A DNA stretch of 63,972 nt, the filler included, from an uncultured Methanosarcinales archaeon (GTDB lineage Archaea > Nanobdellota > Nanobdellia > Woesearchaeales > GW2011-AR9), in NCBI GenBank assembly GCA_964434885.1. It is 7 parts of 5 records of this genome, joined end to end, with 100 filler letters (N's around TTAATTAATTAA, not from the genome) between each part and the next. Parts side by side here need not be neighbours in the genome. Positions count along the whole stretch, not along the records: positions 11,427 to 25,559 come from CAYSWQ010000001.1; 6 more parts are not named here. One strand, written 5' to 3'. The notes beneath the pieces were generated by a model, which searched no databases, was not told the DNA's origin, and saw only the letters and a list, made by a program, of their open reading frames with translations. Shown here piece by piece: positions 1 to 63,972 of the stretch; positions within the stretch are counted from its first letter, which is position 1, and each line of letters opens with the position of its first letter. The translations under genes were made by a program, and so were the position numbers.

Positions 1-3000
1 GATTATTTATGTCAAGATTCAGATGGTTTTCATATTGATGCGGACAATATTATTTTTGATTGTCAAAACCACACAGTTAGATGTGTGGGGGAACAATGTT
101 CCAATCTAACTGGCACCAATGCAATCGGAGTAAAATTAAATAATCGACATAATGTAACTATTAAAAATTGTAGATTGTATAATTTCAGTGCCGGAATTAG
201 AGTGATGAATAATGCTTCAACTAATACTTTAATAGACAACGAAGTTATTAATAATACATTTGGGATCCATTTAGAAGATAATATAACTCAAAATAATGTA
301 ACTAGAAACCAAATCTCTGATAGTATTTTGTGTGGTGTAAATATCACCAATAGTAGTTTGGCCCCTACCGATTACAATTATATTTGGAATAACAATATCT
401 CTAATAACACATTAGGGGCTTGTGGTGGTACTGCAGATCGGAATTACTGGTATGTATCACCAAATAAAGATTCCCATGGTTCTTGTTTAACAGAAGCTAA
501 TATTATAGGTGGTCCTTGTATTGGAGGTAATTTTTGGAGTAATTATTCTGGAAGAGATGAAACGGGAGATGGATTAGGAGATACAGATGTTCCTTTCAAA
601 GGTCAAGGTATTTTAGCAGCAGATCCAATTGGTGATGATTATCCTTTAGTACAAGTGTGTGGGGCCCCAGGAAAAGTATGTGGTAATACTACTTGTCCTT
701 CAACAATAACCTCTACTTCAGGAGAAGGAATTACTATTACTTGTTCGCACACCACATTAAATTGTGGTCAGAATTTAAACATTGGTAATGCAACAGGAAA
801 ATTAGACGAAAGAGGAATTGAAATTATTAATGTTAATAATGTGGTAGTAAAAAATTGTAATATCAGTAATTACACTTATGGAATCTACATCAAGAATTCT
901 CAAAATGTAACACTAGTAGATAATATAATACATGACAATAATAATTCAGGTATTTATGTATCTGATTTGAGCTATGGGATTACTATTATTAATAATACAA
1001 TTAAAAATGAAGATAACACAGTCCAAGATTATGGAATTCGTTTTATAAGTTCAGACCCCAACAACCGAGGAGAAAACATAATTCAGTCCAACTTAATTGT
1101 TGACCAACAAGAATATGGTATTTATTTATCTGATAATTCCGACTATAGCACTATAACTTCAAATAACATTTACAATAACACATTAGGTGGAATTTTTATT
1201 AATAATTCAGATGCTACAAATATATATAATAACCAGATACATAATCACACAACAGGAAAGGGGATCTATTCTTTTTCCTCTTCTTTGGCAGATCTTGGTA
1301 GTATAACTAGTATTGCAGATTGTAATTCTACTTGTTCAAGTAGTTATTTGTCTTGTAATAATTCTTGTGATTCTGGTCCGACTACTTGTTATGGTGCTTG
1401 TGATTCAAGTAAAAATAGTTGTGATAGTGTTTGTTCTTCAAATTTAACAACATGTAATTCTACTTGCGCAACCAATTATACTGCCGATTTGAATAATTGT
1501 ACTAGTGATTATAACACCTGTCATCTTAGTTGTTTAGGTTTCAACCAAACCACTCCAGAATATATTCAATGTGAGTATAATTGCAGTGATATTGATTATG
1601 GAACTTGTAATACTTCGGCTTTAACCACCTACAACACTTGCCAAACTAATTGTTCAGGTGATTATGGTAATTCTTGTACCAATGCTTGTGCGACAACAAA
1701 TACAAGTTGTTCTACTTCTTGTGCTAGTCAATATTCTTCAGGTTGTAAAACTACTTGTGGGAACACGTATGATAATTGCGTTGGTTCTTGTGTAACTCAA
1801 ACTGTAAATTCAATCTATGACAACCTATATGGCTACTATATTGAAGATTCAACTAGCAGTTCAGCCAATGGAATTACAGGTACCATTAATAACAATACAT
1901 ATGGGATTTATTTACAAGATTCTAACCCTAACTTAAGATATCTGGATATTTATTACAATTCTTATGGAATTATAATTGATTCAGTTACAGATTATAGTGG
2001 AACTACTCCGGGAAGCTCTTATGTATATATTGATAATGCAGACATCTATAATAACACCTATGGGTTGTATGCTAATCATTCTATCAATTTATCTTTAGCT
2101 CAAAATGGAGACGTGAAGATTGGAAATAATACATATGGGATGTATTTCTTGAATGTAACTTATAGTTTATTAGAACCATTTGGAACAGTGGTAGAGATTA
2201 TTAATAATACCTATGGGGTTGTTTTAGATGGTTCCAAATACAACCTCTTAGATGGAGTAAAAATATTTTTAGGAGAAACTGGATTAAATTTAACTGATGA
2301 TTCAACTAACAACACTATTAAATCCAATAATATAACTAATTTTTCAAATTACAATATTGCTTTAGAAAATTCAGATAACAACACTATCTACAACAACTAC
2401 ATAGATAATTCCTCGCAAGGAACAGCAGCATTTGATAATGGAAACAATGAGTGGAATATTAGTAAAACAGCAGGAACGAATATAATTGGAGGATCTTACT
2501 TAGGAGGTAATTGGTGGTCTAATTATACTGGTCAAGACACAGACAATGATGGTTTAGGAGAGACTGCTTATCCTATTGATGGAGGCAGTAACCAAGATAA
2601 TTGGCCATTAGTAGTTGCCAATGTTTCCTGTGGAACGATCATAAATTCAATTACATTAAATCAAAACTTAACTAGCAATGGTTATTGTTTCATTGTGGAT
2701 CAAGACAACTTAACTATTGATTGTGGGGGTCATTATATAACTGGGGATGGAACTGGGTTTGGTATTAATTCTACAGGAAGAAGAAATTTAGAAATTAAGA
2801 ATTGTAAGATCTTTAACTATAGTGAAGGGATTTATTTAGAAGATGCAAACAATACATTGATAACAAACAATACAATCCAAAATAACACCCAAGGATTGAA
2901 TATTAGTAGTACAATCGATTTAAACATCACTTCTAATTTGATTAAAGCAAACAACGAGTTTGGAATAGTCTGGGTTCAATCTGATAACGGGACGATACAA

Positions 3001-6000
3001 GATAATAATTTGACTGAGGGAACTCAAACTGGAATTAAGATTATAGGTTCAGTGGGTGTTTTATTCCAGCAAAATATCTTGAAAAATAATTTAGATGGAT
3101 TGCTTTTGAATAACTCAAATAACAACACCATTTATGATAATTGGTTTAGTAATACCAATAATGTGAATGACACAGGTGTAAACTATTTCAACTTAACTTA
3201 TAATTGCTCCCGAATTAATATTTTAGGTGGTTCGTGTAGTGGAGGAAATTATTGGAGTAATTATGTTGGGGTAGACAACGGAACAGGATCCACTCATCCA
3301 TACAATATTTCTGGTGATGGAATTGGGGATAATTTAATCCCATATAACAATAGTGATAAAATAAGTACAAATGGAGATTCATTACCTTTATTATCTGGTT
3401 GTGGAAACAATATTGGTCATGATTACACTTTAACTGAAAACCTTACTGTAAATGGAACTTGTTTTACAATAACCCAACCAAATGTTAAAATTGATTGTCA
3501 AGATTACACAATTACGGGAGATGGAACAGGATCAGCAATTTTAGTTAATGGTCATAACAACACAACAATTCAAAATTGTAACATAGAACTCTTCCAATAT
3601 GGAGTTAATGCATTAGGATCAATAACTTTTAATTATTCTAATACAACAAATAATACATATGGAATTTATTTGCAAGAAAGTATCAATAGTACTATTATTA
3701 ATTCGAGATTAACAAATAATGATTATGGGGTTTATTTCACAAATTCGGATTACAACAATATAACAAATAACACATTAAGTAGTAATGGTATCAGAGGTCC
3801 TTACTTAACCAGTNNNNNNNNNNAGCTACAATACGATTTATAATAATAATTTTACTAATACTAATAATGCGTTTGCAGATACAGTTAATTACTGGAATGT
3901 AACTTATGCAAACGGAGTTAACATAATTGGAGGAAATACCACTGGAGGTAATTATTGGAGTGATTACGATGGAACCGATTCGGGAATTAATACTGCCCCA
4001 TATAATAAAATTGGAGATAGTATTGGAGACACACAAATCCCCTATAATACTAATTTGGTAGAAGGAGATTATTTGCCATTGATAACTGCTAATGGTAGTG
4101 TTACTGCTTGTCCCCTAACAATTACAAAAGACTCTAAGTTAACAAGTAGCTTTACTTGTTCAAAAGAAGGTAATGCAGTAGTAGTGGCAGGAGATAATAT
4201 TACTTTAGATTGTAACAATAACACAATTACTGGAACAGGAGTTGATTCTGGAATATATATTAATAATCGCGAAGGAGTAGTTGTGAAGAACTGTAATATT
4301 ACAAATTTCTATTATGGAATCAGAATTGAAAATTCTGAAGATATAAGGATTAATTCGAGTAACAACATCTACAATAATGATTTTTATGGAATATACCTTT
4401 TTGATTCTAATAAAACAAAAATTTTAGGTAACCAAATAACAAATGACAACAATGGAGTTTATATGATTACTTCTGAAGAAACAACAATCCAGGAGAATAT
4501 CATTAATTTGAACAAAAAATTCTATGGAGTTTATGCATTTAGTAGTGTTAATAATGACATAAGCAACAATAATTTCACTAATAACTACCAAGGAATATAT
4601 TTAGTTAATTCGAGTGAAACTCAAGCCCTAAATAATAATTTGTCTGTGAGTGATGTGTTCTCTTTGTTTATTCATAGTGAAACAACAAATAGTAATTTCT
4701 CTCACAATTATATCTCTCAAGGAGATGAAGCAATAAGATTAAGATCAAATAGTAACAATAATTATTTTTTCAATAATACTTTTGAAAGACATACTAGTTA
4801 TGGTTTGAGAAGTACCAATACCGCCAACAATAATTTCACCAATAACACTTTTTCCAATAACACATTAAATGTTGATTTGTCGGCTTCCTCAGGATTTCAT
4901 TTTAATAATGATACCATTACAGGCAGTACAACTGGAATTCGGGCCATTAGTAATTCTCATGATTTAGTAGTTGAATTTGCTACAATCAATTCCAGTTCAC
5001 CAAGTGTAGAGATAAATGGTAGTTATAGGATTAATTTAACCAACAATACAATTCAAAATAATGTTTGGTTAAGAACAATACCTAATTCCACTATTTATGG
5101 AAATCAAATAACTACCAATTTAGCAATTTGGAGCAATTCCCACATACTACAAATAGAAAAAAACAACATTACTTCTCAGTTAAACACAACAGATTCTGAT
5201 AGTTTGACGATTGAAAATAATAATTTGGTTGATGTTTACATTTATGATACTACTAGTTCAACAATTAATGATAATGTAGTCAAAAAATTAAATCTAATCA
5301 ATTATAGCAACAATGGTCTAATTTATAATAATGATGTGGATGATGTCAATGGAACCTCATTTAACTTTCAGAATGTAGATAGCACCAGCATATATGGAAA
5401 CAATATTAAGAATGCAACTTTAGCTATTTATCTGAAAGGAGGATCTAATAGTAATACAATATATGATAACTGGTTGAAAGACAATGAGTTTAATCTAAAT
5501 TTGACTAGTTCAACAAGTAATACGGTGTACAACAATTATTTTGATGATAGTGTTAATAGTGAAAAAAGTGTGGCTGATGATTCTAACAATCGATGGTATG
5601 GTAATTACTCTTGTGGTACGCCCAACATTATTAGTGGGCCATGTCAAGGAGGTAATTTCTACTCTGACTACTATGGTTTAGATAATGGAAATAATAGTCG
5701 GGACCAAGGAGATGGAATTGGAGATGAACCAGCTAGCTATACAATTGCTTCAGGAAATTTGGACAGCTATCCTTTGGTTCTTTATGTAGCTAGACAATAT
5801 TTCTCAGCTTCGAGCTATAATGATTCAGTAGCAGATTCCATGGTAGCAACAGGAAATGTTTCAGGTACTTTACAAAACGAAGAAGTTGTTCCAAATCAAG
5901 TACAAATAATTAATTATAGTTCAGGAAGTAATGTATACTTGACTTTGACTGGATTATTTAACCAATCAAATGTTAATGCTCAAAAATTAAGAGTTAATTT

Positions 6001-8506
6001 TTCAACTAATTATACGGCGATTAACAAAACAGGAGTGACTGGAATTGCATCTACATATGAAGCTTACTTGTATCACCAAAACACATTTGATACTGGTGCT
6101 TATCTTTGTGAAGGTGAATATTCAAATTCCCGAACAACCAATTGTACTTCACGAGTAAATTTCACAGCAATTGGTACCACCAATGGATATACTATTTCAC
6201 AGGCAAACAACTATTATAAAATTGAAAATTTGGCCAACAATAGCTTGACCATCTTTTTGAATAATCAAAATAGTGATGTTTGTGGTGGATCAATAATGCA
6301 CGATATCACTTTAACTCAAGATTACTCTTGTAATGGTACTGGTTTTATTATTGCAGGCAATAATTTAACAATTGATTTTGATGGTTATAGTTTAACTGGA
6401 AATGGATCAGGTATAGGGTTGAACGTTTCTGGATATAATGGGACAGTAATTAAGAATGCCAATATTGATAATTTTAGTACCGGAATCTATATTGATCCAG
6501 CAGTAGATCAGAATGTTACTGGAAACAATATCACTAACAATAGTATTGGGATTTATTTTATTGAAGTAAATAATAGTTTTATTTACACCAATTATATTAT
6601 CAATAATACATTAGGAATCAACATGAGTAACTCTGCGAATAATACTATCTTTGATAATTATTTTAATAATACTAACAATACAGAAGAAAATGATGGGGCG
6701 AATAATTGGAACACTACTAATTCGTCTGCGACTAATATTTTGGGAGGTTCTTTGTTTGGAGGTAATTTCTGGCATGATTATACTGGTTGGGATGTAAATT
6801 TAGATGGGGTTGGAGAGACCTTGTTACCATATAACAATTCTGGGAACTTGAGTACAGGAGATATGCTACCTTTGACTGCAGTGGGAAAGATTGCTTGTGG
6901 AACGATAGTGAATAATGTTACTTTGAATCAAGATGTGACGATGAATACTGAGACTTGTTTTGTTTTTGCAGCTTCAAATATTTCATTTGATTGTGCTGGA
7001 TATGCCATTAAAAATGGAGAAATAGCATTTAACTTAACAGACAGTAATTCATCAACAATCAATAATTGTGTAATTGAAAACCTTTCTGCAGCAGGAATAT
7101 CAATATTTGATTCAACTAACCATACTATCAGTAACAATCAATTGCCAGATATGGTTTTAGGAATTGCAATAGATAATTCCCACAATAACACAATTAAGAA
7201 TAATAATTTAACCAATAATACTGTAGGAATTACTTTGATATCTGCCGATGACAATATTATCGAGAATAATTTAATTACGAATGATACTTTAATTGCCATA
7301 AATATTAGCCACTCAAATAACAATAATTTGACTCGGAACACTTTGACTAACAACACCAAAGGTTTAAATTTAACTAATTCCACTGGACATTGGATCTATA
7401 ATAATTGGTTTAATAACACCATAGATGCGGGAGATGATGGAAGCCCAAGTTTTTGGAATGTTACTTATGATTGTAGTGCTAGTAATAATAGTATAATCAA
7501 TAGTAATTGTTCGGGTGGAAATTTCTGGAGCAACTATTCAGGTAGAGATAATGCCAATGCTACTTTAGCTAAAGTGCCAAATTCATCGGGTGATGGAATT
7601 GGAGATACTTTAGTGCCGTTTAATATTTCTGGATCAATAACAGTAGGAGATTACTTACCTTTTACTGAGTCAGGGATTGTGGAGAGCGTTAGTTCTACCC
7701 CAAGTACACCGAGTACACCAAGTGGAGGAGCTAGTGGTTCTGGTGGAGGCTCAGGCGGTGGTTCTGGTGGAGGAAGTAGTGGAAGTGCTGTGACTGTTAC
7801 ACAGATTAATTGTACACCTTCTTGGACTTGTGGAGGATGGAGTACTTGTCAAAATAGTTTACAAATAAGAGATTGTGTTGATCAGAATAGTTGCCAGACA
7901 AAGAAATCAGCAGGAACTATAACCAATATTGTAACTGTAGGAATGCCAGATGAATCCAGATATTGTGTAGAACCTGTCAAACAAGTTGTGGAGCCAGTAG
8001 TTAAACCAGTGGTGAAGCCTGTTGTGAAGCCAGTTGTTAAACCAGTGGTGAAGCCAACTCCAGTGAAAACATTAGCAATTAGTGGAGGAGCAGTAGCAGC
8101 AGTGTTCTCAGGGTTATTTATCTATTTAGGATTAGCTAGTTCTTCGGCTAGATTAAAGAGAAAATTAAGAAAAATAGAGCAGATGATGTCAGAAGAATCA
8201 AATGAGTTGTTAAAAGAACAATACCAAGGAATCTATAATTTGTATTTGAAAGTTTCTGAAGGGAAGAAAGCCAAGTATTATTCCAATGTTAGTAGGGTGA
8301 GAGAGAAGATTGAAGCGCAAATTAAATCCGAAAAACAAGTAGAAAGATTGTTGTCAGAAACTCCAAAGATGAAGGACTTTAAACAACAAAAACATAACTA
8401 TTTGCAAATAAATAAATTGTATGGACATTTACCTCCTAAGACTCAGCAGAAGTATTATCAGAAGATTTTGCATTTGAGGGAAAGGTTGGAGAAGAGAAGA
8501 CATTGA
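1..8506 (+). CDS. Giant cell-surface protein with repeated right-handed beta-helix (NosD/CASH-like) modules and a C-terminal TM anchor; 5'-partial; one gene interrupted by a 10-N gap at 3814-3823
   Basis: Frame is open from base 1 (DYLCQDSDGF...). After the gap, the frame starting at 3824 (SYNTIYNNNF...GGNYWSDY...NLVEGDYLPL) runs without a stop into ORF 4055..8506. Seven GGN[FYW][WY][SH][ND]Y...D..G[IL/V]G..D..PL module ends, GI.L/N.I.NN repeats, many N-x-S/T sequons, hydrophobic helix near the C-terminus. Confidence 0.85.
1321..1791 (+). repeat. Cys-rich insert: CxxxC units at 11-12 aa period, 26 Cys, mirror-symmetric
   Basis: Translation CNSTC-x6-CNNSC-x6-CYGAC...CKTTC-x6-CVGSC, 157 aa. 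Confidence 0.9.
7970..8070 (+). repeat. 12-bp coding tandem repeat encoding a (PVVK)n stalk before the TM helix
   Basis: cca gta gtt aaa / cca gtg gtg aag / cct gtt gtg aag / cca gtt gtt aaa / cca gtg gtg aag. Confidence 0.9.
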
Positions 8507-8579
8507 AGAATTGTTAAACGAAACTTATTTATATTATCTTTCTTCTTAGATTTAAAAAATAATTAAGGAGTGGTTTAAA

Positions 8580-9089
8580 ATGGAAATAAAAGACGTGCAG
8601 CCCAACCAAGGGAATATTGATTTAGTATTAACGATTAAAGAAAAAGGAGATGCGAGAACTTTTGAGAAATTTGGTAAGACTGGCAAGGTTTGTTCTGCTA
8701 AAGCAGCTGATGAATCAGGAGAGATTAAATTAACCTTGTGGAATGATGATGTTGATAAAGTAAATGTAGGTAATAAAATTCATCTTAAGAATGGATGGTG
8801 TTCTGAATATCAAGGAGAAAGACAATTATCTTCTGGTAAATTTGGAGAGATCGAGGTTTTGGAAGCTGGTGGAAGTGAAGGAACTAGTGAAGAATCTGCT
8901 GGAGAACTTACAAGTGAAGAACCGGTTGAAGAGAATAAACAAGAAGAATCTCCTGTTGAGAAACCTGTGGAAGAATCACCTAGTGAAGAAGAAAGTCCAG
9001 TAGAAGAACCTGCTGAAGAGGAACCTAAAGAAGAACAACCAGAAAGTTTAGATGAAACACCAGTAAAGGAGGAAGAAACAATAATATGA
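8580..9089 (+). CDS. ssb: Single-OB-fold ssDNA-binding protein (SSB/RPA) with long acidic Glu/Pro tail
   Basis: ADESGEIKLTLWND...I.LKNGW..EYQGERQLS.GKFG is the typical archaeal SSB OB fold. Confidence 0.85.
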   Translation: MEIKDVQPNQGNIDLVLTIKEKGDARTFEKFGKTGKVCSAKAADESGEIKLTLWNDDVDKVNVGNKIHLKNGWCSEYQGERQLSSGKFGEIEVLEAGGSEGTSEESAGELTSEEPVEENKQEESPVEKPVEESPSEEESPVEEPAEEEPKEEQPESLDETPVKEEETII

Positions 9090-9409
9090 AATTGTTATCT
9101 TCTTTAAAACCAAAGAAACGTTATGTAGTTTTTGAGATTGTTGCTGAGCAGAAATTTTCAGTGCAAGATGTAGAAAAGGTTGTTTTTCAGGCATTACTTA
9201 CTTTTTTAGGAGAATTAGGAGTTTCTAATGCTTCACCAATGTTTATCAAAGGAAAAAACCAAAAATTTATGTTGAAAGTTAATAATAAATATGTAAAAGA
9301 AGTACAGGCAGCAGTAATTTTAATCAAAACTATTAAAAACAACCCAGTAATTATTAAGTCATTAATAACAACTGGAACAATTAAAAAAGCGAATACTTTT
9401 TTAGAATAA
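9086..9409 (+). CDS. pop5: RNase P protein Rpp14/Pop5
   Basis: SLKPKKRYVVFEI...FLGELG...TTGTIKKA; sits immediately upstream of psmA as in the conserved archaeal superoperon. Confidence 0.85.
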   Translation: MKLLSSLKPKKRYVVFEIVAEQKFSVQDVEKVVFQALLTFLGELGVSNASPMFIKGKNQKFMLKVNNKYVKEVQAAVILIKTIKNNPVIIKSLITTGTIKKANTFLE

Positions 9410-9430
9410 AATAAATCGAGGTGCAAAAAA

Positions 9431-10144
9431 ATGAAAATGCCAATGGATAAGATGGGATATGATCGTTCTATTACTATGTTTTCTCCGGATGGGAGATTGT
9501 TACAAGTAGAATATGCTAAGAAAACTGTAAGACAAGGTTCTACTGCAATTGGAATGGTTTGTAAAGATGGAGTATTATTAGTTTCTGATAAAAGAATTAA
9601 CACTAAATTAATGGTTCCTGAAGGGGTGGAAAAAACTTTCCGGATTGATGATCATATTATAACTACTGCTTCTGGAATTATTTCTGATGCTAGAGTATTA
9701 ATTGATCGAGCTCAATTAAAAGCACAACAACATTCAGTTACTTATGATTCTAAGATTGATATTTTGTCAATTGTTAAAGATGTAGCTGATTTAAAGCAAG
9801 TTTGTACTCAATCGGCAGGATTAAGACCTTTTGGAGTGTCTTTATTAATTGCAGGAGTAGAAGAAGATAATAGTGCTAAATTATTTGTAACTGAACCTTA
9901 TGGGATATACTTTCAATATAGGGCAGCAGTGATTGGAGAAGGAGAAACAGAAATTGAGCCAATTTTGCAAAAGAAATACAAACCAACAATGACTATCAAA
10001 GATGGATTGAAATTAGCATTAGAATCTTTGAAAACAGCTTTGAAAAAGGACTTTGATTGGGAAAGAATTGGGGCTTCTTATGTAACTCTAGAAAGTAAAA
10101 AAACTAAGAGATTTTCGAAGGAAGAAATTAAATCATTGATCTAA
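9431..10144 (+). CDS. psmA: Proteasome alpha subunit
   Basis: GYDRSITMFSPDGRLLQVEYA and RPFGVSLLIAG signatures. Confidence 0.97.
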   Translation: MKMPMDKMGYDRSITMFSPDGRLLQVEYAKKTVRQGSTAIGMVCKDGVLLVSDKRINTKLMVPEGVEKTFRIDDHIITTASGIISDARVLIDRAQLKAQQHSVTYDSKIDILSIVKDVADLKQVCTQSAGLRPFGVSLLIAGVEEDNSAKLFVTEPYGIYFQYRAAVIGEGETEIEPILQKKYKPTMTIKDGLKLALESLKTALKKDFDWERIGASYVTLESKKTKRFSKEEIKSLI

Positions 10145-10145
10145 A

Positions 10146-10859
10146 ATGCACCAAATAAATACTGCTGAAAAAATAAAGTTGAATCTGGCTAGATTGAAGA
10201 AAGGAGGAGAAACTTTTGAGATCAATATTGATCCAGATTTAGCAATGGATTTGAAACAGGGAAAAGAAGTTACCATGAGAGAGATTTTGAAAGCAGAACA
10301 AATTTTTTCTGATGCTAAAAAAGGAGAATTGGCTTCTGAACAAAAACTAGAAGAAGTGTTTAAAACCACTGATCCTTTGCAAGTAGCAGAAATTATTATT
10401 AAAGAAGGAGAGATTCAACTTACTGCTGAATTTCGAGCAGAAAAAAGAGAACAAAAGAAGAAGAAAATTTTAGATTTAATTCATAAAAATGCAATTGATC
10501 CTGGAACAAGATTACCTCATCCTTTAGTAAGGATTGAAAATGCGTTTCAGGAAGCAAAAGTACAAATTGCTGATTTTAAATCAGCAGAAGAGCAACTAGA
10601 TGAGATAGTAACTAAATTAAGGCCAATCTTAGCATTAAAGTTTGAACAAGCAGAATTGAAAGTACAGATTCCTGCCACCTATGCAGCAAAATCATATGCT
10701 TTGATAAAAAAGAATAGCAAAATGATCAAAGAAGAATGGAATCAAGATGGTAGTTGGACTGTAGATGTGGAGTTACCAGCTGGTTTAAAACCAGAATTTG
10801 TAGATAAAATAAATTCTTTAACTCATGGGGAAGCATTTATAAAAGAGAAGCAAATCTAG
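10146..10859 (+). CDS. sdo1: Ribosome maturation factor SBDS/Sdo1
   Basis: ARLKKGGETFEI, IFSDAKKG, GEIQLTAE, PHPLVRIENA; follows psmA. Confidence 0.95.
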   Translation: MHQINTAEKIKLNLARLKKGGETFEINIDPDLAMDLKQGKEVTMREILKAEQIFSDAKKGELASEQKLEEVFKTTDPLQVAEIIIKEGEIQLTAEFRAEKREQKKKKILDLIHKNAIDPGTRLPHPLVRIENAFQEAKVQIADFKSAEEQLDEIVTKLRPILALKFEQAELKVQIPATYAAKSYALIKKNSKMIKEEWNQDGSWTVDVELPAGLKPEFVDKINSLTHGEAFIKEKQI

Positions 10860-10875
10860 GGTAAACAGAGAGAAA

Positions 10876-11326
10876 ATGGAAGAATTAAAAGTTAAAGAAA
10901 AAGATATTGTGATTCCAGGAGAACTTTTGGCGGAAGGCATGGGTTACTTACCTGGACAAAACACTTACCGAAAAGAAGACAAAGTTTATTCTAAAGTTCT
11001 TGGACTGGTTTATTTATCAGGTCGAGCAATTAGAATTACTCCTTTAGCAGGACCATATGTTCCTAAAGCAGGAGATAAAATTGTCGGTAAGATTATAGAT
11101 ATAACTATGACTGGCTGGAGAATTGAAACAAACACAGCCTACTCAGCGATGTTGAATATCAAAGACGCTACTACTCGTTATGTAAGACGGGACGAAGACC
11201 TAAGTAAAATAATGGGCATCGGAGATTATGTAGTAGTGAAAATAACCAAAGTTACTTCTCAAAAACTGATTGATTTAAGTATGAAGGAACCTGGCTTGAG
11301 AAAGATTATTGGAGGAAGAATTATTA
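10876..11326 (+). CDS. rrp4: Exosome RNA-binding subunit Rrp4 (3'-truncated at contig end)
   Basis: IVIPGELLAEG...YVPKAGDKIVGKI S1 domain; conserved operon order after SBDS. Confidence 0.92.
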
Positions 11327-11426
11327 NNNNNNNNNNNNNNNNNNNNNNNNNNNNNNNNNNNNNNNNNNNNTTAATTAATTAANNNNNNNNNNNNNNNNNN
11401 NNNNNNNNNNNNNNNNNNNNNNNNNN
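11327..11426. other. Artificial contig spacer (N44-TTAATTAATTAA-N44)
   Basis: 100-nt linker with stops in all six frames; identical copies recur six times. Confidence 0.99.
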
Positions 11427-11577
11427 GTTGTTGGGTTGGAAGAAACTGTGAAGTGGAAAGATTATTTTGAAGTATGGAAAACCGAAAGCTATATAAATCA
11501 CTTGTTTTCCTTTGAAATGTTCAAGTGTGATTACAGTAAAAACAGTAATTACTTAAAACTAGCGAGGTGTTTTAAAC

Positions 11578-12216
11578 ATGACAAGTAATGAATCGTTATA
11601 TGCATGTATCAAGTATGATATGAAAAGAAAGGAGACCCGGCGTTGTTTGGACCAAATGCCGGAGACGAATGAATTAATTTCTAATTATTTGGATAATTTA
11701 GTTTTAGAAGCTAAAGAAAATCCCTATTGGTGCGAGGCAATAGTTAAAGCCAATGAATTGAATACAGGGATTAAATGTTCTGAAGAAGAATCATTTACTT
11801 ATTTTAACCAACAAGGACAAGAAATGTACATGGAAGATGCATTTGCTATTTCATTAATAGCAGAAGGTCTTAGTTTGGCAGACGAAATTGGTTTAGAAGA
11901 AAAATTAGAAAGAATTAGGCCAGTTAATGAAAAAGGATTGTTTTTGTTGTTGCCAAGGATGGAAGGGGTTTTAAGTAAAATGGGTTATGGGGGGGTAGAA
12001 AAGCCATTGTATAGTGATGCAGATGGTGTGATTAAAGTTGAAGGTCAAGATCCAACTGCAAGATATGAGAATTTAACTACTTCTGGTGATTTGAGTGAAG
12101 ATAATATGCAACGATTGAGAAAGAAAATGAGTGGTAGCTCGGATGGAAACACTGGTTTGTTTTATGTTGGTGGGTTGTTTGAAAAAGAATTAAGACCTCA
12201 ACCAGAACTAAGTTAA
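11578..12216 (+). CDS. Hypothetical protein (212 aa)
   Basis: Clean ORF with GAGGTG SD and an upstream TATA-like box (tatataaa near 11490); no recognisable family. Confidence 0.7.
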   Translation: MTSNESLYACIKYDMKRKETRRCLDQMPETNELISNYLDNLVLEAKENPYWCEAIVKANELNTGIKCSEEESFTYFNQQGQEMYMEDAFAISLIAEGLSLADEIGLEEKLERIRPVNEKGLFLLLPRMEGVLSKMGYGGVEKPLYSDADGVIKVEGQDPTARYENLTTSGDLSEDNMQRLRKKMSGSSDGNTGLFYVGGLFEKELRPQPELS

Positions 12217-12223
12217 TAATTTC

Positions 12224-12358
12224 TAATCCCTCTTGATTGCCTTCAAAATTCTGAACATATGTATGATTGTGCTACATCCCCGGATGGGGCGTCTCCCCGT
12301 AACGCACGCGAGGTTGTTGGTGTGGGAATTTTGACCGAATGGCAATGGTGAGGGATTA
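12224..12358. ncRNA. Candidate structured non-coding RNA, family unknown
   Basis: 65/135 GC (48%) in an AT-rich genome. Nested stems: taatccctc/gagggatta, attgcc/ggcaat, tcaaaattc/gaattttga, gtgc/gcac, tac/gta. Capped by two short hairpins. Confidence 0.6.
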
Positions 12359-12412
12359 TACCATACTAAGTTAATAGAAAAACTTAAAAACCAGCTACTT
12401 TTAGAATATTGT

Positions 12413-13033
12413 ATGGGAAATAAAATTGTTTGTCGGGCAGTAATTGAAGTTCTAGGTCAACCAAAAGAACATGTTGAAAAAGCAATGCAAGAATATATTG
12501 GTAATCTGAAAAAAGATGAAAGATATCAAATTATTCGAGAAGATTTTGCAGAATTAAAAAAACAAGATAATAATCTTTGGGCTACTTTTACAGAAATGGA
12601 GATAGAAGTAAAAGAGATTAAAGATGTAGTGAGTTTTTGTTTTGAATATATGCCCTCTTTGATTGAAATTATTGAACCTGAAAAAATAACTTTAACTGAC
12701 CGAGATTTCTCTGATTTTTTTAATGATTTACAAGCTCGTTTGCACCAAGTAGATATGGTAGCTAAGCAAGTTAAATTAGAAAGTGAACATTCAAATGTAA
12801 GTATGAATAAATTATTACGTAATTATGTGGTGATGTTGCTTAATGAAAGAGATTTATCAATGGAAGAATTAAGTAAATTTACTGGAATTAAAGAAGAAGT
12901 ATTAGGTGATTATTTAGATGGATTGGTAGATCAAAAAATATTGGAAATGGAAAAAGGAGTTTATCATTTAAATAAAGAGCAATTGCTTGCTGAAAAAGAG
13001 GGTGGATCAGATGGAGAACAATCAAGACAATAA
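12413..13033 (+). CDS. Conserved archaeal hypothetical protein with C-terminal wHTH
   Basis: IEVLGQPKEHV...FEYMPSLIEIIEP N-domain; LSMEELSKFTGIKEEVLGDYLDGLV HTH; overlaps scpB start. Confidence 0.7.
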   Translation: MGNKIVCRAVIEVLGQPKEHVEKAMQEYIGNLKKDERYQIIREDFAELKKQDNNLWATFTEMEIEVKEIKDVVSFCFEYMPSLIEIIEPEKITLTDRDFSDFFNDLQARLHQVDMVAKQVKLESEHSNVSMNKLLRNYVVMLLNERDLSMEELSKFTGIKEEVLGDYLDGLVDQKILEMEKGVYHLNKEQLLAEKEGGSDGEQSRQ

Positions 13034-13883
13034 ACATAAAGTTGAAGCAGTTTTGTTTGCAGTAGGGAAGGAAATTTCTACAGAAAGATTAGCTAGTTTA
13101 TGTGATTTAAAAGAAAAAGAAATTAAGCAAGTAATGGAAGAATTGAGGAAAGACTATGGTGAGAGGGAAAATTCTTTGCAAATTATGCAACGTGAAAATA
13201 ACTGGAAATTAACTGTCAGAGATGAATTTATTGGATTGGTTAACAATCTTGTTTCTGAAACTGATTTGGATAAACCATTAATGGAAACTTTAGCCGTAAT
13301 TGCTTGGAAGTATCCAGTAGTACAATCAGATGTCATAAAATTAAGACATTCTAAGGCGTATGATCATATTAAACAACTATTAGACATGGGTTTTATTCAA
13401 AAAATTCGTTCTGGTCGGACCTATAAGTTAAAGTTAACTAAGAAATTCTTTGAGTATTTTGATTTACCTTCTGCCGAAGCTAAAAAAGCTTTTTTGAAAG
13501 AAGTTCCTGCGGAAGTTTTGAAAGAAGCAGAAGAAACTGAAAAGGAAGCAGGAGAAGTAGAATTGTTGTTGGAAAAAGAAGAGAAAGAAGAGAATGCTCG
13601 TTCAGAGATTAAAGGGGCAATGGCCCAGGTGAAGAGTGCTGAAGAAAGTGATGATGGAGTGGAAGAAGAGAGTGTGGACTCTGAAGAAGGGGTTGATGAA
13701 GGACAGACCGTGTTAGTCACTAATCAAGTTCCAGAAGAAGGAGTGAGCGAAGTGGAAGAAGGAGAAGAAATGGAACTAGGAGAAGATGATGAAGACTCTG
13801 AAGAGATGGGTTCGGAAGAAATGACAAGTGGAAAGAAGAAAAAGAAGAAACAAAAAGAGATGATAAGTCAAGTTTTTGGCTGA
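13011..13883 (+). CDS. scpB: SMC-Scp complex subunit ScpB with long acidic tail
   Basis: VEAVLFA, METLAVIAWKYPVVQSDVIKLR, TKKFFEYFDL; ATG at 13011 follows GAGGGTGG. Confidence 0.92.
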   Translation: MENNQDNKHKVEAVLFAVGKEISTERLASLCDLKEKEIKQVMEELRKDYGERENSLQIMQRENNWKLTVRDEFIGLVNNLVSETDLDKPLMETLAVIAWKYPVVQSDVIKLRHSKAYDHIKQLLDMGFIQKIRSGRTYKLKLTKKFFEYFDLPSAEAKKAFLKEVPAEVLKEAEETEKEAGEVELLLEKEEKEENARSEIKGAMAQVKSAEESDDGVEEESVDSEEGVDEGQTVLVTNQVPEEGVSEVEEGEEMELGEDDEDSEEMGSEEMTSGKKKKKKQKEMISQVFG

Positions 13884-13892
13884 ATTTTCCGA

Positions 13893-13905
13893 AAGGTTTA
13901 TAAGG
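13893..13905 (+). promoter_or_regulatory. Archaeal BRE-TATA promoter of gyrA
   Basis: gaaaggTTTATAAg; the same purine-rich-then-TTTATA pattern precedes many genes in the window. Confidence 0.5.
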
Positions 13906-14000
13906 GTATTGGACTTCTTATTTTATATAATTTGTCGACGATAAATTTAAGTTTAATAATCTAAATGATTTAACTGAGATTAGTCAAAAAACTAGTAAAA

Positions 14001-16556
14001 ATGGATGAAGAAAATTATGAAAAAACAAGTGATTTAAGTAAAGATAATTCTATTAATTTTCTTTCTGAGGAAGAAGTTAGAGATGAAGCAATTGGGTACA
14101 ATAAATTGTGGAATAAAGGGAACGAAATGGTTAAAGATTATCAAAGTTCAGATAAAATTGTTTGTAAAGTTATTGAAGATGAAATGAAGCAGGCTTATGT
14201 TGATTATGCAATGTCGGTGATTGTTGGTCGAGCATTACCAGATGTTCGAGATGGATTAAAACCAGTACATAGAAGAATTCTTTTTGCAATGAATGAAATG
14301 GGGATGTTTCATAATAAACCCTATAAAAAATGTGCTCGAATTGTAGGGGAAGTGTTAGGTAAATATCACCCACATGGAGATACTGCTGTTTATGATGCTT
14401 TAGTTCGGATGGCACAGTCTTTTTCTCTGAGATTACCTTTGATTAACGGACAAGGTAACTTTGGAAGTATTGATGGTGATCGAGCGGCAGCGATGAGATA
14501 TACAGAAGCTAAGTTAAACAAATTGGCAGAAGATATGTTGAGAGACATCGATAAAGAAACTGTTAGTTGGAAACCTAATTTTGATGGTTCATTAAAAGAA
14601 CCAGAAGTCTTACCTGCAAAAATACCTAATCTTTTAGTTAATGGATCGAGCGGAATTGCAGTGGGAATGGCAACTAATATTCCACCCCACAACCTTAAAG
14701 AAGTTTGTCAAGGAACGATTGCAGTAATTGAAAACCCAGATATTTCTCCAGATGAATTAATGCAAATAATCCCTGGTCCTGATTTTCCAACTGGAGGAGA
14801 AGTTACGGCAAGAGATAACTTAAAATGGGCTTACCATAAAGGTCGGGGAAAAGTTATTATTAAATCAGTAGCAGAAATTGAAGAAAAAAGAATCATCATT
14901 AAAGAAGTACCTTATCAAGTCAATAAAGCAGAATTGATTGAACAAATTGCTGATTTAGTAAGAGATAAGAAAGTAGTTGGTATTAGAAATATTAATGATG
15001 AATCTGACCGGGAAGGAATTAGGGTTGTGGTGGATTTGAAGAAAGATGCTGATGGTCAAGTAGTGTTAAATCAGTTGTTTAAATATAGTAGATTAAAAGT
15101 TACTTTTGGAATTAATTTATTGGCTTTGGTAAATAATGAACCAAAAACATTGGGATTGAAGGATTTAATTGAATACCATATTAAACATCGACAAGAAATT
15201 ATCCGAAGAAGGACAGAATATGATTTAAAACAAGCAGAAAAAAGAGTTCATGTTTTAGAAGGATTGATTGTTGCTTTAGATAATATTGATGAAGTGATTC
15301 CAGGAATCCGTAATAGCAAGACAGTAGAAGAAGCAAAGAATTTCTTAATGAGCAATTATAGTTTATCAGAGATTCAAGCTAAAGCAATTTTGGAAATGAA
15401 GTTACAAAAATTAGCTTCATTGGAACAAGAAAAGATCAAAAAAGAACATCAAGAATTAATGATTAAAATTGAAGGATATCAAGAAATTCTAGGTTCTGAA
15501 AGTAAAATTTTAGAATTGATTAAATCAGAATTAACCGAAGTTATGGAAAAATATGGAGATGATCGTAGATCAAAAATTATCGAAGGGGAAGATGTTGGTT
15601 ATGTAGATATGGAAGAGTTGATTGAAAAAGATACTGTGGTAGTAACCATTACTAAATCTGGATATGCTAAAAGATTACCTTTAGATACTTATCGGACGCA
15701 ACGGCGAGGGGGGAAAGGGATTAAAGCTACAGGAATGAAAGAAGAAGACTTTGTAGAACATTTATTTATCACTTCTACCCACACATATTTATTGTTGTTT
15801 ACTGATTCTGGCCAAGTTCATTGGTTGAAAGCTTATATGATACCGGAAGGAAGCAGAATTGCTCGTGGAACACATATTGCTAATTTAATTGGTTCTAAAG
15901 ATCCAATTACTACTGTAGTGCCAGTAGATGACTTTACCAAAGGTTATTTATTTATGGCTACTCAAAAAGGAACAGTTAAAAAAACTAATTTGCAAGATTT
16001 TTCTCATCCTAGAAAAGGTGGAATTAGAGCGATTGGTTTAGATGAAGATAATAAACTAATTGGAGTTAAGTTAACAGATGGTAGTCAAGAGATCATATTA
16101 GCTAGTCGCCGAGGAATGGCAGTAAGGTTTAGAGAAAGTGATGTTCGACCAATGGGAAGGACTGCTTTTGGAGTAAGAGGAATTAGATTAGGTTCTGGAG
16201 ACAAAGTAGTGGGTATGATTGTAGCGGAAGAGGGAAAGAACATCTTAACTATTACAGAGAAAGGTTATGGTAAAAGAACTTCAATTGATGAGTATCGACT
16301 AATTGGTCGTGGTGGTAAAGGAGTAACTAATATTAAAGTGATGGAGAAAAATGGACCAGTAGCTTATGTAATGTTAGTAAATGATAGTGAAGAATTAATG
16401 TTGATTTCAAAATCAGGAATTGCAATTAGGATTAATTGTGGTGGGATTTCTAAGATTGGTAGGGCGACGCAAGGAGTTCGGGTGATGAGATTGGGAGAAG
16501 GAGACCAAGTAGTTACTGCTGCAAAGATTGTTGAGGAAGAAGATGGGTCAGAGTAG
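14001..16556 (+). CDS. gyrA: DNA gyrase subunit A
   Basis: RALPDVRDGLKPVHRR, YHPHGD, catalytic AAMRYTE, GyrA-box QRRGGKG, beta-pinwheel C-terminal repeats. Confidence 0.97.
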   Translation: MDEENYEKTSDLSKDNSINFLSEEEVRDEAIGYNKLWNKGNEMVKDYQSSDKIVCKVIEDEMKQAYVDYAMSVIVGRALPDVRDGLKPVHRRILFAMNEMGMFHNKPYKKCARIVGEVLGKYHPHGDTAVYDALVRMAQSFSLRLPLINGQGNFGSIDGDRAAAMRYTEAKLNKLAEDMLRDIDKETVSWKPNFDGSLKEPEVLPAKIPNLLVNGSSGIAVGMATNIPPHNLKEVCQGTIAVIENPDISPDELMQIIPGPDFPTGGEVTARDNLKWAYHKGRGKVIIKSVAEIEEKRIIIKEVPYQVNKAELIEQIADLVRDKKVVGIRNINDESDREGIRVVVDLKKDADGQVVLNQLFKYSRLKVTFGINLLALVNNEPKTLGLKDLIEYHIKHRQEIIRRRTEYDLKQAEKRVHVLEGLIVALDNIDEVIPGIRNSKTVEEAKNFLMSNYSLSEIQAKAILEMKLQKLASLEQEKIKKEHQELMIKIEGYQEILGSESKILELIKSELTEVMEKYGDDRRSKIIEGEDVGYVDMEELIEKDTVVVTITKSGYAKRLPLDTYRTQRRGGKGIKATGMKEEDFVEHLFITSTHTYLLLFTDSGQVHWLKAYMIPEGSRIARGTHIANLIGSKDPITTVVPVDDFTKGYLFMATQKGTVKKTNLQDFSHPRKGGIRAIGLDEDNKLIGVKLTDGSQEIILASRRGMAVRFRESDVRPMGRTAFGVRGIRLGSGDKVVGMIVAEEGKNILTITEKGYGKRTSIDEYRLIGRGGKGVTNIKVMEKNGPVAYVMLVNDSEELMLISKSGIAIRINCGGISKIGRATQGVRVMRLGEGDQVVTAAKIVEEEDGSE

Positions 16557-16989
16557 TTTGGATGAGACTTTGTTTCCGTTGGAAACCAATAAAAAATATT
16601 CTGCCAAGGAATTGTATAAAGTTTTACTTGAAGAAAGAAAAGACTATAGTTTATCTCTAGCAGCCAATTGGGGAACTTTGAAAAAAGATCGAAGTACTAG
16701 AAAATTGAAATATGGTCAAATTAATCACCGGTTTTTGAAAACACTGGAAGCAGGTTTAGAGAATTCAGAATTACATTCACTAGAGTTGGAATTTGTTAGG
16801 AAAGGAATCGAATTGGACGCCGAGTATGTAGAATTTGTTGATTTTTGGTATGAATTAAGAGTTGATAATGGTCGCCAAAAAACTTATCAAGTAACTTCCT
16901 ATGCAGTCAGCAATAGATTTAATGATTTTATTGAAGTTGATTTGTTACGACCAAAAAAACAAGGGCCAAGGAAAACCAGCAAAAAATGA
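16543..16989 (+). CDS. Hypothetical protein
   Basis: ORF overlaps gyrA stop and the next start (ATGA), suggesting translational coupling. Confidence 0.6.
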   Translation: MGQSSLDETLFPLETNKKYSAKELYKVLLEERKDYSLSLAANWGTLKKDRSTRKLKYGQINHRFLKTLEAGLENSELHSLELEFVRKGIELDAEYVEFVDFWYELRVDNGRQKTYQVTSYAVSNRFNDFIEVDLLRPKKQGPRKTSKK

Positions 16990-18026
16990 AAATAATAATT
17001 TTAACTAATTTTGAAGAATTGAGTTTGTTAGAGATTAAAGAATTAGTTAATGTTAAAGGAAAGAAAGTTGGTTCTGGTGTTATTAAAGTTGATGTTTCGG
17101 AAGAAGAAATGTTGGTTTTGTGTTCTCGTGGACAATCTTTCAAAAGAGTTTTGTTAAATGTAGATAGTGTTGATGATTTAGAAGATATTAATTTAAGTGG
17201 TTTTGAATGGTCTGATGTTTTATGGCCAGAATGTAGTTTTAAGGTAGAGATTGAAGGAGTTAAAGGGAATGAAAAAAGAATTGAAATTGGGCGTAAAATT
17301 GCCGATTTGGTTCTGGCTGTCGTTGATTTTAAATTGAATATAGATTTTAAGAAACCAGAAGTGGGAGTTTATTTATATTTTGATGGAAAAAAATATTTTT
17401 TGGGAATAGATTTGATTGGTTATGAAATGAATAAAAGAGATTATCGAGTGTTTGTTAATTCTGCTTCATTTAAAGGAGATATTGGTTATTATTTAGTTCG
17501 TAAATCTGATTTTGTTAAAGGAGAAAAATTAGTAGTAGGTTTTGTTAAAGATGGAACTACTTTGATTGAAGCAGGTTTATTTGATGTTGGGAAAGTAGTA
17601 AATAAAAAATTTAGTTTTGAAAAGTTTCCTAAATTTAAAGAATTGAAGAAGAAAGAAATAGAGAAGAAAGAAACTAAAGTACAAGGTTTTGATGAAAGTA
17701 TGGTTAATGTTCGGGCAGCGCGGAAGAATGCCCAACTTGCGGGTGTTTATGTTACAGCGAATAAATTTGACTTGGATGAATTAGATGTTAAATTTTCAGA
17801 AGGGGAAGTTGATAGGTTGATTTTTCAAATTACTAAAAAAGATGAAGATAAATTAAACGAAATTTATTATCAGGCAAATTATGTTTTACGAAAAAAAGGA
17901 ACTTTGTTGATTTTAAGTCGGGAAGGATGGGAAATTTCTGTTTCTGATAAATTTAAATTGGTTGGTTCGGAAGTTATTAAAAAAGGACAGAGCAGTTATA
18001 AGATTTGGTTGTTGGAGAAGAAATAG
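16986..18026 (+). CDS. THUMP-domain tRNA methyltransferase-like protein (Trm14/TrmN-like) with degenerate SAM motifs
   Basis: THUMP (SFKVEIEG..IDFKKPE..LGIDLIG..KRDYRVF) followed by a Rossmann-like domain with GTTLIEA and ARKNAQLAGV. Confidence 0.75.
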   Translation: MKIIILTNFEELSLLEIKELVNVKGKKVGSGVIKVDVSEEEMLVLCSRGQSFKRVLLNVDSVDDLEDINLSGFEWSDVLWPECSFKVEIEGVKGNEKRIEIGRKIADLVLAVVDFKLNIDFKKPEVGVYLYFDGKKYFLGIDLIGYEMNKRDYRVFVNSASFKGDIGYYLVRKSDFVKGEKLVVGFVKDGTTLIEAGLFDVGKVVNKKFSFEKFPKFKELKKKEIEKKETKVQGFDESMVNVRAARKNAQLAGVYVTANKFDLDELDVKFSEGEVDRLIFQITKKDEDKLNEIYYQANYVLRKKGTLLILSREGWEISVSDKFKLVGSEVIKKGQSSYKIWLLEKK

Positions 18027-18076
18027 TTTTGATTAAAACCAAACGATTTAAAAATAATAAAATATTACTTCTAGAT

Positions 18077-18817
18077 ATGGTTAATATATTAGAGTTAATG
18101 TCTCGTATCCAAAAACATCTTAGGTTTAATCATCAAGAACTGGTTGGTTTAGTTTTAGGGATTTTAGTAACAGGATTTATTTTTTCTTTTAAAGATTGGG
18201 GAGTAGATAAATTTAATTTGTTAGTGGGCTTGAAGAATTTGGTTATTACGGTTTTGGCTGCGTTAGTTGGTTATCTTGCCCATTTAATTCCTCAAAAGAT
18301 TTATGCATTGGGAGAAGGTTATTTAGCAGAATTTAAACCCTGGTGGCCAGGAATAATTATTGCTTTAGTTTTGGGTTTTGTTTCTGCTGGAAATATAACT
18401 TTGATTCTGGCAGGAGGAATGTTTTTGTCATTTATGGTCAGACACAGGCTAGGGGAGTTTAGATATGGTTATAATTTAGAACAACAGGCAGTAACTGGTT
18501 TTTGGGGAGTTTATGGTTTGTTGATAATGGCTACAATTTTCCGTATTTTCACTTACTATTTTCCCAAAGTTTTATTTTTTGAAAAAGGATTATTGATTTG
18601 TTTAATTTTTGCAATATGTGCATTATTGCCAATTCCAGGAATGAATGGATTAAACTTATTTTTTGGTTCCAGAATGATTTATTTTTTTAGTTTGATTTTA
18701 GTAGTGGTATTTTCATTATTGTTTTGGTTAGGTGGGGGAATTGGTTTAGTAGTGGCAATTGTTGGTCAAATCATGGTTGGAGGATATTATTTATTGGCGG
18801 TGGGTTCGGAAAAATGA
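18077..18817 (+). CDS. M50/site-2-protease-like membrane protein with degenerate HExxH
   Basis: Multi-TM; AHLIPQKIYA at the HExxH position; LLPIPGMNG at the NLLPxxPLDG position. Confidence 0.65.
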   Translation: MVNILELMSRIQKHLRFNHQELVGLVLGILVTGFIFSFKDWGVDKFNLLVGLKNLVITVLAALVGYLAHLIPQKIYALGEGYLAEFKPWWPGIIIALVLGFVSAGNITLILAGGMFLSFMVRHRLGEFRYGYNLEQQAVTGFWGVYGLLIMATIFRIFTYYFPKVLFFEKGLLICLIFAICALLPIPGMNGLNLFFGSRMIYFFSLILVVVFSLLFWLGGGIGLVVAIVGQIMVGGYYLLAVGSEK

Positions 18818-19152
18818 AAATTGAAGAATATTGGGTGGAAACTTTAACTATGGTTTTTATACTAGTTGGTTTTGTGATTTCATTGTTATTGGTAAGTCAT
18901 TCAATAGCATATTTTATTGTGCTTTTGTCTGGTTTCTTGGCTGGAAGAATTTTCTACATGAAAAGATTCAAAGAACCAATTTTTCCTTTTGTTGTAATGA
19001 TTGTTGGTTTCTTATTTGGTTATCTTTTAGGTGGTTTTGGAATGAGTAAAGTTTGGATTGTTGTTTTGTTTTTAGTGAGCTGGGGAATTTCATATTACTT
19101 GCATAAAGCAAAAATAATCAAAATCTTTAAAAGTAAGAACTTTATTAAGTAA
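18814..19152 (+). CDS. Small 4-TM membrane protein
   Basis: Four hydrophobic segments; ATGA overlap with the upstream gene. Confidence 0.7.
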   Translation: MKIEEYWVETLTMVFILVGFVISLLLVSHSIAYFIVLLSGFLAGRIFYMKRFKEPIFPFVVMIVGFLFGYLLGGFGMSKVWIVVLFLVSWGISYYLHKAKIIKIFKSKNFIK

Positions 19153-19156
19153 AGAC

Positions 19157-19444
19157 ATGGATAGTTTTCGAAATAAGAGTATTATCATCAGCAGGAAGCC
19201 AGGAAAAGATTCTGAAGATTATGATGTACAGATTGCATTATTTGGAGAGAATAATCCTCATTTAAAAGGACATGTTCCATTTAAAGTTTTAGAGTATAAT
19301 AATATTGAAAAAGTGAGAATAAGAGAGTTAGAAAATGTTTCTTATTATACTGCCGGAAATGATATTGTGATTAATGACTTAGTAGAATTGAATATTGGGT
19401 TGGAAGATGGAATCATTACTTTGACTGGTAAACAAGAATTTTAG
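19157..19444 (+). CDS. Hypothetical protein (beta-rich)
   Basis: ORF starts 4 nt after the previous stop; host-like codon use. Confidence 0.65.
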   Translation: MDSFRNKSIIISRKPGKDSEDYDVQIALFGENNPHLKGHVPFKVLEYNNIEKVRIRELENVSYYTAGNDIVINDLVELNIGLEDGIITLTGKQEF

Positions 19445-19619
19445 TATCATTTGATAGTGGTGTTTTTATTCTAGAAACATTTATAAGTGAGGTTCTTATC
19501 TATAATAAAGAATAAAAAGAGCTAAAAACATTAATATAAAGTTGGCGGAAACAGATAGTCAAAAACTAATTCTGTTTCAAAATTATATATTACTGAAGTA
19601 TTAGCAACGAGGAAATAAA

Positions 19620-20873
19620 ATGAAATTTGAAGAATTAAATGTAAAACCAGAGATTGTATCTCGGTTACAAAAAGAAGGAATTGTAGAAGCAACTACAATC
19701 CAAGAAAAAACAATTCCTTTAGTACAAAAAGGACATGATGTTATTGGAATCTCTAGAACTGGTTCTGGAAAAACAGTTAGTTTTGGTGTACCTTTGTTAG
19801 AACAAATGGAATTGGGTAGAGGGATTCAGAGTGTTGTATTGGCCCCGACAAGAGAATTAGCTAACCAAATCTCTAGTGAGATGAAAAAATGGTGTGATTT
19901 TAAGATTGCAACAATTTTTGGTGGTGTGGGAATGGAACCACAAATTGAAGCCCTCTGTACAGCTGAAATTGTAGTGGGAACTCCTGGAAGAATGCTAGAT
20001 CATTTACAAAGAGGAAATTTGGATTTAACTAAAGTAAAAGTTTTTGCTTTAGATGAAGCAGATAAAATGGTAGAAATGGGGTTTATTGAAGATATTGAAG
20101 AAATTTTAATGGGGATGCCTAAAAGTAGACAAATTTTACTTTTTGGAGCAACTATTTCTAATGAAATTGATTATCTGAAAAAGAAACATATGAACAATGT
20201 TGTTGTGGCGGAAGCAGAATTACATGTGAAAAAAGATTTATTACAACAATTCTATTATAATGTTAAAGTTCATGAGAAATTTTCTTTGTTAGTGCATCTT
20301 TTGAAGCAAGAAGAAATGGGAAGAGTGATGATTTTTTGTTCTAAAAGAAGTACTGTGGATTTGGTTAATCATAATTTGAAATTACAAGGAGTAAAGGCAG
20401 AAATGATTCATGGGAAAATGACTCAAAATAAAAGGTTGAGTGTGATTAAAAGGTTCAATACTGATAAAGTGAATATTTTGGTAGCATCAGCTGTTGCCGC
20501 TCGTGGATTAGATATTAAAGACGTAACCCATATCTTTAATTATGATTTGTCTCAAGATCCGCAAGAATATATCCATAGAATTGGTCGGACTGCTCGAGCA
20601 GGTGAAGCTGGAAAAGCAATTACTTTACTTGCTGAACCAGACTATCAGAATTTTGATGGGATTTTTGCTCGTTATGATGTGGATATTGAAGAATTGGAAC
20701 CTGGACATTATCAGAAGTTGAAGTTTGAAACTGGTTTTCAGAGAAGTGGATTTCGAGGAAGAAATGGTTCTCGAGGTGGGTTTCGAGGAAGAAATTTCCA
20801 TGGAAGAAGAAATTTTAGAAATGGTAGTGTGAATCGAAATAATGATTCTGGTGTAAGCCAGAATTTTAATTAA
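19620..20873 (+). CDS. DEAD-box RNA helicase with FRGRN-repeat basic tail
   Basis: TGSGKT, PTRELA, TPGR, DEAD, ARGLD and HRIGRTAR motifs. Confidence 0.95.
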   Translation: MKFEELNVKPEIVSRLQKEGIVEATTIQEKTIPLVQKGHDVIGISRTGSGKTVSFGVPLLEQMELGRGIQSVVLAPTRELANQISSEMKKWCDFKIATIFGGVGMEPQIEALCTAEIVVGTPGRMLDHLQRGNLDLTKVKVFALDEADKMVEMGFIEDIEEILMGMPKSRQILLFGATISNEIDYLKKKHMNNVVVAEAELHVKKDLLQQFYYNVKVHEKFSLLVHLLKQEEMGRVMIFCSKRSTVDLVNHNLKLQGVKAEMIHGKMTQNKRLSVIKRFNTDKVNILVASAVAARGLDIKDVTHIFNYDLSQDPQEYIHRIGRTARAGEAGKAITLLAEPDYQNFDGIFARYDVDIEELEPGHYQKLKFETGFQRSGFRGRNGSRGGFRGRNFHGRRNFRNGSVNRNNDSGVSQNFN

Positions 20874-21016
20874 TTTTTTTTATATTTTGGATTGGGTTTA
20901 ACTGTAAATATATGGCGTTAACTGGCTGTTTCTGAGCATCTCAAAAACTGAGATATATAGCCAATATAAGTGAAATGTTAAGGACGTTTTTATGTTAGTT
21001 CTGACATGTACTTATT

Positions 21017-21460
21017 ATGGCACGTGAGAGGTGCAAAACAATGAACGTCTTCCAAAAAATTAAAATTGTACGAGAGATTATAAAAGAGGTTTTTCCTAAG
21101 ATGGAAATAGAACAACTAACACAAGAAGTACAATTTCTAGCTAATAACTGGCATGGGAAAAAAAGAAAGACAGGTATTAAATTAACCAGACAGCAGATGG
21201 TGTTATATGATCTTCTCTTAAAGAACCAATATTATCCTGATACAGTTTATCGTTGGCTACTGTTAGCAACCGCCCCAGAGGATGTTAAAGAAAAGTTACG
21301 TAATCAAGAAATCAGTATCAAAACAGCTTTAAATCTGAGAAGACAGCAGAAAGAATATCCTTCTGTTACAGAACGAGAATTTATGGACACCATCATTAAT
21401 TGTATTGAAACTTTTATTTCTGAAGCTGGAGAGAATTATCCCGGGAGGACGATAAAATGA
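21017..21460 (+). CDS. Helical DNA-binding protein with ParB/KorB-HTH-like segment; partner of the recombinase
   Basis: TVYRWLLLATAPEDVKEKLRNQEISIKTALNL resembles the ParB HTH-region motif (LRLLxLPxxVxxxLxxGxIS); ATGA overlap with the recombinase. Confidence 0.6.
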   Translation: MARERCKTMNVFQKIKIVREIIKEVFPKMEIEQLTQEVQFLANNWHGKKRKTGIKLTRQQMVLYDLLLKNQYYPDTVYRWLLLATAPEDVKEKLRNQEISIKTALNLRRQQKEYPSVTEREFMDTIINCIETFISEAGENYPGRTIK

Positions 21461-22251
21461 ACCAATATCATCTAAGTGCAAAACAAAGGCTTCCAAAAGT
21501 GCTTAATAAAAAACAATTACTTTCTACCTTAAGACATGTTAAATCTCCAACCGTTCTAATGGGGATGTTCCTAAGTATTTTTTTAGGTCTTAGAGTCGGA
21601 GAGATTTCTTATGATGATCGAAGGAAAATCATTCCACTTAAATGGGAAAATATTGACTTAGAAATTGGAGAAGTACTTATCCTTGATGCCAAAAATCCAA
21701 AACGGTATAAAAGTGGGTATGGAAAGGACAGAATAGTTCCTATCTTTGACGAGTTTATTCACATTTTTAAGATGTGGAAAAAAATCAACCCAGATTCAGA
21801 ATATGTTTTACCACATCAGAGCAGAAAAGGACAGCCCCTTAATGTGGCCACCTTACAAAGACATTTACAGGAAGCTTTAGAAAAAGCCAATTTAATGCAA
21901 GTTGAATATTACCAAACAGACGGAAAACCCCGTTACATGTACCATTATCATACTTTAAGACATGTTTCAGCAATAAATCTATTAAGAAAAGGAATGACTG
22001 TTGAACAAGTTAAAGAATTTCTTGGTCATGAAAATATTGAGTCAACTATGGTCTATCTTAAATTAGTAAAAGAGGATCTTAAAGAAGCAGTCACTCACGC
22101 TTTTGCTTACCCCAAGAAAAGAAAATATTTCTTAGATTTAGAAAAACCTAATTTTAATTTAGAGACAGGGTTGGAAGCTTTACGTCTAGAAAATGAAAAT
22201 TTGAAGATGAAAATGCAGCTACAACAACCAGTAATGGTGGTGCAACAATGA
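21457..22251 (+). CDS. Tyrosine recombinase/integrase (catalytic domain only, C-terminal coiled coil)
   Basis: GLRVGE (R), AKN (K), HTLRH, LGH, TMVYL (Y): catalytic residues intact. Confidence 0.93.
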   Translation: MNQYHLSAKQRLPKVLNKKQLLSTLRHVKSPTVLMGMFLSIFLGLRVGEISYDDRRKIIPLKWENIDLEIGEVLILDAKNPKRYKSGYGKDRIVPIFDEFIHIFKMWKKINPDSEYVLPHQSRKGQPLNVATLQRHLQEALEKANLMQVEYYQTDGKPRYMYHYHTLRHVSAINLLRKGMTVEQVKEFLGHENIESTMVYLKLVKEDLKEAVTHAFAYPKKRKYFLDLEKPNFNLETGLEALRLENENLKMKMQLQQPVMVVQQ

Positions 22252-22628
22252 TTTCTGGTAAGAATTATGAACGTGAATTTGTTCGGTTAATGACAAAATG
22301 TGGATTAGATTGTCATCGTATTGCTGGTTCAGGTGTTGGGTCTGAAGCTGTTTGTGATTGTATTCTCTTCTATAAGAATAAAACTTATCTCGTTGAAGTT
22401 AAAGCTACTAAAGAAAAGAAATTATATGTCCGCAGTAGAGTAAGAAAACAGTTAGAAGAGATGTTTAAAGTATGTGAAAGGAACAAAGTTATTCCTCTAT
22501 TTGCGATTAAGTTTAAACATCGTGGATGGAATCTCAAAGTAATTCGAGACTATTCTCATGTAGAATTTGATAAGGAGGTGATTTTAAATGAAAAGAACTA
22601 TTGCCGAAAGAATTTACCGATTAATTGA
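22248..22628 (+). CDS. hjc: Archaeal Holliday junction resolvase, Hjc family
   Basis: GKNYERE...RIAGSG...D...LVEVK PD-(D/E)XK motif. Confidence 0.88.
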   Translation: MISGKNYEREFVRLMTKCGLDCHRIAGSGVGSEAVCDCILFYKNKTYLVEVKATKEKKLYVRSRVRKQLEEMFKVCERNKVIPLFAIKFKHRGWNLKVIRDYSHVEFDKEVILNEKNYCRKNLPIN

Positions 22629-23043
22629 AGATGAAGGTCCAAAAACAATCAAGGCGCTGAGAAGGAGATTACCAGATATTAACCCGAAGTCAATTAATAT
22701 GGCTGTTTCTCATAAGAAACATTTATTCCTTGGTTTAAGTAAGGGTAGAGTTGGATTAGTTGAAGTTCATAATTACATCTTAAGGAGGGAGAAAAAAAAG
22801 GAGAACATAAACTTAGCCATATATCAACGTATTGTGAACTTATTGGTTTGTGGACCAATGCGCATTGAAAGAATAACTGAAGAAATGCCAGATATTAACT
22901 CCAATAGCATTGAAGTTGAGATAAGTAATCATCCAGAACTGTTCTTACGAATTAAACCTGGACTGATTGGTAGAAGAGGAAGAGACGAATATTTAAAAGA
23001 GAAATATGCTAGAAAGTCATTCTCCAATTCCTCTTCTTCTTAA
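22588..23043 (+). CDS. Tandem winged-helix protein (two internal repeats)
   Basis: IAERIYRLI..GP.TI..L...PDINPKSI..LF and IYQRIVNLL..GPMRI..I..PDINSNSI..LF. Confidence 0.7.
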   Translation: MKRTIAERIYRLIEDEGPKTIKALRRRLPDINPKSINMAVSHKKHLFLGLSKGRVGLVEVHNYILRREKKKENINLAIYQRIVNLLVCGPMRIERITEEMPDINSNSIEVEISNHPELFLRIKPGLIGRRGRDEYLKEKYARKSFSNSSSS

Positions 23044-23178
23044 TTCTTTAAGTACTGCCATTCGGATGAAAGAAGAATGAGTGATATTGTTACCGCAAGC
23101 TTGACCTATTTTCTTCCATTGTTCTGGAGAAAAACAAACACTTCTTGACTGCATCCGATTCCTAACTCTCTGTAACAT
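23017..23178 (-). CDS. Small ribbon-helix-helix (CopG-like) protein, 53 aa, absent from the ORF track
   Basis: Manual translation MLQRVRNRMQSRSVCFSPEQWKKIGQACGNNITHSSFIRMAVLKELRRRGIGE*; GGTGA SD; overlaps the upstream RHH gene stop. Confidence 0.7.
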   Translation of the reverse strand: MLQRVRNRMQSRSVCFSPEQWKKIGQACGNNITHSSFIRMAVLKELRRRGIGE

Positions 23179-23362
23179 CTTCACCACACAAATTTTTATG
23201 AATTTGATCTATTTTTTCGATGAAAGATAATTCCATGAAAATCATAAAACGGACATAATCACTTTTATTTGAAAATCCTAACCTCTCAATCTTTTCATTC
23301 AAACTTTTTTCTTGTTCTGAAGTTAGAAGCAAAATGAATTGTTTTGTATATTTTTTCTTCAT
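23162..23362 (-). CDS. Ribbon-helix-helix DNA-binding protein
   Basis: FILLLT-SEQEKSLNEKIERLG-FSNKSDYVRFMI strand-helix-helix pattern. Confidence 0.75.
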   Translation of the reverse strand: MKKKYTKQFILLLTSEQEKSLNEKIERLGFSNKSDYVRFMIFMELSFIEKIDQIHKNLCGEDVTES

Positions 23363-23384
23363 GTAATTATTAGTAGATTAAATA

Positions 23385-23657
23385 TTATATATTTGTAACC
23401 CTGGGGAATTTTCTTGTCCTTTTAACAAAATCAGTGATTTTCCTTTGATTTAGATCTGATCTCTTAGTAAATGCAGGATTACCATCAAGAAAAACTCTAG
23501 CTATTAAACGATGACTGTCATTTATAATAACATCACAATGTAAGACTGTCCCTTTGTTTAGCCCATGTGGTTTACAGAGAAGTTTACTTAAAGAAATGAA
23601 AGGAGTGCCTTTGTTAATTTGTATTTTGCTTTGCCAGTCTATTATTTGTTTAGACAT
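23385..23657 (-). CDS. AbrB/MazE-like swapped-hairpin DNA-binding protein
   Basis: SKIQINKGTPFISLSKLLCKPHGLNKGTVL; alternative GTG start at 23684. Confidence 0.55.
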   Translation of the reverse strand: MSKQIIDWQSKIQINKGTPFISLSKLLCKPHGLNKGTVLHCDVIINDSHRLIARVFLDGNPAFTKRSDLNQRKITDFVKRTRKFPRVTNI

Positions 23658-23772
23658 ATGGTAACCTCTTTCTGTGATCACCACCTCTTTTATTTCATAA
23701 GCCTTTTATACTATTAAAGCGTTTTGGTTTATTATTTTTACAATATAAAGATTTGATAGATGTTCTTTTACA

Positions 23773-24756
23773 ATGTTAAACGATAAGACTAACCTCAAGA
23801 TTCTGTCCGAGCTGGACAAGAATTCAAGAATATCTTACACAGATCTAGGAAGAAATATAAAATTAACTAAACAGGCTATTAAACATCGTTTGGATAAATT
23901 AATCCAAGCAAGAGTGATTTCACATTTTCTTACAATTGTCAATATCGGTAAAATTGGATATACATCTCATAAAATATTCTTTTCATTTCACAATCTCTCA
24001 AATGAAAAACGAAAGGAGATTATCAAGTATCTTAGGAACAACAAGTTCGTTGGTGCTTTTGCTTTATGTGATGGACCTTATGATTTGTATTTAGGTATTA
24101 TAACTAAAACTTGTCATGATCTTAATAGGGAACTTTCAAAGTTTTACAATCTTTTCTCAGAACAAATAAAATCAAAGAAAGTTGCCACTATAGTTAAGGC
24201 TGAATTTTATAACCGTGATTATTTAACAAATAAAGAAAGAAAAATCGGTGAGAAGAAAAAATGGTTCTGTTCAAAAGTTGAAAAAGCTAAAGATCTTAAA
24301 CCAGTGGATAAAAAAATCTTAACATACTTAGTTAGGTCTCCAAGAACTTCCTTTGCTACAATTGCACGAAGATTGGAAACTTCAACACAAAATGTGAGTA
24401 ACAGAATTAAATTTCTAGAAGAGAACCAAATTATTGAAGGACATACAATAGCACTTAATGAGAAAAAATTTGATTTTATTCATCATAAAATATTATTGGA
24501 GTTCAGTTCAACTCCAGAAGCGGTTGAAATACAATTGAGAGGATTTTTTGAATCGCAACCCAACATTACTTATTTTGTAAAAACGTTTGGAGAATGGGAT
24601 TATGAATTTAATATAGAAACAAAAAGCTTTGATGAATATAGAAAGATAATTGAAGATTTTAAGAAATTATTTTCTCCTTATCTTAAGAATTTCACTCCTT
24701 TATTAATTAATCATGTTCCCAAATTCAAATATATTCCAAATTTTAAGAATCAATAG
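23773..24756 (+). CDS. Tandem (duplicated) Lrp/AsnC transcriptional regulator
   Basis: Two HTH+RAM units: LDKNSRISYTDLG...GPYDL and LVRSPRTSFATIA...GEWDYE. Confidence 0.9.
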   Translation: MLNDKTNLKILSELDKNSRISYTDLGRNIKLTKQAIKHRLDKLIQARVISHFLTIVNIGKIGYTSHKIFFSFHNLSNEKRKEIIKYLRNNKFVGAFALCDGPYDLYLGIITKTCHDLNRELSKFYNLFSEQIKSKKVATIVKAEFYNRDYLTNKERKIGEKKKWFCSKVEKAKDLKPVDKKILTYLVRSPRTSFATIARRLETSTQNVSNRIKFLEENQIIEGHTIALNEKKFDFIHHKILLEFSSTPEAVEIQLRGFFESQPNITYFVKTFGEWDYEFNIETKSFDEYRKIIEDFKKLFSPYLKNFTPLLINHVPKFKYIPNFKNQ

Positions 24757-25006
24757 TAAGTCCAACTAACAATTTCTCTTTGTTTAATAGATCGTTGATC
24801 AAATCTTTAAGGACGGTAGGAATCTTAGGATCTTCTAAATTTACTGACATATTAGCTTCAAATGAAGGTACAGATTGTTCTACGATGTAAACTACTTCTA
24901 GTTTGTACTCATCTTTCAACTGAGAATCAACTGTTTCCTGTAACTTGTTTACTATTTCTTTCCCTTGGGGTGTTTCTCCTTTAAGATATAATTTTATTGT
25001 CTGCAT
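24743..25006 (-). CDS. kaiB: KaiB-like protein (87 aa, divergent)
   Basis: IKLYLKGETPQG...LQETVDSQLKDEYKLEVVYI...LINDLLNKEKLLVGL aligns by eye with cyanobacterial KaiB LKLYVAGNTPNS...LKNILE..F.GVYALKVIDV...IIGDLSDREKVLIGL. Start M31 of the track ORF lies about 25 nt from a TATA-like box. Confidence 0.78.
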   Translation of the reverse strand: MQTIKLYLKGETPQGKEIVNKLQETVDSQLKDEYKLEVVYIVEQSVPSFEANMSVNLEDPKIPTVLKDLINDLLNKEKLLVGLTIDS

Positions 25007-25107
25007 TTTTAAGTATTTAAATAGTGAATTTATATAAGTGTTACGGTAATAATTTAGTTTTGAAAATAGTTGAAAGGTTTTTAAATTAAGGTGCATTTTC
25101 TTTAATA

Positions 25108-25302
25108 ATGGGACAAAATGATATTTATCAATTCTTAAAGAAGAATAAAAATAAGTGGTTTAGTTCTAGAGATATCTGTGAATCATTAAAAGTGGGTTCA
25201 AGTTCCGTATCTACTTGTTTGAAAAGGTTAAGAACCCATAAATTTGTTTTCTTCAAACAAGATCCAAAAAGGAAGAATATCTTTTTGTATAAAGTCAGAT
25301 GA
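25108..25302 (+). CDS. Small winged-helix protein
   Basis: IYQFLKK..WFSSRDICESLKVGSSSVSTCLKRL. Confidence 0.8.
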   Translation: MGQNDIYQFLKKNKNKWFSSRDICESLKVGSSSVSTCLKRLRTHKFVFFKQDPKRKNIFLYKVR

Positions 25303-25559
25303 TTGATACAACTTTGATTAATAAACTTGAAGAGTTATGTAAACAGGAAAGAAAAATTAAAGGATTTAAAAATTTGTTAAGAGTTAGAGGTAAGATTAAA
25401 AATAAATCTTTAACTAAAAAAGGAAACATTAAATTGAAAGTTAAGAGGGGCGAGGATATTTTTAGATTAGTAGTTTTACAAAGTCATAAAGAAAGGTTTA
25501 AGTTAGCTGAAAAGTTAGTTGAGGGCAACAATGTTTCTGTTATTGGAATTAAGAAATTA
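25299..25559 (+). CDS. OB-fold protein (3'-truncated)
   Basis: VRGKIKNKSLTKKGNIKLKV...LVEGNNVSVIG. Confidence 0.6.
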
Positions 25560-25659
25560 NNNNNNNNNNNNNNNNNNNNNNNNNNNNNNNNNNNNNNNNN
25601 NNNTTAATTAATTAANNNNNNNNNNNNNNNNNNNNNNNNNNNNNNNNNNNNNNNNNNNN
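25560..25659. other. Artificial contig spacer
   Basis: N44-TTAATTAATTAA-N44. Confidence 0.99.
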
Positions 25660-26196
25660 CTTCTTCAAGTCATCTAAACTTGGGCCCCAGTAACCTTTTA
25701 AACAGTTTACTTCCAAATCCGCCAAATATTCTTCAAAGTTCTCAGCTTCAGCAGGATTTATTTTTGACATCAAACAATGATAGGCTTTAGGCCAGTTTTT
25801 CATCCTAGATTCAATTACGTGATGTATTCTTTCGGGACAATTAACCGCATAATCCACCATATCCAAGAAAGATTCATTACTCCACAATTTATTTGTTATT
25901 CCTTCTAAATGAGGTCCATGATGATCTCCATCTGTACACAAAACAATAGGTACTCCCATCTCATTTGCCTTAGCCACCATTCTATAAGCTTGATTTTCTG
26001 GCTTATCTCCTTCTCTTCCTGGAAAGAAAACATCCGAAATAATTCCATCAACAGACATACATTCATAAGCCTGCTTCAATGTCCCAACATAAGTCACATC
26101 CAAATCCACTACTTTTTGTCTTTCTCCTAACATATGTTGAACATCTTGCATATGATGTTCATTATCTTCAATCACTAGTATTCTTAGTTTTTCCAT
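25660..26196 (-). CDS. Response-regulator receiver (CheY-like) domain protein, 3'-truncated
   Basis: RILVIED...DGIISDVFFP...VPIVLCT. Confidence 0.75.
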
Positions 26197-26301
26197 TTTT
26201 CATCTCCACTATTTTTTAAGCCCAATAGTATTGGCTTTAGTTTATTATAAACAAGTAGTAACACAATATTTATATAAACATTTATCCTACTATATTGGAG
26301 G

Positions 26302-27018
26302 ATGAACACAAAAATACTAGAAGACATCGGATTAACTCCAGGAGAAATAAAAGTTTACCTCACATTATTAGAACTAGGCCCTCATTCTGCTGGTAAAATT
26401 ATAGAAAAAGCAAACATTCAAAATTCTGTCTTCCACTTTAATATCAACAGGTTAATCGAAAAAGGATTGGTTTCTTATATCAAAAAAGGAAAAGCTAAGA
26501 TTTATCAAGCTGCAGATCCAGAAAACTTCAAAACCTACCTACGAGACAAAGAAAAACAAATAGAAAAAATTCTTCCAGAATTAAAAGCCAAACAAAAACT
26601 AGCAAAAGAAAAACAAGAAGTAGAATTATTTACTGGAAAAAAAGGGATTCTCACTTTATTAAATCAATTAATAGAAAATACTAAACCCAAAGATGAATTT
26701 TTATTTTTTCCCCCAGATTTCAACCAAAATAAAAACAAAGAAATTCAAGAATTCTATCTAAAATATGATATTAAACGTCAAGACAAAAAACTCATCACTA
26801 AAGGTATCTCCAACATAAAATTAAAAAAATTATTCAAAGGTAGAAAATATCTAAAAATGAAGTACTCCAATTTACCAGTCCCCATTCACAGTGCTATTTG
26901 TAATAACAAAATGGCCATCATCAATTGGGGAGACCAACCAACAGGAGTTCTAATCTACTCTAAAAATATAGTCAAAAAACAAAAAGAATTCTTTCACGCT
27001 TTATGGAATTCATTATAA
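26302..27018 (+). CDS. TrmB-family transcriptional regulator
   Basis: LEDIGLTPGEIKVYLTLLELG...LIEKGLVSY. Confidence 0.9.
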   Translation: MNTKILEDIGLTPGEIKVYLTLLELGPHSAGKIIEKANIQNSVFHFNINRLIEKGLVSYIKKGKAKIYQAADPENFKTYLRDKEKQIEKILPELKAKQKLAKEKQEVELFTGKKGILTLLNQLIENTKPKDEFLFFPPDFNQNKNKEIQEFYLKYDIKRQDKKLITKGISNIKLKKLFKGRKYLKMKYSNLPVPIHSAICNNKMAIINWGDQPTGVLIYSKNIVKKQKEFFHALWNSL

Positions 27019-27609
27019 TTACCTTCTCCCACCACGCATTCTAGCTACTAACATCTTCAACTTTTCATTCTCACGAATCAACCTTAATTTTTCTGCATCT
27101 TCTGCTGTTACTTTCCGAGCAAAATTAGCTAGTTGAAAATCAGCAGTTTTTATTTCTTTAGCAATCTGATTAAATTTATCAACTTCCTGACCAATAGCTT
27201 CTAATTTTTGATTCAAGAGAAGCAGTTTGTTACGAACTAATAATTCTTGTTCTTCATATTGCTTCCGAGTTGTAAATAAAACATCCATTTTAGATTTCAA
27301 TTCCAGATTCATTTCTTCTAATAATTTCTGACTAGCTCGATCATGTAAAATCTTAAAAGAAGTAATCCTCTTCTGCATTTGATCATTATTCTCTGTAATT
27401 CGACTAACTTGATTAGAAAATTCTTGACCATAATTCAAATTATTTTTTTCCAATTCGTTTAATTTTTCTGAAACTCTATTCAACAATTGATAAGTTCCAC
27501 CAATATCTTCTTGGTGATGTTCTTGTCTTTTTTCCAAACTAGCAAGCCTAGCTTTCACTTCTCTAAACTCATCTCCCAAAACATTCCACTCTTTTTTACC
27601 GATTAACAT
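27019..27609 (-). CDS. Coiled-coil hypothetical protein
   Basis: Heptad-rich 196-aa ORF. Confidence 0.7.
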   Translation of the reverse strand: MLIGKKEWNVLGDEFREVKARLASLEKRQEHHQEDIGGTYQLLNRVSEKLNELEKNNLNYGQEFSNQVSRITENNDQMQKRITSFKILHDRASQKLLEEMNLELKSKMDVLFTTRKQYEEQELLVRNKLLLLNQKLEAIGQEVDKFNQIAKEIKTADFQLANFARKVTAEDAEKLRLIRENEKLKMLVARMRGGRR

Positions 27610-27719
27610 ATTTACAAATATTAATAATTCTTATTTAAGTATTTGTATTTTCAAAACCACAACAGCTTTTGCTATTCTAAAATAATAAAACTTATAAACA
27701 AATAAATTACCAAAAAGAC

Positions 27720-29063
27720 ATGACTAAAAAAAAACCTCTTGCAATTCTCGACCAAATCGAAGAACAAGCTCAGCAAGGCGCCACTCTAGATGAAATCCTA
27801 CAAACTAATCGTTTAACAAAAAATAGATTGAGTACATTATATCATTTTCACCCTTCCCCGGATTTTACCTATAAAGGCCTAAAACACCATACACATACTA
27901 ATCTAGTGAAAAAAATATTACAAGAAGAAAATAAGAGAACCACTTTCTACCAAATCTGGCAAGAAACTGATTTGACTGTTCCAGGATTAGGAAAAATTGG
28001 GCAAGAAGAAGCAGAATTTGATGGAGAAAATATTCCATTAATCGAACTCCTATATGACGATTTCGTTTTACAAGGTCTTTCATTAGGTGAAATGATACCA
28101 GACTATTTTAAAACCAGACAAAGAGCCGACCAATATCTAATAAAAACTGGACAAAAAGAAAAATGGAAGGAAAAAAGAAAAGAAAAAGAATCAAAAAAAG
28201 CAGAAACTGAAGGAAAAAAAGTAAGTTCTCAACAACAATTCCTAACTTTATTACAAGAAAGAACCTTAACTTTAGCCAAAGATGATTGGCCTCTTACTCA
28301 AGCGCTCAATGCTCATTTTTCTAAAAAAAGAAAAGCACAATGCTTACCTTTAAGCAAACTAGTCGAACTCTTTCAATTATATTCTCAAGAACCTTATCAT
28401 CCTCGAGCCTTTGGTCAAAAATTGGGATTGCATGCCAGTAGCGTCACCAGACAAATTCGATTAGCAGGTCTAAATGCAAATATTCCCTTTCGTAAACCTA
28501 GAATCTGTATCAGCGACAAAGAAAAGAAAAGACTAGCCCATCTCCACAAAAGCATTCTTTCTTATTCTGATTTGGCTTATTTTACGAACTTACCTTACCA
28601 TGTCATTACTCAAAACCAACTTAAAAGTCAAACTAAACCTAAACCCATTTGTTGGTTCAGAGGATTCACTTATCGAAAAGCTAGTGAAATTTATGAAGCC
28701 CAATCTGTTTTATCCCCAGCAGAAATACAAGAAGCTCTTGACCTCAAACCAACAATCTACCAAAATTACCTCGAGTATGAAAGCATTACAAGAAAAACAA
28801 TCATTTCCGAACTTCACAAGATTTATCCGGAAATTGCTTCCGAAATCGACCAACCTTGGGTTACTAAACCAATAAAAACCCTCCAAGAATCAGAAACCCA
28901 ACAAACCACAACTATTCATAACATTCAAGAAGCAATCTCCGCTGGAGCTACCAATATACACGAAATCGAAGAATTTACTGGCCATTCTCATCTTACCATC
29001 AAAAAACATGCAAAAATTGGTAACTTCCAAATTCCTTTCAGAAAACCAGGACCAAAATCATAA
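27720..29063 (+). CDS. Multi-HTH hypothetical protein
   Basis: Several short HTH-like segments: GATLDEI..L, GLSLGEM..TRQRA, FGQKLGLHASSV, LSYSDLAYFTNL, LSPAEIQEALDL, ATNIHEIEEFTGHS. Confidence 0.65.
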   Translation: MTKKKPLAILDQIEEQAQQGATLDEILQTNRLTKNRLSTLYHFHPSPDFTYKGLKHHTHTNLVKKILQEENKRTTFYQIWQETDLTVPGLGKIGQEEAEFDGENIPLIELLYDDFVLQGLSLGEMIPDYFKTRQRADQYLIKTGQKEKWKEKRKEKESKKAETEGKKVSSQQQFLTLLQERTLTLAKDDWPLTQALNAHFSKKRKAQCLPLSKLVELFQLYSQEPYHPRAFGQKLGLHASSVTRQIRLAGLNANIPFRKPRICISDKEKKRLAHLHKSILSYSDLAYFTNLPYHVITQNQLKSQTKPKPICWFRGFTYRKASEIYEAQSVLSPAEIQEALDLKPTIYQNYLEYESITRKTIISELHKIYPEIASEIDQPWVTKPIKTLQESETQQTTTIHNIQEAISAGATNIHEIEEFTGHSHLTIKKHAKIGNFQIPFRKPGPKS

Positions 29064-29096
29064 TCTTTATAAAAAAACTAAAAAACAACTAATAAA

Positions 29097-29861
29097 ATGG
29101 CATGGCACGACTTTTTAACTCCTGTAATGGAACCAATCTTATCACTAGGTCCTTTTTGGGCTGTTTTAATAATTTCTTTTCTTATCTCTTTACTAATAAC
29201 TTTAGTTTACAAATGGGTTACTGATCAAAAATTAATGAAAAGTTTGAAAGACGAACAAAAAGAATATCAACAAAAAATCAAATCCTTGAAAGATAATCCT
29301 AAAGAAATGATGGCTGTTCAAAAAGAAGCCATGAAAAAAAATATGGAGTATATGAAACACTCTTTCAAACCAACTTTAATCACTATGCTACCAATTATTT
29401 TAATCTTTGGTTGGATGTCTGCCCATTTAGCTTTTGAACCAATTTATCCTGGAGAAACTTACTCAGTAACTCTTAAATTTGATAAAGGGACTACTGGTTC
29501 AGCTGAATTAATCTTAGATAAAAAATCCGAACTATTATCTCAAGCTAAACAAACCATTTCCAATCAAGAAATCACTTGGAAAGTAAAATCAAAAACAGAA
29601 GGCAACCATATCTTACAATTTAAATACAACAATCAATCTTACACTAAAAAAGTATTAATTACTAAAAAATTAGCTTATGAAGAACCAACTTCACTTATTC
29701 AAAATGCTGATTTAAAACAAATCCAAATTAATCAAAATAAATTAAGGCCTTTGGGACCTAGTATCAGTCTTTTTGGCTGGCAACCAGGTTGGTTAGGATT
29801 ATACATCATCTTCTCTTTAATCTTTAGTATGGGTTTAAGAAAAGCTTTGAAAATATATTAG
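29097..29861 (+). CDS. EMC3/TMCO1/DUF106 (Oxa1-superfamily) membrane insertase-like protein
   Basis: TM, coiled coil (TDQKLMK...MKHSFKPTLITMLPIILIF), C-terminal GWLGLYIIFSLIFSMGLRK; canonical location before rpl34e. Confidence 0.9.
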   Translation: MAWHDFLTPVMEPILSLGPFWAVLIISFLISLLITLVYKWVTDQKLMKSLKDEQKEYQQKIKSLKDNPKEMMAVQKEAMKKNMEYMKHSFKPTLITMLPIILIFGWMSAHLAFEPIYPGETYSVTLKFDKGTTGSAELILDKKSELLSQAKQTISNQEITWKVKSKTEGNHILQFKYNNQSYTKKVLITKKLAYEEPTSLIQNADLKQIQINQNKLRPLGPSISLFGWQPGWLGLYIIFSLIFSMGLRKALKIY

Positions 29862-29980
29862 ATTATACACAAAAGATTTATAAATGGCCAAAAAAAATAG
29901 AAATTAATGTCCCAAAGGGATAAATCTTTGAGGTAACTCAGATAAGTTCTGAGTAATATTTCAATAAAAAATAAACAAAA

Positions 29981-30253
29981 ATGCCAGCAGGAAAACACAA
30001 ATCAGGAAGATTTCGAAAAATCTTTGTTAGAACTCCCGGAAGTAGAACTGTAGTTCAACATCGAAGAAGGAAACCAAGTAAAGCTAAATGTAGAGATTGT
30101 GGTAAAGTCTTAGCTGGTGTACCACATGGATTAGCTAGCAAAATAAAAAATCTTCCTAAAACTGTTAAACGTCCAGAAAGACCATATGGTGGAGTTCTTT
30201 GTAGTAAATGTACTAGAGTAATAATGAAAGCAAAAGCGAGGGCTGAAGAATGA
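29981..30253 (+). CDS. rpl34e: 50S ribosomal protein L34e
   Basis: VRTPGSR...CRDCG..L.GV...RPERPYGGVLCSKC. Confidence 0.96.
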   Translation: MPAGKHKSGRFRKIFVRTPGSRTVVQHRRRKPSKAKCRDCGKVLAGVPHGLASKIKNLPKTVKRPERPYGGVLCSKCTRVIMKAKARAEE

Positions 30254-30675
30254 GTTTGTTTGAAGTTGGAAGATTAGTACTTAAAATCGCTGGTCGAGAC
30301 GCTGGCAAGAAAGCAGTAGTAGTTGAAAAATTAGATGAGAATTATGTTTTAATTGATGGACAAACTAGAAGAAGAAAATGTAACACCAAACATCTTGAAA
30401 TTTTACCTCAAGTTTTAAAAATTAATAAAGGGGCATCCCATTCTAATGTTGTAGATGAATTCAAAAAATTAAATTTAGAAGCTTTAGAAACTAAACCAAA
30501 AGAAAAAACAGAAAGACCTAAAAAACAAAGAAAAGAGAAAATTAAAGAAAAGAAATCAGCTAAAAAAATCCCTGAAAAGAAAGAAAAACCAGCTGAACCT
30601 AGAAAAGAAGAATCAAAAAAAGAAGATATTAAAGCTAGTTCTTTCGAAAAAACATTAGAAAAAGAAACAAAATAA
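30250..30675 (+). CDS. rpl14e: 50S ribosomal protein L14e with Lys/Glu tail
   Basis: FEVGRLVLKIAGRDAGKKAVVV..D.NYVLIDG..RRRKCN.KHLE. Confidence 0.95.
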   Translation: MSLFEVGRLVLKIAGRDAGKKAVVVEKLDENYVLIDGQTRRRKCNTKHLEILPQVLKINKGASHSNVVDEFKKLNLEALETKPKEKTERPKKQRKEKIKEKKSAKKIPEKKEKPAEPRKEESKKEDIKASSFEKTLEKETK

Positions 30676-30677
30676 AT

Positions 30678-31343
30678 CTATTTTCTTTCAAACCATAAAT
30701 TAATTTCTCCACTCTTTTTATTATCTAAATAAATCGTTAATTCATCACGTTCCCACATCTTTCTTTCTCCATTCTTCAACTGAACAATACCTTGGTCTTG
30801 AGGTGCCCCAAATCTGTTTTCATATTTTTCTACCAATTTTTCATACAATTGAGAATTGTTATTTTTGAAAATAAATAAAACTCTTCCCAATTCACCTCCT
30901 GGAAAACCATATCCAATAATCCCCCCAGTTTGAGGGTAACCTAAAAACTCATCCAGTTCCTTATTTTTTCCTGGACTATAAGCTTCCATTAACATTCCTG
31001 AATCATATCTAAATTCATTTCCTGGAGATTGAAATCTACGTACTTCTTGAATGTTCATTCCCCATTTCAAACCTACAAATTTTTTAGGAAGCAAATCTTC
31101 CAATGAATCTCCTTTTATTTGGTTTACAATTTCTCCACCAATACAAGAAACCCCTTTATAAATTCCAACACTTCCTCCTGCCACCACGCCAAGAACAGTT
31201 AATCCAATTAAACTTTTTTTCATTACTGAAATAGAAGGTAAAGTTATAGAAACAGAAGGTAAATTAAATTTAGGTAAAGAAAAATTTTTGGTGTAATTAA
31301 TCTCTTTCCAACATGCCAATAATTCTTCTAATTTGTAATTCAT
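30678..31343 (-). CDS. Membrane-anchored hypothetical protein
   Basis: One TM (LIGLTVLGVVAGGSVGIY), then an F.GLKWGM...YEKLVEKYENRFGAP domain. Confidence 0.65.
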   Translation of the reverse strand: MNYKLEELLACWKEINYTKNFSLPKFNLPSVSITLPSISVMKKSLIGLTVLGVVAGGSVGIYKGVSCIGGEIVNQIKGDSLEDLLPKKFVGLKWGMNIQEVRRFQSPGNEFRYDSGMLMEAYSPGKNKELDEFLGYPQTGGIIGYGFPGGELGRVLFIFKNNNSQLYEKLVEKYENRFGAPQDQGIVQLKNGERKMWERDELTIYLDNKKSGEINLWFERK

Positions 31344-32524
31344 TTTAAAAAATCCATCTCAATCAATCCATAAGTATTATCATCTAATTTTTTTTCAAAC
31401 TGAAATGAAAATCTTTCTCCTTCATCATTTAAAAAATATGCTTTTTGATCTTTTTCTCCCACATAAAATAATGATTGGTTATTTCTCATTTCCCAAATTC
31501 TTCTTACTGAACTTTCTTCTGGTCTGTTCTTTCGCACCAAAATATTCGCAATAATTGAATGGGCTGCCAGTCGAGGTGTAGAATGATCATCAATTGAATG
31601 GAGATATTTATCTATTTTGATATAACCCAACCTAAAAAGCTCTTCTTGAATTCTTTTTGTTCCAAATTCCAACTCTGCTTTTCTCATTTCCCCAGTATGG
31701 CGGCCCCGCACAATCTCGTTAGCTAACCAATATTTATCGTCCACATTATCAGTTTGAGATAATTTAGAGTACAAATGATTTAATATTGCTTTACTCTTCC
31801 AATAAGAAAACAAATTTGATGACAAATTTTGTTCTTTTAACAATTCTACTACTTTATCTGCTTCTCCTTGATCAGTTAAAATCTCTACTTTTTCCATATT
31901 TGTAGTTGGTAGTTTTAATTTATATCTAACTTCGGGGAAAAAATAAGATGTCCCACTAAGACCTATCAATCCAATTAATCCAATCCCCATAGTTTTTTTC
32001 AATCTTCTCGAAACTGTTGGTCTTCTCAATTTGGGTTTTTTCTTTTGCCCAAAAAGGCCATAACAACTTTTCACTGCTTCCCATTCTCGAACAAAATATT
32101 TAGTAGAATAAAATTTTTGCCCTCTATGAAAAAAAGTAGCTTCATTAATCTCTTCACCATTTATTACAGGGGGCAAATATTGTAACAAATTAATTTGATC
32201 GGTATTGGCTTGTCCTTGTTTAATTTTATTTATACTTGGCTTTACAACATTAACTCTCAAATTCCTTTCATTTACCAACACTTGAATTGGAATTTTTTCA
32301 GTAGAAACCTGGGGCCTTAATTTAAATAAAAAATCCAACATAAAATCAACATAAGTACGAACATAATTAGAATTATCAATTTCAATCAATTCTTCCAATT
32401 GTTTTGATCCAGGTAATAATTCTTCCTGTGATAAAAGACTTCTAACCCTATCATTTAATTTACGACCAAAAGTAGTTAGATAATTAGGAACAAATAAATT
32501 TTTAGCCAATTGTGTCATCACCAA
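31340..32524 (-). CDS. Single-TM hypothetical protein
   Basis: Central TM (MGIGLIGLIGLSGTSYFF); ATGA-coupled with the downstream gene. Confidence 0.65.
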   Translation of the reverse strand: MVMTQLAKNLFVPNYLTTFGRKLNDRVRSLLSQEELLPGSKQLEELIEIDNSNYVRTYVDFMLDFLFKLRPQVSTEKIPIQVLVNERNLRVNVVKPSINKIKQGQANTDQINLLQYLPPVINGEEINEATFFHRGQKFYSTKYFVREWEAVKSCYGLFGQKKKPKLRRPTVSRRLKKTMGIGLIGLIGLSGTSYFFPEVRYKLKLPTTNMEKVEILTDQGEADKVVELLKEQNLSSNLFSYWKSKAILNHLYSKLSQTDNVDDKYWLANEIVRGRHTGEMRKAELEFGTKRIQEELFRLGYIKIDKYLHSIDDHSTPRLAAHSIIANILVRKNRPEESSVRRIWEMRNNQSLFYVGEKDQKAYFLNDEGERFSFQFEKKLDDNTYGLIEMDFLK

Positions 32525-32733
32525 ACTATAATTTTCTTGAAATGACCAGAATCAAAAGATTGATATCCTTCTTTATTTTTTAAAAATCTCTCAATCCCCA
32601 ACAACGCCCCATAATAATCAGAAAAAATAAATACGCTTTCTCCTTCTTTTTTTAAGTTTTTTGGATCAAATTTCCTAACCAAATCTTGTTCAAATAATAC
32701 TTTTTTCAATTCATACAAATTTTCTTCCTTCAT
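32518..32733 (-). CDS. Small hypothetical protein
   Basis: 71-aa ORF at the head of the operon with an upstream TATA-like element. Confidence 0.5.
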   Translation of the reverse strand: MKEENLYELKKVLFEQDLVRKFDPKNLKKEGESVFIFSDYYGALLGIERFLKNKEGYQSFDSGHFKKIIVW

Positions 32734-32807
32734 CTCAATTAATAATTAGAAAAGTTATATAAATGTTTTGCTACTTTAAAATAAGAAATAAACAAATTAA
32801 ATATATT

Positions 32808-33080
32808 TCATTTCTTAAAAATCATTTTATTTTTATCAAAATAAGATCCTGCTAAAGAACAAGGTAAATAACATCTATTTTCTCTTACACAATCACCATT
32901 AACACTAATCTTATCTTCCCCATATAAAATCTGAAAGACATCTAAACATCTTTCTTCAGTATAAATAGTGCATTTATTATCATCCAAACATTGACAACAT
33001 TCTTGCTCATTGGTTTGATCTTCACAACCCAATAAAGATAACCCTAATAAAGAACTAACTATAATTTTTGCTAAAGACAT
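32808..33080 (-). CDS. Cys-rich putative lipoprotein
   Basis: MSLAKIIVSSLLGLSLLG-C lipobox; 8 further Cys. Confidence 0.6.
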   Translation of the reverse strand: MSLAKIIVSSLLGLSLLGCEDQTNEQECCQCLDDNKCTIYTEERCLDVFQILYGEDKISVNGDCVRENRCYLPCSLAGSYFDKNKMIFKK

Positions 33081-33131
33081 AAATAATAAAAACACAACTT
33101 TTATAAATATTTTATCACCCTAAAACAAAAA

Positions 33132-33464
33132 ATGACACCAGATTTAAGTACAGTTTTAGAAACAATCGCTGAACAACCAACTATTTTTGAATCTCTTCTA
33201 GAACAAGCAAAAGAAGAAGCTAAAACAGACATTGTTTTAAGATTCAAATGGAAAGCCCACATAGACAATTTAATGCAAAGTGAAGCATATGACACTTTTT
33301 TAAATATTGACCAATCAGGATTAAACCCCCATACTAATCGATTAAAATACGAATTAACTAGTTTATATCTTTCTAACGATCTTTATAGAATCCAAATACA
33401 TCAACTCATTGATGAACAACCTAAATATTCTCCAAATCTAACTCCAAACCCACAACCGGCATAG
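33132..33464 (+). CDS. Hypothetical protein
   Basis: 110-aa ORF divergent from the lipoprotein gene; 3' end overlaps pheT. Confidence 0.5.
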   Translation: MTPDLSTVLETIAEQPTIFESLLEQAKEEAKTDIVLRFKWKAHIDNLMQSEAYDTFLNIDQSGLNPHTNRLKYELTSLYLSNDLYRIQIHQLIDEQPKYSPNLTPNPQPA

Positions 33465-35049
33465 TTAAATCCCAATTAGTTAAAACTTGTGGAGAAAATT
33501 CTCCTAACAAACCAACTTTCTTTCCCCCAACAATAACTTGTCCTACCCTACCAGGTAAAAAACTATTATGTTTCATTTCTTTAACTGAATAAGTTAATCC
33601 TAAATTTCTCATTAACCCATCCAAAATTTGTTTAATTTGAGTAAAATCAATCCTCTCCTGACACAAAACAATTCCTAATTTCTCTTTCTCCTTAACTCCG
33701 GTTTCTTGACTCTTATCAAAATCAAAAACTCTTCCAATTTCAAAAACATTCTGCGGAAATTCATTATGTTGATTTTCTTTTAAATTTTTCATCAAACTTG
33801 GTAAGATACTATTTCTCAAATGATTATAATCTCCCATTGAATTTTTCAAAGGAATTAATTTCTCATTCAATTCCATCTTCTCATTCATTTCTTCTTTAGT
33901 AATCAAATGATAATTTTTAACTTCCAATAACCCATATCCAATCAAAATTTCTCTAACTTTCTTAAAATATTTCTCCAATTTATCTTCTTCCCCAATAGTA
34001 GCTACATTTGGAATTTCTTCTTCAAAATTTTCATAACCATAAGCAATAGCAATATCTTCTACTAAATCCACTTGATGTAAAATATCTGCTCGATAAGCAG
34101 GAATTAAAACCATTCCTTTCTCAAAACCAAAACCCATTCTTCCTAACAAAGTAACTACTTCTTTCTCACTAAGATATACACCCAATCTCTTATTAACATA
34201 ATCTAAATCTAATTTCATCTCCCCAGGAATCAAATCTGGGCTAACTTTTTTAGTACCATAATTTAATTCCAATGAAAAGATTTTTCCCCCCATATCTGCT
34301 AAAGCAGTAACAATAATGTTTAAACAAGTCTTAAGTGTTTGATAATCAAAACCAGAACACTCTACAAAAACATCTTTAGTCTTTTCGGATATTTTTCCTG
34401 TTTCATGCGAATTAATAATTGGTGGCATACTCAAAACTTTTTTATCTGCATCAACAAAATAAGGGAACTTACTCAATCCTTCTAACAAATGTCCAAATTC
34501 CCTTCCTGCTTTATGTTGAGACAAAATTTGTAAACCAGTTAATTCTCCTTTTGCTTCTAAAGGCCTAAATTTAATCTGTTCTGGTTTATCTGCCCGATAA
34601 GTAATTGGAAATTTAATTTTCTCCATTGGATAAATACCAATCGCTGCTTTCTTTCTATTCCTTCCATAAGTAATATGTAATTTCTCTTGAATTTGTACAA
34701 TCTCTCTAATTTTCTCATCATCAAAATTCAATCCTTTAACAATCGCACAAGCAGTAAAATCTCGAATTCCTTGCACTGATTTATCAACAATAACTTTTTC
34801 CCCACTACTTTTAACTTGATAATCTCTCAACCCAGTTTTCACTCCAATAAAACTAGAAAATGCCCTAGCAAAACCTTGTTCAGATAATAAATCTGGACGA
34901 TTGGGAAATATTTCCACTTCAATTTCATTCCCATTGATTCCTTCTAAATCAGTTCCCAACATACTAATCCTGTCTTTCAACTGTTCTAGAGGTAATTTCT
35001 TTCCCACTAGTTTTTCAAATACTTTTTTGTTTAATGTTATTGTTGGCAT
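33421..35049 (-). CDS. pheT: Phenylalanine-tRNA ligase beta subunit
   Basis: MPTI..NRPDLLS..QEKLH..SMPPIINS..YRADILH.VDLVEDIAIAYGY. Confidence 0.96.
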   Translation of the reverse strand: MPTITLNKKVFEKLVGKKLPLEQLKDRISMLGTDLEGINGNEIEVEIFPNRPDLLSEQGFARAFSSFIGVKTGLRDYQVKSSGEKVIVDKSVQGIRDFTACAIVKGLNFDDEKIREIVQIQEKLHITYGRNRKKAAIGIYPMEKIKFPITYRADKPEQIKFRPLEAKGELTGLQILSQHKAGREFGHLLEGLSKFPYFVDADKKVLSMPPIINSHETGKISEKTKDVFVECSGFDYQTLKTCLNIIVTALADMGGKIFSLELNYGTKKVSPDLIPGEMKLDLDYVNKRLGVYLSEKEVVTLLGRMGFGFEKGMVLIPAYRADILHQVDLVEDIAIAYGYENFEEEIPNVATIGEEDKLEKYFKKVREILIGYGLLEVKNYHLITKEEMNEKMELNEKLIPLKNSMGDYNHLRNSILPSLMKNLKENQHNEFPQNVFEIGRVFDFDKSQETGVKEKEKLGIVLCQERIDFTQIKQILDGLMRNLGLTYSVKEMKHNSFLPGRVGQVIVGGKKVGLLGEFSPQVLTNWDLTMPVVGLELDLENI

Positions 35050-35050
35050 T

Positions 35051-35389
35051 TTAAAGATTCTTTCTTTGTGAAGAATTGTTTTCAGACAAACCTTCAAATT
35101 TTTTAGTTATTCTGTTTTTAACAAAATGAAATGCTTCTTCCATATCAATATTAAGTTGATTAGCTAAACGACAAGTAGCAAATAACAAGTCACCAATTCC
35201 ATCTTTAAAATCTTCTTGTTTTTCTTGAATAACTGAAATTCTTTCTTCTTTATTTTTATATCTTAATAATTTACTCATTTCTATTAATTCTTCATGTAAA
35301 TGATCAAATTTATCAACAGTAGGATGATCTTCCCATTTTTGTTTAATTGCAAAATCTTTTACAAATTTTTGAGCTTCTTTAATCTTCAT
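35051..35389 (-). CDS. MazG-like nucleotide pyrophosphohydrolase
   Basis: HLHEELIEM...DGIGDLLFATCRLANQLNIDMEEA. Confidence 0.8.
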   Translation of the reverse strand: MKIKEAQKFVKDFAIKQKWEDHPTVDKFDHLHEELIEMSKLLRYKNKEERISVIQEKQEDFKDGIGDLLFATCRLANQLNIDMEEAFHFVKNRITKKFEGLSENNSSQRKNL

Positions 35390-36897
35390 TTCAACCACGC
35401 TTTCATTTCTCTTAATTGTTTTAAATCATTCTTATACAATTCTCGAATATCTTTAATCTTCCAATATTCAGATATTATTCGACCCATTCCCTGACCCCAA
35501 GCTAACACTGGACAATCAAAACCCAAAAGAGGTTTCACAACTTCCGGACGGAAGATTCCTGCTCCTCCCAATTCCACCCATTCTTTCTTCCCTGGATGAA
35601 AAACATCAACTTCTACTGAAGGTTCTGTATAAGGAAAATGAGCCGGTCGCATCCTTACTTTAGTATATCCCATCTTCTGATAAAATTCAGTTAAATATCC
35701 TTTCAAATGTTTCAAATTAGCGTTTGGATCAACTACTATCCCTTCCACTTGATAAAATTCAAACAAATGTTTCCAGTCTAATGCTTCATTTCTAAAAACT
35801 TTACCTACTGAAAAAAACTTTGCTGGCAAATCTTCTTTCTTTAATCCAGCAATTGTCCTCGCAGATAAATTTGTAGTATGGGTTCTTAACAATATCCTCT
35901 CCGCTTCTGCTCGAGAATAATTTCCTCCCCACCCTTTACTTCTTGTATCCCCACCATTCTCATGCACTTTTCTAACTACTCTATAAACATTTGGCAATTT
36001 AGCTTTTCCATTCAAATAAAAAGTATCTTGCATATCTCTAGCTGGATGATCTTGTGGAACAAATAAAGCATCTAAATCCCAAAAAGAAGATTCAACATAA
36101 TTTCCTTTCATTTCTTTAAATCCTAATTCCAACCAAATTTTCTTAATATAATCTACTGCCTGATTAACAAAATGAATTTTTCCCCCATTAATTTGAGGAA
36201 CATTAATTTCTACATCATATTCTCGAAAGTTCTTTCCTTTCCATTTTCCAGTTTTTAACATTCCAGGAGTTAACCTATTTTCAACATCTCCTCCCAACTT
36301 CAATTTAGCTAACTTTTTACCTACTTCAAGCAATTCAACAGAAACTGCTTTAACTTCTTCAATTTTCAAAAAACCTTTTCTCTTCAACAAATTATCTAAT
36401 GCTAATTTATCCAAATCTTTAATTAAGTTAAAATCTAATGGAAAATCACGATGTAAAAATTTCTCTTCTGGGGTTTCCTTCAACAATCTTAAACCTTGCG
36501 GACCTAATTTAACCATCAATTCATTTTCCTTTTTAATTTCAATTGCTAATTTACTTCTTAATAACCCTAAACAAGCATTAGTTTCTTCTTTATTCAAATT
36601 AGCCTTCTTAGCCACCAAACTCAAAGCCGAAAATTTATCTCCCAATACTTTCAACAATCTTTTCTCAGGTAAACCTTCTTTTTTATACTGTAAACCATTC
36701 TTATCCAATAAAACAACTTTCTTTTTATCAACAACAATCTTAACTGCTTTCTTGTTCTCTAACCATTGTAATGCTCGCATTACTTCTATTTCCTGTAAAC
36801 CACTAGATTTAACAATACCAGATAATTCTTTCTCTTTACTTAAAACTGGCAAAACCTGCCTCTCCAAAGAATGTAATTTAGCTACTAACTTTTCCAT
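35386..36897 (-). CDS. pheS: Phenylalanine-tRNA ligase alpha subunit
   Basis: LFVPQDHPARDMQDTFY, LRTHTT, FRNE, FPYTEPS, GGAGIFRPE. Confidence 0.97.
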   Translation of the reverse strand: MEKLVAKLHSLERQVLPVLSKEKELSGIVKSSGLQEIEVMRALQWLENKKAVKIVVDKKKVVLLDKNGLQYKKEGLPEKRLLKVLGDKFSALSLVAKKANLNKEETNACLGLLRSKLAIEIKKENELMVKLGPQGLRLLKETPEEKFLHRDFPLDFNLIKDLDKLALDNLLKRKGFLKIEEVKAVSVELLEVGKKLAKLKLGGDVENRLTPGMLKTGKWKGKNFREYDVEINVPQINGGKIHFVNQAVDYIKKIWLELGFKEMKGNYVESSFWDLDALFVPQDHPARDMQDTFYLNGKAKLPNVYRVVRKVHENGGDTRSKGWGGNYSRAEAERILLRTHTTNLSARTIAGLKKEDLPAKFFSVGKVFRNEALDWKHLFEFYQVEGIVVDPNANLKHLKGYLTEFYQKMGYTKVRMRPAHFPYTEPSVEVDVFHPGKKEWVELGGAGIFRPEVVKPLLGFDCPVLAWGQGMGRIISEYWKIKDIRELYKNDLKQLREMKAWLK

Positions 36898-36978
36898 CTC
36901 TTAAAAGAAACCAAGATTATTTATAAAATTATTGTCTTAGTAATTATCAAAGAAAAAATAAATAAAAAAAGAAAAAAA

Positions 36979-37770
36979 TTACTTGCCCCACATCTTATTG
37001 AACATTCCGTCCATTGCTGTGGTAAAGTAAGGTGTTTTAACCCAAACCCCTAAATCATAGGTCGGATGAACATCTTTATCATTCAAAGCCATGAAGACAA
37101 TATCTTTTCCGTCTACTGTACAGAATCGAGCATCAACTTCTTTGTTAGCTTTAACTTCTGCTAATCCTTTCAAACTACTAGCTAATTTTTTATGGTCTTT
37201 AGAATGATTTGCTAAAATTCTAATCTTCACTCCTTTCTTCTGAACTTTTTCAAAAGTAGGTCTCAATGCTTCAACTTTTCTCATAAAACCAGAACCAGTA
37301 GTCATGATATTAACACTTGACTTAGCTTCTTTAACTAACAAATCCAAATGGTTGTATAAGTTATGTCTTCCTCGGATACATCCACTTAATTCTGCTGGAT
37401 CAACTAAATCAACACCTTGGGTATGTAGTGTTTCTAATTCTGACATCATTTCAGAATTTTTGATTCCATCCAATCTTTTAATTTTTTCTTGCGCATTCAA
37501 ATGCATATTTTTTTTAACTCGACCAACCACTTCATTTGGTGGAATAGCAATATACTTAATCGGCTTACCTAATTTCATTACTACAAATCCTTTCTTTTCT
37601 AAACTTTCCAAAACATCATAACTTCGACTCCTTGGAACATCCGCAATATCTGATAATTCACCTGCAGTAGAAACACCTCGAGAAAGAATAGCTGCCCACA
37701 ATTTAACCTCATATAAATTCAGGTCGAAATACCTTCTTAGTTTGCTTAACAATTCATCTTTTACAATCAT
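36979..37770 (-). CDS. TrmB-family regulator/chromatin protein (TrmBL2-like)
   Basis: LNLYEVKLW...ELSDIADVPRSRSYDVLESLEKKGFV. Confidence 0.9.
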   Translation of the reverse strand: MIVKDELLSKLRRYFDLNLYEVKLWAAILSRGVSTAGELSDIADVPRSRSYDVLESLEKKGFVVMKLGKPIKYIAIPPNEVVGRVKKNMHLNAQEKIKRLDGIKNSEMMSELETLHTQGVDLVDPAELSGCIRGRHNLYNHLDLLVKEAKSSVNIMTTGSGFMRKVEALRPTFEKVQKKGVKIRILANHSKDHKKLASSLKGLAEVKANKEVDARFCTVDGKDIVFMALNDKDVHPTYDLGVWVKTPYFTTAMDGMFNKMWGK

Positions 37771-37968
37771 TTTTTTACAACCCCCCTCTTTTTTTTCTGT
37801 ATTTGTAAAATTACAAACACATAACAAAGTCCACTTTTTTTCACCCCGTAAACTTTTGTTACTAAGCTATAAGTAAATGGAACTACTATTAAAAGGTTGC
37901 GGTTATTGAAAATATAGTTTATTACTGGTGCGACATAAAAACTAGGTTAAAATAATGGCTTTCTATTT

Positions 37969-39021
37969 TTACCATTCTAATTTGTACCTCAATAAAGCAG
38001 CTACTCCACCAAGACCTTTCAATTTTTTTCCACCTTCATGTTCATCAGAAATTATAAAAATTTCACCTTTCAAATTATCAACTTGCTTCATCAACAAATC
38101 TAATTTTTCATAATCTTCTTGCTGTCTCAACTCTTGAATCAAAAAATCTCCCACCAATAATTTGATCACTGCTCCAGCCTCAACTGCCTTAGCAACTTGT
38201 TCAAAACCATAAACTGCTACACCTTCTTTATGAATCTCTGCTAGTAACTCTTCAACCAATAATTCTTCTTCCCGCGTTCTACTTTTCTTCAATGCTTGTT
38301 GTAATTCTGGTCTCTTCAAAACTTCATCAATGGCATTATTACTTACTGAACCGCAAGTAGATAAAACAATTTTTTTCTTCAAATCTCCTTCTACTTTTTT
38401 CATCAAATCCTCTTTGAAAAAAGCCGGACTAGCCAAAATAATACTTTCTGGAGAATATCTTTTTTCATAATCTTTCAACAATTTAATAATCTCGTCATAA
38501 AAATCAGTTCTCACTTCAACTTTTTTTCTTTTTCGAGCAACATCTCCTTCCAATTTTAACAAAACATCATAACCATACATTTTTGATAATGCAAAAACCG
38601 CTTCTTCTCGATCAAAAACACAAATCAAGAAATGGTGTTTCTTTTCTGCTGCTTCTGTCAATTTATCTTTTTGATATTTCAACCACTTTATCTTTTCTAA
38701 AACAAATTCAGAATTTTTTTCCAATGAAATTGTATGATAACTACCAGAAGGAATATCTTCCGGACCCGATTTAACTTTCCCACTCACTCTTAATATGTCA
38801 CTAAACTTATGAAACTCAACTTTCTCTACTTCTACTTTCAAAGTTAAAGTTTTTTTCACAGTCTTAGCATTCTCTCCATCACCAATCTTTATTTTTCTAG
38901 TAGTCTTCCCTTTAACTAAATCACCAGTATCTATAATATGACTAAGATACCATAAATCGTCCATATCATTAACTCGAAGTTTAACAACTCCTTTCCGAAA
39001 ATCTGAATGAATAATATCCAT
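37969..39021 (-). CDS. pelA: mRNA surveillance protein Pelota
   Basis: DDLWYLSHII..GD....TTR, GSYHT, HEGGKKLKGLGGVAALLRY. Confidence 0.96.
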   Translation of the reverse strand: MDIIHSDFRKGVVKLRVNDMDDLWYLSHIIDTGDLVKGKTTRKIKIGDGENAKTVKKTLTLKVEVEKVEFHKFSDILRVSGKVKSGPEDIPSGSYHTISLEKNSEFVLEKIKWLKYQKDKLTEAAEKKHHFLICVFDREEAVFALSKMYGYDVLLKLEGDVARKRKKVEVRTDFYDEIIKLLKDYEKRYSPESIILASPAFFKEDLMKKVEGDLKKKIVLSTCGSVSNNAIDEVLKRPELQQALKKSRTREEELLVEELLAEIHKEGVAVYGFEQVAKAVEAGAVIKLLVGDFLIQELRQQEDYEKLDLLMKQVDNLKGEIFIISDEHEGGKKLKGLGGVAALLRYKLEW

Positions 39022-39136
39022 AGAATTAGTTAAAAGCATCAATGTATTAAATATATTACTATAAAACAAAACAGTTAACAAAACTGAACACTAGAAAATA
39101 TAAATTTATTTAAATAAACTATCTTAACAATTTATT

Positions 39137-39439
39137 ATGAAATGGAAAACAATTTGTTCAGATGGTTCAAGAGTAGGCACAATTACTTTTCTACTTGATC
39201 AAAAAAGTTATACTTGTTTAGAAGCCACTGTCGAAAATTATAGGATCAATGAAATAGCTCCTACTTGGTCGGATTATACTTTTCGTTGTGATAGAGGACA
39301 TGCTACATTAACTTTACCAAATAATTTAGATCCAACCATCATGAAAATATTAGGTGTAGCAGAAGATGAAATTGTTGGACAAAAAGTTTTAGCATATTAT
39401 GATATAAATCAATTAGTGGGATTTGCCCCCATAAAATAA
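39137..39439 (+). CDS. Hypothetical protein
   Basis: 100-aa ORF with upstream TATA-like element. Confidence 0.55.
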   Translation: MKWKTICSDGSRVGTITFLLDQKSYTCLEATVENYRINEIAPTWSDYTFRCDRGHATLTLPNNLDPTIMKILGVAEDEIVGQKVLAYYDINQLVGFAPIK

Positions 39440-39505
39440 TTTTCAAACTAAAACCTCTTCTCCCTTCCCATTAAATTTATATATGATAAAACTTTTCTAA
39501 TCCCT

Positions 39506-41167
39506 ATGTTTACCAAAAGAGGTCAGTCAGCAGCAGGAGCTGCAGTATTATTAGCCATTATTATGGGTCTAATTATTCTATTTATTATTCTCTTGCCTCC
39601 TGCAGAAAGAGCTAAGTTACTAGATGAATCATCCACTTCAAACTTTTCCAAAACAACAGGTACTAGTGGAGTAAAGACAGTTAATGAAAATTTATTAAGG
39701 TCTAATCCTGGAAGATTAAGCTATTTAAGTGAAACTTCCATAGATAAAGTTGTCCCTTCAACCAGAGTTGTCACAAAAGATAAATCAACCATTCTCACTG
39801 AAAAATCATACATAACCACTAAAAAAAGTGTCTTCTCATCTAAAGAAGAAAAAATTTATTTTGAAATCCCAGATTTAACTAATACCAATAATATTCTATT
39901 AAGTTTTAGTATTGATTCTTATCAAGGAGATTTAATTATATTATTAAACAATAGGGAAATATTTAATAAACAAGCCCACCAAATCAAACCATTAAAATTA
40001 TCTAAAGCAATTCTAAGCAAAAAAAATACCTTAACTTTCAAAGTCTCCTCACCCGGAGCTGCATTTTGGAGAACTAACAAATATGATCTAAGCAAAATAA
40101 AAGTTGTTGCTCAAGTAAATGATATTAGTGGACAAGAAAGTAAAAACCTATTCAATATAAAAACTGATGAAGCAAAAAATATCGAAAGTGTTAGCCTTAG
40201 ATTTAGTTTAAGTTGTTCTCAAAACAATATGGGTAAACTATCTGTAAAAATTAATGATTATTTAGTTTTTTCTGGAGTCCCAAACAATTGTGAAGATTTA
40301 ATGTATTATAAAATCCCCCCAAGCAAAATAAAAGCTGGAAGTAATTGGTTATTATTCAAAGTTGATAAAGGAGATTATAGTATCAATCAAATTTCAGTTA
40401 AAATTAAAAGAAAAAAAGTATCTTATCCAGTATATTATTTTGATTTAAATAAAAAATACTTTACTGCTTCCTCTTCTGATGCTACCTGTGGTGTAGTTGA
40501 TGGTTTATGTCCGACAAATTGTGGGGAAGATGTGGATAAAGATTGTTGCTTTGCAACTTATTCTACCCCTTATTGGTGTGATACTAAAACTAAAAACTCA
40601 GGAGATCGTTGTGTTGGAAGTGTCGATTTAAATGACTGCAGTCGTTGCGTTACTGGTTATGAAGACAAAACAGGAGAAGCACCATCCAATTGCGAAGGTC
40701 TTTGTGGAGACGATACAGATAATTATTGTCCTAGTGGTTGTCAAGCTGATTACGATAAAGATTGTTGCTTTGAAAAAGCAGGCAGTCAGTTCTGGTGTGC
40801 TGATTTACCAACCAGTGGTTTAGATTTCACTTGTTTAAATTCCGTCAGCTCAGGACAATGTAATATTTGTGATACTGGATACAATGGAGAAAGCGAATCA
40901 ACTAGTTGTCCAGCTAAAAAAACAACTACTGAAACTAATCAATTAAAATCAGCATATGATTTATTGCTTTCTTTAGACTTTGCTGACGATGAAAAAAAGG
41001 AAGCAGAAATTTATGTCAACGGACATAAAATCAGTTTTGATACTTACAAAACAGAATTCTCTCGCAATATTAAAAGGTATGCTACTCCTTGGACTAACTC
41101 TATTAAAATTATTCCTAAAAATAGTTTCGATCTAAAAACCCTAAAAGTAGATTTAAAAAGCAAATAA
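39506..41167 (+). CDS. Surface protein with class III (archaeal prepilin-type) signal peptide and Cys-rich insert
   Basis: MFTKRG|QSAAGAAVLLAIIMGLIILFIILL; beta-rich body. Confidence 0.75.
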   Translation: MFTKRGQSAAGAAVLLAIIMGLIILFIILLPPAERAKLLDESSTSNFSKTTGTSGVKTVNENLLRSNPGRLSYLSETSIDKVVPSTRVVTKDKSTILTEKSYITTKKSVFSSKEEKIYFEIPDLTNTNNILLSFSIDSYQGDLIILLNNREIFNKQAHQIKPLKLSKAILSKKNTLTFKVSSPGAAFWRTNKYDLSKIKVVAQVNDISGQESKNLFNIKTDEAKNIESVSLRFSLSCSQNNMGKLSVKINDYLVFSGVPNNCEDLMYYKIPPSKIKAGSNWLLFKVDKGDYSINQISVKIKRKKVSYPVYYFDLNKKYFTASSSDATCGVVDGLCPTNCGEDVDKDCCFATYSTPYWCDTKTKNSGDRCVGSVDLNDCSRCVTGYEDKTGEAPSNCEGLCGDDTDNYCPSGCQADYDKDCCFEKAGSQFWCADLPTSGLDFTCLNSVSSGQCNICDTGYNGESESTSCPAKKTTTETNQLKSAYDLLLSLDFADDEKKEAEIYVNGHKISFDTYKTEFSRNIKRYATPWTNSIKIIPKNSFDLKTLKVDLKSK

Positions 41168-41228
41168 TTCTTTTTTTAGTAACCTTTTTATACCCAGACA
41201 AATTAGTCTTAAATATAAAAAGAGGACG

Positions 41229-42338
41229 ATGGCAGGAAATTTAAGTAGAATTGGAGATGTAATGAGTGGAGGGAATAAAAATATTTCTCTTTTTATGATC
41301 TTTTTAGGTTTTTTAGCTTATTGGCTTAAAATTAATGGCACCTATACTAATCAGTCTCCATTTAGTATAACTATGTCTTTGTTTTTATTTATACTTGCTG
41401 GTTATGCTTTAGCAAATAAAATGGAAACTGCTAGAGCAGGAGTATTCTTACCGATGTTATTATTTTCTCTTTGGTATTTTGCCTTTGGAGCTAGTTATGA
41501 TCCCAGATTCTTAATTTATTTCATCACCATTAGTTTTGTAATTATTATCTCACCTATGCTTTTTTCTAAAGGCAAAAGTGTTATGCCAGAATTAATTGGA
41601 CTATTGCCTGTATTATTTCTTTTTTTAGATCAAGGCATGTTACCTTTTCTAATCAAAAAGTTAAATTGGCCCTTAACAGATTTAATGAAAAATTTGATTT
41701 TGTATATGCCTTGGTGGTCTTTTTTTGGAATATTCACTCTCCCCTCTAAAGCATCAGATAATGAACTACTTAATTTCCTTGTTGGTTCCCTTAAAGTTGC
41801 TGGAATATTTTATATCGTCTTCATGTTTGTTGCTCCCACCATTCCAACTTTGGGTTATAATTCTTCTGCCCTTCCAGAAATCAAAGAACTACAAAAAGCA
41901 CAAGACAATGTTTTAAAAAAATTCCCTAAAACAGAAAACCCTGCTTGGTCAAATTTTTTGTGCACCATAAAAGTAGCTACTAATCCCACCAAACAATTAG
42001 ATGTAGAACAATGTATTAAAGATAAACAAGAAACCTCAGCCATTAAATATCAATGTATTGAAGTTAAAAAACTAAAAAAAGATACGGGGGCCTATAAAAA
42101 TTGTGCAGATAAAGTCAAAAAAGATAGAAAAACAGCAGTAGGAATTATTGGTACTTCAGACCCCACCATTAAACAACCAACCACTATCAATTTAGAAAAA
42201 CAATTTGAACAAAAAACTATTTTCATCAAAAAAGGTGATACTTCTCGTCTTAGATTTCCAGCTATCTTAAAAATAAAAAACCCTCAAAAAAGAAAATTAA
42301 CTGCTAAAGTTAGCTGTAATTTTAAAAAAGGGGATCAA
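41229..42338 (+). CDS. Polytopic membrane protein with C-terminal extracellular domain (3'-truncated)
   Basis: About 7 hydrophobic segments, then a Cys-containing soluble domain. Confidence 0.7.
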
Positions 42339-42438
42339 NNNNNNNNNNNNNNNNNNNNNNNNNNNNNNNNNNNNNNNNNNNNTTAATTAATTAANNNNNN
42401 NNNNNNNNNNNNNNNNNNNNNNNNNNNNNNNNNNNNNN
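42339..42438. other. Artificial contig spacer
   Basis: N44-TTAATTAATTAA-N44. Confidence 0.99.
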
Positions 42439-42502
42439 CTTAACTTTTTTAGTTACCTTTTATTTACCTTTAACCCGTATTCAAATTAAAGGACAATAGT
42501 TA

Positions 42503-43258
42503 TCACCAAGGATCCTTCCAGAAATAATTAAAGTACCTCATAAAAGATTCTTTGATCTCTTTTGATTCTAGGACAAATGCAAATGATTGCTTCCCCCATA
42601 ATATCTGAGCAACTTTGTTTCCATAGATAGCAATAATTAAGGGAGACGAAAGGTTCTTAGGCAGCTCGCATCTTTTGTAATACATCATTTTTTGTGCTTG
42701 GATGTTTTCTGGTTCGAGTCCCTCAAGGTAAGTACCATGATCAACAAGATCATAAAGCATTCTTTTCATCCTTGTTCTTTTCTTCATCCAATGTTTGAAC
42801 CAGTTCTTCAAATTGATATGTTCAACCCCAGAATTACCTCCAATCCAATAAGATTCATCGTAATCTAACATTTCATTCAGTATAGCTTTCATCGATTCGT
42901 TACCACGAAAAACCTCTGCCCTGATCTTTGTTTTCTTCTCATTAAAAACAGAAATTAATTCTGGAAGATGAGGTTGGATCTTCTCTTGTTGAGTTTCAAT
43001 ATCTTTCTTTTTGTCTTCAAGATAATCAATAATCTTGTTTGGGTGGGTAATCTGAAATGTTCGTTTTCCTTTTTCGAGAGTATAGCTTACTAATCCTTTT
43101 TCTATTAGCTTATTTAATATATCATAAATATTTCTTCTGTCAATACCTGTCTTCTCATGAATACTGTGAAGCGAAGATGTTCCAATTTCTAGCATCGCTA
43201 AGTATACTTTGGCTTCTCCTTCTGAAAAGCCAATCGTTCTTAAGTAGCTTATTTCCAT
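42503..43258 (-). CDS. TrmB-family transcriptional regulator
   Basis: LRTIGFSEGEAKVYLAMLEIG...IYDILNKLIEKGLVSY. Confidence 0.9.
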   Translation of the reverse strand: MEISYLRTIGFSEGEAKVYLAMLEIGTSSLHSIHEKTGIDRRNIYDILNKLIEKGLVSYTLEKGKRTFQITHPNKIIDYLEDKKKDIETQQEKIQPHLPELISVFNEKKTKIRAEVFRGNESMKAILNEMLDYDESYWIGGNSGVEHINLKNWFKHWMKKRTRMKRMLYDLVDHGTYLEGLEPENIQAQKMMYYKRCELPKNLSSPLIIAIYGNKVAQILWGKQSFAFVLESKEIKESFMRYFNYFWKDPW

Positions 43259-43289
43259 CCATTTGGGTAAATTAAACTCATTTATATAT

Positions 43290-43316
43290 TTTGTGGTAGT
43301 ATTACATTACCACAAA
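43290..43316. promoter_or_regulatory. Palindromic operator between divergent TATA boxes
   Basis: TTTGTGGTA-n9-TACCACAAA perfect 9-bp inverted repeat, flanked by tttatata (43281) and tatttaaa (43319). Confidence 0.65.
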
Positions 43317-43365
43317 CATATTTAAACTATCTTGTTACTCCTTCTAGATAGTATATAGATACGAA

Positions 43366-44247
43366 ATGAATCTCACTAAATTAACATTTGAAGACGAAAA
43401 AACTTTCAGAAGTTTTGTAGGAAGGTTTCGCCCAACTAGTGATCGTTTTGAGGATAGTTGGGCTTATATTTTACAAGCAACAAGAAAATGGCCAAAGAAA
43501 TATCTTAATGGAGAAAACTTAGTTCTTTTATCGAAAAAAGAAGATGGAACTTGTGTCATCCCCCATTACTTTTGCTCTGATGAAGTTTTGGTTGGTTTAG
43601 TAAGAGATTTAGGTCAAAAAGCAATATTGAAAAATGTAAGTCCAAAAGATGTTGAGAGATTAAAACATTTAGGATTTGAAGAGTATGGGGAAGGAGAAAG
43701 ATGGTCTCATGGATGTCTTTATGATAATCAAACATTCCCTCAACAAATATTGAACCTAGATAAATTGTTGAGCTTACGTGGGAAAGAATACTCTCGTTTA
43801 AGAGGAGAATTAAATGGTTCGAGAAGGAAAGTAAAAACAATAGAGAGGAGAAGTTATAACCCAGCAAGAGATAAAGATGCAGTAAGGGATATAATTTTAT
43901 CACAAGAAGAAAGAAATCCTGGCACGCTTGATTCTCATGAAATGTATTTGGAACTCGAACGTTCTTCTTTTCTAGTTCCTTCTGTTTTTACAGTTGGTGG
44001 AAAAATTATAGGTTATACTTTGGTGGATCATATTTCAGACACTTGTGCGGCTTTTAATGCTTTAGTTTATGATACCAATATCTCCCAGTTATCATCTCGT
44101 CTAACATTTGAGTCAGCAAGAATGTTGGTTGATATGGGATATCGATTATTTAATCTACAAGGTTCAGAGACTGCTGGTGTTGATAGATGGAAAAGAAAAT
44201 TTAATCCGATAAACTCAAATTATAGAAAACACCTAATTTTCAAGTAA
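43366..44247 (+). CDS. DUF2156/MprF C-terminal-like (Fem/dupli-GNAT) putative aminoacyl-tRNA-dependent transferase
   Basis: LLSLRGKEYSRLRGELN...FNLQGSETAGVDRWKRKFNP resembles the L.GKK...R..N and N......GL..K..F.P motifs of this family; no TM segments. Confidence 0.65.
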   Translation: MNLTKLTFEDEKTFRSFVGRFRPTSDRFEDSWAYILQATRKWPKKYLNGENLVLLSKKEDGTCVIPHYFCSDEVLVGLVRDLGQKAILKNVSPKDVERLKHLGFEEYGEGERWSHGCLYDNQTFPQQILNLDKLLSLRGKEYSRLRGELNGSRRKVKTIERRSYNPARDKDAVRDIILSQEERNPGTLDSHEMYLELERSSFLVPSVFTVGGKIIGYTLVDHISDTCAAFNALVYDTNISQLSSRLTFESARMLVDMGYRLFNLQGSETAGVDRWKRKFNPINSNYRKHLIFK

Positions 44248-44257
44248 AATTAATCAA

Positions 44258-44923
44258 ATGAGAAGTAAAGTTACTGATAGCTTTATTAAAAAGCAAAAAG
44301 CGAAAGAGTTTCCTTATTTAATTAAAGTTCTTGGTTTTGAGATTCAAGTAGAAAAGGATGTTTACCCCCCAAGTGAAGATTCTACACTTTTAGCAGAAGA
44401 ATTAGAAAATGAAGTGTATGGTGTAAAACCTAACGAAAAAGTTTTGGATTTTGGGACTGGAACTGGTTATTTTGCATTAGTTGCTGCCCAAAGAGGAGGA
44501 AATATTGTTGCTATTGATGTTAATCCTATGGCAATTCAATGTTCAAGAAAGAATGCACTGAGAAATAGTTTAGAAGATAAAATTGAATTTAGAGAAGGAA
44601 GATCCTTTGAAATAATTCCTCCTAATGAAAAATACGATGTTGTAATGGTAAGCTTGCCATTCGAAGCAGCAGAACCAAATGATAATTTTGAAATGAGTGT
44701 TTATGATAATAATTTTGAAACAAGAAAAGAATTCTTCAGAAAAATTAAAGATCATTTAACTGAAAAAGGTAGGATCTTTTTTGCATATGCAGATTACGCG
44801 GAGGAGGTTGCACCACTTACTGATTTTCTTGAAAATTTTGATTACAAACTAATTTCTGAAAAGATAAGTAATGATAGTGAGTTAAATAGAGTTTACCTAA
44901 TCACACCTAAATCTAGGATGTAA
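44258..44923 (+). CDS. Class I SAM-dependent methyltransferase (HemK/PrmC-like)
   Basis: DVYPPSEDSTLL, VLDFGTGTG, AIDVNP; motif IV is SLPF. Confidence 0.88.
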   Translation: MRSKVTDSFIKKQKAKEFPYLIKVLGFEIQVEKDVYPPSEDSTLLAEELENEVYGVKPNEKVLDFGTGTGYFALVAAQRGGNIVAIDVNPMAIQCSRKNALRNSLEDKIEFREGRSFEIIPPNEKYDVVMVSLPFEAAEPNDNFEMSVYDNNFETRKEFFRKIKDHLTEKGRIFFAYADYAEEVAPLTDFLENFDYKLISEKISNDSELNRVYLITPKSRM

Positions 44924-45049
44924 GTACCCATAATTAGATTTAACACTAATTAACTTCTTTAGATGGAAGTAAAAAATCGGTCAATTTTAACAAGTAATAA
45001 CTCACACCATTATTTTATAGACGAGAAAAATAAAAAATAAAGAAAAAAA

Positions 45050-45820
45050 TTAAATTTTGTTTTGTTGTTTCTGGGGCGGTTGTTGGCTCTGTGGGAATTG
45101 ATATTCGCCAGGTGGGTAAGCCATAGGTTGTTGGTAATCATTTGCCTGCGGATAGCCATTTGGTTGCTGAGGTATATCTTGCTGATAACCATTAACCTGT
45201 TGTCCATTGGGTTCTTGATAAACTTGTGGTTGCTGTCGATTCATATTCTGTTGAGGAGAACTAACTTGTTGTGGCTGTCGGTTAAAGTTACTTCTTCTAG
45301 TCTTACGGACGTGATCCCAACGCATGTGATATCCACTTACCCTTCTTTTCTTTTTATCCTTGGCTCCTGGCGGTCTTCCTAGTCTTACACCTTGAGCTTT
45401 CAAATAATCCAATTTTGCTTGCGTTCTTTCTCTAATCAAACTTCTTTCGAGTTCGGCAACAGCACCAATAATTTGTAGGAAAAAGACACCTTGGGCTGAT
45501 GTAGTATCGATCTCTGGACTAACACAAATAAATTGAACATCTTTGTTATTCCACTCTTCCGTCAAATTGATCAAATGTTTGAGAGACCGTCCTAATCTAT
45601 CCAATTTAGCTACGAGAACTGTATCAAATTCTTTCCTTCTGATGGCAAACATCATCTGATCTAATTGGGTTCTGGAAGTAGTGGCTCCGCTAATCTTCTC
45701 CTCGAAAACTTCATAGTCCCACTTATTCTCTTTACACTTATCAATCAATGGTTGTCTCTGCTGATCTAATGTTTGATCACTGGTTGAAACCCTACAGTAT
45801 ATCGCTACTCGTTTTGTCAT
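45050..45820 (-). CDS. Serine recombinase (resolvase/invertase family) with Q/P/N-rich tail
   Basis: YCRVST (catalytic S), SG....R, KLDRLGRS, ELERSLIRERT, LGRP. Confidence 0.93.
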   Translation of the reverse strand: MTKRVAIYCRVSTSDQTLDQQRQPLIDKCKENKWDYEVFEEKISGATTSRTQLDQMMFAIRRKEFDTVLVAKLDRLGRSLKHLINLTEEWNNKDVQFICVSPEIDTTSAQGVFFLQIIGAVAELERSLIRERTQAKLDYLKAQGVRLGRPPGAKDKKKRRVSGYHMRWDHVRKTRRSNFNRQPQQVSSPQQNMNRQQPQVYQEPNGQQVNGYQQDIPQQPNGYPQANDYQQPMAYPPGEYQFPQSQQPPQKQQNKI

Positions 45821-45831
45821 TTTTTCACCTC

Positions 45832-45984
45832 CTAAAAATACATTTCTTTCGGTAACATTCTAAAAACTTTGGTCCCACAAATAGCACAACTACCAGTAAC
45901 TGCTTGTCTACCATTTTTCATCACCACTTGTCTTATCTTATCTATCTCCACTTTCTTTTTACATTTCATGCATACTGCTTTCAT
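45832..45984 (-). CDS. Small zinc-ribbon protein (DUF5679-like), 50 aa, absent from the ORF track
   Basis: Manual translation MKAVCMKCKKKVEIDKIRQVVMKNGRQAVTGSCAICGTKVFRMLPKEMYF*; GGAGGT SD. Confidence 0.8.
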   Translation of the reverse strand: MKAVCMKCKKKVEIDKIRQVVMKNGRQAVTGSCAICGTKVFRMLPKEMYF

Positions 45985-45990
45985 TTTTCC

Positions 45991-46158
45991 TTACCTCCGC
46001 CTAATAGTTTTTACAATCCTCTCTTTCCCAAACTTAGTTTTCAATCTCCGATCAAGTTTTACTAATTCTTCCAGTAATTTGTTAGTATTCTCATCCACGC
46101 AACTAATGGTCCAGCTGACACCAGAACTTAACCTCTTTAGATTAACTTTTTTCTCCAT
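45991..46158 (-). CDS. Small basic protein, 55 aa, absent from the ORF track
   Basis: MEKKVNLKRLSSGVSWTISCVDENTNKLLEELVKLDRRLKTKFGKERIVKTIRRR*; GGAGGT SD; tight operon spacing. Confidence 0.65.
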   Translation of the reverse strand: MEKKVNLKRLSSGVSWTISCVDENTNKLLEELVKLDRRLKTKFGKERIVKTIRRR

Positions 46159-46160
46159 TT

Positions 46161-46370
46161 TTACCTCCCCCTCATTTCTTTACTAAATTCTTTAATCCAT
46201 TTGATGACAGTTAGTAGTACTGCCAAAGCTAATACTCCAATACCTAACCAAAATACCCCCAAAACAATTGTTGAACTAATCACAGGGAATTTAGTTCTAA
46301 GCAGTTCCAGAATAAAGCTAATAATTATTAGTCCAACTGGAACCAAAACCAGTTCTTTGTAACCAAACAT
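46161..46370 (-). CDS. Small 2-TM membrane protein
   Basis: Two hydrophobic helices; GGAGGTGA SD. Confidence 0.7.
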   Translation of the reverse strand: MFGYKELVLVPVGLIIISFILELLRTKFPVISSTIVLGVFWLGIGVLALAVLLTVIKWIKEFSKEMRGR

Positions 46371-46450
46371 TTTTTCTCACCTCCAATATAGTCTTGTACG
46401 GTTAATAGTGCGGTTAGATTTCTAGGTTTCAGGTGCCTTAACCCTAGAAA

Positions 46451-49319
46451 TTAGCCATTTGTGCGGTTTAAATCCATTAGTATATCTGAGTTCTTTTTTC
46501 CACTAAATTGTAACTGTATAAACTCACCCATATCCTTCCTTAACAACATTTTAATATCATATTTAGCATAACTATTCCATTTACGATTTTCAGTTAAAAC
46601 AATGTAAACTCTTTCCCCATACTTCTTTTTAGCCAGAGAGAATTTGCGGTCAGTCCATTCTTTATCTGTCTTCAAAGCTTTGCCTGTTTCAATCTCCAAA
46701 ACAATTTTTTGCTTAACTTTATTTTCAAAAATAATATCTGGTTCCTTTGTTCGTTTCACCCAGATTTTGTTAGTATATTTTTTTAGCTCATTAACAATTA
46801 AACCAACTAAGAAAGTGTGGTCAGTTGATTCTGGCGGGCAAGGTTTAACATAATAGTAATGGGGACCAGACCCCAACCCATGACCTTTTTTATACACATA
46901 TTCATGATTAATCAAAACATTCTGTTGTAAAACTTTTAGATCATTTACTGGATAAACCAACTGCATTAAATCTACATTGGCTTTATCGGTTTCTTTTTTT
47001 GTTTTTGGCTCTTTAGGTTTTTTCTTTTCACTAATCTTAATCATTTCATCAGGATTAGTGGTGATTAATTTGTGTTCTACTGGTGAAGATATTACTTGCA
47101 ATTCTTGGTGTTCGTTTTCTAAGATTAGTATTCCTCCGCCTAGTTTGGCAGTGATCAAAAAATCTTTTTCGGCTTGGCTAAGATTAAATGTTTTAGCTAC
47201 ATTTCCCATCACGGCTGGTTTCTGTCTTAATAAGAAAGTGTAAGAAGTATTAGCTAAAACAGCATGACCTGCCTTTGAACTAACTAAGTCGGCTACGTCC
47301 TGAGTAATCATTAATAACCCAAGATTAAATTTTCTACAGGTCTTTACAATTTCAAAAATGTAGGAAGATTCTTCAGCTGTTTGAAGTAAACTCCACGCCT
47401 CATCAATGATCAGAAGCTTTCTGTTATTGCTTCCTTTCATTTTCATATAAACATAATCCAGAACTAAGTACATTACCACTGGTTTAACCTGCTTCGGCAT
47501 GTTGCCAATATTAAAGCAAACAAAATTATTATCAAAATTAATCTGAGTATGTCTATCTAAAAAACCAAAGACTCCTTCTTTAGTATACATTCTGATCCTA
47601 TTTAACAAAGCTCGATAAGTTACTTGCTCCTGATGAACTGCCTTCTTTTCTAACGTTTCCAGCATAGTAAATAAATCAGACATAGTTGGAGGTTGGTAAT
47701 TCTCATAATCATCTCGGGTAATACCACAGTTCTCATAAGTCAAGTCTATAGCCTTATCTAGAATAGATTTCTGCAACTCGTTTAAGTCACCACCAAACAT
47801 TATATGGAACAAGTCCATCAAAGAAAGTCTTTTCTCTAAGTACTCATGACCCATTAAATCAAGAGGGTTTATTATTGTTTTAGAATCTTTTGAGATGGTT
47901 ATATTTTCTCCTTTGTAATGGTCTGTTATAGCTAAGTATTCTCCTTGCGGATCGATGATAATAACATCACAACCATTCAAGAATTGTCGGGATAAAAGTA
48001 ACTTGACAAAATAACTCTTACCAGATCCAGAGGTAGCAAGTACAGTACCATTCGCGTTAGCTAATTTGAAAATATTTTTAATATAAGGAATTTGATTCTT
48101 ATTCAAACCCAATAAGATTCCATCATTCTCAACATCTAAAAAGGGGCTGGAGAAAGGAAAGAAAGCAGCTAACCCTTCAGTATGAACATTTCTTTTAATT
48201 CCCAGTTTGTTATTGGCTAAGGGAAGCATGCTGGCGTATGATTCCATCATTTGAAACAGTGGCACTTTGCTTTGAATCATCAGGCCGTCCAAATCCGCTT
48301 TGATTTTCTTAGCCATTAAGTCAACTTCATTTTTATCCTTGCCTTTACACTTGATATACAAAGAAACATTAAACAGCTTCTGTTTACCTTTCTGCAAGTC
48401 TTCAAGAACTTTCTTAGTAGATTTAAATTTGATTTCTAAACTAGGATTTAAAATTCCTTTCTTGCTATCCACATAAAGATCAGACTGCTGCTTCTGTAAC
48501 TCTCTGTTAAGCTGAACCATAGTCAGATCAATAGGAAATGGCTTGATATGAATAGTGATATCATACTTCTCTCCCGAACTAATAATTTTATCTAAGAAAC
48601 TCATTTCCACACTGTGCGGATAACCAGTAACTGATATAACCTTACAGAATTTTTCATCTTCCTTAAAATAATCTGGATGAAACTTTACTTTCTCTGGGGC
48701 ATACAAGAAATGAGCCACATCTTTGATTTCTTCTTTCTTAGATTCTTTTTGTTTCTGATGGGCAATATAAGAATGAAACATTTCAGAGATTTGATCTTGG
48801 TTAAGTTGTCTGACCTTTAGTCCTAAGCTAGAAAGATTTTCACTGCAAACTTTAACCTGTATATTCAGATCATCTTTCTCTTTGATAATTATGTAAAAAT
48901 TCCTGTTTTGAATACAATTATCTTCAATAGATTTTCTGATGAATTCACAGTAAGAATTTATCAACCCTTTCAAGTAATTGATCTCTTTCTTTTGTTCTTC
49001 TTTTTCTTTGTTAGTCTGAGGTTTATGTTTCTTAATTTCCTTGATCTTTTCTTTGGCTTTGTCATCTGTGTATTTGAAATGCTCGCTTAACTTGATGGTG
49101 TTACTTGTAATGTGGATTTGGATTGGAAAATCTAAGCTGTTCAGGAACTTTTGGAAGCCAACTGTAATGGATTCTTTTTCTTCTTCAGTCTTTAACATGA
49201 AGTTCATAGGGATAACTTCTAGAATAGCTAATTTAGATTTTGATTGATGAACTGCCTTATCTTCTATTTTCTTAATATCAACAATCTGTTTAAGCTCTTT
49301 ACTTAAGACTTCAACTTCC
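46451..49319 (-). CDS. virB4: VirB4-like conjugation ATPase with C-terminal PD-(D/E)XK-like domain (5'-truncated; frame open to contig edge)
   Basis: Walker A ATSGSGKS, IIIDPQGEY, INPLD, Walker B IIDEAW, RKFNLGLLMITQ; N-terminal F..FLNSLDFPIQI; C-terminal H...V...EPDIIF...LEIETG. Confidence 0.88.
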
Positions 49320-49419
49320 NNNNNNNNNNNNNNNNNNNNNNNNNNNNNNNNNNNNNNNNNNNNTTAATTAATTAANNNNNNNNNNNNNNNNNNNNNNNNN
49401 NNNNNNNNNNNNNNNNNNN
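49320..49419. other. Artificial contig spacer
   Basis: N44-TTAATTAATTAA-N44. Confidence 0.99.
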
Positions 49420-49533
49420 CAATTAATGCAGATGCATATCAAAGAATTAAAAGATATGGGTGTTGATTTGGTTGCTCAAGCAAAAGAAGTAAAAAAAGTA
49501 AAAAGTAAAAAACCTATTGAAGATATTTTATAA

Positions 49534-49803
49534 TTATTTTTTCTTATTTTTTTGTGGTTTGAAGTACAAACTGAACAAATAAATAAATGCTCCTAAGACA
49601 GGTAGGAAAACCAAGACCAGAATCCAAGCAATTTTATCCATTGGTACTTCAAATTTTCTTTGTAAGCAATTAATTAACATAACTACCCAGAAAATACCTA
49701 CAATTAACATGACAATTTTCCATAGAAAACCCATACGCATAACCATTCCTGGCATATAATATGTTCCTTTGGTTAAAACACCTAATCCAGTTATCATATC
49801 CAT
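49534..49803 (-). CDS. Small membrane protein with PLDc_N-like domain
   Basis: FWVVMLINC..R....DKIAWILVLVFLPVLGAFIY. Confidence 0.75.
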   Translation of the reverse strand: MDMITGLGVLTKGTYYMPGMVMRMGFLWKIVMLIVGIFWVVMLINCLQRKFEVPMDKIAWILVLVFLPVLGAFIYLFSLYFKPQKNKKK

Positions 49804-49847
49804 AAATATCACCTCTTAGATAATGTATTTTTGTAGAATATATAAAT

Positions 49848-50261
49848 CTATTTCTTACAAGGGGCTTTTTTCAGTTTGCTGCTTTTATATTTATGTTGTT
49901 TATGTGGCTTCATACGCTTTATTTTGGGGTTTAAGCCATCTTTGATTAATTGTTTCATTAAGTTGTCAATTTTAATTTTGTGGTCGTAGCCCAAGCAAAT
50001 TGTGTCTGGTTGGTGTTTATGAATTATTTTAAAATGGTTGTTGAGGTCTCCTAACACAGCTTTGTCAACTAAATCTAGGTGTTGGATTAATTTTAATCTT
50101 TCTTTTTCTTGGAAAAGTGTTTTTTTCTTTAATTTTAACTTTGTTTTGTCTCTGGCTAACACTACAATGAGGTAATCACCGTGTTTTTTAGATTGTTGGA
50201 GATAATTTAAATGACCAGGGTGTAATAGATCGAAGGTGCCGAAACACATAACTTTTTTCAT
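49848..50261 (-). CDS. ribL: FAD synthase / cytidylyltransferase family
   Basis: FGTFDLLHPGH...VVLARD...PDTICLGYD. Confidence 0.78.
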   Translation of the reverse strand: MKKVMCFGTFDLLHPGHLNYLQQSKKHGDYLIVVLARDKTKLKLKKKTLFQEKERLKLIQHLDLVDKAVLGDLNNHFKIIHKHQPDTICLGYDHKIKIDNLMKQLIKDGLNPKIKRMKPHKQHKYKSSKLKKAPCKK

Positions 50262-50938
50262 TTTAGTTCCGCTTTTTTTATTATTAATCTGGCAGTGTTT
50301 TTAGATTCTTCGTTTATTTCTGCTTCTTTAATGATTAGTTTTTGTTTGAAGAGGGGGCAGTTAAGTACAAGTGATTCGAACTCCCCTCCTTCGCCAGCGA
50401 TGTTGGTTCCAATAATATCTTTTAATTCTTTTAATTTGTCTAAGTCTTGTTGTTCAATGGTTTTGTTTAACCAAGTTTTATCTAAACCTTCGGCAGCAAT
50501 TGCAGTAAAAATAAATTCAAATTTATTATCAAGTAATTCTTGCATTTCTTCTTCTTGGGATTTGTGCCATAAAGGATTAATACATTTTAAGTTTAAATTA
50601 TCACAAATTTTCTGAATACGGCTGCTTTGGTATTCTGAGAATAAAGCACCAGTGATAATGCCTTCAAATTGAAATTGTTTTTGAGCTTTTTTAATTGCTT
50701 TGTTTAAGTCAAGGAGTTCTTTTTCTTTTTCGCCTTTGGTAGTACCAAAAACAATCGGTAAATCCATGGATTTGGCTTGTAATTCAGTTAATTCAATTGC
50801 AGGAGTGTGAAACATGTAAGAATCTTGATTTTTAGATTTTAGAGTAATAAGGCCAGTAATTTCATGACCTTGTTGTTTAGCTAAGTAAATTGCATAGGTA
50901 GAATCTTTTCCTCCAGTGAATAAAGCTGCTAGTTTCAT
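50258..50938 (-). CDS. dph6: Diphthine--ammonia ligase
   Basis: FTGGKDS, SYMFH, GALFSEYQ, PLW, GEGGEFES. Confidence 0.92.
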   Translation of the reverse strand: MKLAALFTGGKDSTYAIYLAKQQGHEITGLITLKSKNQDSYMFHTPAIELTELQAKSMDLPIVFGTTKGEKEKELLDLNKAIKKAQKQFQFEGIITGALFSEYQSSRIQKICDNLNLKCINPLWHKSQEEEMQELLDNKFEFIFTAIAAEGLDKTWLNKTIEQQDLDKLKELKDIIGTNIAGEGGEFESLVLNCPLFKQKLIIKEAEINEESKNTARLIIKKAELK

Positions 50939-50991
50939 ATTTAGTTAATAAAATCGTTTAATTTAAATAAATATTGGGATTTATAATTAAA

Positions 50992-51212
50992 ATGACAGAA
51001 CTCTGGTTGAAAAATAAGAAGTTGGTTCCTGAAAAGGAATGGGTTTTAACTATTGAAGATTTGCAAAGTAAAGAGAGAATTAAAGATAAAAAAATAGCAA
51101 AAAAACAATTGAGAAAATTATTTGTCGAAGCAGTGGAAAGAAGGTTACCACCTGGTCGTTTTGGAGTGTTTTTTTCTGGTGGAGTAGATAGTGGTTTGAT
51201 TGCTAGTATTTG
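50992..51212 (+). CDS. Asparagine-synthase-like PP-loop protein (3'-truncated)
   Basis: AVERR...GVFFSGGVDSGLIA. Confidence 0.7.
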
Positions 51213-51312
51213 NNNNNNNNNNNNNNNNNNNNNNNNNNNNNNNNNNNNNNNNNNNNTTAATTAATTAANNNNNNNNNNNNNNNNNNNNNNNNNNNNNNNN
51301 NNNNNNNNNNNN
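51213..51312. other. Artificial contig spacer
   Basis: N44-TTAATTAATTAA-N44. Confidence 0.99.
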
Positions 51313-51314
51313 GA

Positions 51315-54300
51315 GTAGGAGTAAAAACGCAAGGGAATAAAGTCAATATTGTATTGGAAGAATATGCCCCAGGATCTAAATTTAATCCCAAAAAACCAGT
51401 TTCTCCAACTAAAGACCACTCTTTAGCCGGACTGAGAAAAAAAGCACGAGCCTTAGTGAATGGAAAAAGCCTGAAAACTCCCAAAGGAGAAGCTACCGTG
51501 CACATCAAAAATAATTTTCCAGATGTAGTAATATCGGCTAAAGGAAAAGTTAAAATTGATTTTTATGAACAAGAAGTTCCTCCAGCTAGTGTAAGTGGCG
51601 GAGAATTATCTTATACTGGAGAGAGTGCATCGGCTGAATTAGATGTTGTGACAGATGGGAGAATGGATGGGGATTTCCGCGGTAAATTCACCGCCAAAGA
51701 CAGCCAATACAAACAAATTAGGTCGAGTCAAGAACAGGCAGCTTTAGGAATAAGAAGAAATTCCGCTTCCAACAAAGATGTAATTCTAACTAGTTGTAAA
51801 CCAAAATGTGTGGTTTCAGACAAACCAGTTATTTCCATTAGTAAAAATATTTTATTTGCTGAAACTAGTGGCAAAGAATTTGAAGATTTTCTGTTCGGTT
51901 CTGAGATTGGAGAGTTTAACATCCAATTGAAAGCAACCAAAGAGGGATTAACTTACCAGCTGCCAAAGAGTATTGGGGGGTTGACAGCTCAACAATTGGC
52001 GAAACAGGCTGCTTCTCTAGGTCAACAATTGTATATGAAAACTGATTGTGGACAGAATAAACAGTGTTTATTTAGTTTGGAGAACATCAAAGGTAATTTA
52101 CAAGGAACAACAGAAATAAGTACTTTTGATGCCAAGAAAAATAAATGGATTTCTGGTAAGAAAATGCCGGCTTTGAGTTTTGAAATGCCCAAAGCAATTG
52201 GAGCCCAAGTTATTTTTCCTCCCCCAGAAGATTTTGCCAAATTGCAAGAAATGAATAAGTATTTGCAACAAGGCAGATATGAAAAATTAAAAGGGTTGAC
52301 TTTCAAAAGTGCAGACACAAAAAAATATGTTCAATCTTTGATTGGAATTCATCCAGATTCATTTAATGATCCTAATTATAATTTGGCCAAAATTGCGAAG
52401 CGAGCAAAATACGCCAAGAAATATGATGACCAGTTAGAGAAAGCCTATGGGGTGAAATTCAAAGGGGGGAAAATTGTAGTACCTCCAGATGCTGATGAAA
52501 ATTATCTAAAAAAAGTTGATTTGGCAGATAAAAAGATTCAAAAAGATATGAAAAGTGGTAATGTAAATTTCTATCGTTTGACCGCAGCCAGTATTCACCA
52601 AGCAAAACTAGATCAAGAAATCTATGAGACTCTCTTGCGATCCGAATTAGAAAAGAAAGGAGATGGTTCTAAGTATGCAGCAGACTTGCAAAAACATATC
52701 CAGGCAGCTAAGCAAGAATATACTCGGATGACTAAACATCGGAAATCAATGGCAGAATTAGTTAAAAGGAATGAGATGATCGAGTTTCAAAAAGGGATGT
52801 TAGAGATTCAAAAAGAAGAAGCGCGCTTGGAAAATATGTTGAGACAGGCTTTGCTGGAAGAACAGGCGATGAAGCATGCGGAATCCGTCAAACAAAGTAA
52901 AGCATTGAAAGCAAAAGCGAAGAGGATTGGTGATGCGAGATTTAAAGTGAATGGGCAATTGAAACGGGCCCAAGACGATTTAAGTAAAATACAGGCACAG
53001 GTAAAACAGAATGAAGCGGCCCTGAAAAATGCTGAAAAATTCGGAAAATATTCATTAAATCCCCATATGTACACTATTGGGAATCAAATACTGCGGGACA
53101 AAATAAAAAAGCTTAAAGCTCAGGCAGACCGGGCAAAATTAAGAGAAAAAAGACTAAAAGCTCAGATAAATCATTTTGACACGGTTTCTTTGGCCATCAC
53201 AAACCAAATTAGAGCGGTTAATCCCGAGTTGGCCATGCAGGCTTCACGGATGAGTCGGAGTGTAACGTCCGCTCAAGAAGCATATAAACATTTGAAAGCT
53301 AAAAACCCAGCCAAAGCTAATTATGAATTATATCGAGCATATTATTCGGAAGGGTATGAATCACAAGCAAAGTCAGTTTTGGAAAAGTATTCTACCACTA
53401 ATAAAGATGGTACTACTAATGTTCAAGCTTTAGCCTGGCGGAAAGAAATGGATCATTTAGCATTGGTATCGGAAAAACATCGGACCAGAGATTATATTGA
53501 TAAACAAATGAAAGAATACCGGGCCAAGAAGGAATCCATTACTGGTCGGGCCTTTAGTTTACTAGATGGGGCAACTTTTTTAGGAGAATGGGGGACTTTG
53601 GGGAATTACCTAGCTTTGTATCAAAATACAGTATTGTCAGAATGGACACCCAAAGGCTTTCTTGATTTATATGGTCGGCAATTAAGAGAAGGAGGAGCAA
53701 AGAAAAAACCAACTTTATCCAGCAGTATTGATTATTCTAAGGAATGGGTCAAAGGGATGTTGGGAATGGAGACCAGGAAGAAATATACTTACACCGAAAA
53801 GAAATTTGAAGGCGAATTGAAAGGGATGAAGATGCTGAGAAAGAAAGCAGAAGCAGCCAGAGCAGTAATGGAAATGCGGAGTGCCTTGTTTGCGCAAGGT
53901 AAATCTATGGCTGAGATTGACAAGATAATGCAAGGAGGATTGGTAGATGAAAAAACCAAGGAAGAAGCAAAAAGATTATCTCAGCAATTGTATAGTCGAG
54001 GGAGAAAATCAGGGGAAGTGAGTAAAGCAGTAGGTGAATTCTACAATAAGAAAAGAGAACAATATTTAATTAAGACCATTGGGACAAGAGAGATCAATGG
54101 AAAAAAAGTCAGTCTTTCTTTAGGAGTGGATGTTGATAATTCCGAAATACAACAATATTTGCAATCAGCTTCTTACAAAGTTAATACAGATAATTATCGG
54201 GCGGCAGAAGCAACGGTGAGAGCCAATAATAAGAAAAAAGGTATCAAGATGGAAGATGCCCAAGTGAGGGCCATGGCCAAGGCAATGGTCCAAGGTGATT

Positions 54301-56913
54301 ATTTATTGGAAGCGGCGTTGTTAAAGGACAGGTCTAGTGGAAATCGGGCAGGAGAAGCAGAAGATCAATATGAATTAATTGCTACTAAGTATCCTGGTTC
54401 CGGGGCCGCTTTAGTGGCACAGGGAAAATTAGATTCTTTAAGAAAAGTAGGAGGTAATTGGGCTAGTAGAAAATTCAATTATTATATGAATGCTTATCAG
54501 CATGGCTTAACTGAAATAGGGGGAGTTTTAGATATCCCTTTAGCAGGAACAGCGGCATTTAAAGCCGGGATGAAATCCGTCCAATTATTGAAAACTGGAG
54601 CCAAAGCTTTAGCACATACCAAAAAGTTTAATCAGGTTTTGAATCTGGGTAGACAGGGAGCACAATATGGGGCCAAAATTGGAGTACAAGTGGGGGAAGG
54701 AACCGGAAAGTTGTTGTCCGCCAGTGGCAAGATAGTAGCTCAAACCACACCAACATTAGCCAAAGGAGCTACGAAAGGAGCAGGAGTTTTGAAAGAAGGC
54801 TTTGTTGGTTTGTATGACTTAGGTAAATCTGGGGGAGAGTTGGCCAAAAGAGCGGCAAAGTATGCGACCACCCACCAAATTTATTCTTCGAAATTTAGAG
54901 GAATACATACCTTGTCTTTGAATCCGGATAAAAGGGCAATCAAAAGAGCAGTTATAGATAGAACTTTGGATTTACGGGAGGCTGAAAATGGGGTAAAGGT
55001 ATCTCGGGATTTGGCATTGAAATATGGAGATGATTTGGAAGCAGCTAAGAAAGCGGGGAACTGGGAGAAAGCAGCTGAAGCCAGCAAAAATTTGGAAGAT
55101 TGGAAACAAGTTTTGGCTAAAGATATTCAGAAAAAAGAAAAAGCAGTTAGTCAGTTAGCGGAAGCAAAACAAGCAGAAGAAGCATTTTCCATTGCCGCAC
55201 ATACCAAGACTTCTTTGTTGTTTCGCGATCTTTCATTAAATCCAGCAGAAAGAGCGGCCAATTTGGAAAAAATCCAAGCAGTAAAAAATTACAAACAAGC
55301 TTTAGCCAAAGGTTGTATTGCTGGTGAATGCCAGCAAGCTGAGGCAAAATTATTAGCGGCGGCGACCGAATTAACTAAAGTTAAAGGAGCGATTAAGGCA
55401 GCAGCAGTTAGTGATGGTTGGTTAGCCAAGAAAGTAGAAGGGGTTGTGGAAAAGCAAAAGAAAGGTCATTTGGAGACGGCTCGTCGGAAACAGCAACAAT
55501 TAGAACGAATGGGAGCGATGTTTTCTGTAGAAGAAAAGGCGGGTAAAAAAGCAATCAAAGTTGATTTAAAATATGTTGACGAGGGCAATAAAAAATTAGC
55601 AGGTAAAAGTGCGATTGATTTCAAACTAGCTTTGAAGAGTGGTGATCTAGAAACTGGTTTGGTGAAAACCATTGAAGAAACTGGTAAACTGCAAGTACCT
55701 GCGAGTTTAGATGATGCTCTAGCTAGTGGTCAGAGAGTGATGAGTGAAAGTAGCTTACAACACACCACTGGAGTTAGTGGGGCCTTACCACCAGTACATG
55801 AAACAGCTAGGCCGGTGGCCCAAATAGATAATTATGATTCTCAGGTGGTAGCGGCGGCTGAGGAAATTGTCGAGACCGACATTACTAGAGTATTGACTTC
55901 TCGAAAATTAAAACCAACTGCCGAAGAAAGTTCAGTCTTAGTGCGAAGAGAATTGGCCATGGAAGCAGGTGATTTGGCAGGAAGTAGAATGTGGGATTAT
56001 GAATTCCTGAAATTGCAAAGGAAAAAACTAGGAGATGAAGGTTTGCTGAAAGCAGCGGCGGAAACCAAAGATGAAAGGGTTATTGGTGTAGTGAGAGAGT
56101 TTGTTGAAAAAGGAGATGATGTAGCTAAGAATACAGCCTATAGAAGAATACAAGCTCCGAAATCCGTGCAAGAAGGAATTGACGAAGCAACTTTAGGCAA
56201 TGTAGTAGTGGACTTAGCAGAATCCCGGCAAGGAGTGAAGTCAACCACGACTAGATCATTGAGAAGGACTAATGATGAATTGGCTGGAGTTAATAAAGAG
56301 TTAACGGAAGCCATCTCTCAAAGAGCACCGAGGGTTGCACAGATTGATGAATTGGCTCAAGCTCGTGCCAGGAAAGCTTCTCGTTCTAGTGGTTTCATGC
56401 AAGGGATTACTACTAAGAAAGGGATTACTTTGAATAACAAGAAGATGCAGGGTATTTTGCGAAATTTGGAAACTCAGGGAGTAGATGTTGATTTGATTAG
56501 ACGGGCAGACGGAGAAATTACTATCTTTTTTGATCCTGCTAGAGCGACGACTAAAGGAAAAATTGATTCCCGAGTTGGTGATTTGATTGATGAATTCAAC
56601 CAATTATCAAAAGCTGAAAAACCAAAAGTGGTTTACAATGGTGTGGAAGTAAGAGTGACCCGTTTCAAAATTAATGATCCAAAGAAGCCGACCAACTTAA
56701 AGAAAGAAGGGTATGGCAAATTAAGTGATGATCCGAAATATAATCCTAAGTGTCATCCAGCGGTGCAATTGAGATTAGCCAACACTGGTTCGGCGATTGG
56801 ATTTAAGCTGGGCTTGGTTAATTTAGTTGGTCGAGCTGCTGATTGTGGTTCAGCTGTCACGGCAAAGGTCGCACCAGCACCTAGTCCAAAGCCATCTACA
56901 ACTCCACAACAAC
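51315..56913 (+). CDS. Internal fragment of a giant (>1860 aa) Ala/Lys-rich, largely helical protein; open at both contig ends
   Basis: A single stop-free frame spans all of contig F; coiled-coil stretches and a Gly/Ala-rich amphipathic segment. Confidence 0.8.
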
Positions 56914-57013
56914 NNNNNNNNNNNNNNNNNNNNNNNNNNNNNNNNNNNNNNNNNNNNTTAATTAATTAANNNNNNNNNNNNNNNNNNNNNNNNNNNNNNN
57001 NNNNNNNNNNNNN
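56914..57013. other. Artificial contig spacer
   Basis: N44-TTAATTAATTAA-N44. Confidence 0.99.
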
Positions 57014-57041
57014 AATTTTATCACATTTCTTAACTATTTCT

Positions 57042-57746
57042 GTGAAAGGATTAGAAATAGTTAAGAAATGTGATAAAATTTATTTGGAAAATTATACTTC
57101 TATCTTGGAATGCGATGTTAAAAAGTTGGAGAAATTGTATGGGAAGAAAGTTGTGTTGGCTGATCGGGAAATGGTAGAGAAGGGAGAAGAAGATATTTTA
57201 GATGAAGCAGAGAAGAAGGATGTAGCTCTGTTGATTATTGGTGATGTTTTTGGAGCGACAACCCATGTTGGTTTTTTTAAAGGGGCGAAGGATAGAAATA
57301 TTCCAGTTAAAATTGTAAATAATGCTTCTATTTTGACGGCAGTAGGTGTTAGTGGTTTGGAATTGTATAAGTTTGGTAAAATAACTTCTATTCCTTTCTT
57401 TGAAGAATATATGAATTTGGAAACTCCCTATAATGTGTTGAAAGAAAATTTGGGTTTGGGTCTGCATACTTTAATGTTGTTGGATTTAAATCCTTCAGAA
57501 GAAAGATTTATGACTGTGAATGATGCTTTGGAAATTTTAGAGAAAATTGAAAGTAAGCAAAAAAAGAAATTGATTACTGATGAGATGGTTTTTGTTGGAT
57601 GTGCTCGTTTGGGTCGGGAAGATTATTTTTTGAAGAAAGGAACATTGAAAGAGTTGAAAGGATTTGATTTTGGTAAACCCCCTCATTGTTTAATTGTTCC
57701 AGGCAAATTACATTTTATGGAAGAAGAAGTTTTAGAGTTAATTTAA
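57042..57746 (+). CDS. dph5: Diphthine synthase (N-terminus probably lost at contig edge)
   Basis: YLENYTS, GDVFGATTH, NNASI, GLELYKFG, GLHTLMLLD, FGKPPHCLIVPGKLHFME. Confidence 0.95.
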   Translation: MKGLEIVKKCDKIYLENYTSILECDVKKLEKLYGKKVVLADREMVEKGEEDILDEAEKKDVALLIIGDVFGATTHVGFFKGAKDRNIPVKIVNNASILTAVGVSGLELYKFGKITSIPFFEEYMNLETPYNVLKENLGLGLHTLMLLDLNPSEERFMTVNDALEILEKIESKQKKKLITDEMVFVGCARLGREDYFLKKGTLKELKGFDFGKPPHCLIVPGKLHFMEEEVLELI

Positions 57747-58370
57747 TTTACTATAATCAATATTTCTGTTTTTGATAGGACTTAGAACTTCATAAAGGCT
57801 ACAAAGTGTTTTGTTTAAAGTTACCCATTGACCAATCTTTTCTCTTTCTTTGTAAGAGGTGCTGTCTTTGTCTCCAATTAATGTACTAATGGCTACTTTT
57901 TCCATCAGTTCTGCTGCTTCTTGATCAGAAATAACTAATGAATAAGGGTTGCTTGTATCTTGAGTAGATAAATAATCTTGAAAATTATTTGCTTTATGGG
58001 AGAGATAAGAAAATAAACTTTCATAATCAACACCGGCCGTGTTGTATTCTGATTCTAATTGGCCATAAATTAATTTTAATTCTTCTAACTCATCTTTTAC
58101 TACTTCTATTGTTTCGTTGAGGTCTTTTGATTTTTTAGTTTTCTTTGTTTTTTTGTTTGGGGTTTTTTTCTTTTGTAATTCTTCTTCAGCTATTTTTTTT
58201 GTAAGAGAAGGTTCTTTTTTCTTGAAATTATTTTTTTGGGTTTTGGGTTTTGGTTTTTTGGTTGGTTTCTTTGATTCAGAAATAATATTAATTGAATTGT
58301 TGATTTCATTAAAATTATGTTTAGAAAAAGAGCGGTTACTCACTTCTTGAGTTATTTGTTCTAAAATCAT
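57738..58370 (-). CDS. Hypothetical protein with Lys-rich linker
   Basis: 210-aa ORF convergent on dph5. Confidence 0.6.
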   Translation of the reverse strand: MILEQITQEVSNRSFSKHNFNEINNSINIISESKKPTKKPKPKTQKNNFKKKEPSLTKKIAEEELQKKKTPNKKTKKTKKSKDLNETIEVVKDELEELKLIYGQLESEYNTAGVDYESLFSYLSHKANNFQDYLSTQDTSNPYSLVISDQEAAELMEKVAISTLIGDKDSTSYKEREKIGQWVTLNKTLCSLYEVLSPIKNRNIDYSKLN

Positions 58371-58441
58371 TAGATGCCTCTGAAGATTTGATTAGCTACT
58401 AGTATATAAAGATTGTTGATGATAAGAAGGTGGTGAATAAC

Positions 58442-59689
58442 TTAACCCACGAGAATTTTTCTAACTAATTTTACTCTTTCTTTAACATAAGAGTCATTAA
58501 GATGATGTTTGAGAAAATCCGGGAGCCTATAATGTTTGATTGGGGTTTTAACCCACAATTTTCCTCTTTCTTCATAAGTATTTTTATTCTTTTTTTGAAA
58601 TGCTTTAACAGCTTCTTCCATCTTTAATGGAGGTCCTTGTTTAATAACAAAAGGATTGATTTGTCTTTTTTTCAAAATAAAATAAAAAATTCCATTGTTT
58701 TCCCAATCCCAGCCAGCTTTTTCAATTTCAAAATCAATTAATTTTTTCTTCATGAAATTAAAAACTTTTAATAATTTAGTTCCAACAACATCATGTTTAC
58801 CAGCCAAGGGAGTTACTTCGAAATAAGCCAAATTATATTGGGTTTCTTTCTCTAGTTTTTGAAATTTTAAAGATTCTTTTTCAAACATTGCTTGATTAGG
58901 TTCTTTTAAAAATTCAGTCGCTTTTTCTCTAAATAAAAAGAATTTTTCTAAATCAAATGCCGCAGCTGCATTTCGGTCTTTATCTACCGGATCAACTACA
59001 ATAATTGCAGATTTTAGTTTGGATTGGTTTAAATTTCTAAAGATATCTTTAGCTTCTTTGTAGTGTTTTTCTACATCAATAGAATCTTTACTTTCCCAAC
59101 TAGTAGCTGCTTTTAATAAATTTTCAAAAGAACCAAAATGAATAATAAGAATTTCTAAAACCCACCCACTTAAACCATTAATATGGGATTCTGCCCCATA
59201 ACAACCTTGAGCTCGGGCAAATTGTTTAGCTAATCTAATATCATCTGTGATCTTACTTCCTTTTTTCCTAACCCATTGAGCGTGTAAAGGACTTATATCT
59301 GTAATGTTTAAAGCTTGTGTTTTTTTGGTTATTTTTAATATTGGAATTACTTCAAAATTAAAACTTTGATAATTTAATTGAAAATAATCTCTTGATCCGT
59401 GAACTCGTTGATATTTAGGAAATGCTTTTTTTAATTTTTCTTCAGTTAAATCAGCTAATTGGTCAGATTTAGCTTTAAATTTCTTATAATCAAACTGAAG
59501 GAAGACATCAACATCATGAGAACCACTTAACCAGGTGTCTTTTTCTCCAGAACCACCTAAAACTGCTTTAGCACCAGTAAATTGTTTGTTTAATTTGCTG
59601 ATAAATTGAGAAGAAACCTTCTGAAATCTCTTTATTTCGACGGGTTTAGGCTTAATTTTCTTGAGTACTTTGTCTAAGATTTCCTGCAT
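58442..59689 (-). CDS. cca: Archaeal class I CCA-adding enzyme
   Basis: GGSGEKDTWLSGSHDVDVF, YGAES...G.SG, VDPVDKDRNAAAA, GPP. Confidence 0.95.
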   Translation of the reverse strand: MQEILDKVLKKIKPKPVEIKRFQKVSSQFISKLNKQFTGAKAVLGGSGEKDTWLSGSHDVDVFLQFDYKKFKAKSDQLADLTEEKLKKAFPKYQRVHGSRDYFQLNYQSFNFEVIPILKITKKTQALNITDISPLHAQWVRKKGSKITDDIRLAKQFARAQGCYGAESHINGLSGWVLEILIIHFGSFENLLKAATSWESKDSIDVEKHYKEAKDIFRNLNQSKLKSAIIVVDPVDKDRNAAAAFDLEKFFLFREKATEFLKEPNQAMFEKESLKFQKLEKETQYNLAYFEVTPLAGKHDVVGTKLLKVFNFMKKKLIDFEIEKAGWDWENNGIFYFILKKRQINPFVIKQGPPLKMEEAVKAFQKKNKNTYEERGKLWVKTPIKHYRLPDFLKHHLNDSYVKERVKLVRKILVG

Positions 59690-59861
59690 TTCTTAACTGG
59701 AAAATAGGCACACTTATATTAAACTTACGTTTATTTTGGTATTTTTTGGTTATAAATTGGTTGAATTTCATATTTGAAATAGTTATCCGAGAGATTTCTT
59801 AGTTCTTATTTTTTTAATTTAGCAATTAAATATATAAACACTTGAGAAATGCTTATCATTG

Positions 59862-61283
59862 ATGGGTGTAAAAAAACCGTTTCCGAAAACAGTTCCTTTT
59901 AAGAAATTAATAGGGCCAAGTTTTATAATTCTAGCACTAGGTTTGGGATCAGGTGAAGTTATTTTATGGCCATATTTGGTAGCAAAGTATGGGTTGGGAA
60001 TAGCTTGGGGGGCGTTACTAGGAATTACCTTTCAGTATTTTATGAATATGGAGATTGAAAGGTATGCTTTGGTAAAGGGAGAATCAGTTTTTGTTGGTTT
60101 ACATCGAAAATTTAAAGCAGCAGTACCTTGGTTTATTATTTCAACTTTTATTGGATTTGGAATTCCAGGTATTATTGCCGCTTCAGCAAAAGTAGCTTCT
60201 CATTTATTAGGAATAGCAGATCATAAATGGATGGCAATAGGGTTCCTTTGTTTCATTGGATTAATTCTTTCTTTAGGTAAAACAGTATATAAGATGATGG
60301 AAATGATTACTAAAACAGTTTTATTAATCGGAACACCATTTATTTTTATTCTGACAATAATTCTAGCTTCCAAATCAGGGTGGGTAGCATTAGCAAAAGG
60401 ATTAATTGGAATTGGTGAATCATTAGCTACTCAACCATCAGGATATCTTTTTTTCCCAATAGGAATTAGCTTAGCAGCATTTCTAGCAGCTTTTGCCTAT
60501 GCGGGGGCAGGAGGAAATCTAAACTTAACTCAATCAATTTATGTTAAAGAAAAAGGTTATGGGATGGGAAAATATTCACAGCGAATGGCAGGCTTATTTA
60601 GAAAGAAATCAGCTCAATCACTAAAATTAAAAGGGACAGACTGTGATTTTTCGAAGAAAAGTATTTGTCGATTTAATAAATGGTGGAAATTAATTTCTGC
60701 TGAGCATTTGATAGTATTTTGGTTTATGGGATTAGTAACTATGGCATTGTTAATGTTGTTATCTTATAGTTCTACTTTTGGTAAAGGGGTTTCTGGAGCA
60801 GCAGATATAAGTTTTGTCATTACAGAAAGCACATTTATTTCCAGTGGTTTATCTCCAATATTTGGAACACTTTTCCTAATAGCAGTAGTGATTATGCTTT
60901 TCCAAACTCAGTTGGGAGTTTTGGATTCAACTTCAAGAATTATGGCGGAAAATTTTTCTCTGAAAAAAATGGAACTGAAAAAGAAATCCAAAATCAATCT
61001 TTCAAAAATTTATTATATTTTTCTTTGGGCACAAATAGCTTTTGGAACAATATTGTTTTTAGCAGATTTTAAACAACCACTAACTTTGATAGTAATTGGA
61101 GCAGTAATCAATGCTGTGGCTATGTTTATACATCTTGGTTTGGTAAACTGGATGAATCATAAAGTGCTACCAAAAGAAACACAAGCTCCTTGGTGGAGAA
61201 AAGGAATTATTGTTTTGATTTTTCTTTTCTTTGGGGGTTGTAGCATAATTACAATTTTTTCTCAATTCAGCAAATTATTTTAA
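59862..61283 (+). CDS. Nramp-related (APC fold) transporter
   Basis: IGPSFIILALGLGSGEVILWP...EIERY..V.GE; about 11 TM. Confidence 0.8.
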   Translation: MGVKKPFPKTVPFKKLIGPSFIILALGLGSGEVILWPYLVAKYGLGIAWGALLGITFQYFMNMEIERYALVKGESVFVGLHRKFKAAVPWFIISTFIGFGIPGIIAASAKVASHLLGIADHKWMAIGFLCFIGLILSLGKTVYKMMEMITKTVLLIGTPFIFILTIILASKSGWVALAKGLIGIGESLATQPSGYLFFPIGISLAAFLAAFAYAGAGGNLNLTQSIYVKEKGYGMGKYSQRMAGLFRKKSAQSLKLKGTDCDFSKKSICRFNKWWKLISAEHLIVFWFMGLVTMALLMLLSYSSTFGKGVSGAADISFVITESTFISSGLSPIFGTLFLIAVVIMLFQTQLGVLDSTSRIMAENFSLKKMELKKKSKINLSKIYYIFLWAQIAFGTILFLADFKQPLTLIVIGAVINAVAMFIHLGLVNWMNHKVLPKETQAPWWRKGIIVLIFLFFGGCSIITIFSQFSKLF

Positions 61284-61288
61284 AGAGA

Positions 61289-61951
61289 TTAAAAGTTTAA
61301 ATTATATTCAAAATAATCATCCCAAGGGTTTTCTAGTTCCATCATCTGTTTTCTTGTGAGTTTTTCAAAGTATTTTCTAAATGGTCTCATTGAGTTTCCA
61401 TGGGCAGAAATAGCAACATTGACTTTTTCTTTCTTCATTTTTTTGATGATATCTTTGATAAATGAGTTAACTCGTTTTTCGACATCTTTAATAGATTCTC
61501 CGCCCGGGGGAGGAATATCGTAAGAGCGTCTGATGATTTTTAATTCTGCTTCTCCCATCTTTTTGATAAAGTCTTGTTTTTCTTTGCCAGCTAAATGGTC
61601 GATTTTGTGCCAGTGTAACAATGTTTTGTATGAATCTAAACCTTCTTTTTTGACAAAAGCAGAATGAGATTTGCCCTGTAATTTTCCATAAGAACGTTCA
61701 ATCATCCGATCGTCAGTAAGAATGGTTTGGCATTCCGGATGGAATTTTAAAACGTGTTTTAAGGTATTTTTGGAACGAGATAACTTAGTTTGATAAGCCA
61801 CTTGGAATTTTTTCTTTTTTAATTTGGTGGCAACTTTTTTGGCATCTCTAATCCCTTTCGGTGTTAGTTTAGAATCTTTCCAACCAGTAAAAACATGATT
61901 CTTGTTGTAATAAGTTTGCCCATGACGGAACAAATAGATTTTTAGTTTCAT
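61289..61951 (-). CDS. gpmA: Cofactor-dependent phosphoglycerate mutase / histidine phosphatase
   Basis: RHGQT..N..FTGW.D, ERSYG.LQG, RRSYDIPPPGGES, SAHGNSMR. Confidence 0.88.
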   Translation of the reverse strand: MKLKIYLFRHGQTYYNKNHVFTGWKDSKLTPKGIRDAKKVATKLKKKKFQVAYQTKLSRSKNTLKHVLKFHPECQTILTDDRMIERSYGKLQGKSHSAFVKKEGLDSYKTLLHWHKIDHLAGKEKQDFIKKMGEAELKIIRRSYDIPPPGGESIKDVEKRVNSFIKDIIKKMKKEKVNVAISAHGNSMRPFRKYFEKLTRKQMMELENPWDDYFEYNLNF

Positions 61952-62000
61952 TTTCCTCTTTTTGTTGAGAAATTGTTTTAGAATTAATAAAAGTTTGGTT

Positions 62001-63344
62001 TTATAATTTGTTAATACGAAACCTATTAGTTTCTCGACGTTTGATTTTCCAGTATGGCTCGTTAAGAGGATTTTTCTTTTTCTCTAAATTTGGTAAAACT
62101 TTGTTAACAATTGCTCGATATAAATGTAAGTATTCATTAGGTTGGGATTCGTTGAAATAATTAACAAAAGCGGAATAGCAAGCAATAGCTTCATCTAAAT
62201 GAGTATTATTCAGTTCACATAATTCAGAAGCAGCCTTTCCAGCATTAACAAAAGTAATTGCGGAATGAACAGGATTAAATGATTTGGATTTGGTAGCTCC
62301 ACTAAAATTATCTTGGTATTCTTGTTGTTTCCAGAATATTTTGTTGGTCAAATCATCTGCCAATTCAGCACGTTTCCGAGCTGCTTCGGCACGATAAGAA
62401 TACAAATGAGCTTCATGATTACGATTATGATGGTGGGCTAAAGAAATCGCCTCGGAATAATGTTCAAAGGCGTTTTCTAGGATTTGGGTGGCTTTTTCAA
62501 CTGAGGAAATTGCCGCTAAGTCTAATTCTGCCTGAGCTTGATAACCTAGTTGAGTAGCGGAAAACTTAGGATCATTTTCTTTCACTTCTTGAGCACATAA
62601 TCCACGACATTGGATAGTCGTTTGTAGTAAAAGTGTTTTAGTTTCTAAATCTTCTGTTAAAATGGCTAAATTTTGTGTAGCCTGAGCCTTAAATGCATTG
62701 ATATATAAATTAGTATTAACATCCAGGTCAAGACAATTTTGTTCAGCTTGTTCATAATCTTGAAATGCTTGAAGTAATAATTTTTGTTTAGTAGCGGTTT
62801 CTGGGATTTGTTGTGACAATTGAATTTCTAATTCTCCTTTGATAATGTATTGAGAAACTTGATGACGAGGATCAAATCTGGCAGCCCAATTGATACCTTG
62901 TTGACAATCTTCAATACCATTTTCTAACCAATAAATTTTAGTACTAGTTTCTTTGGCTAGATTAGCTAACTCTTTGGCAAATCTTGCTTTGTCAGTGTAT
63001 AAATGGGCCTTTAAATTTTGGATAGCCTTAACACAAGATTGTTTAAGATAACTGGGAGAATTGGTTTCCTGGATACTTAAATCGGCATAATTATAGAAAA
63101 ATTCTAAATCTTGAGAAGAAAAATTTGATTGATTCCAGCCAAAACTGCGTAAATCTAATCCATTGTCAACAGAATCAAAAATAATTCTTCCGGCTTTAAC
63201 AAAAAACTTAGAATACAAAACTTCATTTGAGATATCTGAGCCACTATAAAAACTATCTAAATTATCTAAAACATATTTGACTAATTTTGGATTAATTCTT
63301 GTTTCACTGGCTTGAACTAATCTTTCTAATCTTTCTAAAGTCAT
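62001..63344 (-). CDS. TPR-like helical repeat protein
   Basis: About 47-aa repeats: KAHLYTDKA, DPRHQVSQY, DPKFSATQLGYQA, NRNHEAHLYSYRA, NPVHSAITFVNAG. Confidence 0.7.
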   Translation of the reverse strand: MTLERLERLVQASETRINPKLVKYVLDNLDSFYSGSDISNEVLYSKFFVKAGRIIFDSVDNGLDLRSFGWNQSNFSSQDLEFFYNYADLSIQETNSPSYLKQSCVKAIQNLKAHLYTDKARFAKELANLAKETSTKIYWLENGIEDCQQGINWAARFDPRHQVSQYIIKGELEIQLSQQIPETATKQKLLLQAFQDYEQAEQNCLDLDVNTNLYINAFKAQATQNLAILTEDLETKTLLLQTTIQCRGLCAQEVKENDPKFSATQLGYQAQAELDLAAISSVEKATQILENAFEHYSEAISLAHHHNRNHEAHLYSYRAEAARKRAELADDLTNKIFWKQQEYQDNFSGATKSKSFNPVHSAITFVNAGKAASELCELNNTHLDEAIACYSAFVNYFNESQPNEYLHLYRAIVNKVLPNLEKKKNPLNEPYWKIKRRETNRFRINKL

Positions 63345-63458
63345 AATTTGTGAGAATGGGTTGTTTTTATAAATATTTCCCTTGGAGTAGTAAATGAACT
63401 AATTTGTTATGGTTCAGTAAATCTAAATCTTTAAATATTTCAATGATTTAGTATTGAT

Positions 63459-63803
63459 ATGGAAAATGCAAACCTAAATTCTGAAAACTTTGAAATAAAT
63501 TTTAAGGGATTGGAGCAAACCAAGTTGAAGGATCGACAGAAAAGACACTTGAAGGAAATCGCTGCCCATGAGGCAGGTAAACTACAATATTGGATTGATG
63601 ACCAGTTTAGTATAACATTAAGGATTAAAGAATATGATCCAGATAGTAAGAAACAAAGATATTCTATTGGGATGCGAGTTGAATATCCTGGAAAAATACT
63701 TGATTCTGAAAGAAGTCAAAGAGATACTTGGGACATAAAAGTAGCTTTGAGAAAAGCATTTGATAGTGTTAAGAATAACTTAGAAAAAGATGTGAAAAAA
63801 TAA
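63459..63803 (+). CDS. HPF/RaiA-like (ribosome hibernation fold) protein
   Basis: beta-alpha-beta-beta-beta-alpha pattern: INFKG..helix..ITLRIKE..RYSIGMRV..WDIKVALRKAFD. Confidence 0.55.
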   Translation: MENANLNSENFEINFKGLEQTKLKDRQKRHLKEIAAHEAGKLQYWIDDQFSITLRIKEYDPDSKKQRYSIGMRVEYPGKILDSERSQRDTWDIKVALRKAFDSVKNNLEKDVKK

Positions 63804-63804
63804 A

Positions 63805-63972
63805 TTAAATTTCTTCTTCTTTTTTCTTTCTAAATTTTTCAGCGTTTTCTTGGTTGACAAAACGATATCTTTGACCATCAATTTCAATTTCAACAACTGA
63901 ATCTTCACCCATTAAAGGTTCGCCAGTTAAAGCATCTTTAGCTAATTGTCCACCACCAGAAGCGCCTTCCAT
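63805..63972 (-). CDS. YHS/TRASH-like domain, possibly the C-terminus of a gene starting beyond the window
   Basis: AKDALTGEPL...EIDGQRYRFVNQENAEKF*. Confidence 0.5.
   Translation of the reverse strand: MEGASGGGQLAKDALTGEPLMGEDSVVEIEIDGQRYRFVNQENAEKFRKKKEEEI

Follow-up and report, generated by a model that had tools for sequence, protein, structure and literature searches.

Genomic context and structural prediction together make it very probable that the tyrosine recombinase (YR) encoded by the four-gene module described here is built from two polypeptides, with the small protein encoded upstream, ORF1, giving the DNA-binding function. The best reading is that the module serves integration and excision and lies at one end of mobile islands that form a family in Woesearchaeota-type DPANN archaea, and in one deep lineage of this recombinase the YR gene is directly followed by a gene for an additional Holliday-junction resolvase of the Hjc type. 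The reading as a whole, i.e., a two-subunit recombinase of a mobile island together with an Hjc that acts on its junction, is plausible and is put forward tentatively.

Organization of the module

The window, i.e., the whole stretch of 63,972 nucleotides that was analysed, is a chain of contig ends, in which the part that carries the module (11427-25559) corresponds to G000:C1:75327-89459 (CAYSWQ010000001.1). The features of the module and its surroundings are listed in Table 1. The initial annotation had described four overlapping genes at 21017-23043, and the ORF coordinates agree with this description: 4-nt ATGA overlaps are present at 21457 (ORF1/YR) and 22248 (YR/Hjc), and the Hjc and ORF4 genes share 41 nt (22588-22628). 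A host DEAD-box helicase gene, with its stop at 20873, lies upstream of the module, and the contig ends 2.5 kb downstream of it. Over positions 20980-23402 the window DNA is 69% similar to that of its nearest relative (L133/L134). The two small genes beyond ORF4 gave a weak NikA-like match that falls below the cut-off (E 0.007), and the 56-aa product was assigned as a ribbon-helix-helix (RHH) protein by eye only. No tRNA gene was found in the window, and PADLOC returned no known defence system.

Table 1. Features of the module and adjoining DNA, in window coordinates.
Feature	Coordinates	Strand	Description
Intergenic stretch on the ORF1 side	20862-21016	.	From DEAD-box helicase gene to ORF1; candidate left border
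ORF1	21017-21460	+	147 aa; helical protein of HTH type, proposed to be the DNA-binding recombinase subunit
YR (tyrosine recombinase)	21457-22251	+	264 aa; catalytic domain only plus C-terminal helical tail
Hjc	22248-22628	+	126 aa; extra, mobile-element-type Holliday-junction resolvase
ORF4	22588-23043	+	151 aa; tandem winged-helix protein
Two small ribbon-helix-helix-like genes	23017-23187, 23162-23362	-	Kept with the module in the nearest relative

The recombinase and its predicted partner

The YR matches PF00589 with an E-value of 4.2e-22 (79.2 bits, cut-off 27.1), and since its residues 57-204 align to positions 40-169 of that model, the catalytic domain is placed as starting near residue 17; the motif RLPKVL occupies residues 11-16. 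The family profile of the YR aligns to residues 94-276 only of XerA from P. abyssi (4a8e; E 8.6e-35), and the match to the NCBIfam XerA equivalog model NF040815 (E 2.3e-21) covers only positions 90-262 of 263, with a score of 76.5 bits that lies far under the cut-off of 220. As judged from these alignments, the YR is without an N-terminal core-binding domain, as had been claimed initially, with both the early start of the PF00589 domain and the alignment to just the catalytic half of XerA bearing this out. The claim that all catalytic residues are retained also holds across 29 relatives, which all have R46, H165, R168, H191 and Y200 and which conserve K79/K90 to at least 90%, these being the residues that we take to be catalytic. 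By sequence, the catalytic domain is best matched by recombinases of the XerA/XerC/XerD type, and the same genome carries a separate full-length Xer-like gene at C33:489-1280.

ORF1 matched no Pfam or NCBIfam family, including no N-terminal ParB/Srx (CTP-binding) domain, and a PDB sequence search returned nothing credible, the best hit (E 0.022) being a reductoisomerase. The ORF1 family is small, with 208 representatives among 1.84 billion proteins, and is present in 29 of 201 genomes of the order at up to three copies each. The AF2 model of ORF1 comprises seven helices (pLDDT 85.5), and its top four VIA fold matches are Spo0J, KorB, ParB and KorB, with weak Z-scores of 5.1-5.7 that helical models often reach by chance; the best of these superimposes with an rmsd of 3.0 Å over 77 residues. 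The Foldseek matches are likewise weak (E 0.43, probability 0.69-0.77), and a comparison with the ParB-like PHROG gave an E-value of 0.039. The modelled fold may thus be called weakly ParB/KorB-HTH-like: of the original description as a helical ParB-HTH-like protein, the helical part is upheld by the seven-helix model, while the ParB-HTH likeness finds weak fold matches only. A classical SAM-like core-binding domain was also considered for ORF1, and none appears among the top fold matches listed, a result that does not exclude one. With the patterns used, no ORF1 relatives were found in IMG/VR viral contigs, which argues against a virus origin.

ORF1 is rarely found away from a recombinase gene. 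In genomes of the same order, a short YR follows within 40 nt in 24 of 27 cases (counting ORF1 genes with at least 300 nt downstream), the same succession of ORF1 and a short YR is seen for 39 of 43 in GTDB species genomes, and ORF1 precedes the YR in all 45 metagenome loci with upstream DNA; these three surveys (27, 43 and 45 loci) overlap in part. A second ORF1-YR pair is present in the genome under study (C7:384-1499). Among the 150 best family representatives there is one natural ORF1-YR fusion (P0112, 421 aa, found on two contigs), which is a single sequence.

A complex of the two proteins was predicted with ipSAE values of 0.83, 0.84 and 0.84, compared to 0.01 for the best of three controls, and the prediction runs have at least 67% of contacts in common, with a partner pLDDT of at least 74. 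In calibration, 116 of 157 solved complexes attained the ipSAE mark, compared to 2 of 215 mismatched pairs; these counts hold only roughly here, as the ORF1-YR complex was predicted from custom alignments. The predicted interface places the C-terminal helix of ORF1 (residues 119-140) on residues 17-42, 97-110, 170-178 and 204 of the YR. The initial annotation had cast the upstream protein as a partner of the recombinase, to be examined by complex prediction and by co-occurrence in other genomes. The prediction, run on the two proteins, and the adjacency counts together with the one fusion now point to a near-obligate partnership, and the genes are found to co-occur widely in Woesearchaeota-type DPANN genomes and metagenomes.

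The module Hjc and its link to one recombinase clade

The module Hjc matches PF01870 along the whole length of the model (E 2.7e-16; 59.7 bits, cut-off 21.1), and the E..D..ExK columns, which presumably represent the Hjc catalytic motif, are kept in all seven module copies that were aligned, in agreement with the earlier view that an intact Hjc is encoded after the recombinase. On the NCBIfam Hjc equivalog NF040854 it scores 48.7 bits, under the cut-off of 70, and the module-type copies form a clade separate from 15 housekeeping copies (SH-aLRT 100). Minimal module-type Hjc proteins are 105-128 aa long and lack a specificity domain. A canonical hjc is located elsewhere in the same genome (G000:C3:49025-49420), and such a copy was found in all six module-bearing genomes checked (this one and five more), where canonical copies score 91-100 bits versus 35-60 bits for module copies. 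The module gene is accordingly additional to a housekeeping one, a point on which the initial annotation had sought a check, and the notion that it might be the sole vertically inherited hjc is rejected. None of 23 loci of housekeeping-type hjc has a YR within 1.5 kb (0/21 when two loci from the unpublished genomes G121 and G183 are set aside).

In a tree of 61 YRs, for which the presence of Hjc was scored directly downstream, the YR of the window falls in an Hjc-linked clade with an SH-aLRT of 98 and a stem of 1.34 (100/100 support in an earlier tree). Within this clade, Hjc lies directly 3' of the YR in 24 rows, four rows are cut by contig ends and none is without it; outside the clade, Hjc accompanies none of 28 pair-type YRs. 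Start/stop overlaps are kept throughout the Hjc-linked clade, the sister pairs (L029, L101) and (L009, L015) are recovered in the trees of both proteins, YR and Hjc, and the rest of the island varies while the position of Hjc is fixed. About half of the surveyed ORF1-YR pairs lack Hjc, and hence the pair has no general need for it. A minimal second short recombinase, YR2, and Hjc are mutually exclusive, YR2 being found in the sister clade. The idea that Hjc and YR2 are interchangeable third components is weakened by several clades that have neither.

ORF4, for which no Pfam family scored above the cut-off, gave an AF2 model (pLDDT 87.6) with two helix-helix-helix-strand-strand units and an additional helix at the C-terminus, and these two units substantiate its original designation as a tandem winged helix-turn-helix (wHTH) protein. 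Its Foldseek matches are the wHTH proteins ScpB, YodB, Z-beta and MntR (E 0.006-0.05, probability 0.85-1.0). Of the 22 metagenome loci with an Hjc gene, 13 have a homologue of ORF4 after it, and ORF4 relatives number only five proteins in the 5.8-billion set.

Island context and candidate border

The ORF1-YR pair lies between housekeeping genes and variable cargo, which includes T4SS genes, toxin-antitoxin pairs, DISARM, N6/N4 methylase, type I R-M, GmrSD and a UvrD-nuclease. Modules that are 80% identical in DNA occur across different GTDB families, and an island of ~9 kb is common to L139 and L150, where it occupies different host loci. The sequence of public metagenome contigs departs from that of the window at 20862, 20881 and 20899 (loose ends), and two loose-end sequences are absent from the assembly of the genome under study, which is 92% complete. 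Among the public runs listed, none that carries this DNA is an RNA run. Repeats of the intergenic region within this genome offered no convincing att site or direct repeat; no att repeats were found across 49 kb of G108, inside the module or between the two population breakpoints, and pairwise comparison of 13 islands gave nothing convincing. An empty-site comparison with two genomes of the same family failed, as gene order near the DEAD-box helicase is not conserved. Since no att site was found, we infer integration from context only.

Proposed mechanism and alternative explanations

In the proposed mechanism, the HTH protein ORF1 would anchor via its C-terminal helix to the catalytic-domain-only YR and would supply the DNA-binding function that normally comes from an N-terminal core-binding domain. 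The mobile-element-type Hjc, which appears to be translationally coupled to the YR in one deep lineage, is not lost in the copies seen and usually has a tandem wHTH gene after it, would act on the four-way junction made by the recombinase, so that the reaction is either completed or rescued. As Hjc is missing from most relatives of the pair, we can only infer this processing of the YR junction; that Hjc is inherited strictly together with one YR clade fits a role in resolving the junction after one strand exchange. A more specific version, in which ORF1, YR and Hjc form a three-enzyme machine where the HTH protein targets the YR, one strand pair is exchanged and Hjc cuts the junction, with YR2 perhaps performing an equivalent second step in the sister clade, appears doubtful.

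Hjc may instead be a general branched-DNA nuclease of the element, acting in replication or on concatemers and intermediates and merely co-transcribed with an ORF1-YR pair that is itself a complete integrase. Archaeal viruses do encode Hjc-type resolvases. The YR has lost none of the residues required for both steps of strand exchange, and the remaining clades of the pair all lack Hjc and work without it; both observations speak against a need for Hjc and are in line with a general nuclease. So too are L103 and L124, in which an Hjc of the same mobile-element clade lies between a wHTH protein of ~500 aa and an ATP-dependent DNA ligase, without a YR in the vicinity, an arrangement that fits a replication or repair role. 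However, the fixed, overlapping position of Hjc in 24 of 24 readable clade members while other island genes vary, its absence (0/28) from other YR clades, the lack of replication genes conserved beside it in 8-kb flanks and the negative IMG/VR result for ORF1 weigh against this explanation, which we regard as unlikely. The Hjc fold is also that of restriction endonucleases, and a cassette of Hjc, the winged-helix protein and an often-adjacent DNA methylase could stabilise the island in a restriction-like or addiction manner. Downstream of the module there is often a gene for a DNA methylase or a Mom-like protein, which allows such a reading of Hjc: an N6/N4 methylase gene comes immediately behind Hjc, or one to two genes further on, in L139, L150, L152, G030 and G041:C90, and a Mom-like gene follows it in L101. 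The cargo is moreover rich in defence genes, and the module Hjc weakly matches the candidate defence protein PDC-M29B (E 2.4e-6). Yet the 2.5 kb that lie beyond the module in the window encode no methylase, the link of Hjc to the YR is strict where that to a methylase is not, and the protein is a minimal Hjc matched over its whole length, so that a cassette of this kind is quite improbable.

Finally, ORF1 and YR could constitute an atypical relaxase of the SGI1 MpsA/MpsB or pCW3 TcpM kind, which nicks an oriT for conjugative transfer. The dependence of the YR-fold protein MpsA on a separate MpsB, as reported for SGI1 (PMC6414798), is compatible with this, as are the RHH-like genes after the module in the window and the locus L044, where genes for a NikA-like RHH protein, a T4SS pilin and a VirB4/TraG-type ATPase come after the pair. 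T4SS genes were nevertheless seen in just one of ~15 neighbourhoods annotated, and the pair sits at the island edge against housekeeping genes, as is the case for integrases. In addition, L044 has no other YR within 48 kb on the island side, and a relaxase would therefore leave this island without an integrase; a relaxase role is accordingly very improbable, and a two-subunit recombinase of a mobile island is preferred.

Tyrosine recombinases are self-sufficient enzymes, in which one polypeptide binds the site and both makes and resolves the Holliday junction. The family described here would, as a whole, split DNA binding and catalysis between two proteins, and one deep lineage keeps a resolvase gene joined to that of the recombinase through all sampled divergence. 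Should the resolvase take part in the reaction, no other site-specific recombinase known to us would have a resolvase as its dedicated partner; the system would also form a natural parallel to integron and CTX-phi integration, which are finished through replication, and would constitute a hybrid recombinase/resolvase route to integration or excision. To our knowledge, mobile elements of DPANN archaea are almost unstudied, and the module offers both a marker for mobile defence islands in these archaea and a compact three- or four-protein system for biochemistry. Literature outside subscription journals and supplements yielded no paper on a recombinase-Hjc operon or a split recombinase, and within that scope the arrangement is undescribed; the main text of a review of archaeal recombinases contains neither 'DPANN' nor 'Woesearchaeota'.

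Comparison with known systems

The module YR resembles XerA/XerC/XerD, its best catalytic-domain match, and has what we take to be the same catalytic residues, but differs from the Xer proteins in the absence of a core-binding domain and in its patchy, multi-copy occurrence on mobile islands. Similarly, the module Hjc shares its fold family and presumed catalytic motif with archaeal and viral Hjc proteins (PF01870), while it differs from these as an extra copy in a separate clade that scores under the NF040854 cut-off and is fixed after a YR.

The nearest precedent for a split enzyme is MpsA/MpsB of SGI1, where the YR-fold protein MpsA is reported to need MpsB, a separate core-binding-domain-like protein of 98 aa, both being encoded on a bicistronic mRNA (PMC6414798). 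The likeness consists in a catalytic YR-superfamily protein with a small DNA-binding-type neighbour gene, and for the module such a separate small partner is indicated by adjacency, by the fusion and by the predicted complex (0.84 versus 0.01), the binding being a prediction. In the module, however, the gene order is reversed, the setting is archaeal and at an island border, and ORF1 has (weak) ParB/KorB-like fold matches instead of being SAM-like core-binding as in MpsB. Furthermore, MpsAB is without a resolvase, unlike the Hjc-bearing module, and T4SS genes lie beside the ORF1-YR pair in the single locus mentioned above, with no oriT known.

The SNJ2-type operon (Int + Orf2 + Orf3) of haloarchaeal pleolipoviruses offers a parallel in that an archaeal integrase is co-transcribed with small helpers, one of them a winged-helix (MarR-like) protein. 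According to a review, IntSNJ2 has its own Phage_int_SAM N-terminal domain and is active without helpers, which many of its relatives lack (PMC8371274); the module, in contrast, combines a YR that has no N-terminal domain with a near-universal partner and a nuclease in the operon. With regard to the reaction itself, Xer-driven CTX-phi integration and the integron integrase are described as exchanging one strand pair, after which another agent finishes the junction, and the junction affinity of Endo III is stated to aid CTX-phi integration (PMC3442271, PMC4792948). In those two systems replication is believed to clear the junction, and the recombinase is not accompanied by a gene for a dedicated resolvase, whereas in the module the Hjc gene overlaps that of the YR.

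Locus and gene organization

The module is located within window positions 11427-25559, the terminal 14 kb of contig C1 in a 1.07 Mb genome (66 contigs, 92% complete), and this contig stops at 25559, 2.5 kb past the module. The G+C content is approximately 31% throughout the window, in which no tRNA gene is present. N runs occur between positions 3814 and 57013, where the concatenated ends of contigs C1, C2, C3, C4 and C46 are joined by 44-N runs flanking a 12-base linker, and features are not to be read across them. The four-gene overlapping set claimed in the initial annotation is borne out by the ORF coordinates, with two ATGA overlaps and one of 41 nt.

Coordinates of the module genes in the window
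Feature	Position	Strand	Type
ORF1	21017-21460	same as other three module ORFs	ORF
YR	21457-22251	same as other three module ORFs	ORF, PF00589
Hjc	22248-22628	same as other three module ORFs	ORF, PF01870
ORF4	22588-23043	same as other three module ORFs	ORF

The region 3' of the module (23773-25302) encodes a 327-aa protein with two Lrp/AsnC-type HTH units, a 117-aa protein with a weak KaiB-like match (E 0.0018) and a 64-aa MarR-like winged-helix protein, followed by the contig end.

ORF1 and YR as a candidate two-subunit recombinase

YR matches PF00589 with 79.2 bits, and its catalytic domain starts near residue 17, since profile position 40 falls at residue 57. When a profile built from 29 YR relatives is aligned to Pyrococcus XerA, it covers residues 94-276 only, and in the NCBIfam XerA model it covers only positions 90-262 of 263 (76.5 bits versus a cut-off of 220). 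As the profile spans only the catalytic part of both, the core-binding domain is truly absent. Residues R46, H165, R168, H191 and Y200 are invariant among the 29 relatives; the description of YR as lacking an N-terminal core-binding domain while possessing all catalytic residues therefore holds.

ORF1 matched no Pfam or NCBIfam family. Its model comprises seven helices (pLDDT 85.5), in agreement with the helical protein initially described, while the ParB-HTH-like part of that description stands on less firm ground: the top four rows of a PDB structural search are Spo0J, KorB, ParB and KorB DNA-binding domains, with Z scores of 5.1-5.7 that are weak for a helical protein, and Foldseek ranks the same proteins first with a weak E value of 0.43. 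Because of these values, a 'ParB/KorB-like HTH' is a lead from the predicted fold rather than a family membership. ORF1 is sometimes duplicated, as two tandem genes (L010:1025-1860), and proteins of ~205 aa with two ORF1-matched stretches also exist (P0058, P0082, P0093 and P0103).

Up to three ORF1 relatives per genome occur in 29 of the order's 201 genomes, and a profile search returned 208 among 1.84 billion representatives, almost all of 80-210 aa. By record title, 51 ORF1 loci from GTDB species genomes belong to Woesearchaeota (26), Nanoarchaeota/Nanoarchaeia (10), 'uncultured Methanosarcinales' (12), plain archaeon (2) and Saccharibacteria (1). One record titled 'Methanosarcinales' is identical to a 41,750-nt contig assigned by a genome search to the window's own order, and we read these titles as automatic mislabels.

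Where 300 nt or more of DNA follow an ORF1 gene, a short YR (in some cases a fragment) begins at most 40 nt past the ORF1 end in 24/27 of a first set from genomes of the order, one of the three misses being the first gene of a tandem ORF1 duplication, and in 39/43 of a second set from GTDB species genomes, and ORF1 lies upstream of YR in 45/45 loci with upstream DNA in a metagenome set queried with YR, the three sets overlapping in part. The module genes co-occur in other genomes, a point on which the initial annotation had staked its reading. A second pair (128 aa and 241 aa), without Hjc, is found at 384-1499 on contig C7 of the same genome, in a region that together with the second recombinase YR2 described below spans 384-3885 (L004 and L005). 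Furthermore, one representative, P0112 (421 aa, two contigs), is a fusion of an ORF1 domain to a YR from the Hjc-linked clade. Complex prediction for ORF1 and YR returned ipSAE values of 0.83, 0.84 and 0.84, whereas the best of three controls scored 0.01, and at least 67% of contacts agree between runs, with partner pLDDT of at least 74. The mark used was reached in 116 of 157 solved complexes, compared with 2 of 215 mismatched pairs; these counts are approximate here, as our own alignments served as input to the prediction. The predicted interface places the last ORF1 helix (residues 119-140) against the first helices of the YR catalytic domain, a docking mode that would leave the HTH body of ORF1 free, as for an N-terminal DNA-binding domain. 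Adjacency, the second pair, the fusion and the complex prediction together support, but do not prove, a two-subunit recombinase.

A 468-aa protein with an ORF1-like domain near its N-terminus and no Pfam family elsewhere is encoded at L038:5473-6876 (G022:C1), 1.5 kb from a 138-aa recombinase fragment on its 3' side; this locus is possibly a decayed copy.

Hjc and its association with one YR clade

The Hjc next to YR was described as intact, and indeed matches PF01870 (59.7 bits) with its acidic/lysine motif kept. It is not the sole vertically inherited hjc: a second Hjc on contig C3 matches better (91.2 versus 59.8 bits for the module copy), and five further module-bearing genomes each possess a canonical Hjc (93-100 bits) and a module Hjc (35-53 bits), by which a role as the cell's only hjc is ruled out. 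Module Hjc proteins and two further copies of mobile type make up one clade in the Hjc tree, which excludes 15 housekeeping copies (SH-aLRT 100). The 30 best Hjc places fetched across the order (201 genomes) include 23 of housekeeping type, none of which has a recombinase within 1.5 kb (0/21 when G121 and G183, both unpublished, are left out).

All six Hjc-linked YRs in a tree comprising 49 YRs group in one clade (100/100), inside which a seventh Hjc locus and fusion P0112 also fall. Addition of 51 further metagenome loci gave a tree of 61 YRs with an Hjc clade of 28 rows (SH-aLRT 98, stem 1.34): Hjc is directly downstream in 24, contig ends truncate the other four, so that no row is seen to lack it, and Hjc was found beside 0/28 pair-type YRs outside this clade. 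The YR-Hjc gene overlap is kept across the clade, the YR and Hjc trees agree on the sister pairs that are resolved, and island content beyond the module is not conserved, which is the pattern of a functional unit. ORF4 matched no family above cut-off; its model (pLDDT 87.6) consists of two winged-helix units and a terminal helix with weak structural matches to winged-helix proteins, consistent with the tandem wHTH first proposed, and homologues lie downstream in 13/22 metagenome loci with Hjc.

Several observations speak against Hjc having a role in the recombination step of ORF1-YR. YR retains every catalytic residue, and other clades of the pair lack Hjc, several of them having neither Hjc nor YR2. 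The largest non-Hjc YR clade instead carries YR2, a highly conserved minimal second tyrosine recombinase of ~168 aa on the opposite strand, present in 15 loci, all of that clade, and in no Hjc-clade locus; on C7 of this genome its core of ~168 aa lies 1.5 kb downstream of the second pair in convergent orientation. In two cases an Hjc gene of this mobile clade (L103 and L124, see below) has no recombinase in its vicinity and is flanked by genes for a large winged-helix protein and for a DNA ligase, and a methylase or Mom-like gene is often found 3' of the module. A resolvase step by Hjc is put forward as a testable inference.

Setting in a probable mobile island

The pair is flanked on one side by housekeeping genes, namely a DEAD-box helicase in the window and ribosomal proteins, GTPase, eIF2-gamma, AspRS/GatCAB or proteasome/FttA elsewhere. 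The other flank is variable cargo (toxin-antitoxin pairs, DISARM, Schlafen, type I R-M, GmrSD, UvrD-nuclease and NERD), often including an N6/N4 DNA methylase and, at one locus, a T4SS pilin and VirB4/TraG ATPase. Modules 80% identical in DNA occur across different GTDB families, and two metagenome contigs share a ~9-kb island, which lies at a different host locus in each. In the stretch that separates the helicase gene from ORF1, public metagenome contigs part from the window at 20862, 20881 and 20899, and they part from it again at 23583 and 23746. The nearest relative, whose YR is 78% identical, is similar over 20980-23402, which comprises the four genes and two small RHH-like genes. These observations are consistent with the module lying at the border of a mobile island. 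No att repeat was found when repeats of the intergenic region were sought in the genome, across 49 kb of G108, inside the module, between the population breakpoints and among 13 islands compared pairwise, and neither an empty site nor an excised circle was found. Public-run contigs also part from the window at 23746/23971 and 25370/25417.

Several individual loci were observed: an ICE-like DPANN island (L044:943-9598, G108:C1) with ORF1-YR (357 aa, SHOCT-like tail), a NikA-like RHH, DUF6731, a TrbC/VirB2-type pilin and a 1002-aa VirB4/TraG-type ATPase; DISARM-like genes (DrmE C-terminal domain, 1206-aa helicase) and a CARF-winged-helix protein beside a module and its methylase (L041:784-7524, G030:C10); a Mom-family DNA-modification gene (E 2.5e-42) directly 3' of Hjc in one module (L101:1877-2713, G119:C9); and, in two genomes of the order, a different mobile module comprising a ~500-aa protein with an N-terminal winged helix, a mobile-type Hjc and an ATP-dependent DNA ligase (L103:140-3244 and L124:3-2629).

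Comparison with known systems

The overall observation of the module is confirmed, and a split recombinase and the conserved gene set are well supported. No description of an ORF1-YR-Hjc module was found in the literature covered, i.e., main texts outside subscription journals. It represents a new variant of tyrosine-recombinase systems, so far confined to Woesearchaeota-type DPANN archaea, which are not mentioned in the main text of a review of archaeal recombinases (PMC8371274). According to this review, some archaeal families show only PF00589, and IntSNJ2 has two dispensable helpers. The nearest 'split' precedent in the works cited here is MpsA/MpsB of SGI1, yet this acts as a relaxase (PMC6414798). 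CTX-phi and integrons are described in PMC3442271 and PMC4792948 as undergoing one-strand-exchange reactions that are finished by other means.

Follow-up and report, generated by a model that had tools for sequence, protein, structure and literature searches.

KaiB is a textbook metamorphic protein; researchers currently ask by what means a single sequence can specify two folds, and which fold is the older one. The locus described here asks what has become of a KaiB-like protein in a marine woesearchaeote (DPANN archaeon), where its gene stands without kaiC, and whether such a protein can still change its fold. The window, i.e. the whole stretch of DNA analysed (63,972 nucleotides), is a concatenation of contig ends, and what the earlier note called contig B is therefore only part of a longer contig: of the 89,459 b of contig G000:C1, the window includes just the final 14,133 b. 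The features discussed are collected in Table 1.

Table 1. The KaiB-like gene and its surroundings (positions are those of the window)
Feature	Position	Strand	Basis and remarks
Candidate left border of variable stretch	20862..20899		just past the DEAD-box helicase stop at 20873
147-aa ORF	21017..21460	+	no family match; 4-b overlap with integrase
Tyrosine recombinase (integrase), 264 aa	21457..22251	+	Pfam Phage_integrase 79 bits; PHROG integrase families
Hjc-type Holliday junction resolvase, 126 aa	22248..22628	+	Pfam Hjc 59.7 bits; phrog_6591
Four small ORFs: 151 aa (+), 56 aa (-), 66 aa (-), 99 aa (-)	22588..23684		little or no family match
Tandem Lrp/AsnC regulator, 327 aa, two HTH_AsnC modules	23773..24756	+	Pfam, NCBIfam; convergent with KaiB-like gene
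Divergent KaiB-family gene (P0001), 87 aa	24743..25006	-	ATG start, TAA stop; 9.9 kDa, pI 4.6, no cysteine
Divergent intergenic region, 101 b, two TATA-like boxes	25007..25107		read from sequence
Winged-helix protein, 64 aa, first gene of divergent operon	25108..25302	+	weak MarR_2, HTH_27, DnaD_N matches, all below cut-off
OB-fold protein	25299..25559	+	weak tRNA_anti-codon OB-fold match, 17.6 bits, below cut-off

The 87-aa protein and its KaiB homology

The frame of the KaiB-like gene is intact from ATG to TAA. The same ORF can also be read from an ATG at 25,096, which gives a protein of 117 aa, and this longer form is the one present in the public protein collection (P0002). The 87-aa form is the better start call, because KaiB homology starts at residue 31 of the 117-aa form (search of 1.84 billion protein representatives), a TATA-like box precedes the inner ATG, and the gap between the ATG at 25,096 and that of the divergent gene at 25,108 is only 11 b. 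The divergent region that the KaiB-like gene was proposed to share with the winged-helix and OB-fold genes can indeed be seen, and it contains TATA-like TTATATAA at -31 to -24 relative to the inner ATG and TATA-like TTTTTAAATTAA at -30 to -19 relative to the winged-helix ATG; as this is the usual spacing of archaeal TATA boxes, both are putative promoters. The proposed overlap with the 3' end of the lrp gene is convergent and 14 b long (24,743-24,756), and the genes on both flanks lie on the opposite strand. The tandem Lrp/AsnC regulator is one of a family of paralogues that 32 of 40 same-family genomes encode, in as many as 12 copies each. On the other side, the winged-helix protein gives weak PHROG matches to the winged helices of replication initiators, and the OB-fold gene, whose start overlaps the winged-helix stop (ATGA), is truncated by the contig end at 25,559 after 87 codons. 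Note that a 194-aa ORF at 25,612-26,196, which may be taken for a further neighbour, lies on another contig (C2); the genome has three receiver-domain (PF00072) matches, and this ORF is none of them.

The protein is truly homologous to KaiB, although it has diverged very far. In the suggested Pfam search it did match KaiB (PF07689, E 7.7e-4), over the N-terminal half only and under the cut-off (19.6 versus 27 bits). The NCBIfam KaiB models cover its full length (residues 4-84, E 7.4e-7), again with scores under the cut-off (NF006798, 29.2 versus 110; TIGR02654, 27.0 versus 145.3), so that the protein falls below every curated KaiB family cut-off of the two collections. The top nine phmmer matches in the PDB are all KaiB (E 9e-6 to 3e-4, residues 3-84), and hhalign against 13 KaiBs gave a probability of 98.7% (E 2.6e-16, 84 columns). 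Among 1.84 billion protein representatives, 16 of the 17 non-self matches with E<=1e-3 are Pfam KaiB; the 17th, an Ig-repeat protein, is spurious. Identity to solved KaiBs is 22-27%. The motifs listed in the earlier note (KLY..G.TP at the N-terminus, Y.LEV, and the C-terminal KEKLLVGL) do align with the KaiB consensus, and the replacements were also described correctly, with consensus ATPTL having become MSVNL and IGDL having become INDL. Divergence is concentrated in the fold-switching half, as had been claimed: the invariant family columns L6, G10, Y34, P63 and G82 are all retained, and what is lost are the best-conserved motifs, ATPTL and IGDLS, together with two switch prolines.

The protein belongs to the KaiB family and is not a generic thioredoxin. 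Indeed, no thioredoxin family matched it in Pfam at E<=10, and without any cysteine among its 87 residues it has no CxxC active site. PADLOC and PHROGs contain no family for it, and a protein-atlas feature search gave best scores of 0.82-0.83 (DinI-like and viral hypothetical proteins), which are below a meaningful level.

Missing Kai partners, genomic surroundings and origin

The absence of kaiC and kaiA, first proposed for the contig, holds for the whole contig and for the whole assembly in profile searches, the assembly being 92% complete and the contig end lying 553 b upstream of the KaiB-like gene. The best match to TIGR02655 in the assembly is RadB (16 bits), with no other, and the KaiA profile gave none. 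The suggested genome-wide search for KaiC-family ATPases returned only RadA, RadB, a weak match to Cdc6/Orc1 (below threshold) and a 175-aa protein without Walker A that exceeds the PF06745 cut-off (37 bits). The gene for the latter (G000:C6:40933-41457) forms the end of a cheY-cheX-cheC operon on contig C6 and is tightly coupled to cheC. This KaiC-like protein needs no KaiB, as it is found in 15 of 40 same-family genomes and none of those searched has a KaiB match. In ordinary KaiB loci with at least 1500 b of upstream sequence, kaiC is located directly upstream on the same strand in 37 of 38; of 29 such control loci scanned with Pfam, 19 were confirmed to contain KaiC. The gene does not look like a decaying fragment of a kaiBC locus either, since no KaiC-like remnant was found nearby. 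A KaiB without KaiC breaks the pattern given in the accessible part of PMC5520375, where KaiB is present only alongside full-length KaiC.

The earlier note placed the gene on a DPANN mobile island. This idea is partly supported: along the window the gene comes after a surplus integrase and a second copy of Hjc, but att sites and a right end are missing and the base composition is native. The 264-aa integrase scores about 76-77 bits against the XerA model (cut-off 220), and the N-terminal part of the model is absent from it. Of the five tyrosine recombinases that the genome encodes, it matches XerA most weakly, the strongest candidate for XerA being on C33 (204 bits), and it is thus surplus to the chromosomal XerA. 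Together with the 147-aa ORF it has a paralogous pair at C7:402-713 and C7:807-1373 (36% and 35% identity, tblastn). The Hjc is likewise the second and weaker copy of the genome, a better one being present on C3 (91 bits). Of the four small ORFs, which have no paralogues elsewhere in the genome, the 151-aa protein matches phrog_30549 with its N-terminus and the 66-aa protein gives a weak NikA-like match. Alternative left junctions are seen in three of four sequencing runs and give a weak hint of a left border: in the contigs of runs X3 and X4, position 20,899 is preceded by 28 foreign letters, and the contig of run X6 differs before 20,862, while that of run X1, a possible source, bridges 20,862..20,899. 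The 28 letters are absent from the assembly even with up to three mismatches allowed. No tRNA gene was found between 11,427 and 25,559 and no att sites were detected, the right end lying beyond the contig. In six same-family genomes only the DEAD helicase is shared (62-70% identity); even the housekeeping neighbours lack synteny in these relatives, and the comparison therefore says nothing on an island. An integrated element carrying the KaiB-like gene is plausible but unproven.

A chimeric contig end, which would have made the gene's position an artefact, is contradicted by independent assemblies: identical pieces from four runs of two studies span the Lrp/KaiB and KaiB/winged-helix/OB joins and show no differences. 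The end of C1 has no k-mer overlap (21-127 b) with other contig ends and shares no 21-mers with them. In run X1, however, a contig of 4,147 b includes 24,450-25,559 and continues for another 3,037 b.

KaiB matches were found in none of 400 same-phylum genomes and in none of 60 closer relatives. Likewise, no relatives of the protein were found in IMG/VR viral contigs or JGI metagenome contigs; a word-index protein search returned only the window's own 117-aa form, and a search of genome contigs with the best full-length match (P0006) gave no match. The nearest homologues are mostly metagenome-derived and come from short contigs. In the suggested KaiB phylogeny the protein has the longest terminal branch of the tree (1.44 versus 0.77 for the next), and as it attaches on this branch with a support of 0.00-0.06, no donor can be named. 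The composition of the gene is native and bears no mark of recent foreign origin (GC 31.4% versus 31.7 +/- 3.1% for the genome; GC3 26% versus 21.5 +/- 4.3%). Such full amelioration implies a long residence without loss in a streamlined genome of 1.07 Mb. Probably, the Woesearchaeote lineage acquired the gene sideways; it would thus be a KaiB-family gene added to a DPANN lineage in which none was found among 400 sampled genomes.

Predicted fold and the switch prolines

AlphaFold2 predicted the KaiB ground-state fold both from a 17-row alignment (pLDDT 85.5) and from the single sequence (pLDDT 83.4), in each case with a C-terminal helix (residues 64-76) followed by a strand (80-86). The Foldseek matches listed with E<=1e-3 are all chains from KaiB crystal structures (1VGL, 1R5P, 2QKE, 1WWJ and 4KSO). 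The predicted models reach a TMq of 0.77-0.82 and 0.68-0.78 to ground-state KaiB crystals in two Foldseek searches, versus only 0.38-0.49 to fold-switch-stabilised KaiB (5JWO, 5JYT, 5JWQ, 5JWR) and to 8UBH and Legionella 4KUN, and at most 0.46 to thioredoxin-fold structures. The thioredoxin-like fold-switched form came from neither AlphaFold2 run (TM <=0.5), these being two runs and not a sampling of states. In both models confidence is low across the rewritten middle, residues 41-63 (pLDDT 58-73), and strand 3 of the ground state is not formed; the protein may differ from both known KaiB states. A two-copy complex prediction (alignment A1) scored 0.02 versus a mark of 0.42, which speaks neither for nor against a homodimer. 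The fold assignment is that of AlphaFold2 only, whose behaviour on KaiB is debated, memorisation having been argued.

At the three switch-proline columns the protein has N56, P63 and V65, i.e. one of three prolines is retained; all three are present in 13 of the 16 homologues and two in the other 3. The corresponding residues of Rhodobacter sphaeroides KaiB (P58, P65, P67) are reported in the accessible part of 10.1101/2024.06.03.597139 to be conserved in 474 of 487 KaiBs (97%), and the exchange P58A or P65A to abolish the fold-switched (FS) state. We propose a locked ground state because two prolines are lost and the remodelling segment is rewritten. The earlier suggestion that the protein may be locked in one fold is thus favoured computationally, both AlphaFold2 runs giving the ground state and two of three switch prolines being missing. 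The known KaiB partners all bind the fold-switched form, as described in the accessible parts of PMC9478674 and PMC10808063. The idea of an element-borne timer, or of a modulator of KaiC-like ATPases, is unsupported, as there is no KaiC and the form that known partners need seems unreachable. With no KaiC partner and most switch prolines missing, a one-shape protein, repurposed or decaying, is likelier than a timer.

A proposed acquired KaiB locked in its ground-state fold, and the alternatives

The best explanation, to which we give roughly even credence, is an acquired, fast-evolving KaiB that is locked in the ground-state fold and works without KaiC. According to this scenario, an intact KaiB-family gene would have entered the lineage sideways and would now be cargo in, or beside, the integrase-bearing variable stretch. 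The protein retains the N-terminal half of KaiB along with the helix and strand at the C-terminus, its remodelling segment being rewritten and two of the three prolines lost whose trans-to-cis flips permit the fold switch. Most likely, the outcome would be a permanent ground-state fold (strand-helix-strand, loose middle, helix, C-terminal strand), with the thioredoxin-like form that binds KaiC, SasA, CikA, KaiA or KidA probably out of reach. As the genome lacks KaiC and KaiA, the protein would not be part of a clock or hourglass, and if functional it would act without KaiC, probably as a small acidic adaptor in a regulator-rich module (tandem Lrp, winged-helix protein, OB-fold protein, small RHH-like ORFs). 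It appears unlikely that the fold otherwise known as an inactive storage form, without switch or KaiC, has been retained by selection for a separate task on a DPANN integrative element, such as that of a small adaptor which controls regulators or replication and recombination proteins of the element. No natural ground-state-only KaiB was found described in the literature, which was searched without aiming at that exact question.

It is possible, although somewhat unlikely, that the gene is a decaying relic, i.e. an element-borne kaiB that lost its kaiC and drifts without function, open by chance and because of its short length. The long branch, the scores below all curated cut-offs, the loss of ATPTL, IGDLS and two switch prolines, the missing partner gene and the fact that the protein is a singleton in every collection searched are consistent with such drift. 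However, the reading frame is unbroken, its ATG and TATA-like box are suitably placed, four runs from two studies carry one identical sequence, and the invariant columns are retained; furthermore, random drift would tend to erode the fold, which is predicted confidently even from the single sequence, and the ameliorated composition speaks for a long stay in a streamlined genome.

Could the protein still serve a KaiC-type partner? In this case the binding-competent form would be reachable and act on a RecA-superfamily ATPase, candidates being the Walker-A-less KaiC-like protein, RadA/RadB, a kaiC missing from the assembly or a KaiC-like ATPase in the host. We consider this quite unlikely, as only one of three switch prolines remains and the two models show the ground state. 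One KaiC-family protein coupled to CheC is encoded in the genome, and P0007, which is among the 16 nearest KaiB homologues, combines KaiB with a CheC-like region in one protein; however, this CheC-like region falls marginally short of the cut-off (21.6 versus 22 bits), the KaiC-like gene sits on another contig, and its product occurs in same-family genomes of which none searched has a KaiB match. According to the accessible part of PMC4858521, archaeal KaiB-like proteins adjoin arCOG01174 KaiC-like ATPases, and in our incomplete assembly the contig end is close enough to conceal a neighbour; yet ordinary kaiC abuts kaiB on the same strand, and here both flanking genes are on the opposite one.

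That the protein is not a KaiB (but has a generic thioredoxin fold, comes from an ORF open by chance or belongs to foreign DNA brought in by an assembly error) is largely refuted and highly improbable, since the Pfam and NCBIfam scores below cut-off, the closeness of the gene to the end of a contig in a metagenome-assembled genome and the unrelated, low-scoring clusters of the protein-atlas search are outweighed by the hhalign result, the lack of cysteine and of any thioredoxin family match, a predicted fold that is the KaiB-specific ground state unlike thioredoxins, the joins found without differences in the assemblies of the second study, the overlap with an lrp gene of a family typical of the lineage, and the native composition.

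Compared with the KaiBs of kaiBC and kaiABC systems (Synechococcus, Thermosynechococcus elongatus, R. sphaeroides), the woesearchaeal protein shares full-length homology, a size of about 90 aa, the predicted ground-state fold of 1VGL, 2QKE, 1R5P, 1WWJ and 4KSO, and the invariant columns. It differs from these clock and hourglass proteins in its low identity, rewritten ATPTL/IGDLS and single switch proline, and in that its gene is archaeal, beside an integrase, without kaiC in the assembly and below the family cut-offs. Natural single-state variants are known from the accessible part of PMC10808063, i.e. Legionella pneumophila Lpp1115 (4KUN) and KaiB-TV-4 (8UBH), which are fold-switched. Like them, the woesearchaeal protein apparently occupies one state without toggling, but theirs is the thioredoxin-like one, whereas here the ground state is predicted (TMq 0.39-0.49 to 4KUN and 8UBH). 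The archaeal pairs of a KaiB-like protein and arCOG01174 (PMC4858521; PMC5520375, in the parts accessible) are similar in having an archaeal host and a small KaiB-like protein, but there it is paired with a KaiC-like ATPase, and no such partner is present here. The KidA-KaiB system, as far as described in the accessible part of PMC9478674, also uses KaiB apart from a neighbouring kaiC; there, however, the KaiB is canonical and lies next to signalling enzymes, and it is the fold-switched form to which KidA binds, whereas the neighbours here are DNA-binding proteins and a search of the genome for PAS_9 gave no match.

Should the gene prove to be a drifting relic, it would be no more than an oddity of gene transfer. 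With its 87 residues, a predicted fold opposite to that of the FS-only variants, two of three switch prolines lost and no KaiC, the protein is a cheap and direct test case for fold switching. If the ground-state-only reading is true, the 'unique' ground-state fold of KaiB has an independent function, and the woesearchaeal protein would mark a natural extreme of the fold-switch landscape, at the other end from the FS-only variants.

KaiB homology and reading frame of P0001

Judged from its sequence, the 87-aa KaiB-like protein P0001 falls outside KaiB by curated thresholds but classifies as KaiB by homology. It scored 19.6 bits against the Pfam KaiB model (cut-off 27; N-terminal half only) and 29 and 27 bits against the NCBIfam KaiB models (cut-offs 110 and 145). 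The top nine PDB matches (phmmer against PDB sequences) were all KaiB chains, aligned over residues 3-84 with E-values from 9e-6 to 3e-4. A full HMMER pass through 1.84 billion representative proteins returned 18 matches at E<=1e-3: the protein's own 117-aa form (P0002), one spurious Ig-repeat protein and 16 homologues, all of which exceed the Pfam KaiB cut-off and are 26-36% identical to P0001. Alignment with 13 of these 16 by hhalign gave a probability of 98.7% (E 2.6e-16), and no thioredoxin family in Pfam matched even at E<=10. The earlier note had described the motifs accurately: the N-terminus, Y.LEV and KEKLLVGL fit the KaiB consensus, ATPTL is changed to MSVNL, and IGDL to INDL. P0001 is thus a true KaiB with an intact gene, though an orphan and highly divergent.

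The P0001 gene comprises 87 codons from ATG to TAA. An alternative frame of 117 codons starts at ATG 25096 and corresponds to P0002 in the public protein collection. We prefer the 87-aa form, since KaiB homology begins at residue 31 of P0002, a TATA-like TTATATAA lies at -31 to -24 relative to the inner ATG, and the divergent gene starts just 11 b away from the outer ATG. With the usual archaeal TATA spacing, the message is probably leaderless or has a short leader. The protein (9.9 kDa, pI 4.6) has no cysteines. In GC and GC3, the gene departs from the genome's long ORFs by about 1 SD at most, so a transfer, if there was one, would be old or from a source of similar composition.

Genomic setting and origin

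The assembly G000 (66 contigs, 1.07 Mb, GC 31.7%, completeness 92%, contamination 0%) has archaeal gene content (RadA, RadB, Cdc6/Orc1, Hjc, XerA-type recombinases), and metagenome runs from marine and seawater samples contain DNA of this genome. Contig ends (from C1, C2, C3, C4 and C46), chained via N runs and TTAATTAATTAA spacers, make up the 63,972-b window; genes flanking a spacer (25560-25659 and others), e.g. ORF 25612-26196, are adjacent in the window but not in the genome. The P0001 gene lies in segment 11427-25559, the terminal 14,133 b of C1, which is the largest contig (89,459 b).

Features around the P0001 gene and related loci of assembly G000 (window positions unless a contig is named)
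Feature	Position	Strand	Remark
ScpB, GyrA, THUMP methyltransferase, DEAD-box helicase	left of 20873		housekeeping genes
147-aa ORF + 264-aa tyrosine recombinase (coupled), Hjc, four small ORFs, tandem Lrp, KaiB-like, wHTH, OB-fold	right of 20873		gene order
147-aa ORF/recombinase pair	21017-22251		
Tandem Lrp/AsnC gene	23773-24756		downstream of P0001 gene, convergent, 14-b overlap
P0001 (KaiB-like) gene	24743-25006	-	
wHTH + OB-fold operon	101 b upstream of P0001 gene	opposite to P0001 gene	OB-fold gene cut at contig end
Paralogous 147-aa ORF + recombinase module	C7:384-3885		followed by one more recombinase; outside window
Che-like cluster	C6:37492-41457 (= L121:1492-5457)	-	CheR, 113-aa ORF, CheY; outside window
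Che-like cluster, same interval		+	CheY, CheX-like, CheC, 175-aa KaiC-family protein; starts and stops abutting

The earlier note had placed the gene on a mobile island. An integrated element is plausible, as the recombinase is surplus and the Hjc is a second copy; att sites, defined ends or an empty site did not emerge from segment 11427-25559 (which has no tRNA gene), the synteny of relatives or contig-end overlaps. The 264-aa recombinase is the weakest XerA match among the genome's five (the best is on C33), the Hjc is weaker than the other genome copy, and both match phage families. The 147-aa ORF and recombinase are 36% and 35% identical to the paralogous pair at the start of C7. Five tyrosine recombinases are encoded in this 1.07-Mb genome, and the C25 copy carries four in-frame TAA codons. 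The Lrp family of the stretch is represented in 32 of 40 genomes from the same family (as many as 12 copies in a single genome; six matches in G000), so the stretch looks like mobile or variable DNA of the lineage itself rather than a foreign fragment. These tandem Lrp/AsnC proteins of ~325 aa, with two HTH-plus-ligand modules per chain (in the window and at loci L032-L036), form an expanded family in the lineage. The P0001 gene sits in what is probably integrative or variable DNA of this Woesearchaeote.

Contigs from independent metagenome runs match the stretch with zero differences, and their pieces spanning Lrp/KaiB (24684-24869) and KaiB/wHTH/OB (24901-25469) argue against a chimeric contig end at the P0001 gene. 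Immediately left of 20862-20899, contigs from three of the four runs diverge from the reference: those from runs X3 and X4 open with 28 GC-rich letters foreign to the assembly and match from 20899, and that from X6 differs before 20862. Such junctions could arise from insertion at a different site, from a circular form or from variation between strains.

P0001 had no match among 60 relatives (36 genomes of the same family, 24 of the same order). The KaiB alignment profile matched none of 400 further genomes from the phylum (each at least 90% complete), and IMG/VR and JGI metagenomes gave no P0001 relatives. In a FastTree phylogeny of 17 domains, the terminal branch of P0001 is by far the longest (1.44 vs 0.77 for the next) and its attachment point is unsupported, hence no donor can be named. 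A literature search for KaiB and DPANN yielded no DPANN KaiB; it returned a type IV filament work mentioning KaiB once, for Thermoproteales loci.

Predicted fold and switch prolines

P0001 was modelled with AlphaFold2 in two runs, which are not an ensemble, with a 17-row alignment (pLDDT 85.5) and as a single sequence (pLDDT 83.4). The treatment of KaiB by AlphaFold2 is reportedly disputed, and some studies are said to argue for memorisation. Both models have the same element order: strand 2-8, helix 13-29, strand 34-40, a low-confidence middle part (41-63, pLDDT 58-73), helix 64-76 and C-terminal strand 80-86; ground-state strand 3 is absent from both. Foldseek found 17 PDB matches at E<=1e-3 for each model, and all those listed are chains of 1VGL, 1R5P, 2QKE, 1WWJ or 4KSO, the classical KaiB crystal structures of what is called the ground state, with TMq of 0.77-0.82 (alignment model) and 0.68-0.78 (single-sequence model). 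In contrast, TMq was only 0.38-0.49 for the 'foldswitch-stabilized KaiB' entries 5JWO, 5JYT, 5JWQ and 5JWR, largely via the common N-terminal half, and likewise for 8UBH (NMR structure of the fold-switched, thioredoxin-like state) and Legionella 4KUN. The latter protein crystallised in the fold-switched state, according to PMC10808063. Redox thioredoxin-fold proteins reached at most 0.46. The predicted fold is thus KaiB-specific, and a generic thioredoxin is refuted.

In Rhodobacter sphaeroides KaiB, as described in the bioRxiv study 10.1101/2024.06.03.597139, P58, P65 and P67 in the C-terminal half adopt the trans form in the ground state but the cis form in the fold-switched state, and their isomerisation is rate-limiting for the switch. 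The same study gives these prolines as kept in 474 of 487 KaiBs, and a single P58A or P65A exchange as enough to abolish the fold-switched state. The corresponding columns in P0001, aligned with its 16 homologues, hold N56, P63 and V65; 13 of the homologues have all three prolines and three have two. P0001 would therefore probably be unable to populate the fold-switched state, which is consistent with both AlphaFold2 models and the absence of KaiC. The earlier note suggested that the protein may be locked in one fold; this reading is thus favoured, with the ground state as the likely fold.

A further comparison gives no clear pointer either way. The Thermosynechococcus elongatus positions whose mutation presumably favours the fold-switched form (Y8, G89, D91, Y94) correspond to Q2, G82 and T84; the fourth has no counterpart because P0001 ends before it.

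Search for a KaiC partner

A six-frame search of the whole assembly with the Pfam KaiC model hit four places: RadA, RadB, the Cdc6/Orc1 gene (below cut-off) and a 175-aa protein without Walker A. The full-length KaiC model matched RadB alone (16 bits), and the assembly has no match to KaiA and no PAS_9 domain. Its receiver domains number just three, and all lie away from the P0001 gene. This search covered an assembly that is 92% complete (8% unassembled), with C1 ending 553 b upstream of the gene. As neither KaiC nor KaiA was found there, the idea of a timer voiced in the earlier note finds no support.

For comparison, 80 public metagenome loci (L041-L120) with ordinary KaiBs 40-51% identical to P0011, one of the homologues, were analysed as a sample of one KaiB subfamily rather than a census. 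Of the 38 loci that extend 1500 b or more upstream of kaiB, 37 have kaiC as its immediate same-strand neighbour on that side, and the 38th has a kaiC elsewhere in the locus. None of the 45 loci that extend 1500 b or more downstream has kaiC immediately downstream. Double-domain KaiC was confirmed by Pfam in 19 of 29 scanned loci (59 of 120 picked ORFs scanned); the ten others had less than 1,300 b of upstream DNA. In these loci kaiB follows kaiC and precedes a PAS/histidine kinase-receiver hybrid, in whose place some loci have a sigma-54 activator or else a CheB-CheR-PAS fusion. In cyanobacteria, kaiC is downstream of kaiB, whereas in these loci it is upstream. The results from this sample agree with what Schmelling et al. 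(PMC5520375) and Makarova et al. (PMC4858521) report, the latter placing archaeal KaiB-like genes next to arCOG01174 KaiC-like ATPases. Both neighbours of the P0001 gene are on the opposite strand.

That P0001 works, if at all, without KaiC is the leading reading, in our view with an even chance of being right. The main rival, a drifting relic, is possible but rather unlikely. Less probable still is a protein competent to engage a KaiC-type partner. A candidate would be the 175-aa protein, the sole KaiC-family protein besides RadA/RadB and the sub-threshold Cdc6/Orc1 and the last gene of the tight cheY-cheX-like-cheC operon on C6, which also matches DUF7504. In the homologue P0007 (289 aa, from a metagenome), a KaiB domain is joined to a CheC-like region (a marginal match, 21.6 bits vs cut-off 22), which may point to a connection of KaiB-like domains with Che phosphatases. 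Together, operon and fusion leave room for an interaction of P0001 with this Che module. However, 15 of 40 genomes from the same family have a homologue of the KaiC-like protein, and none of the same-family genomes searched gave a KaiB match.

Overall, P0001 is a KaiB that is predicted to stay in the KaiB-specific ground-state fold, with two of the three switch prolines lost and no KaiC found in the assembly. What this would add to the KaiB family is the loss of the switch, the predicted ground state and the DPANN setting.
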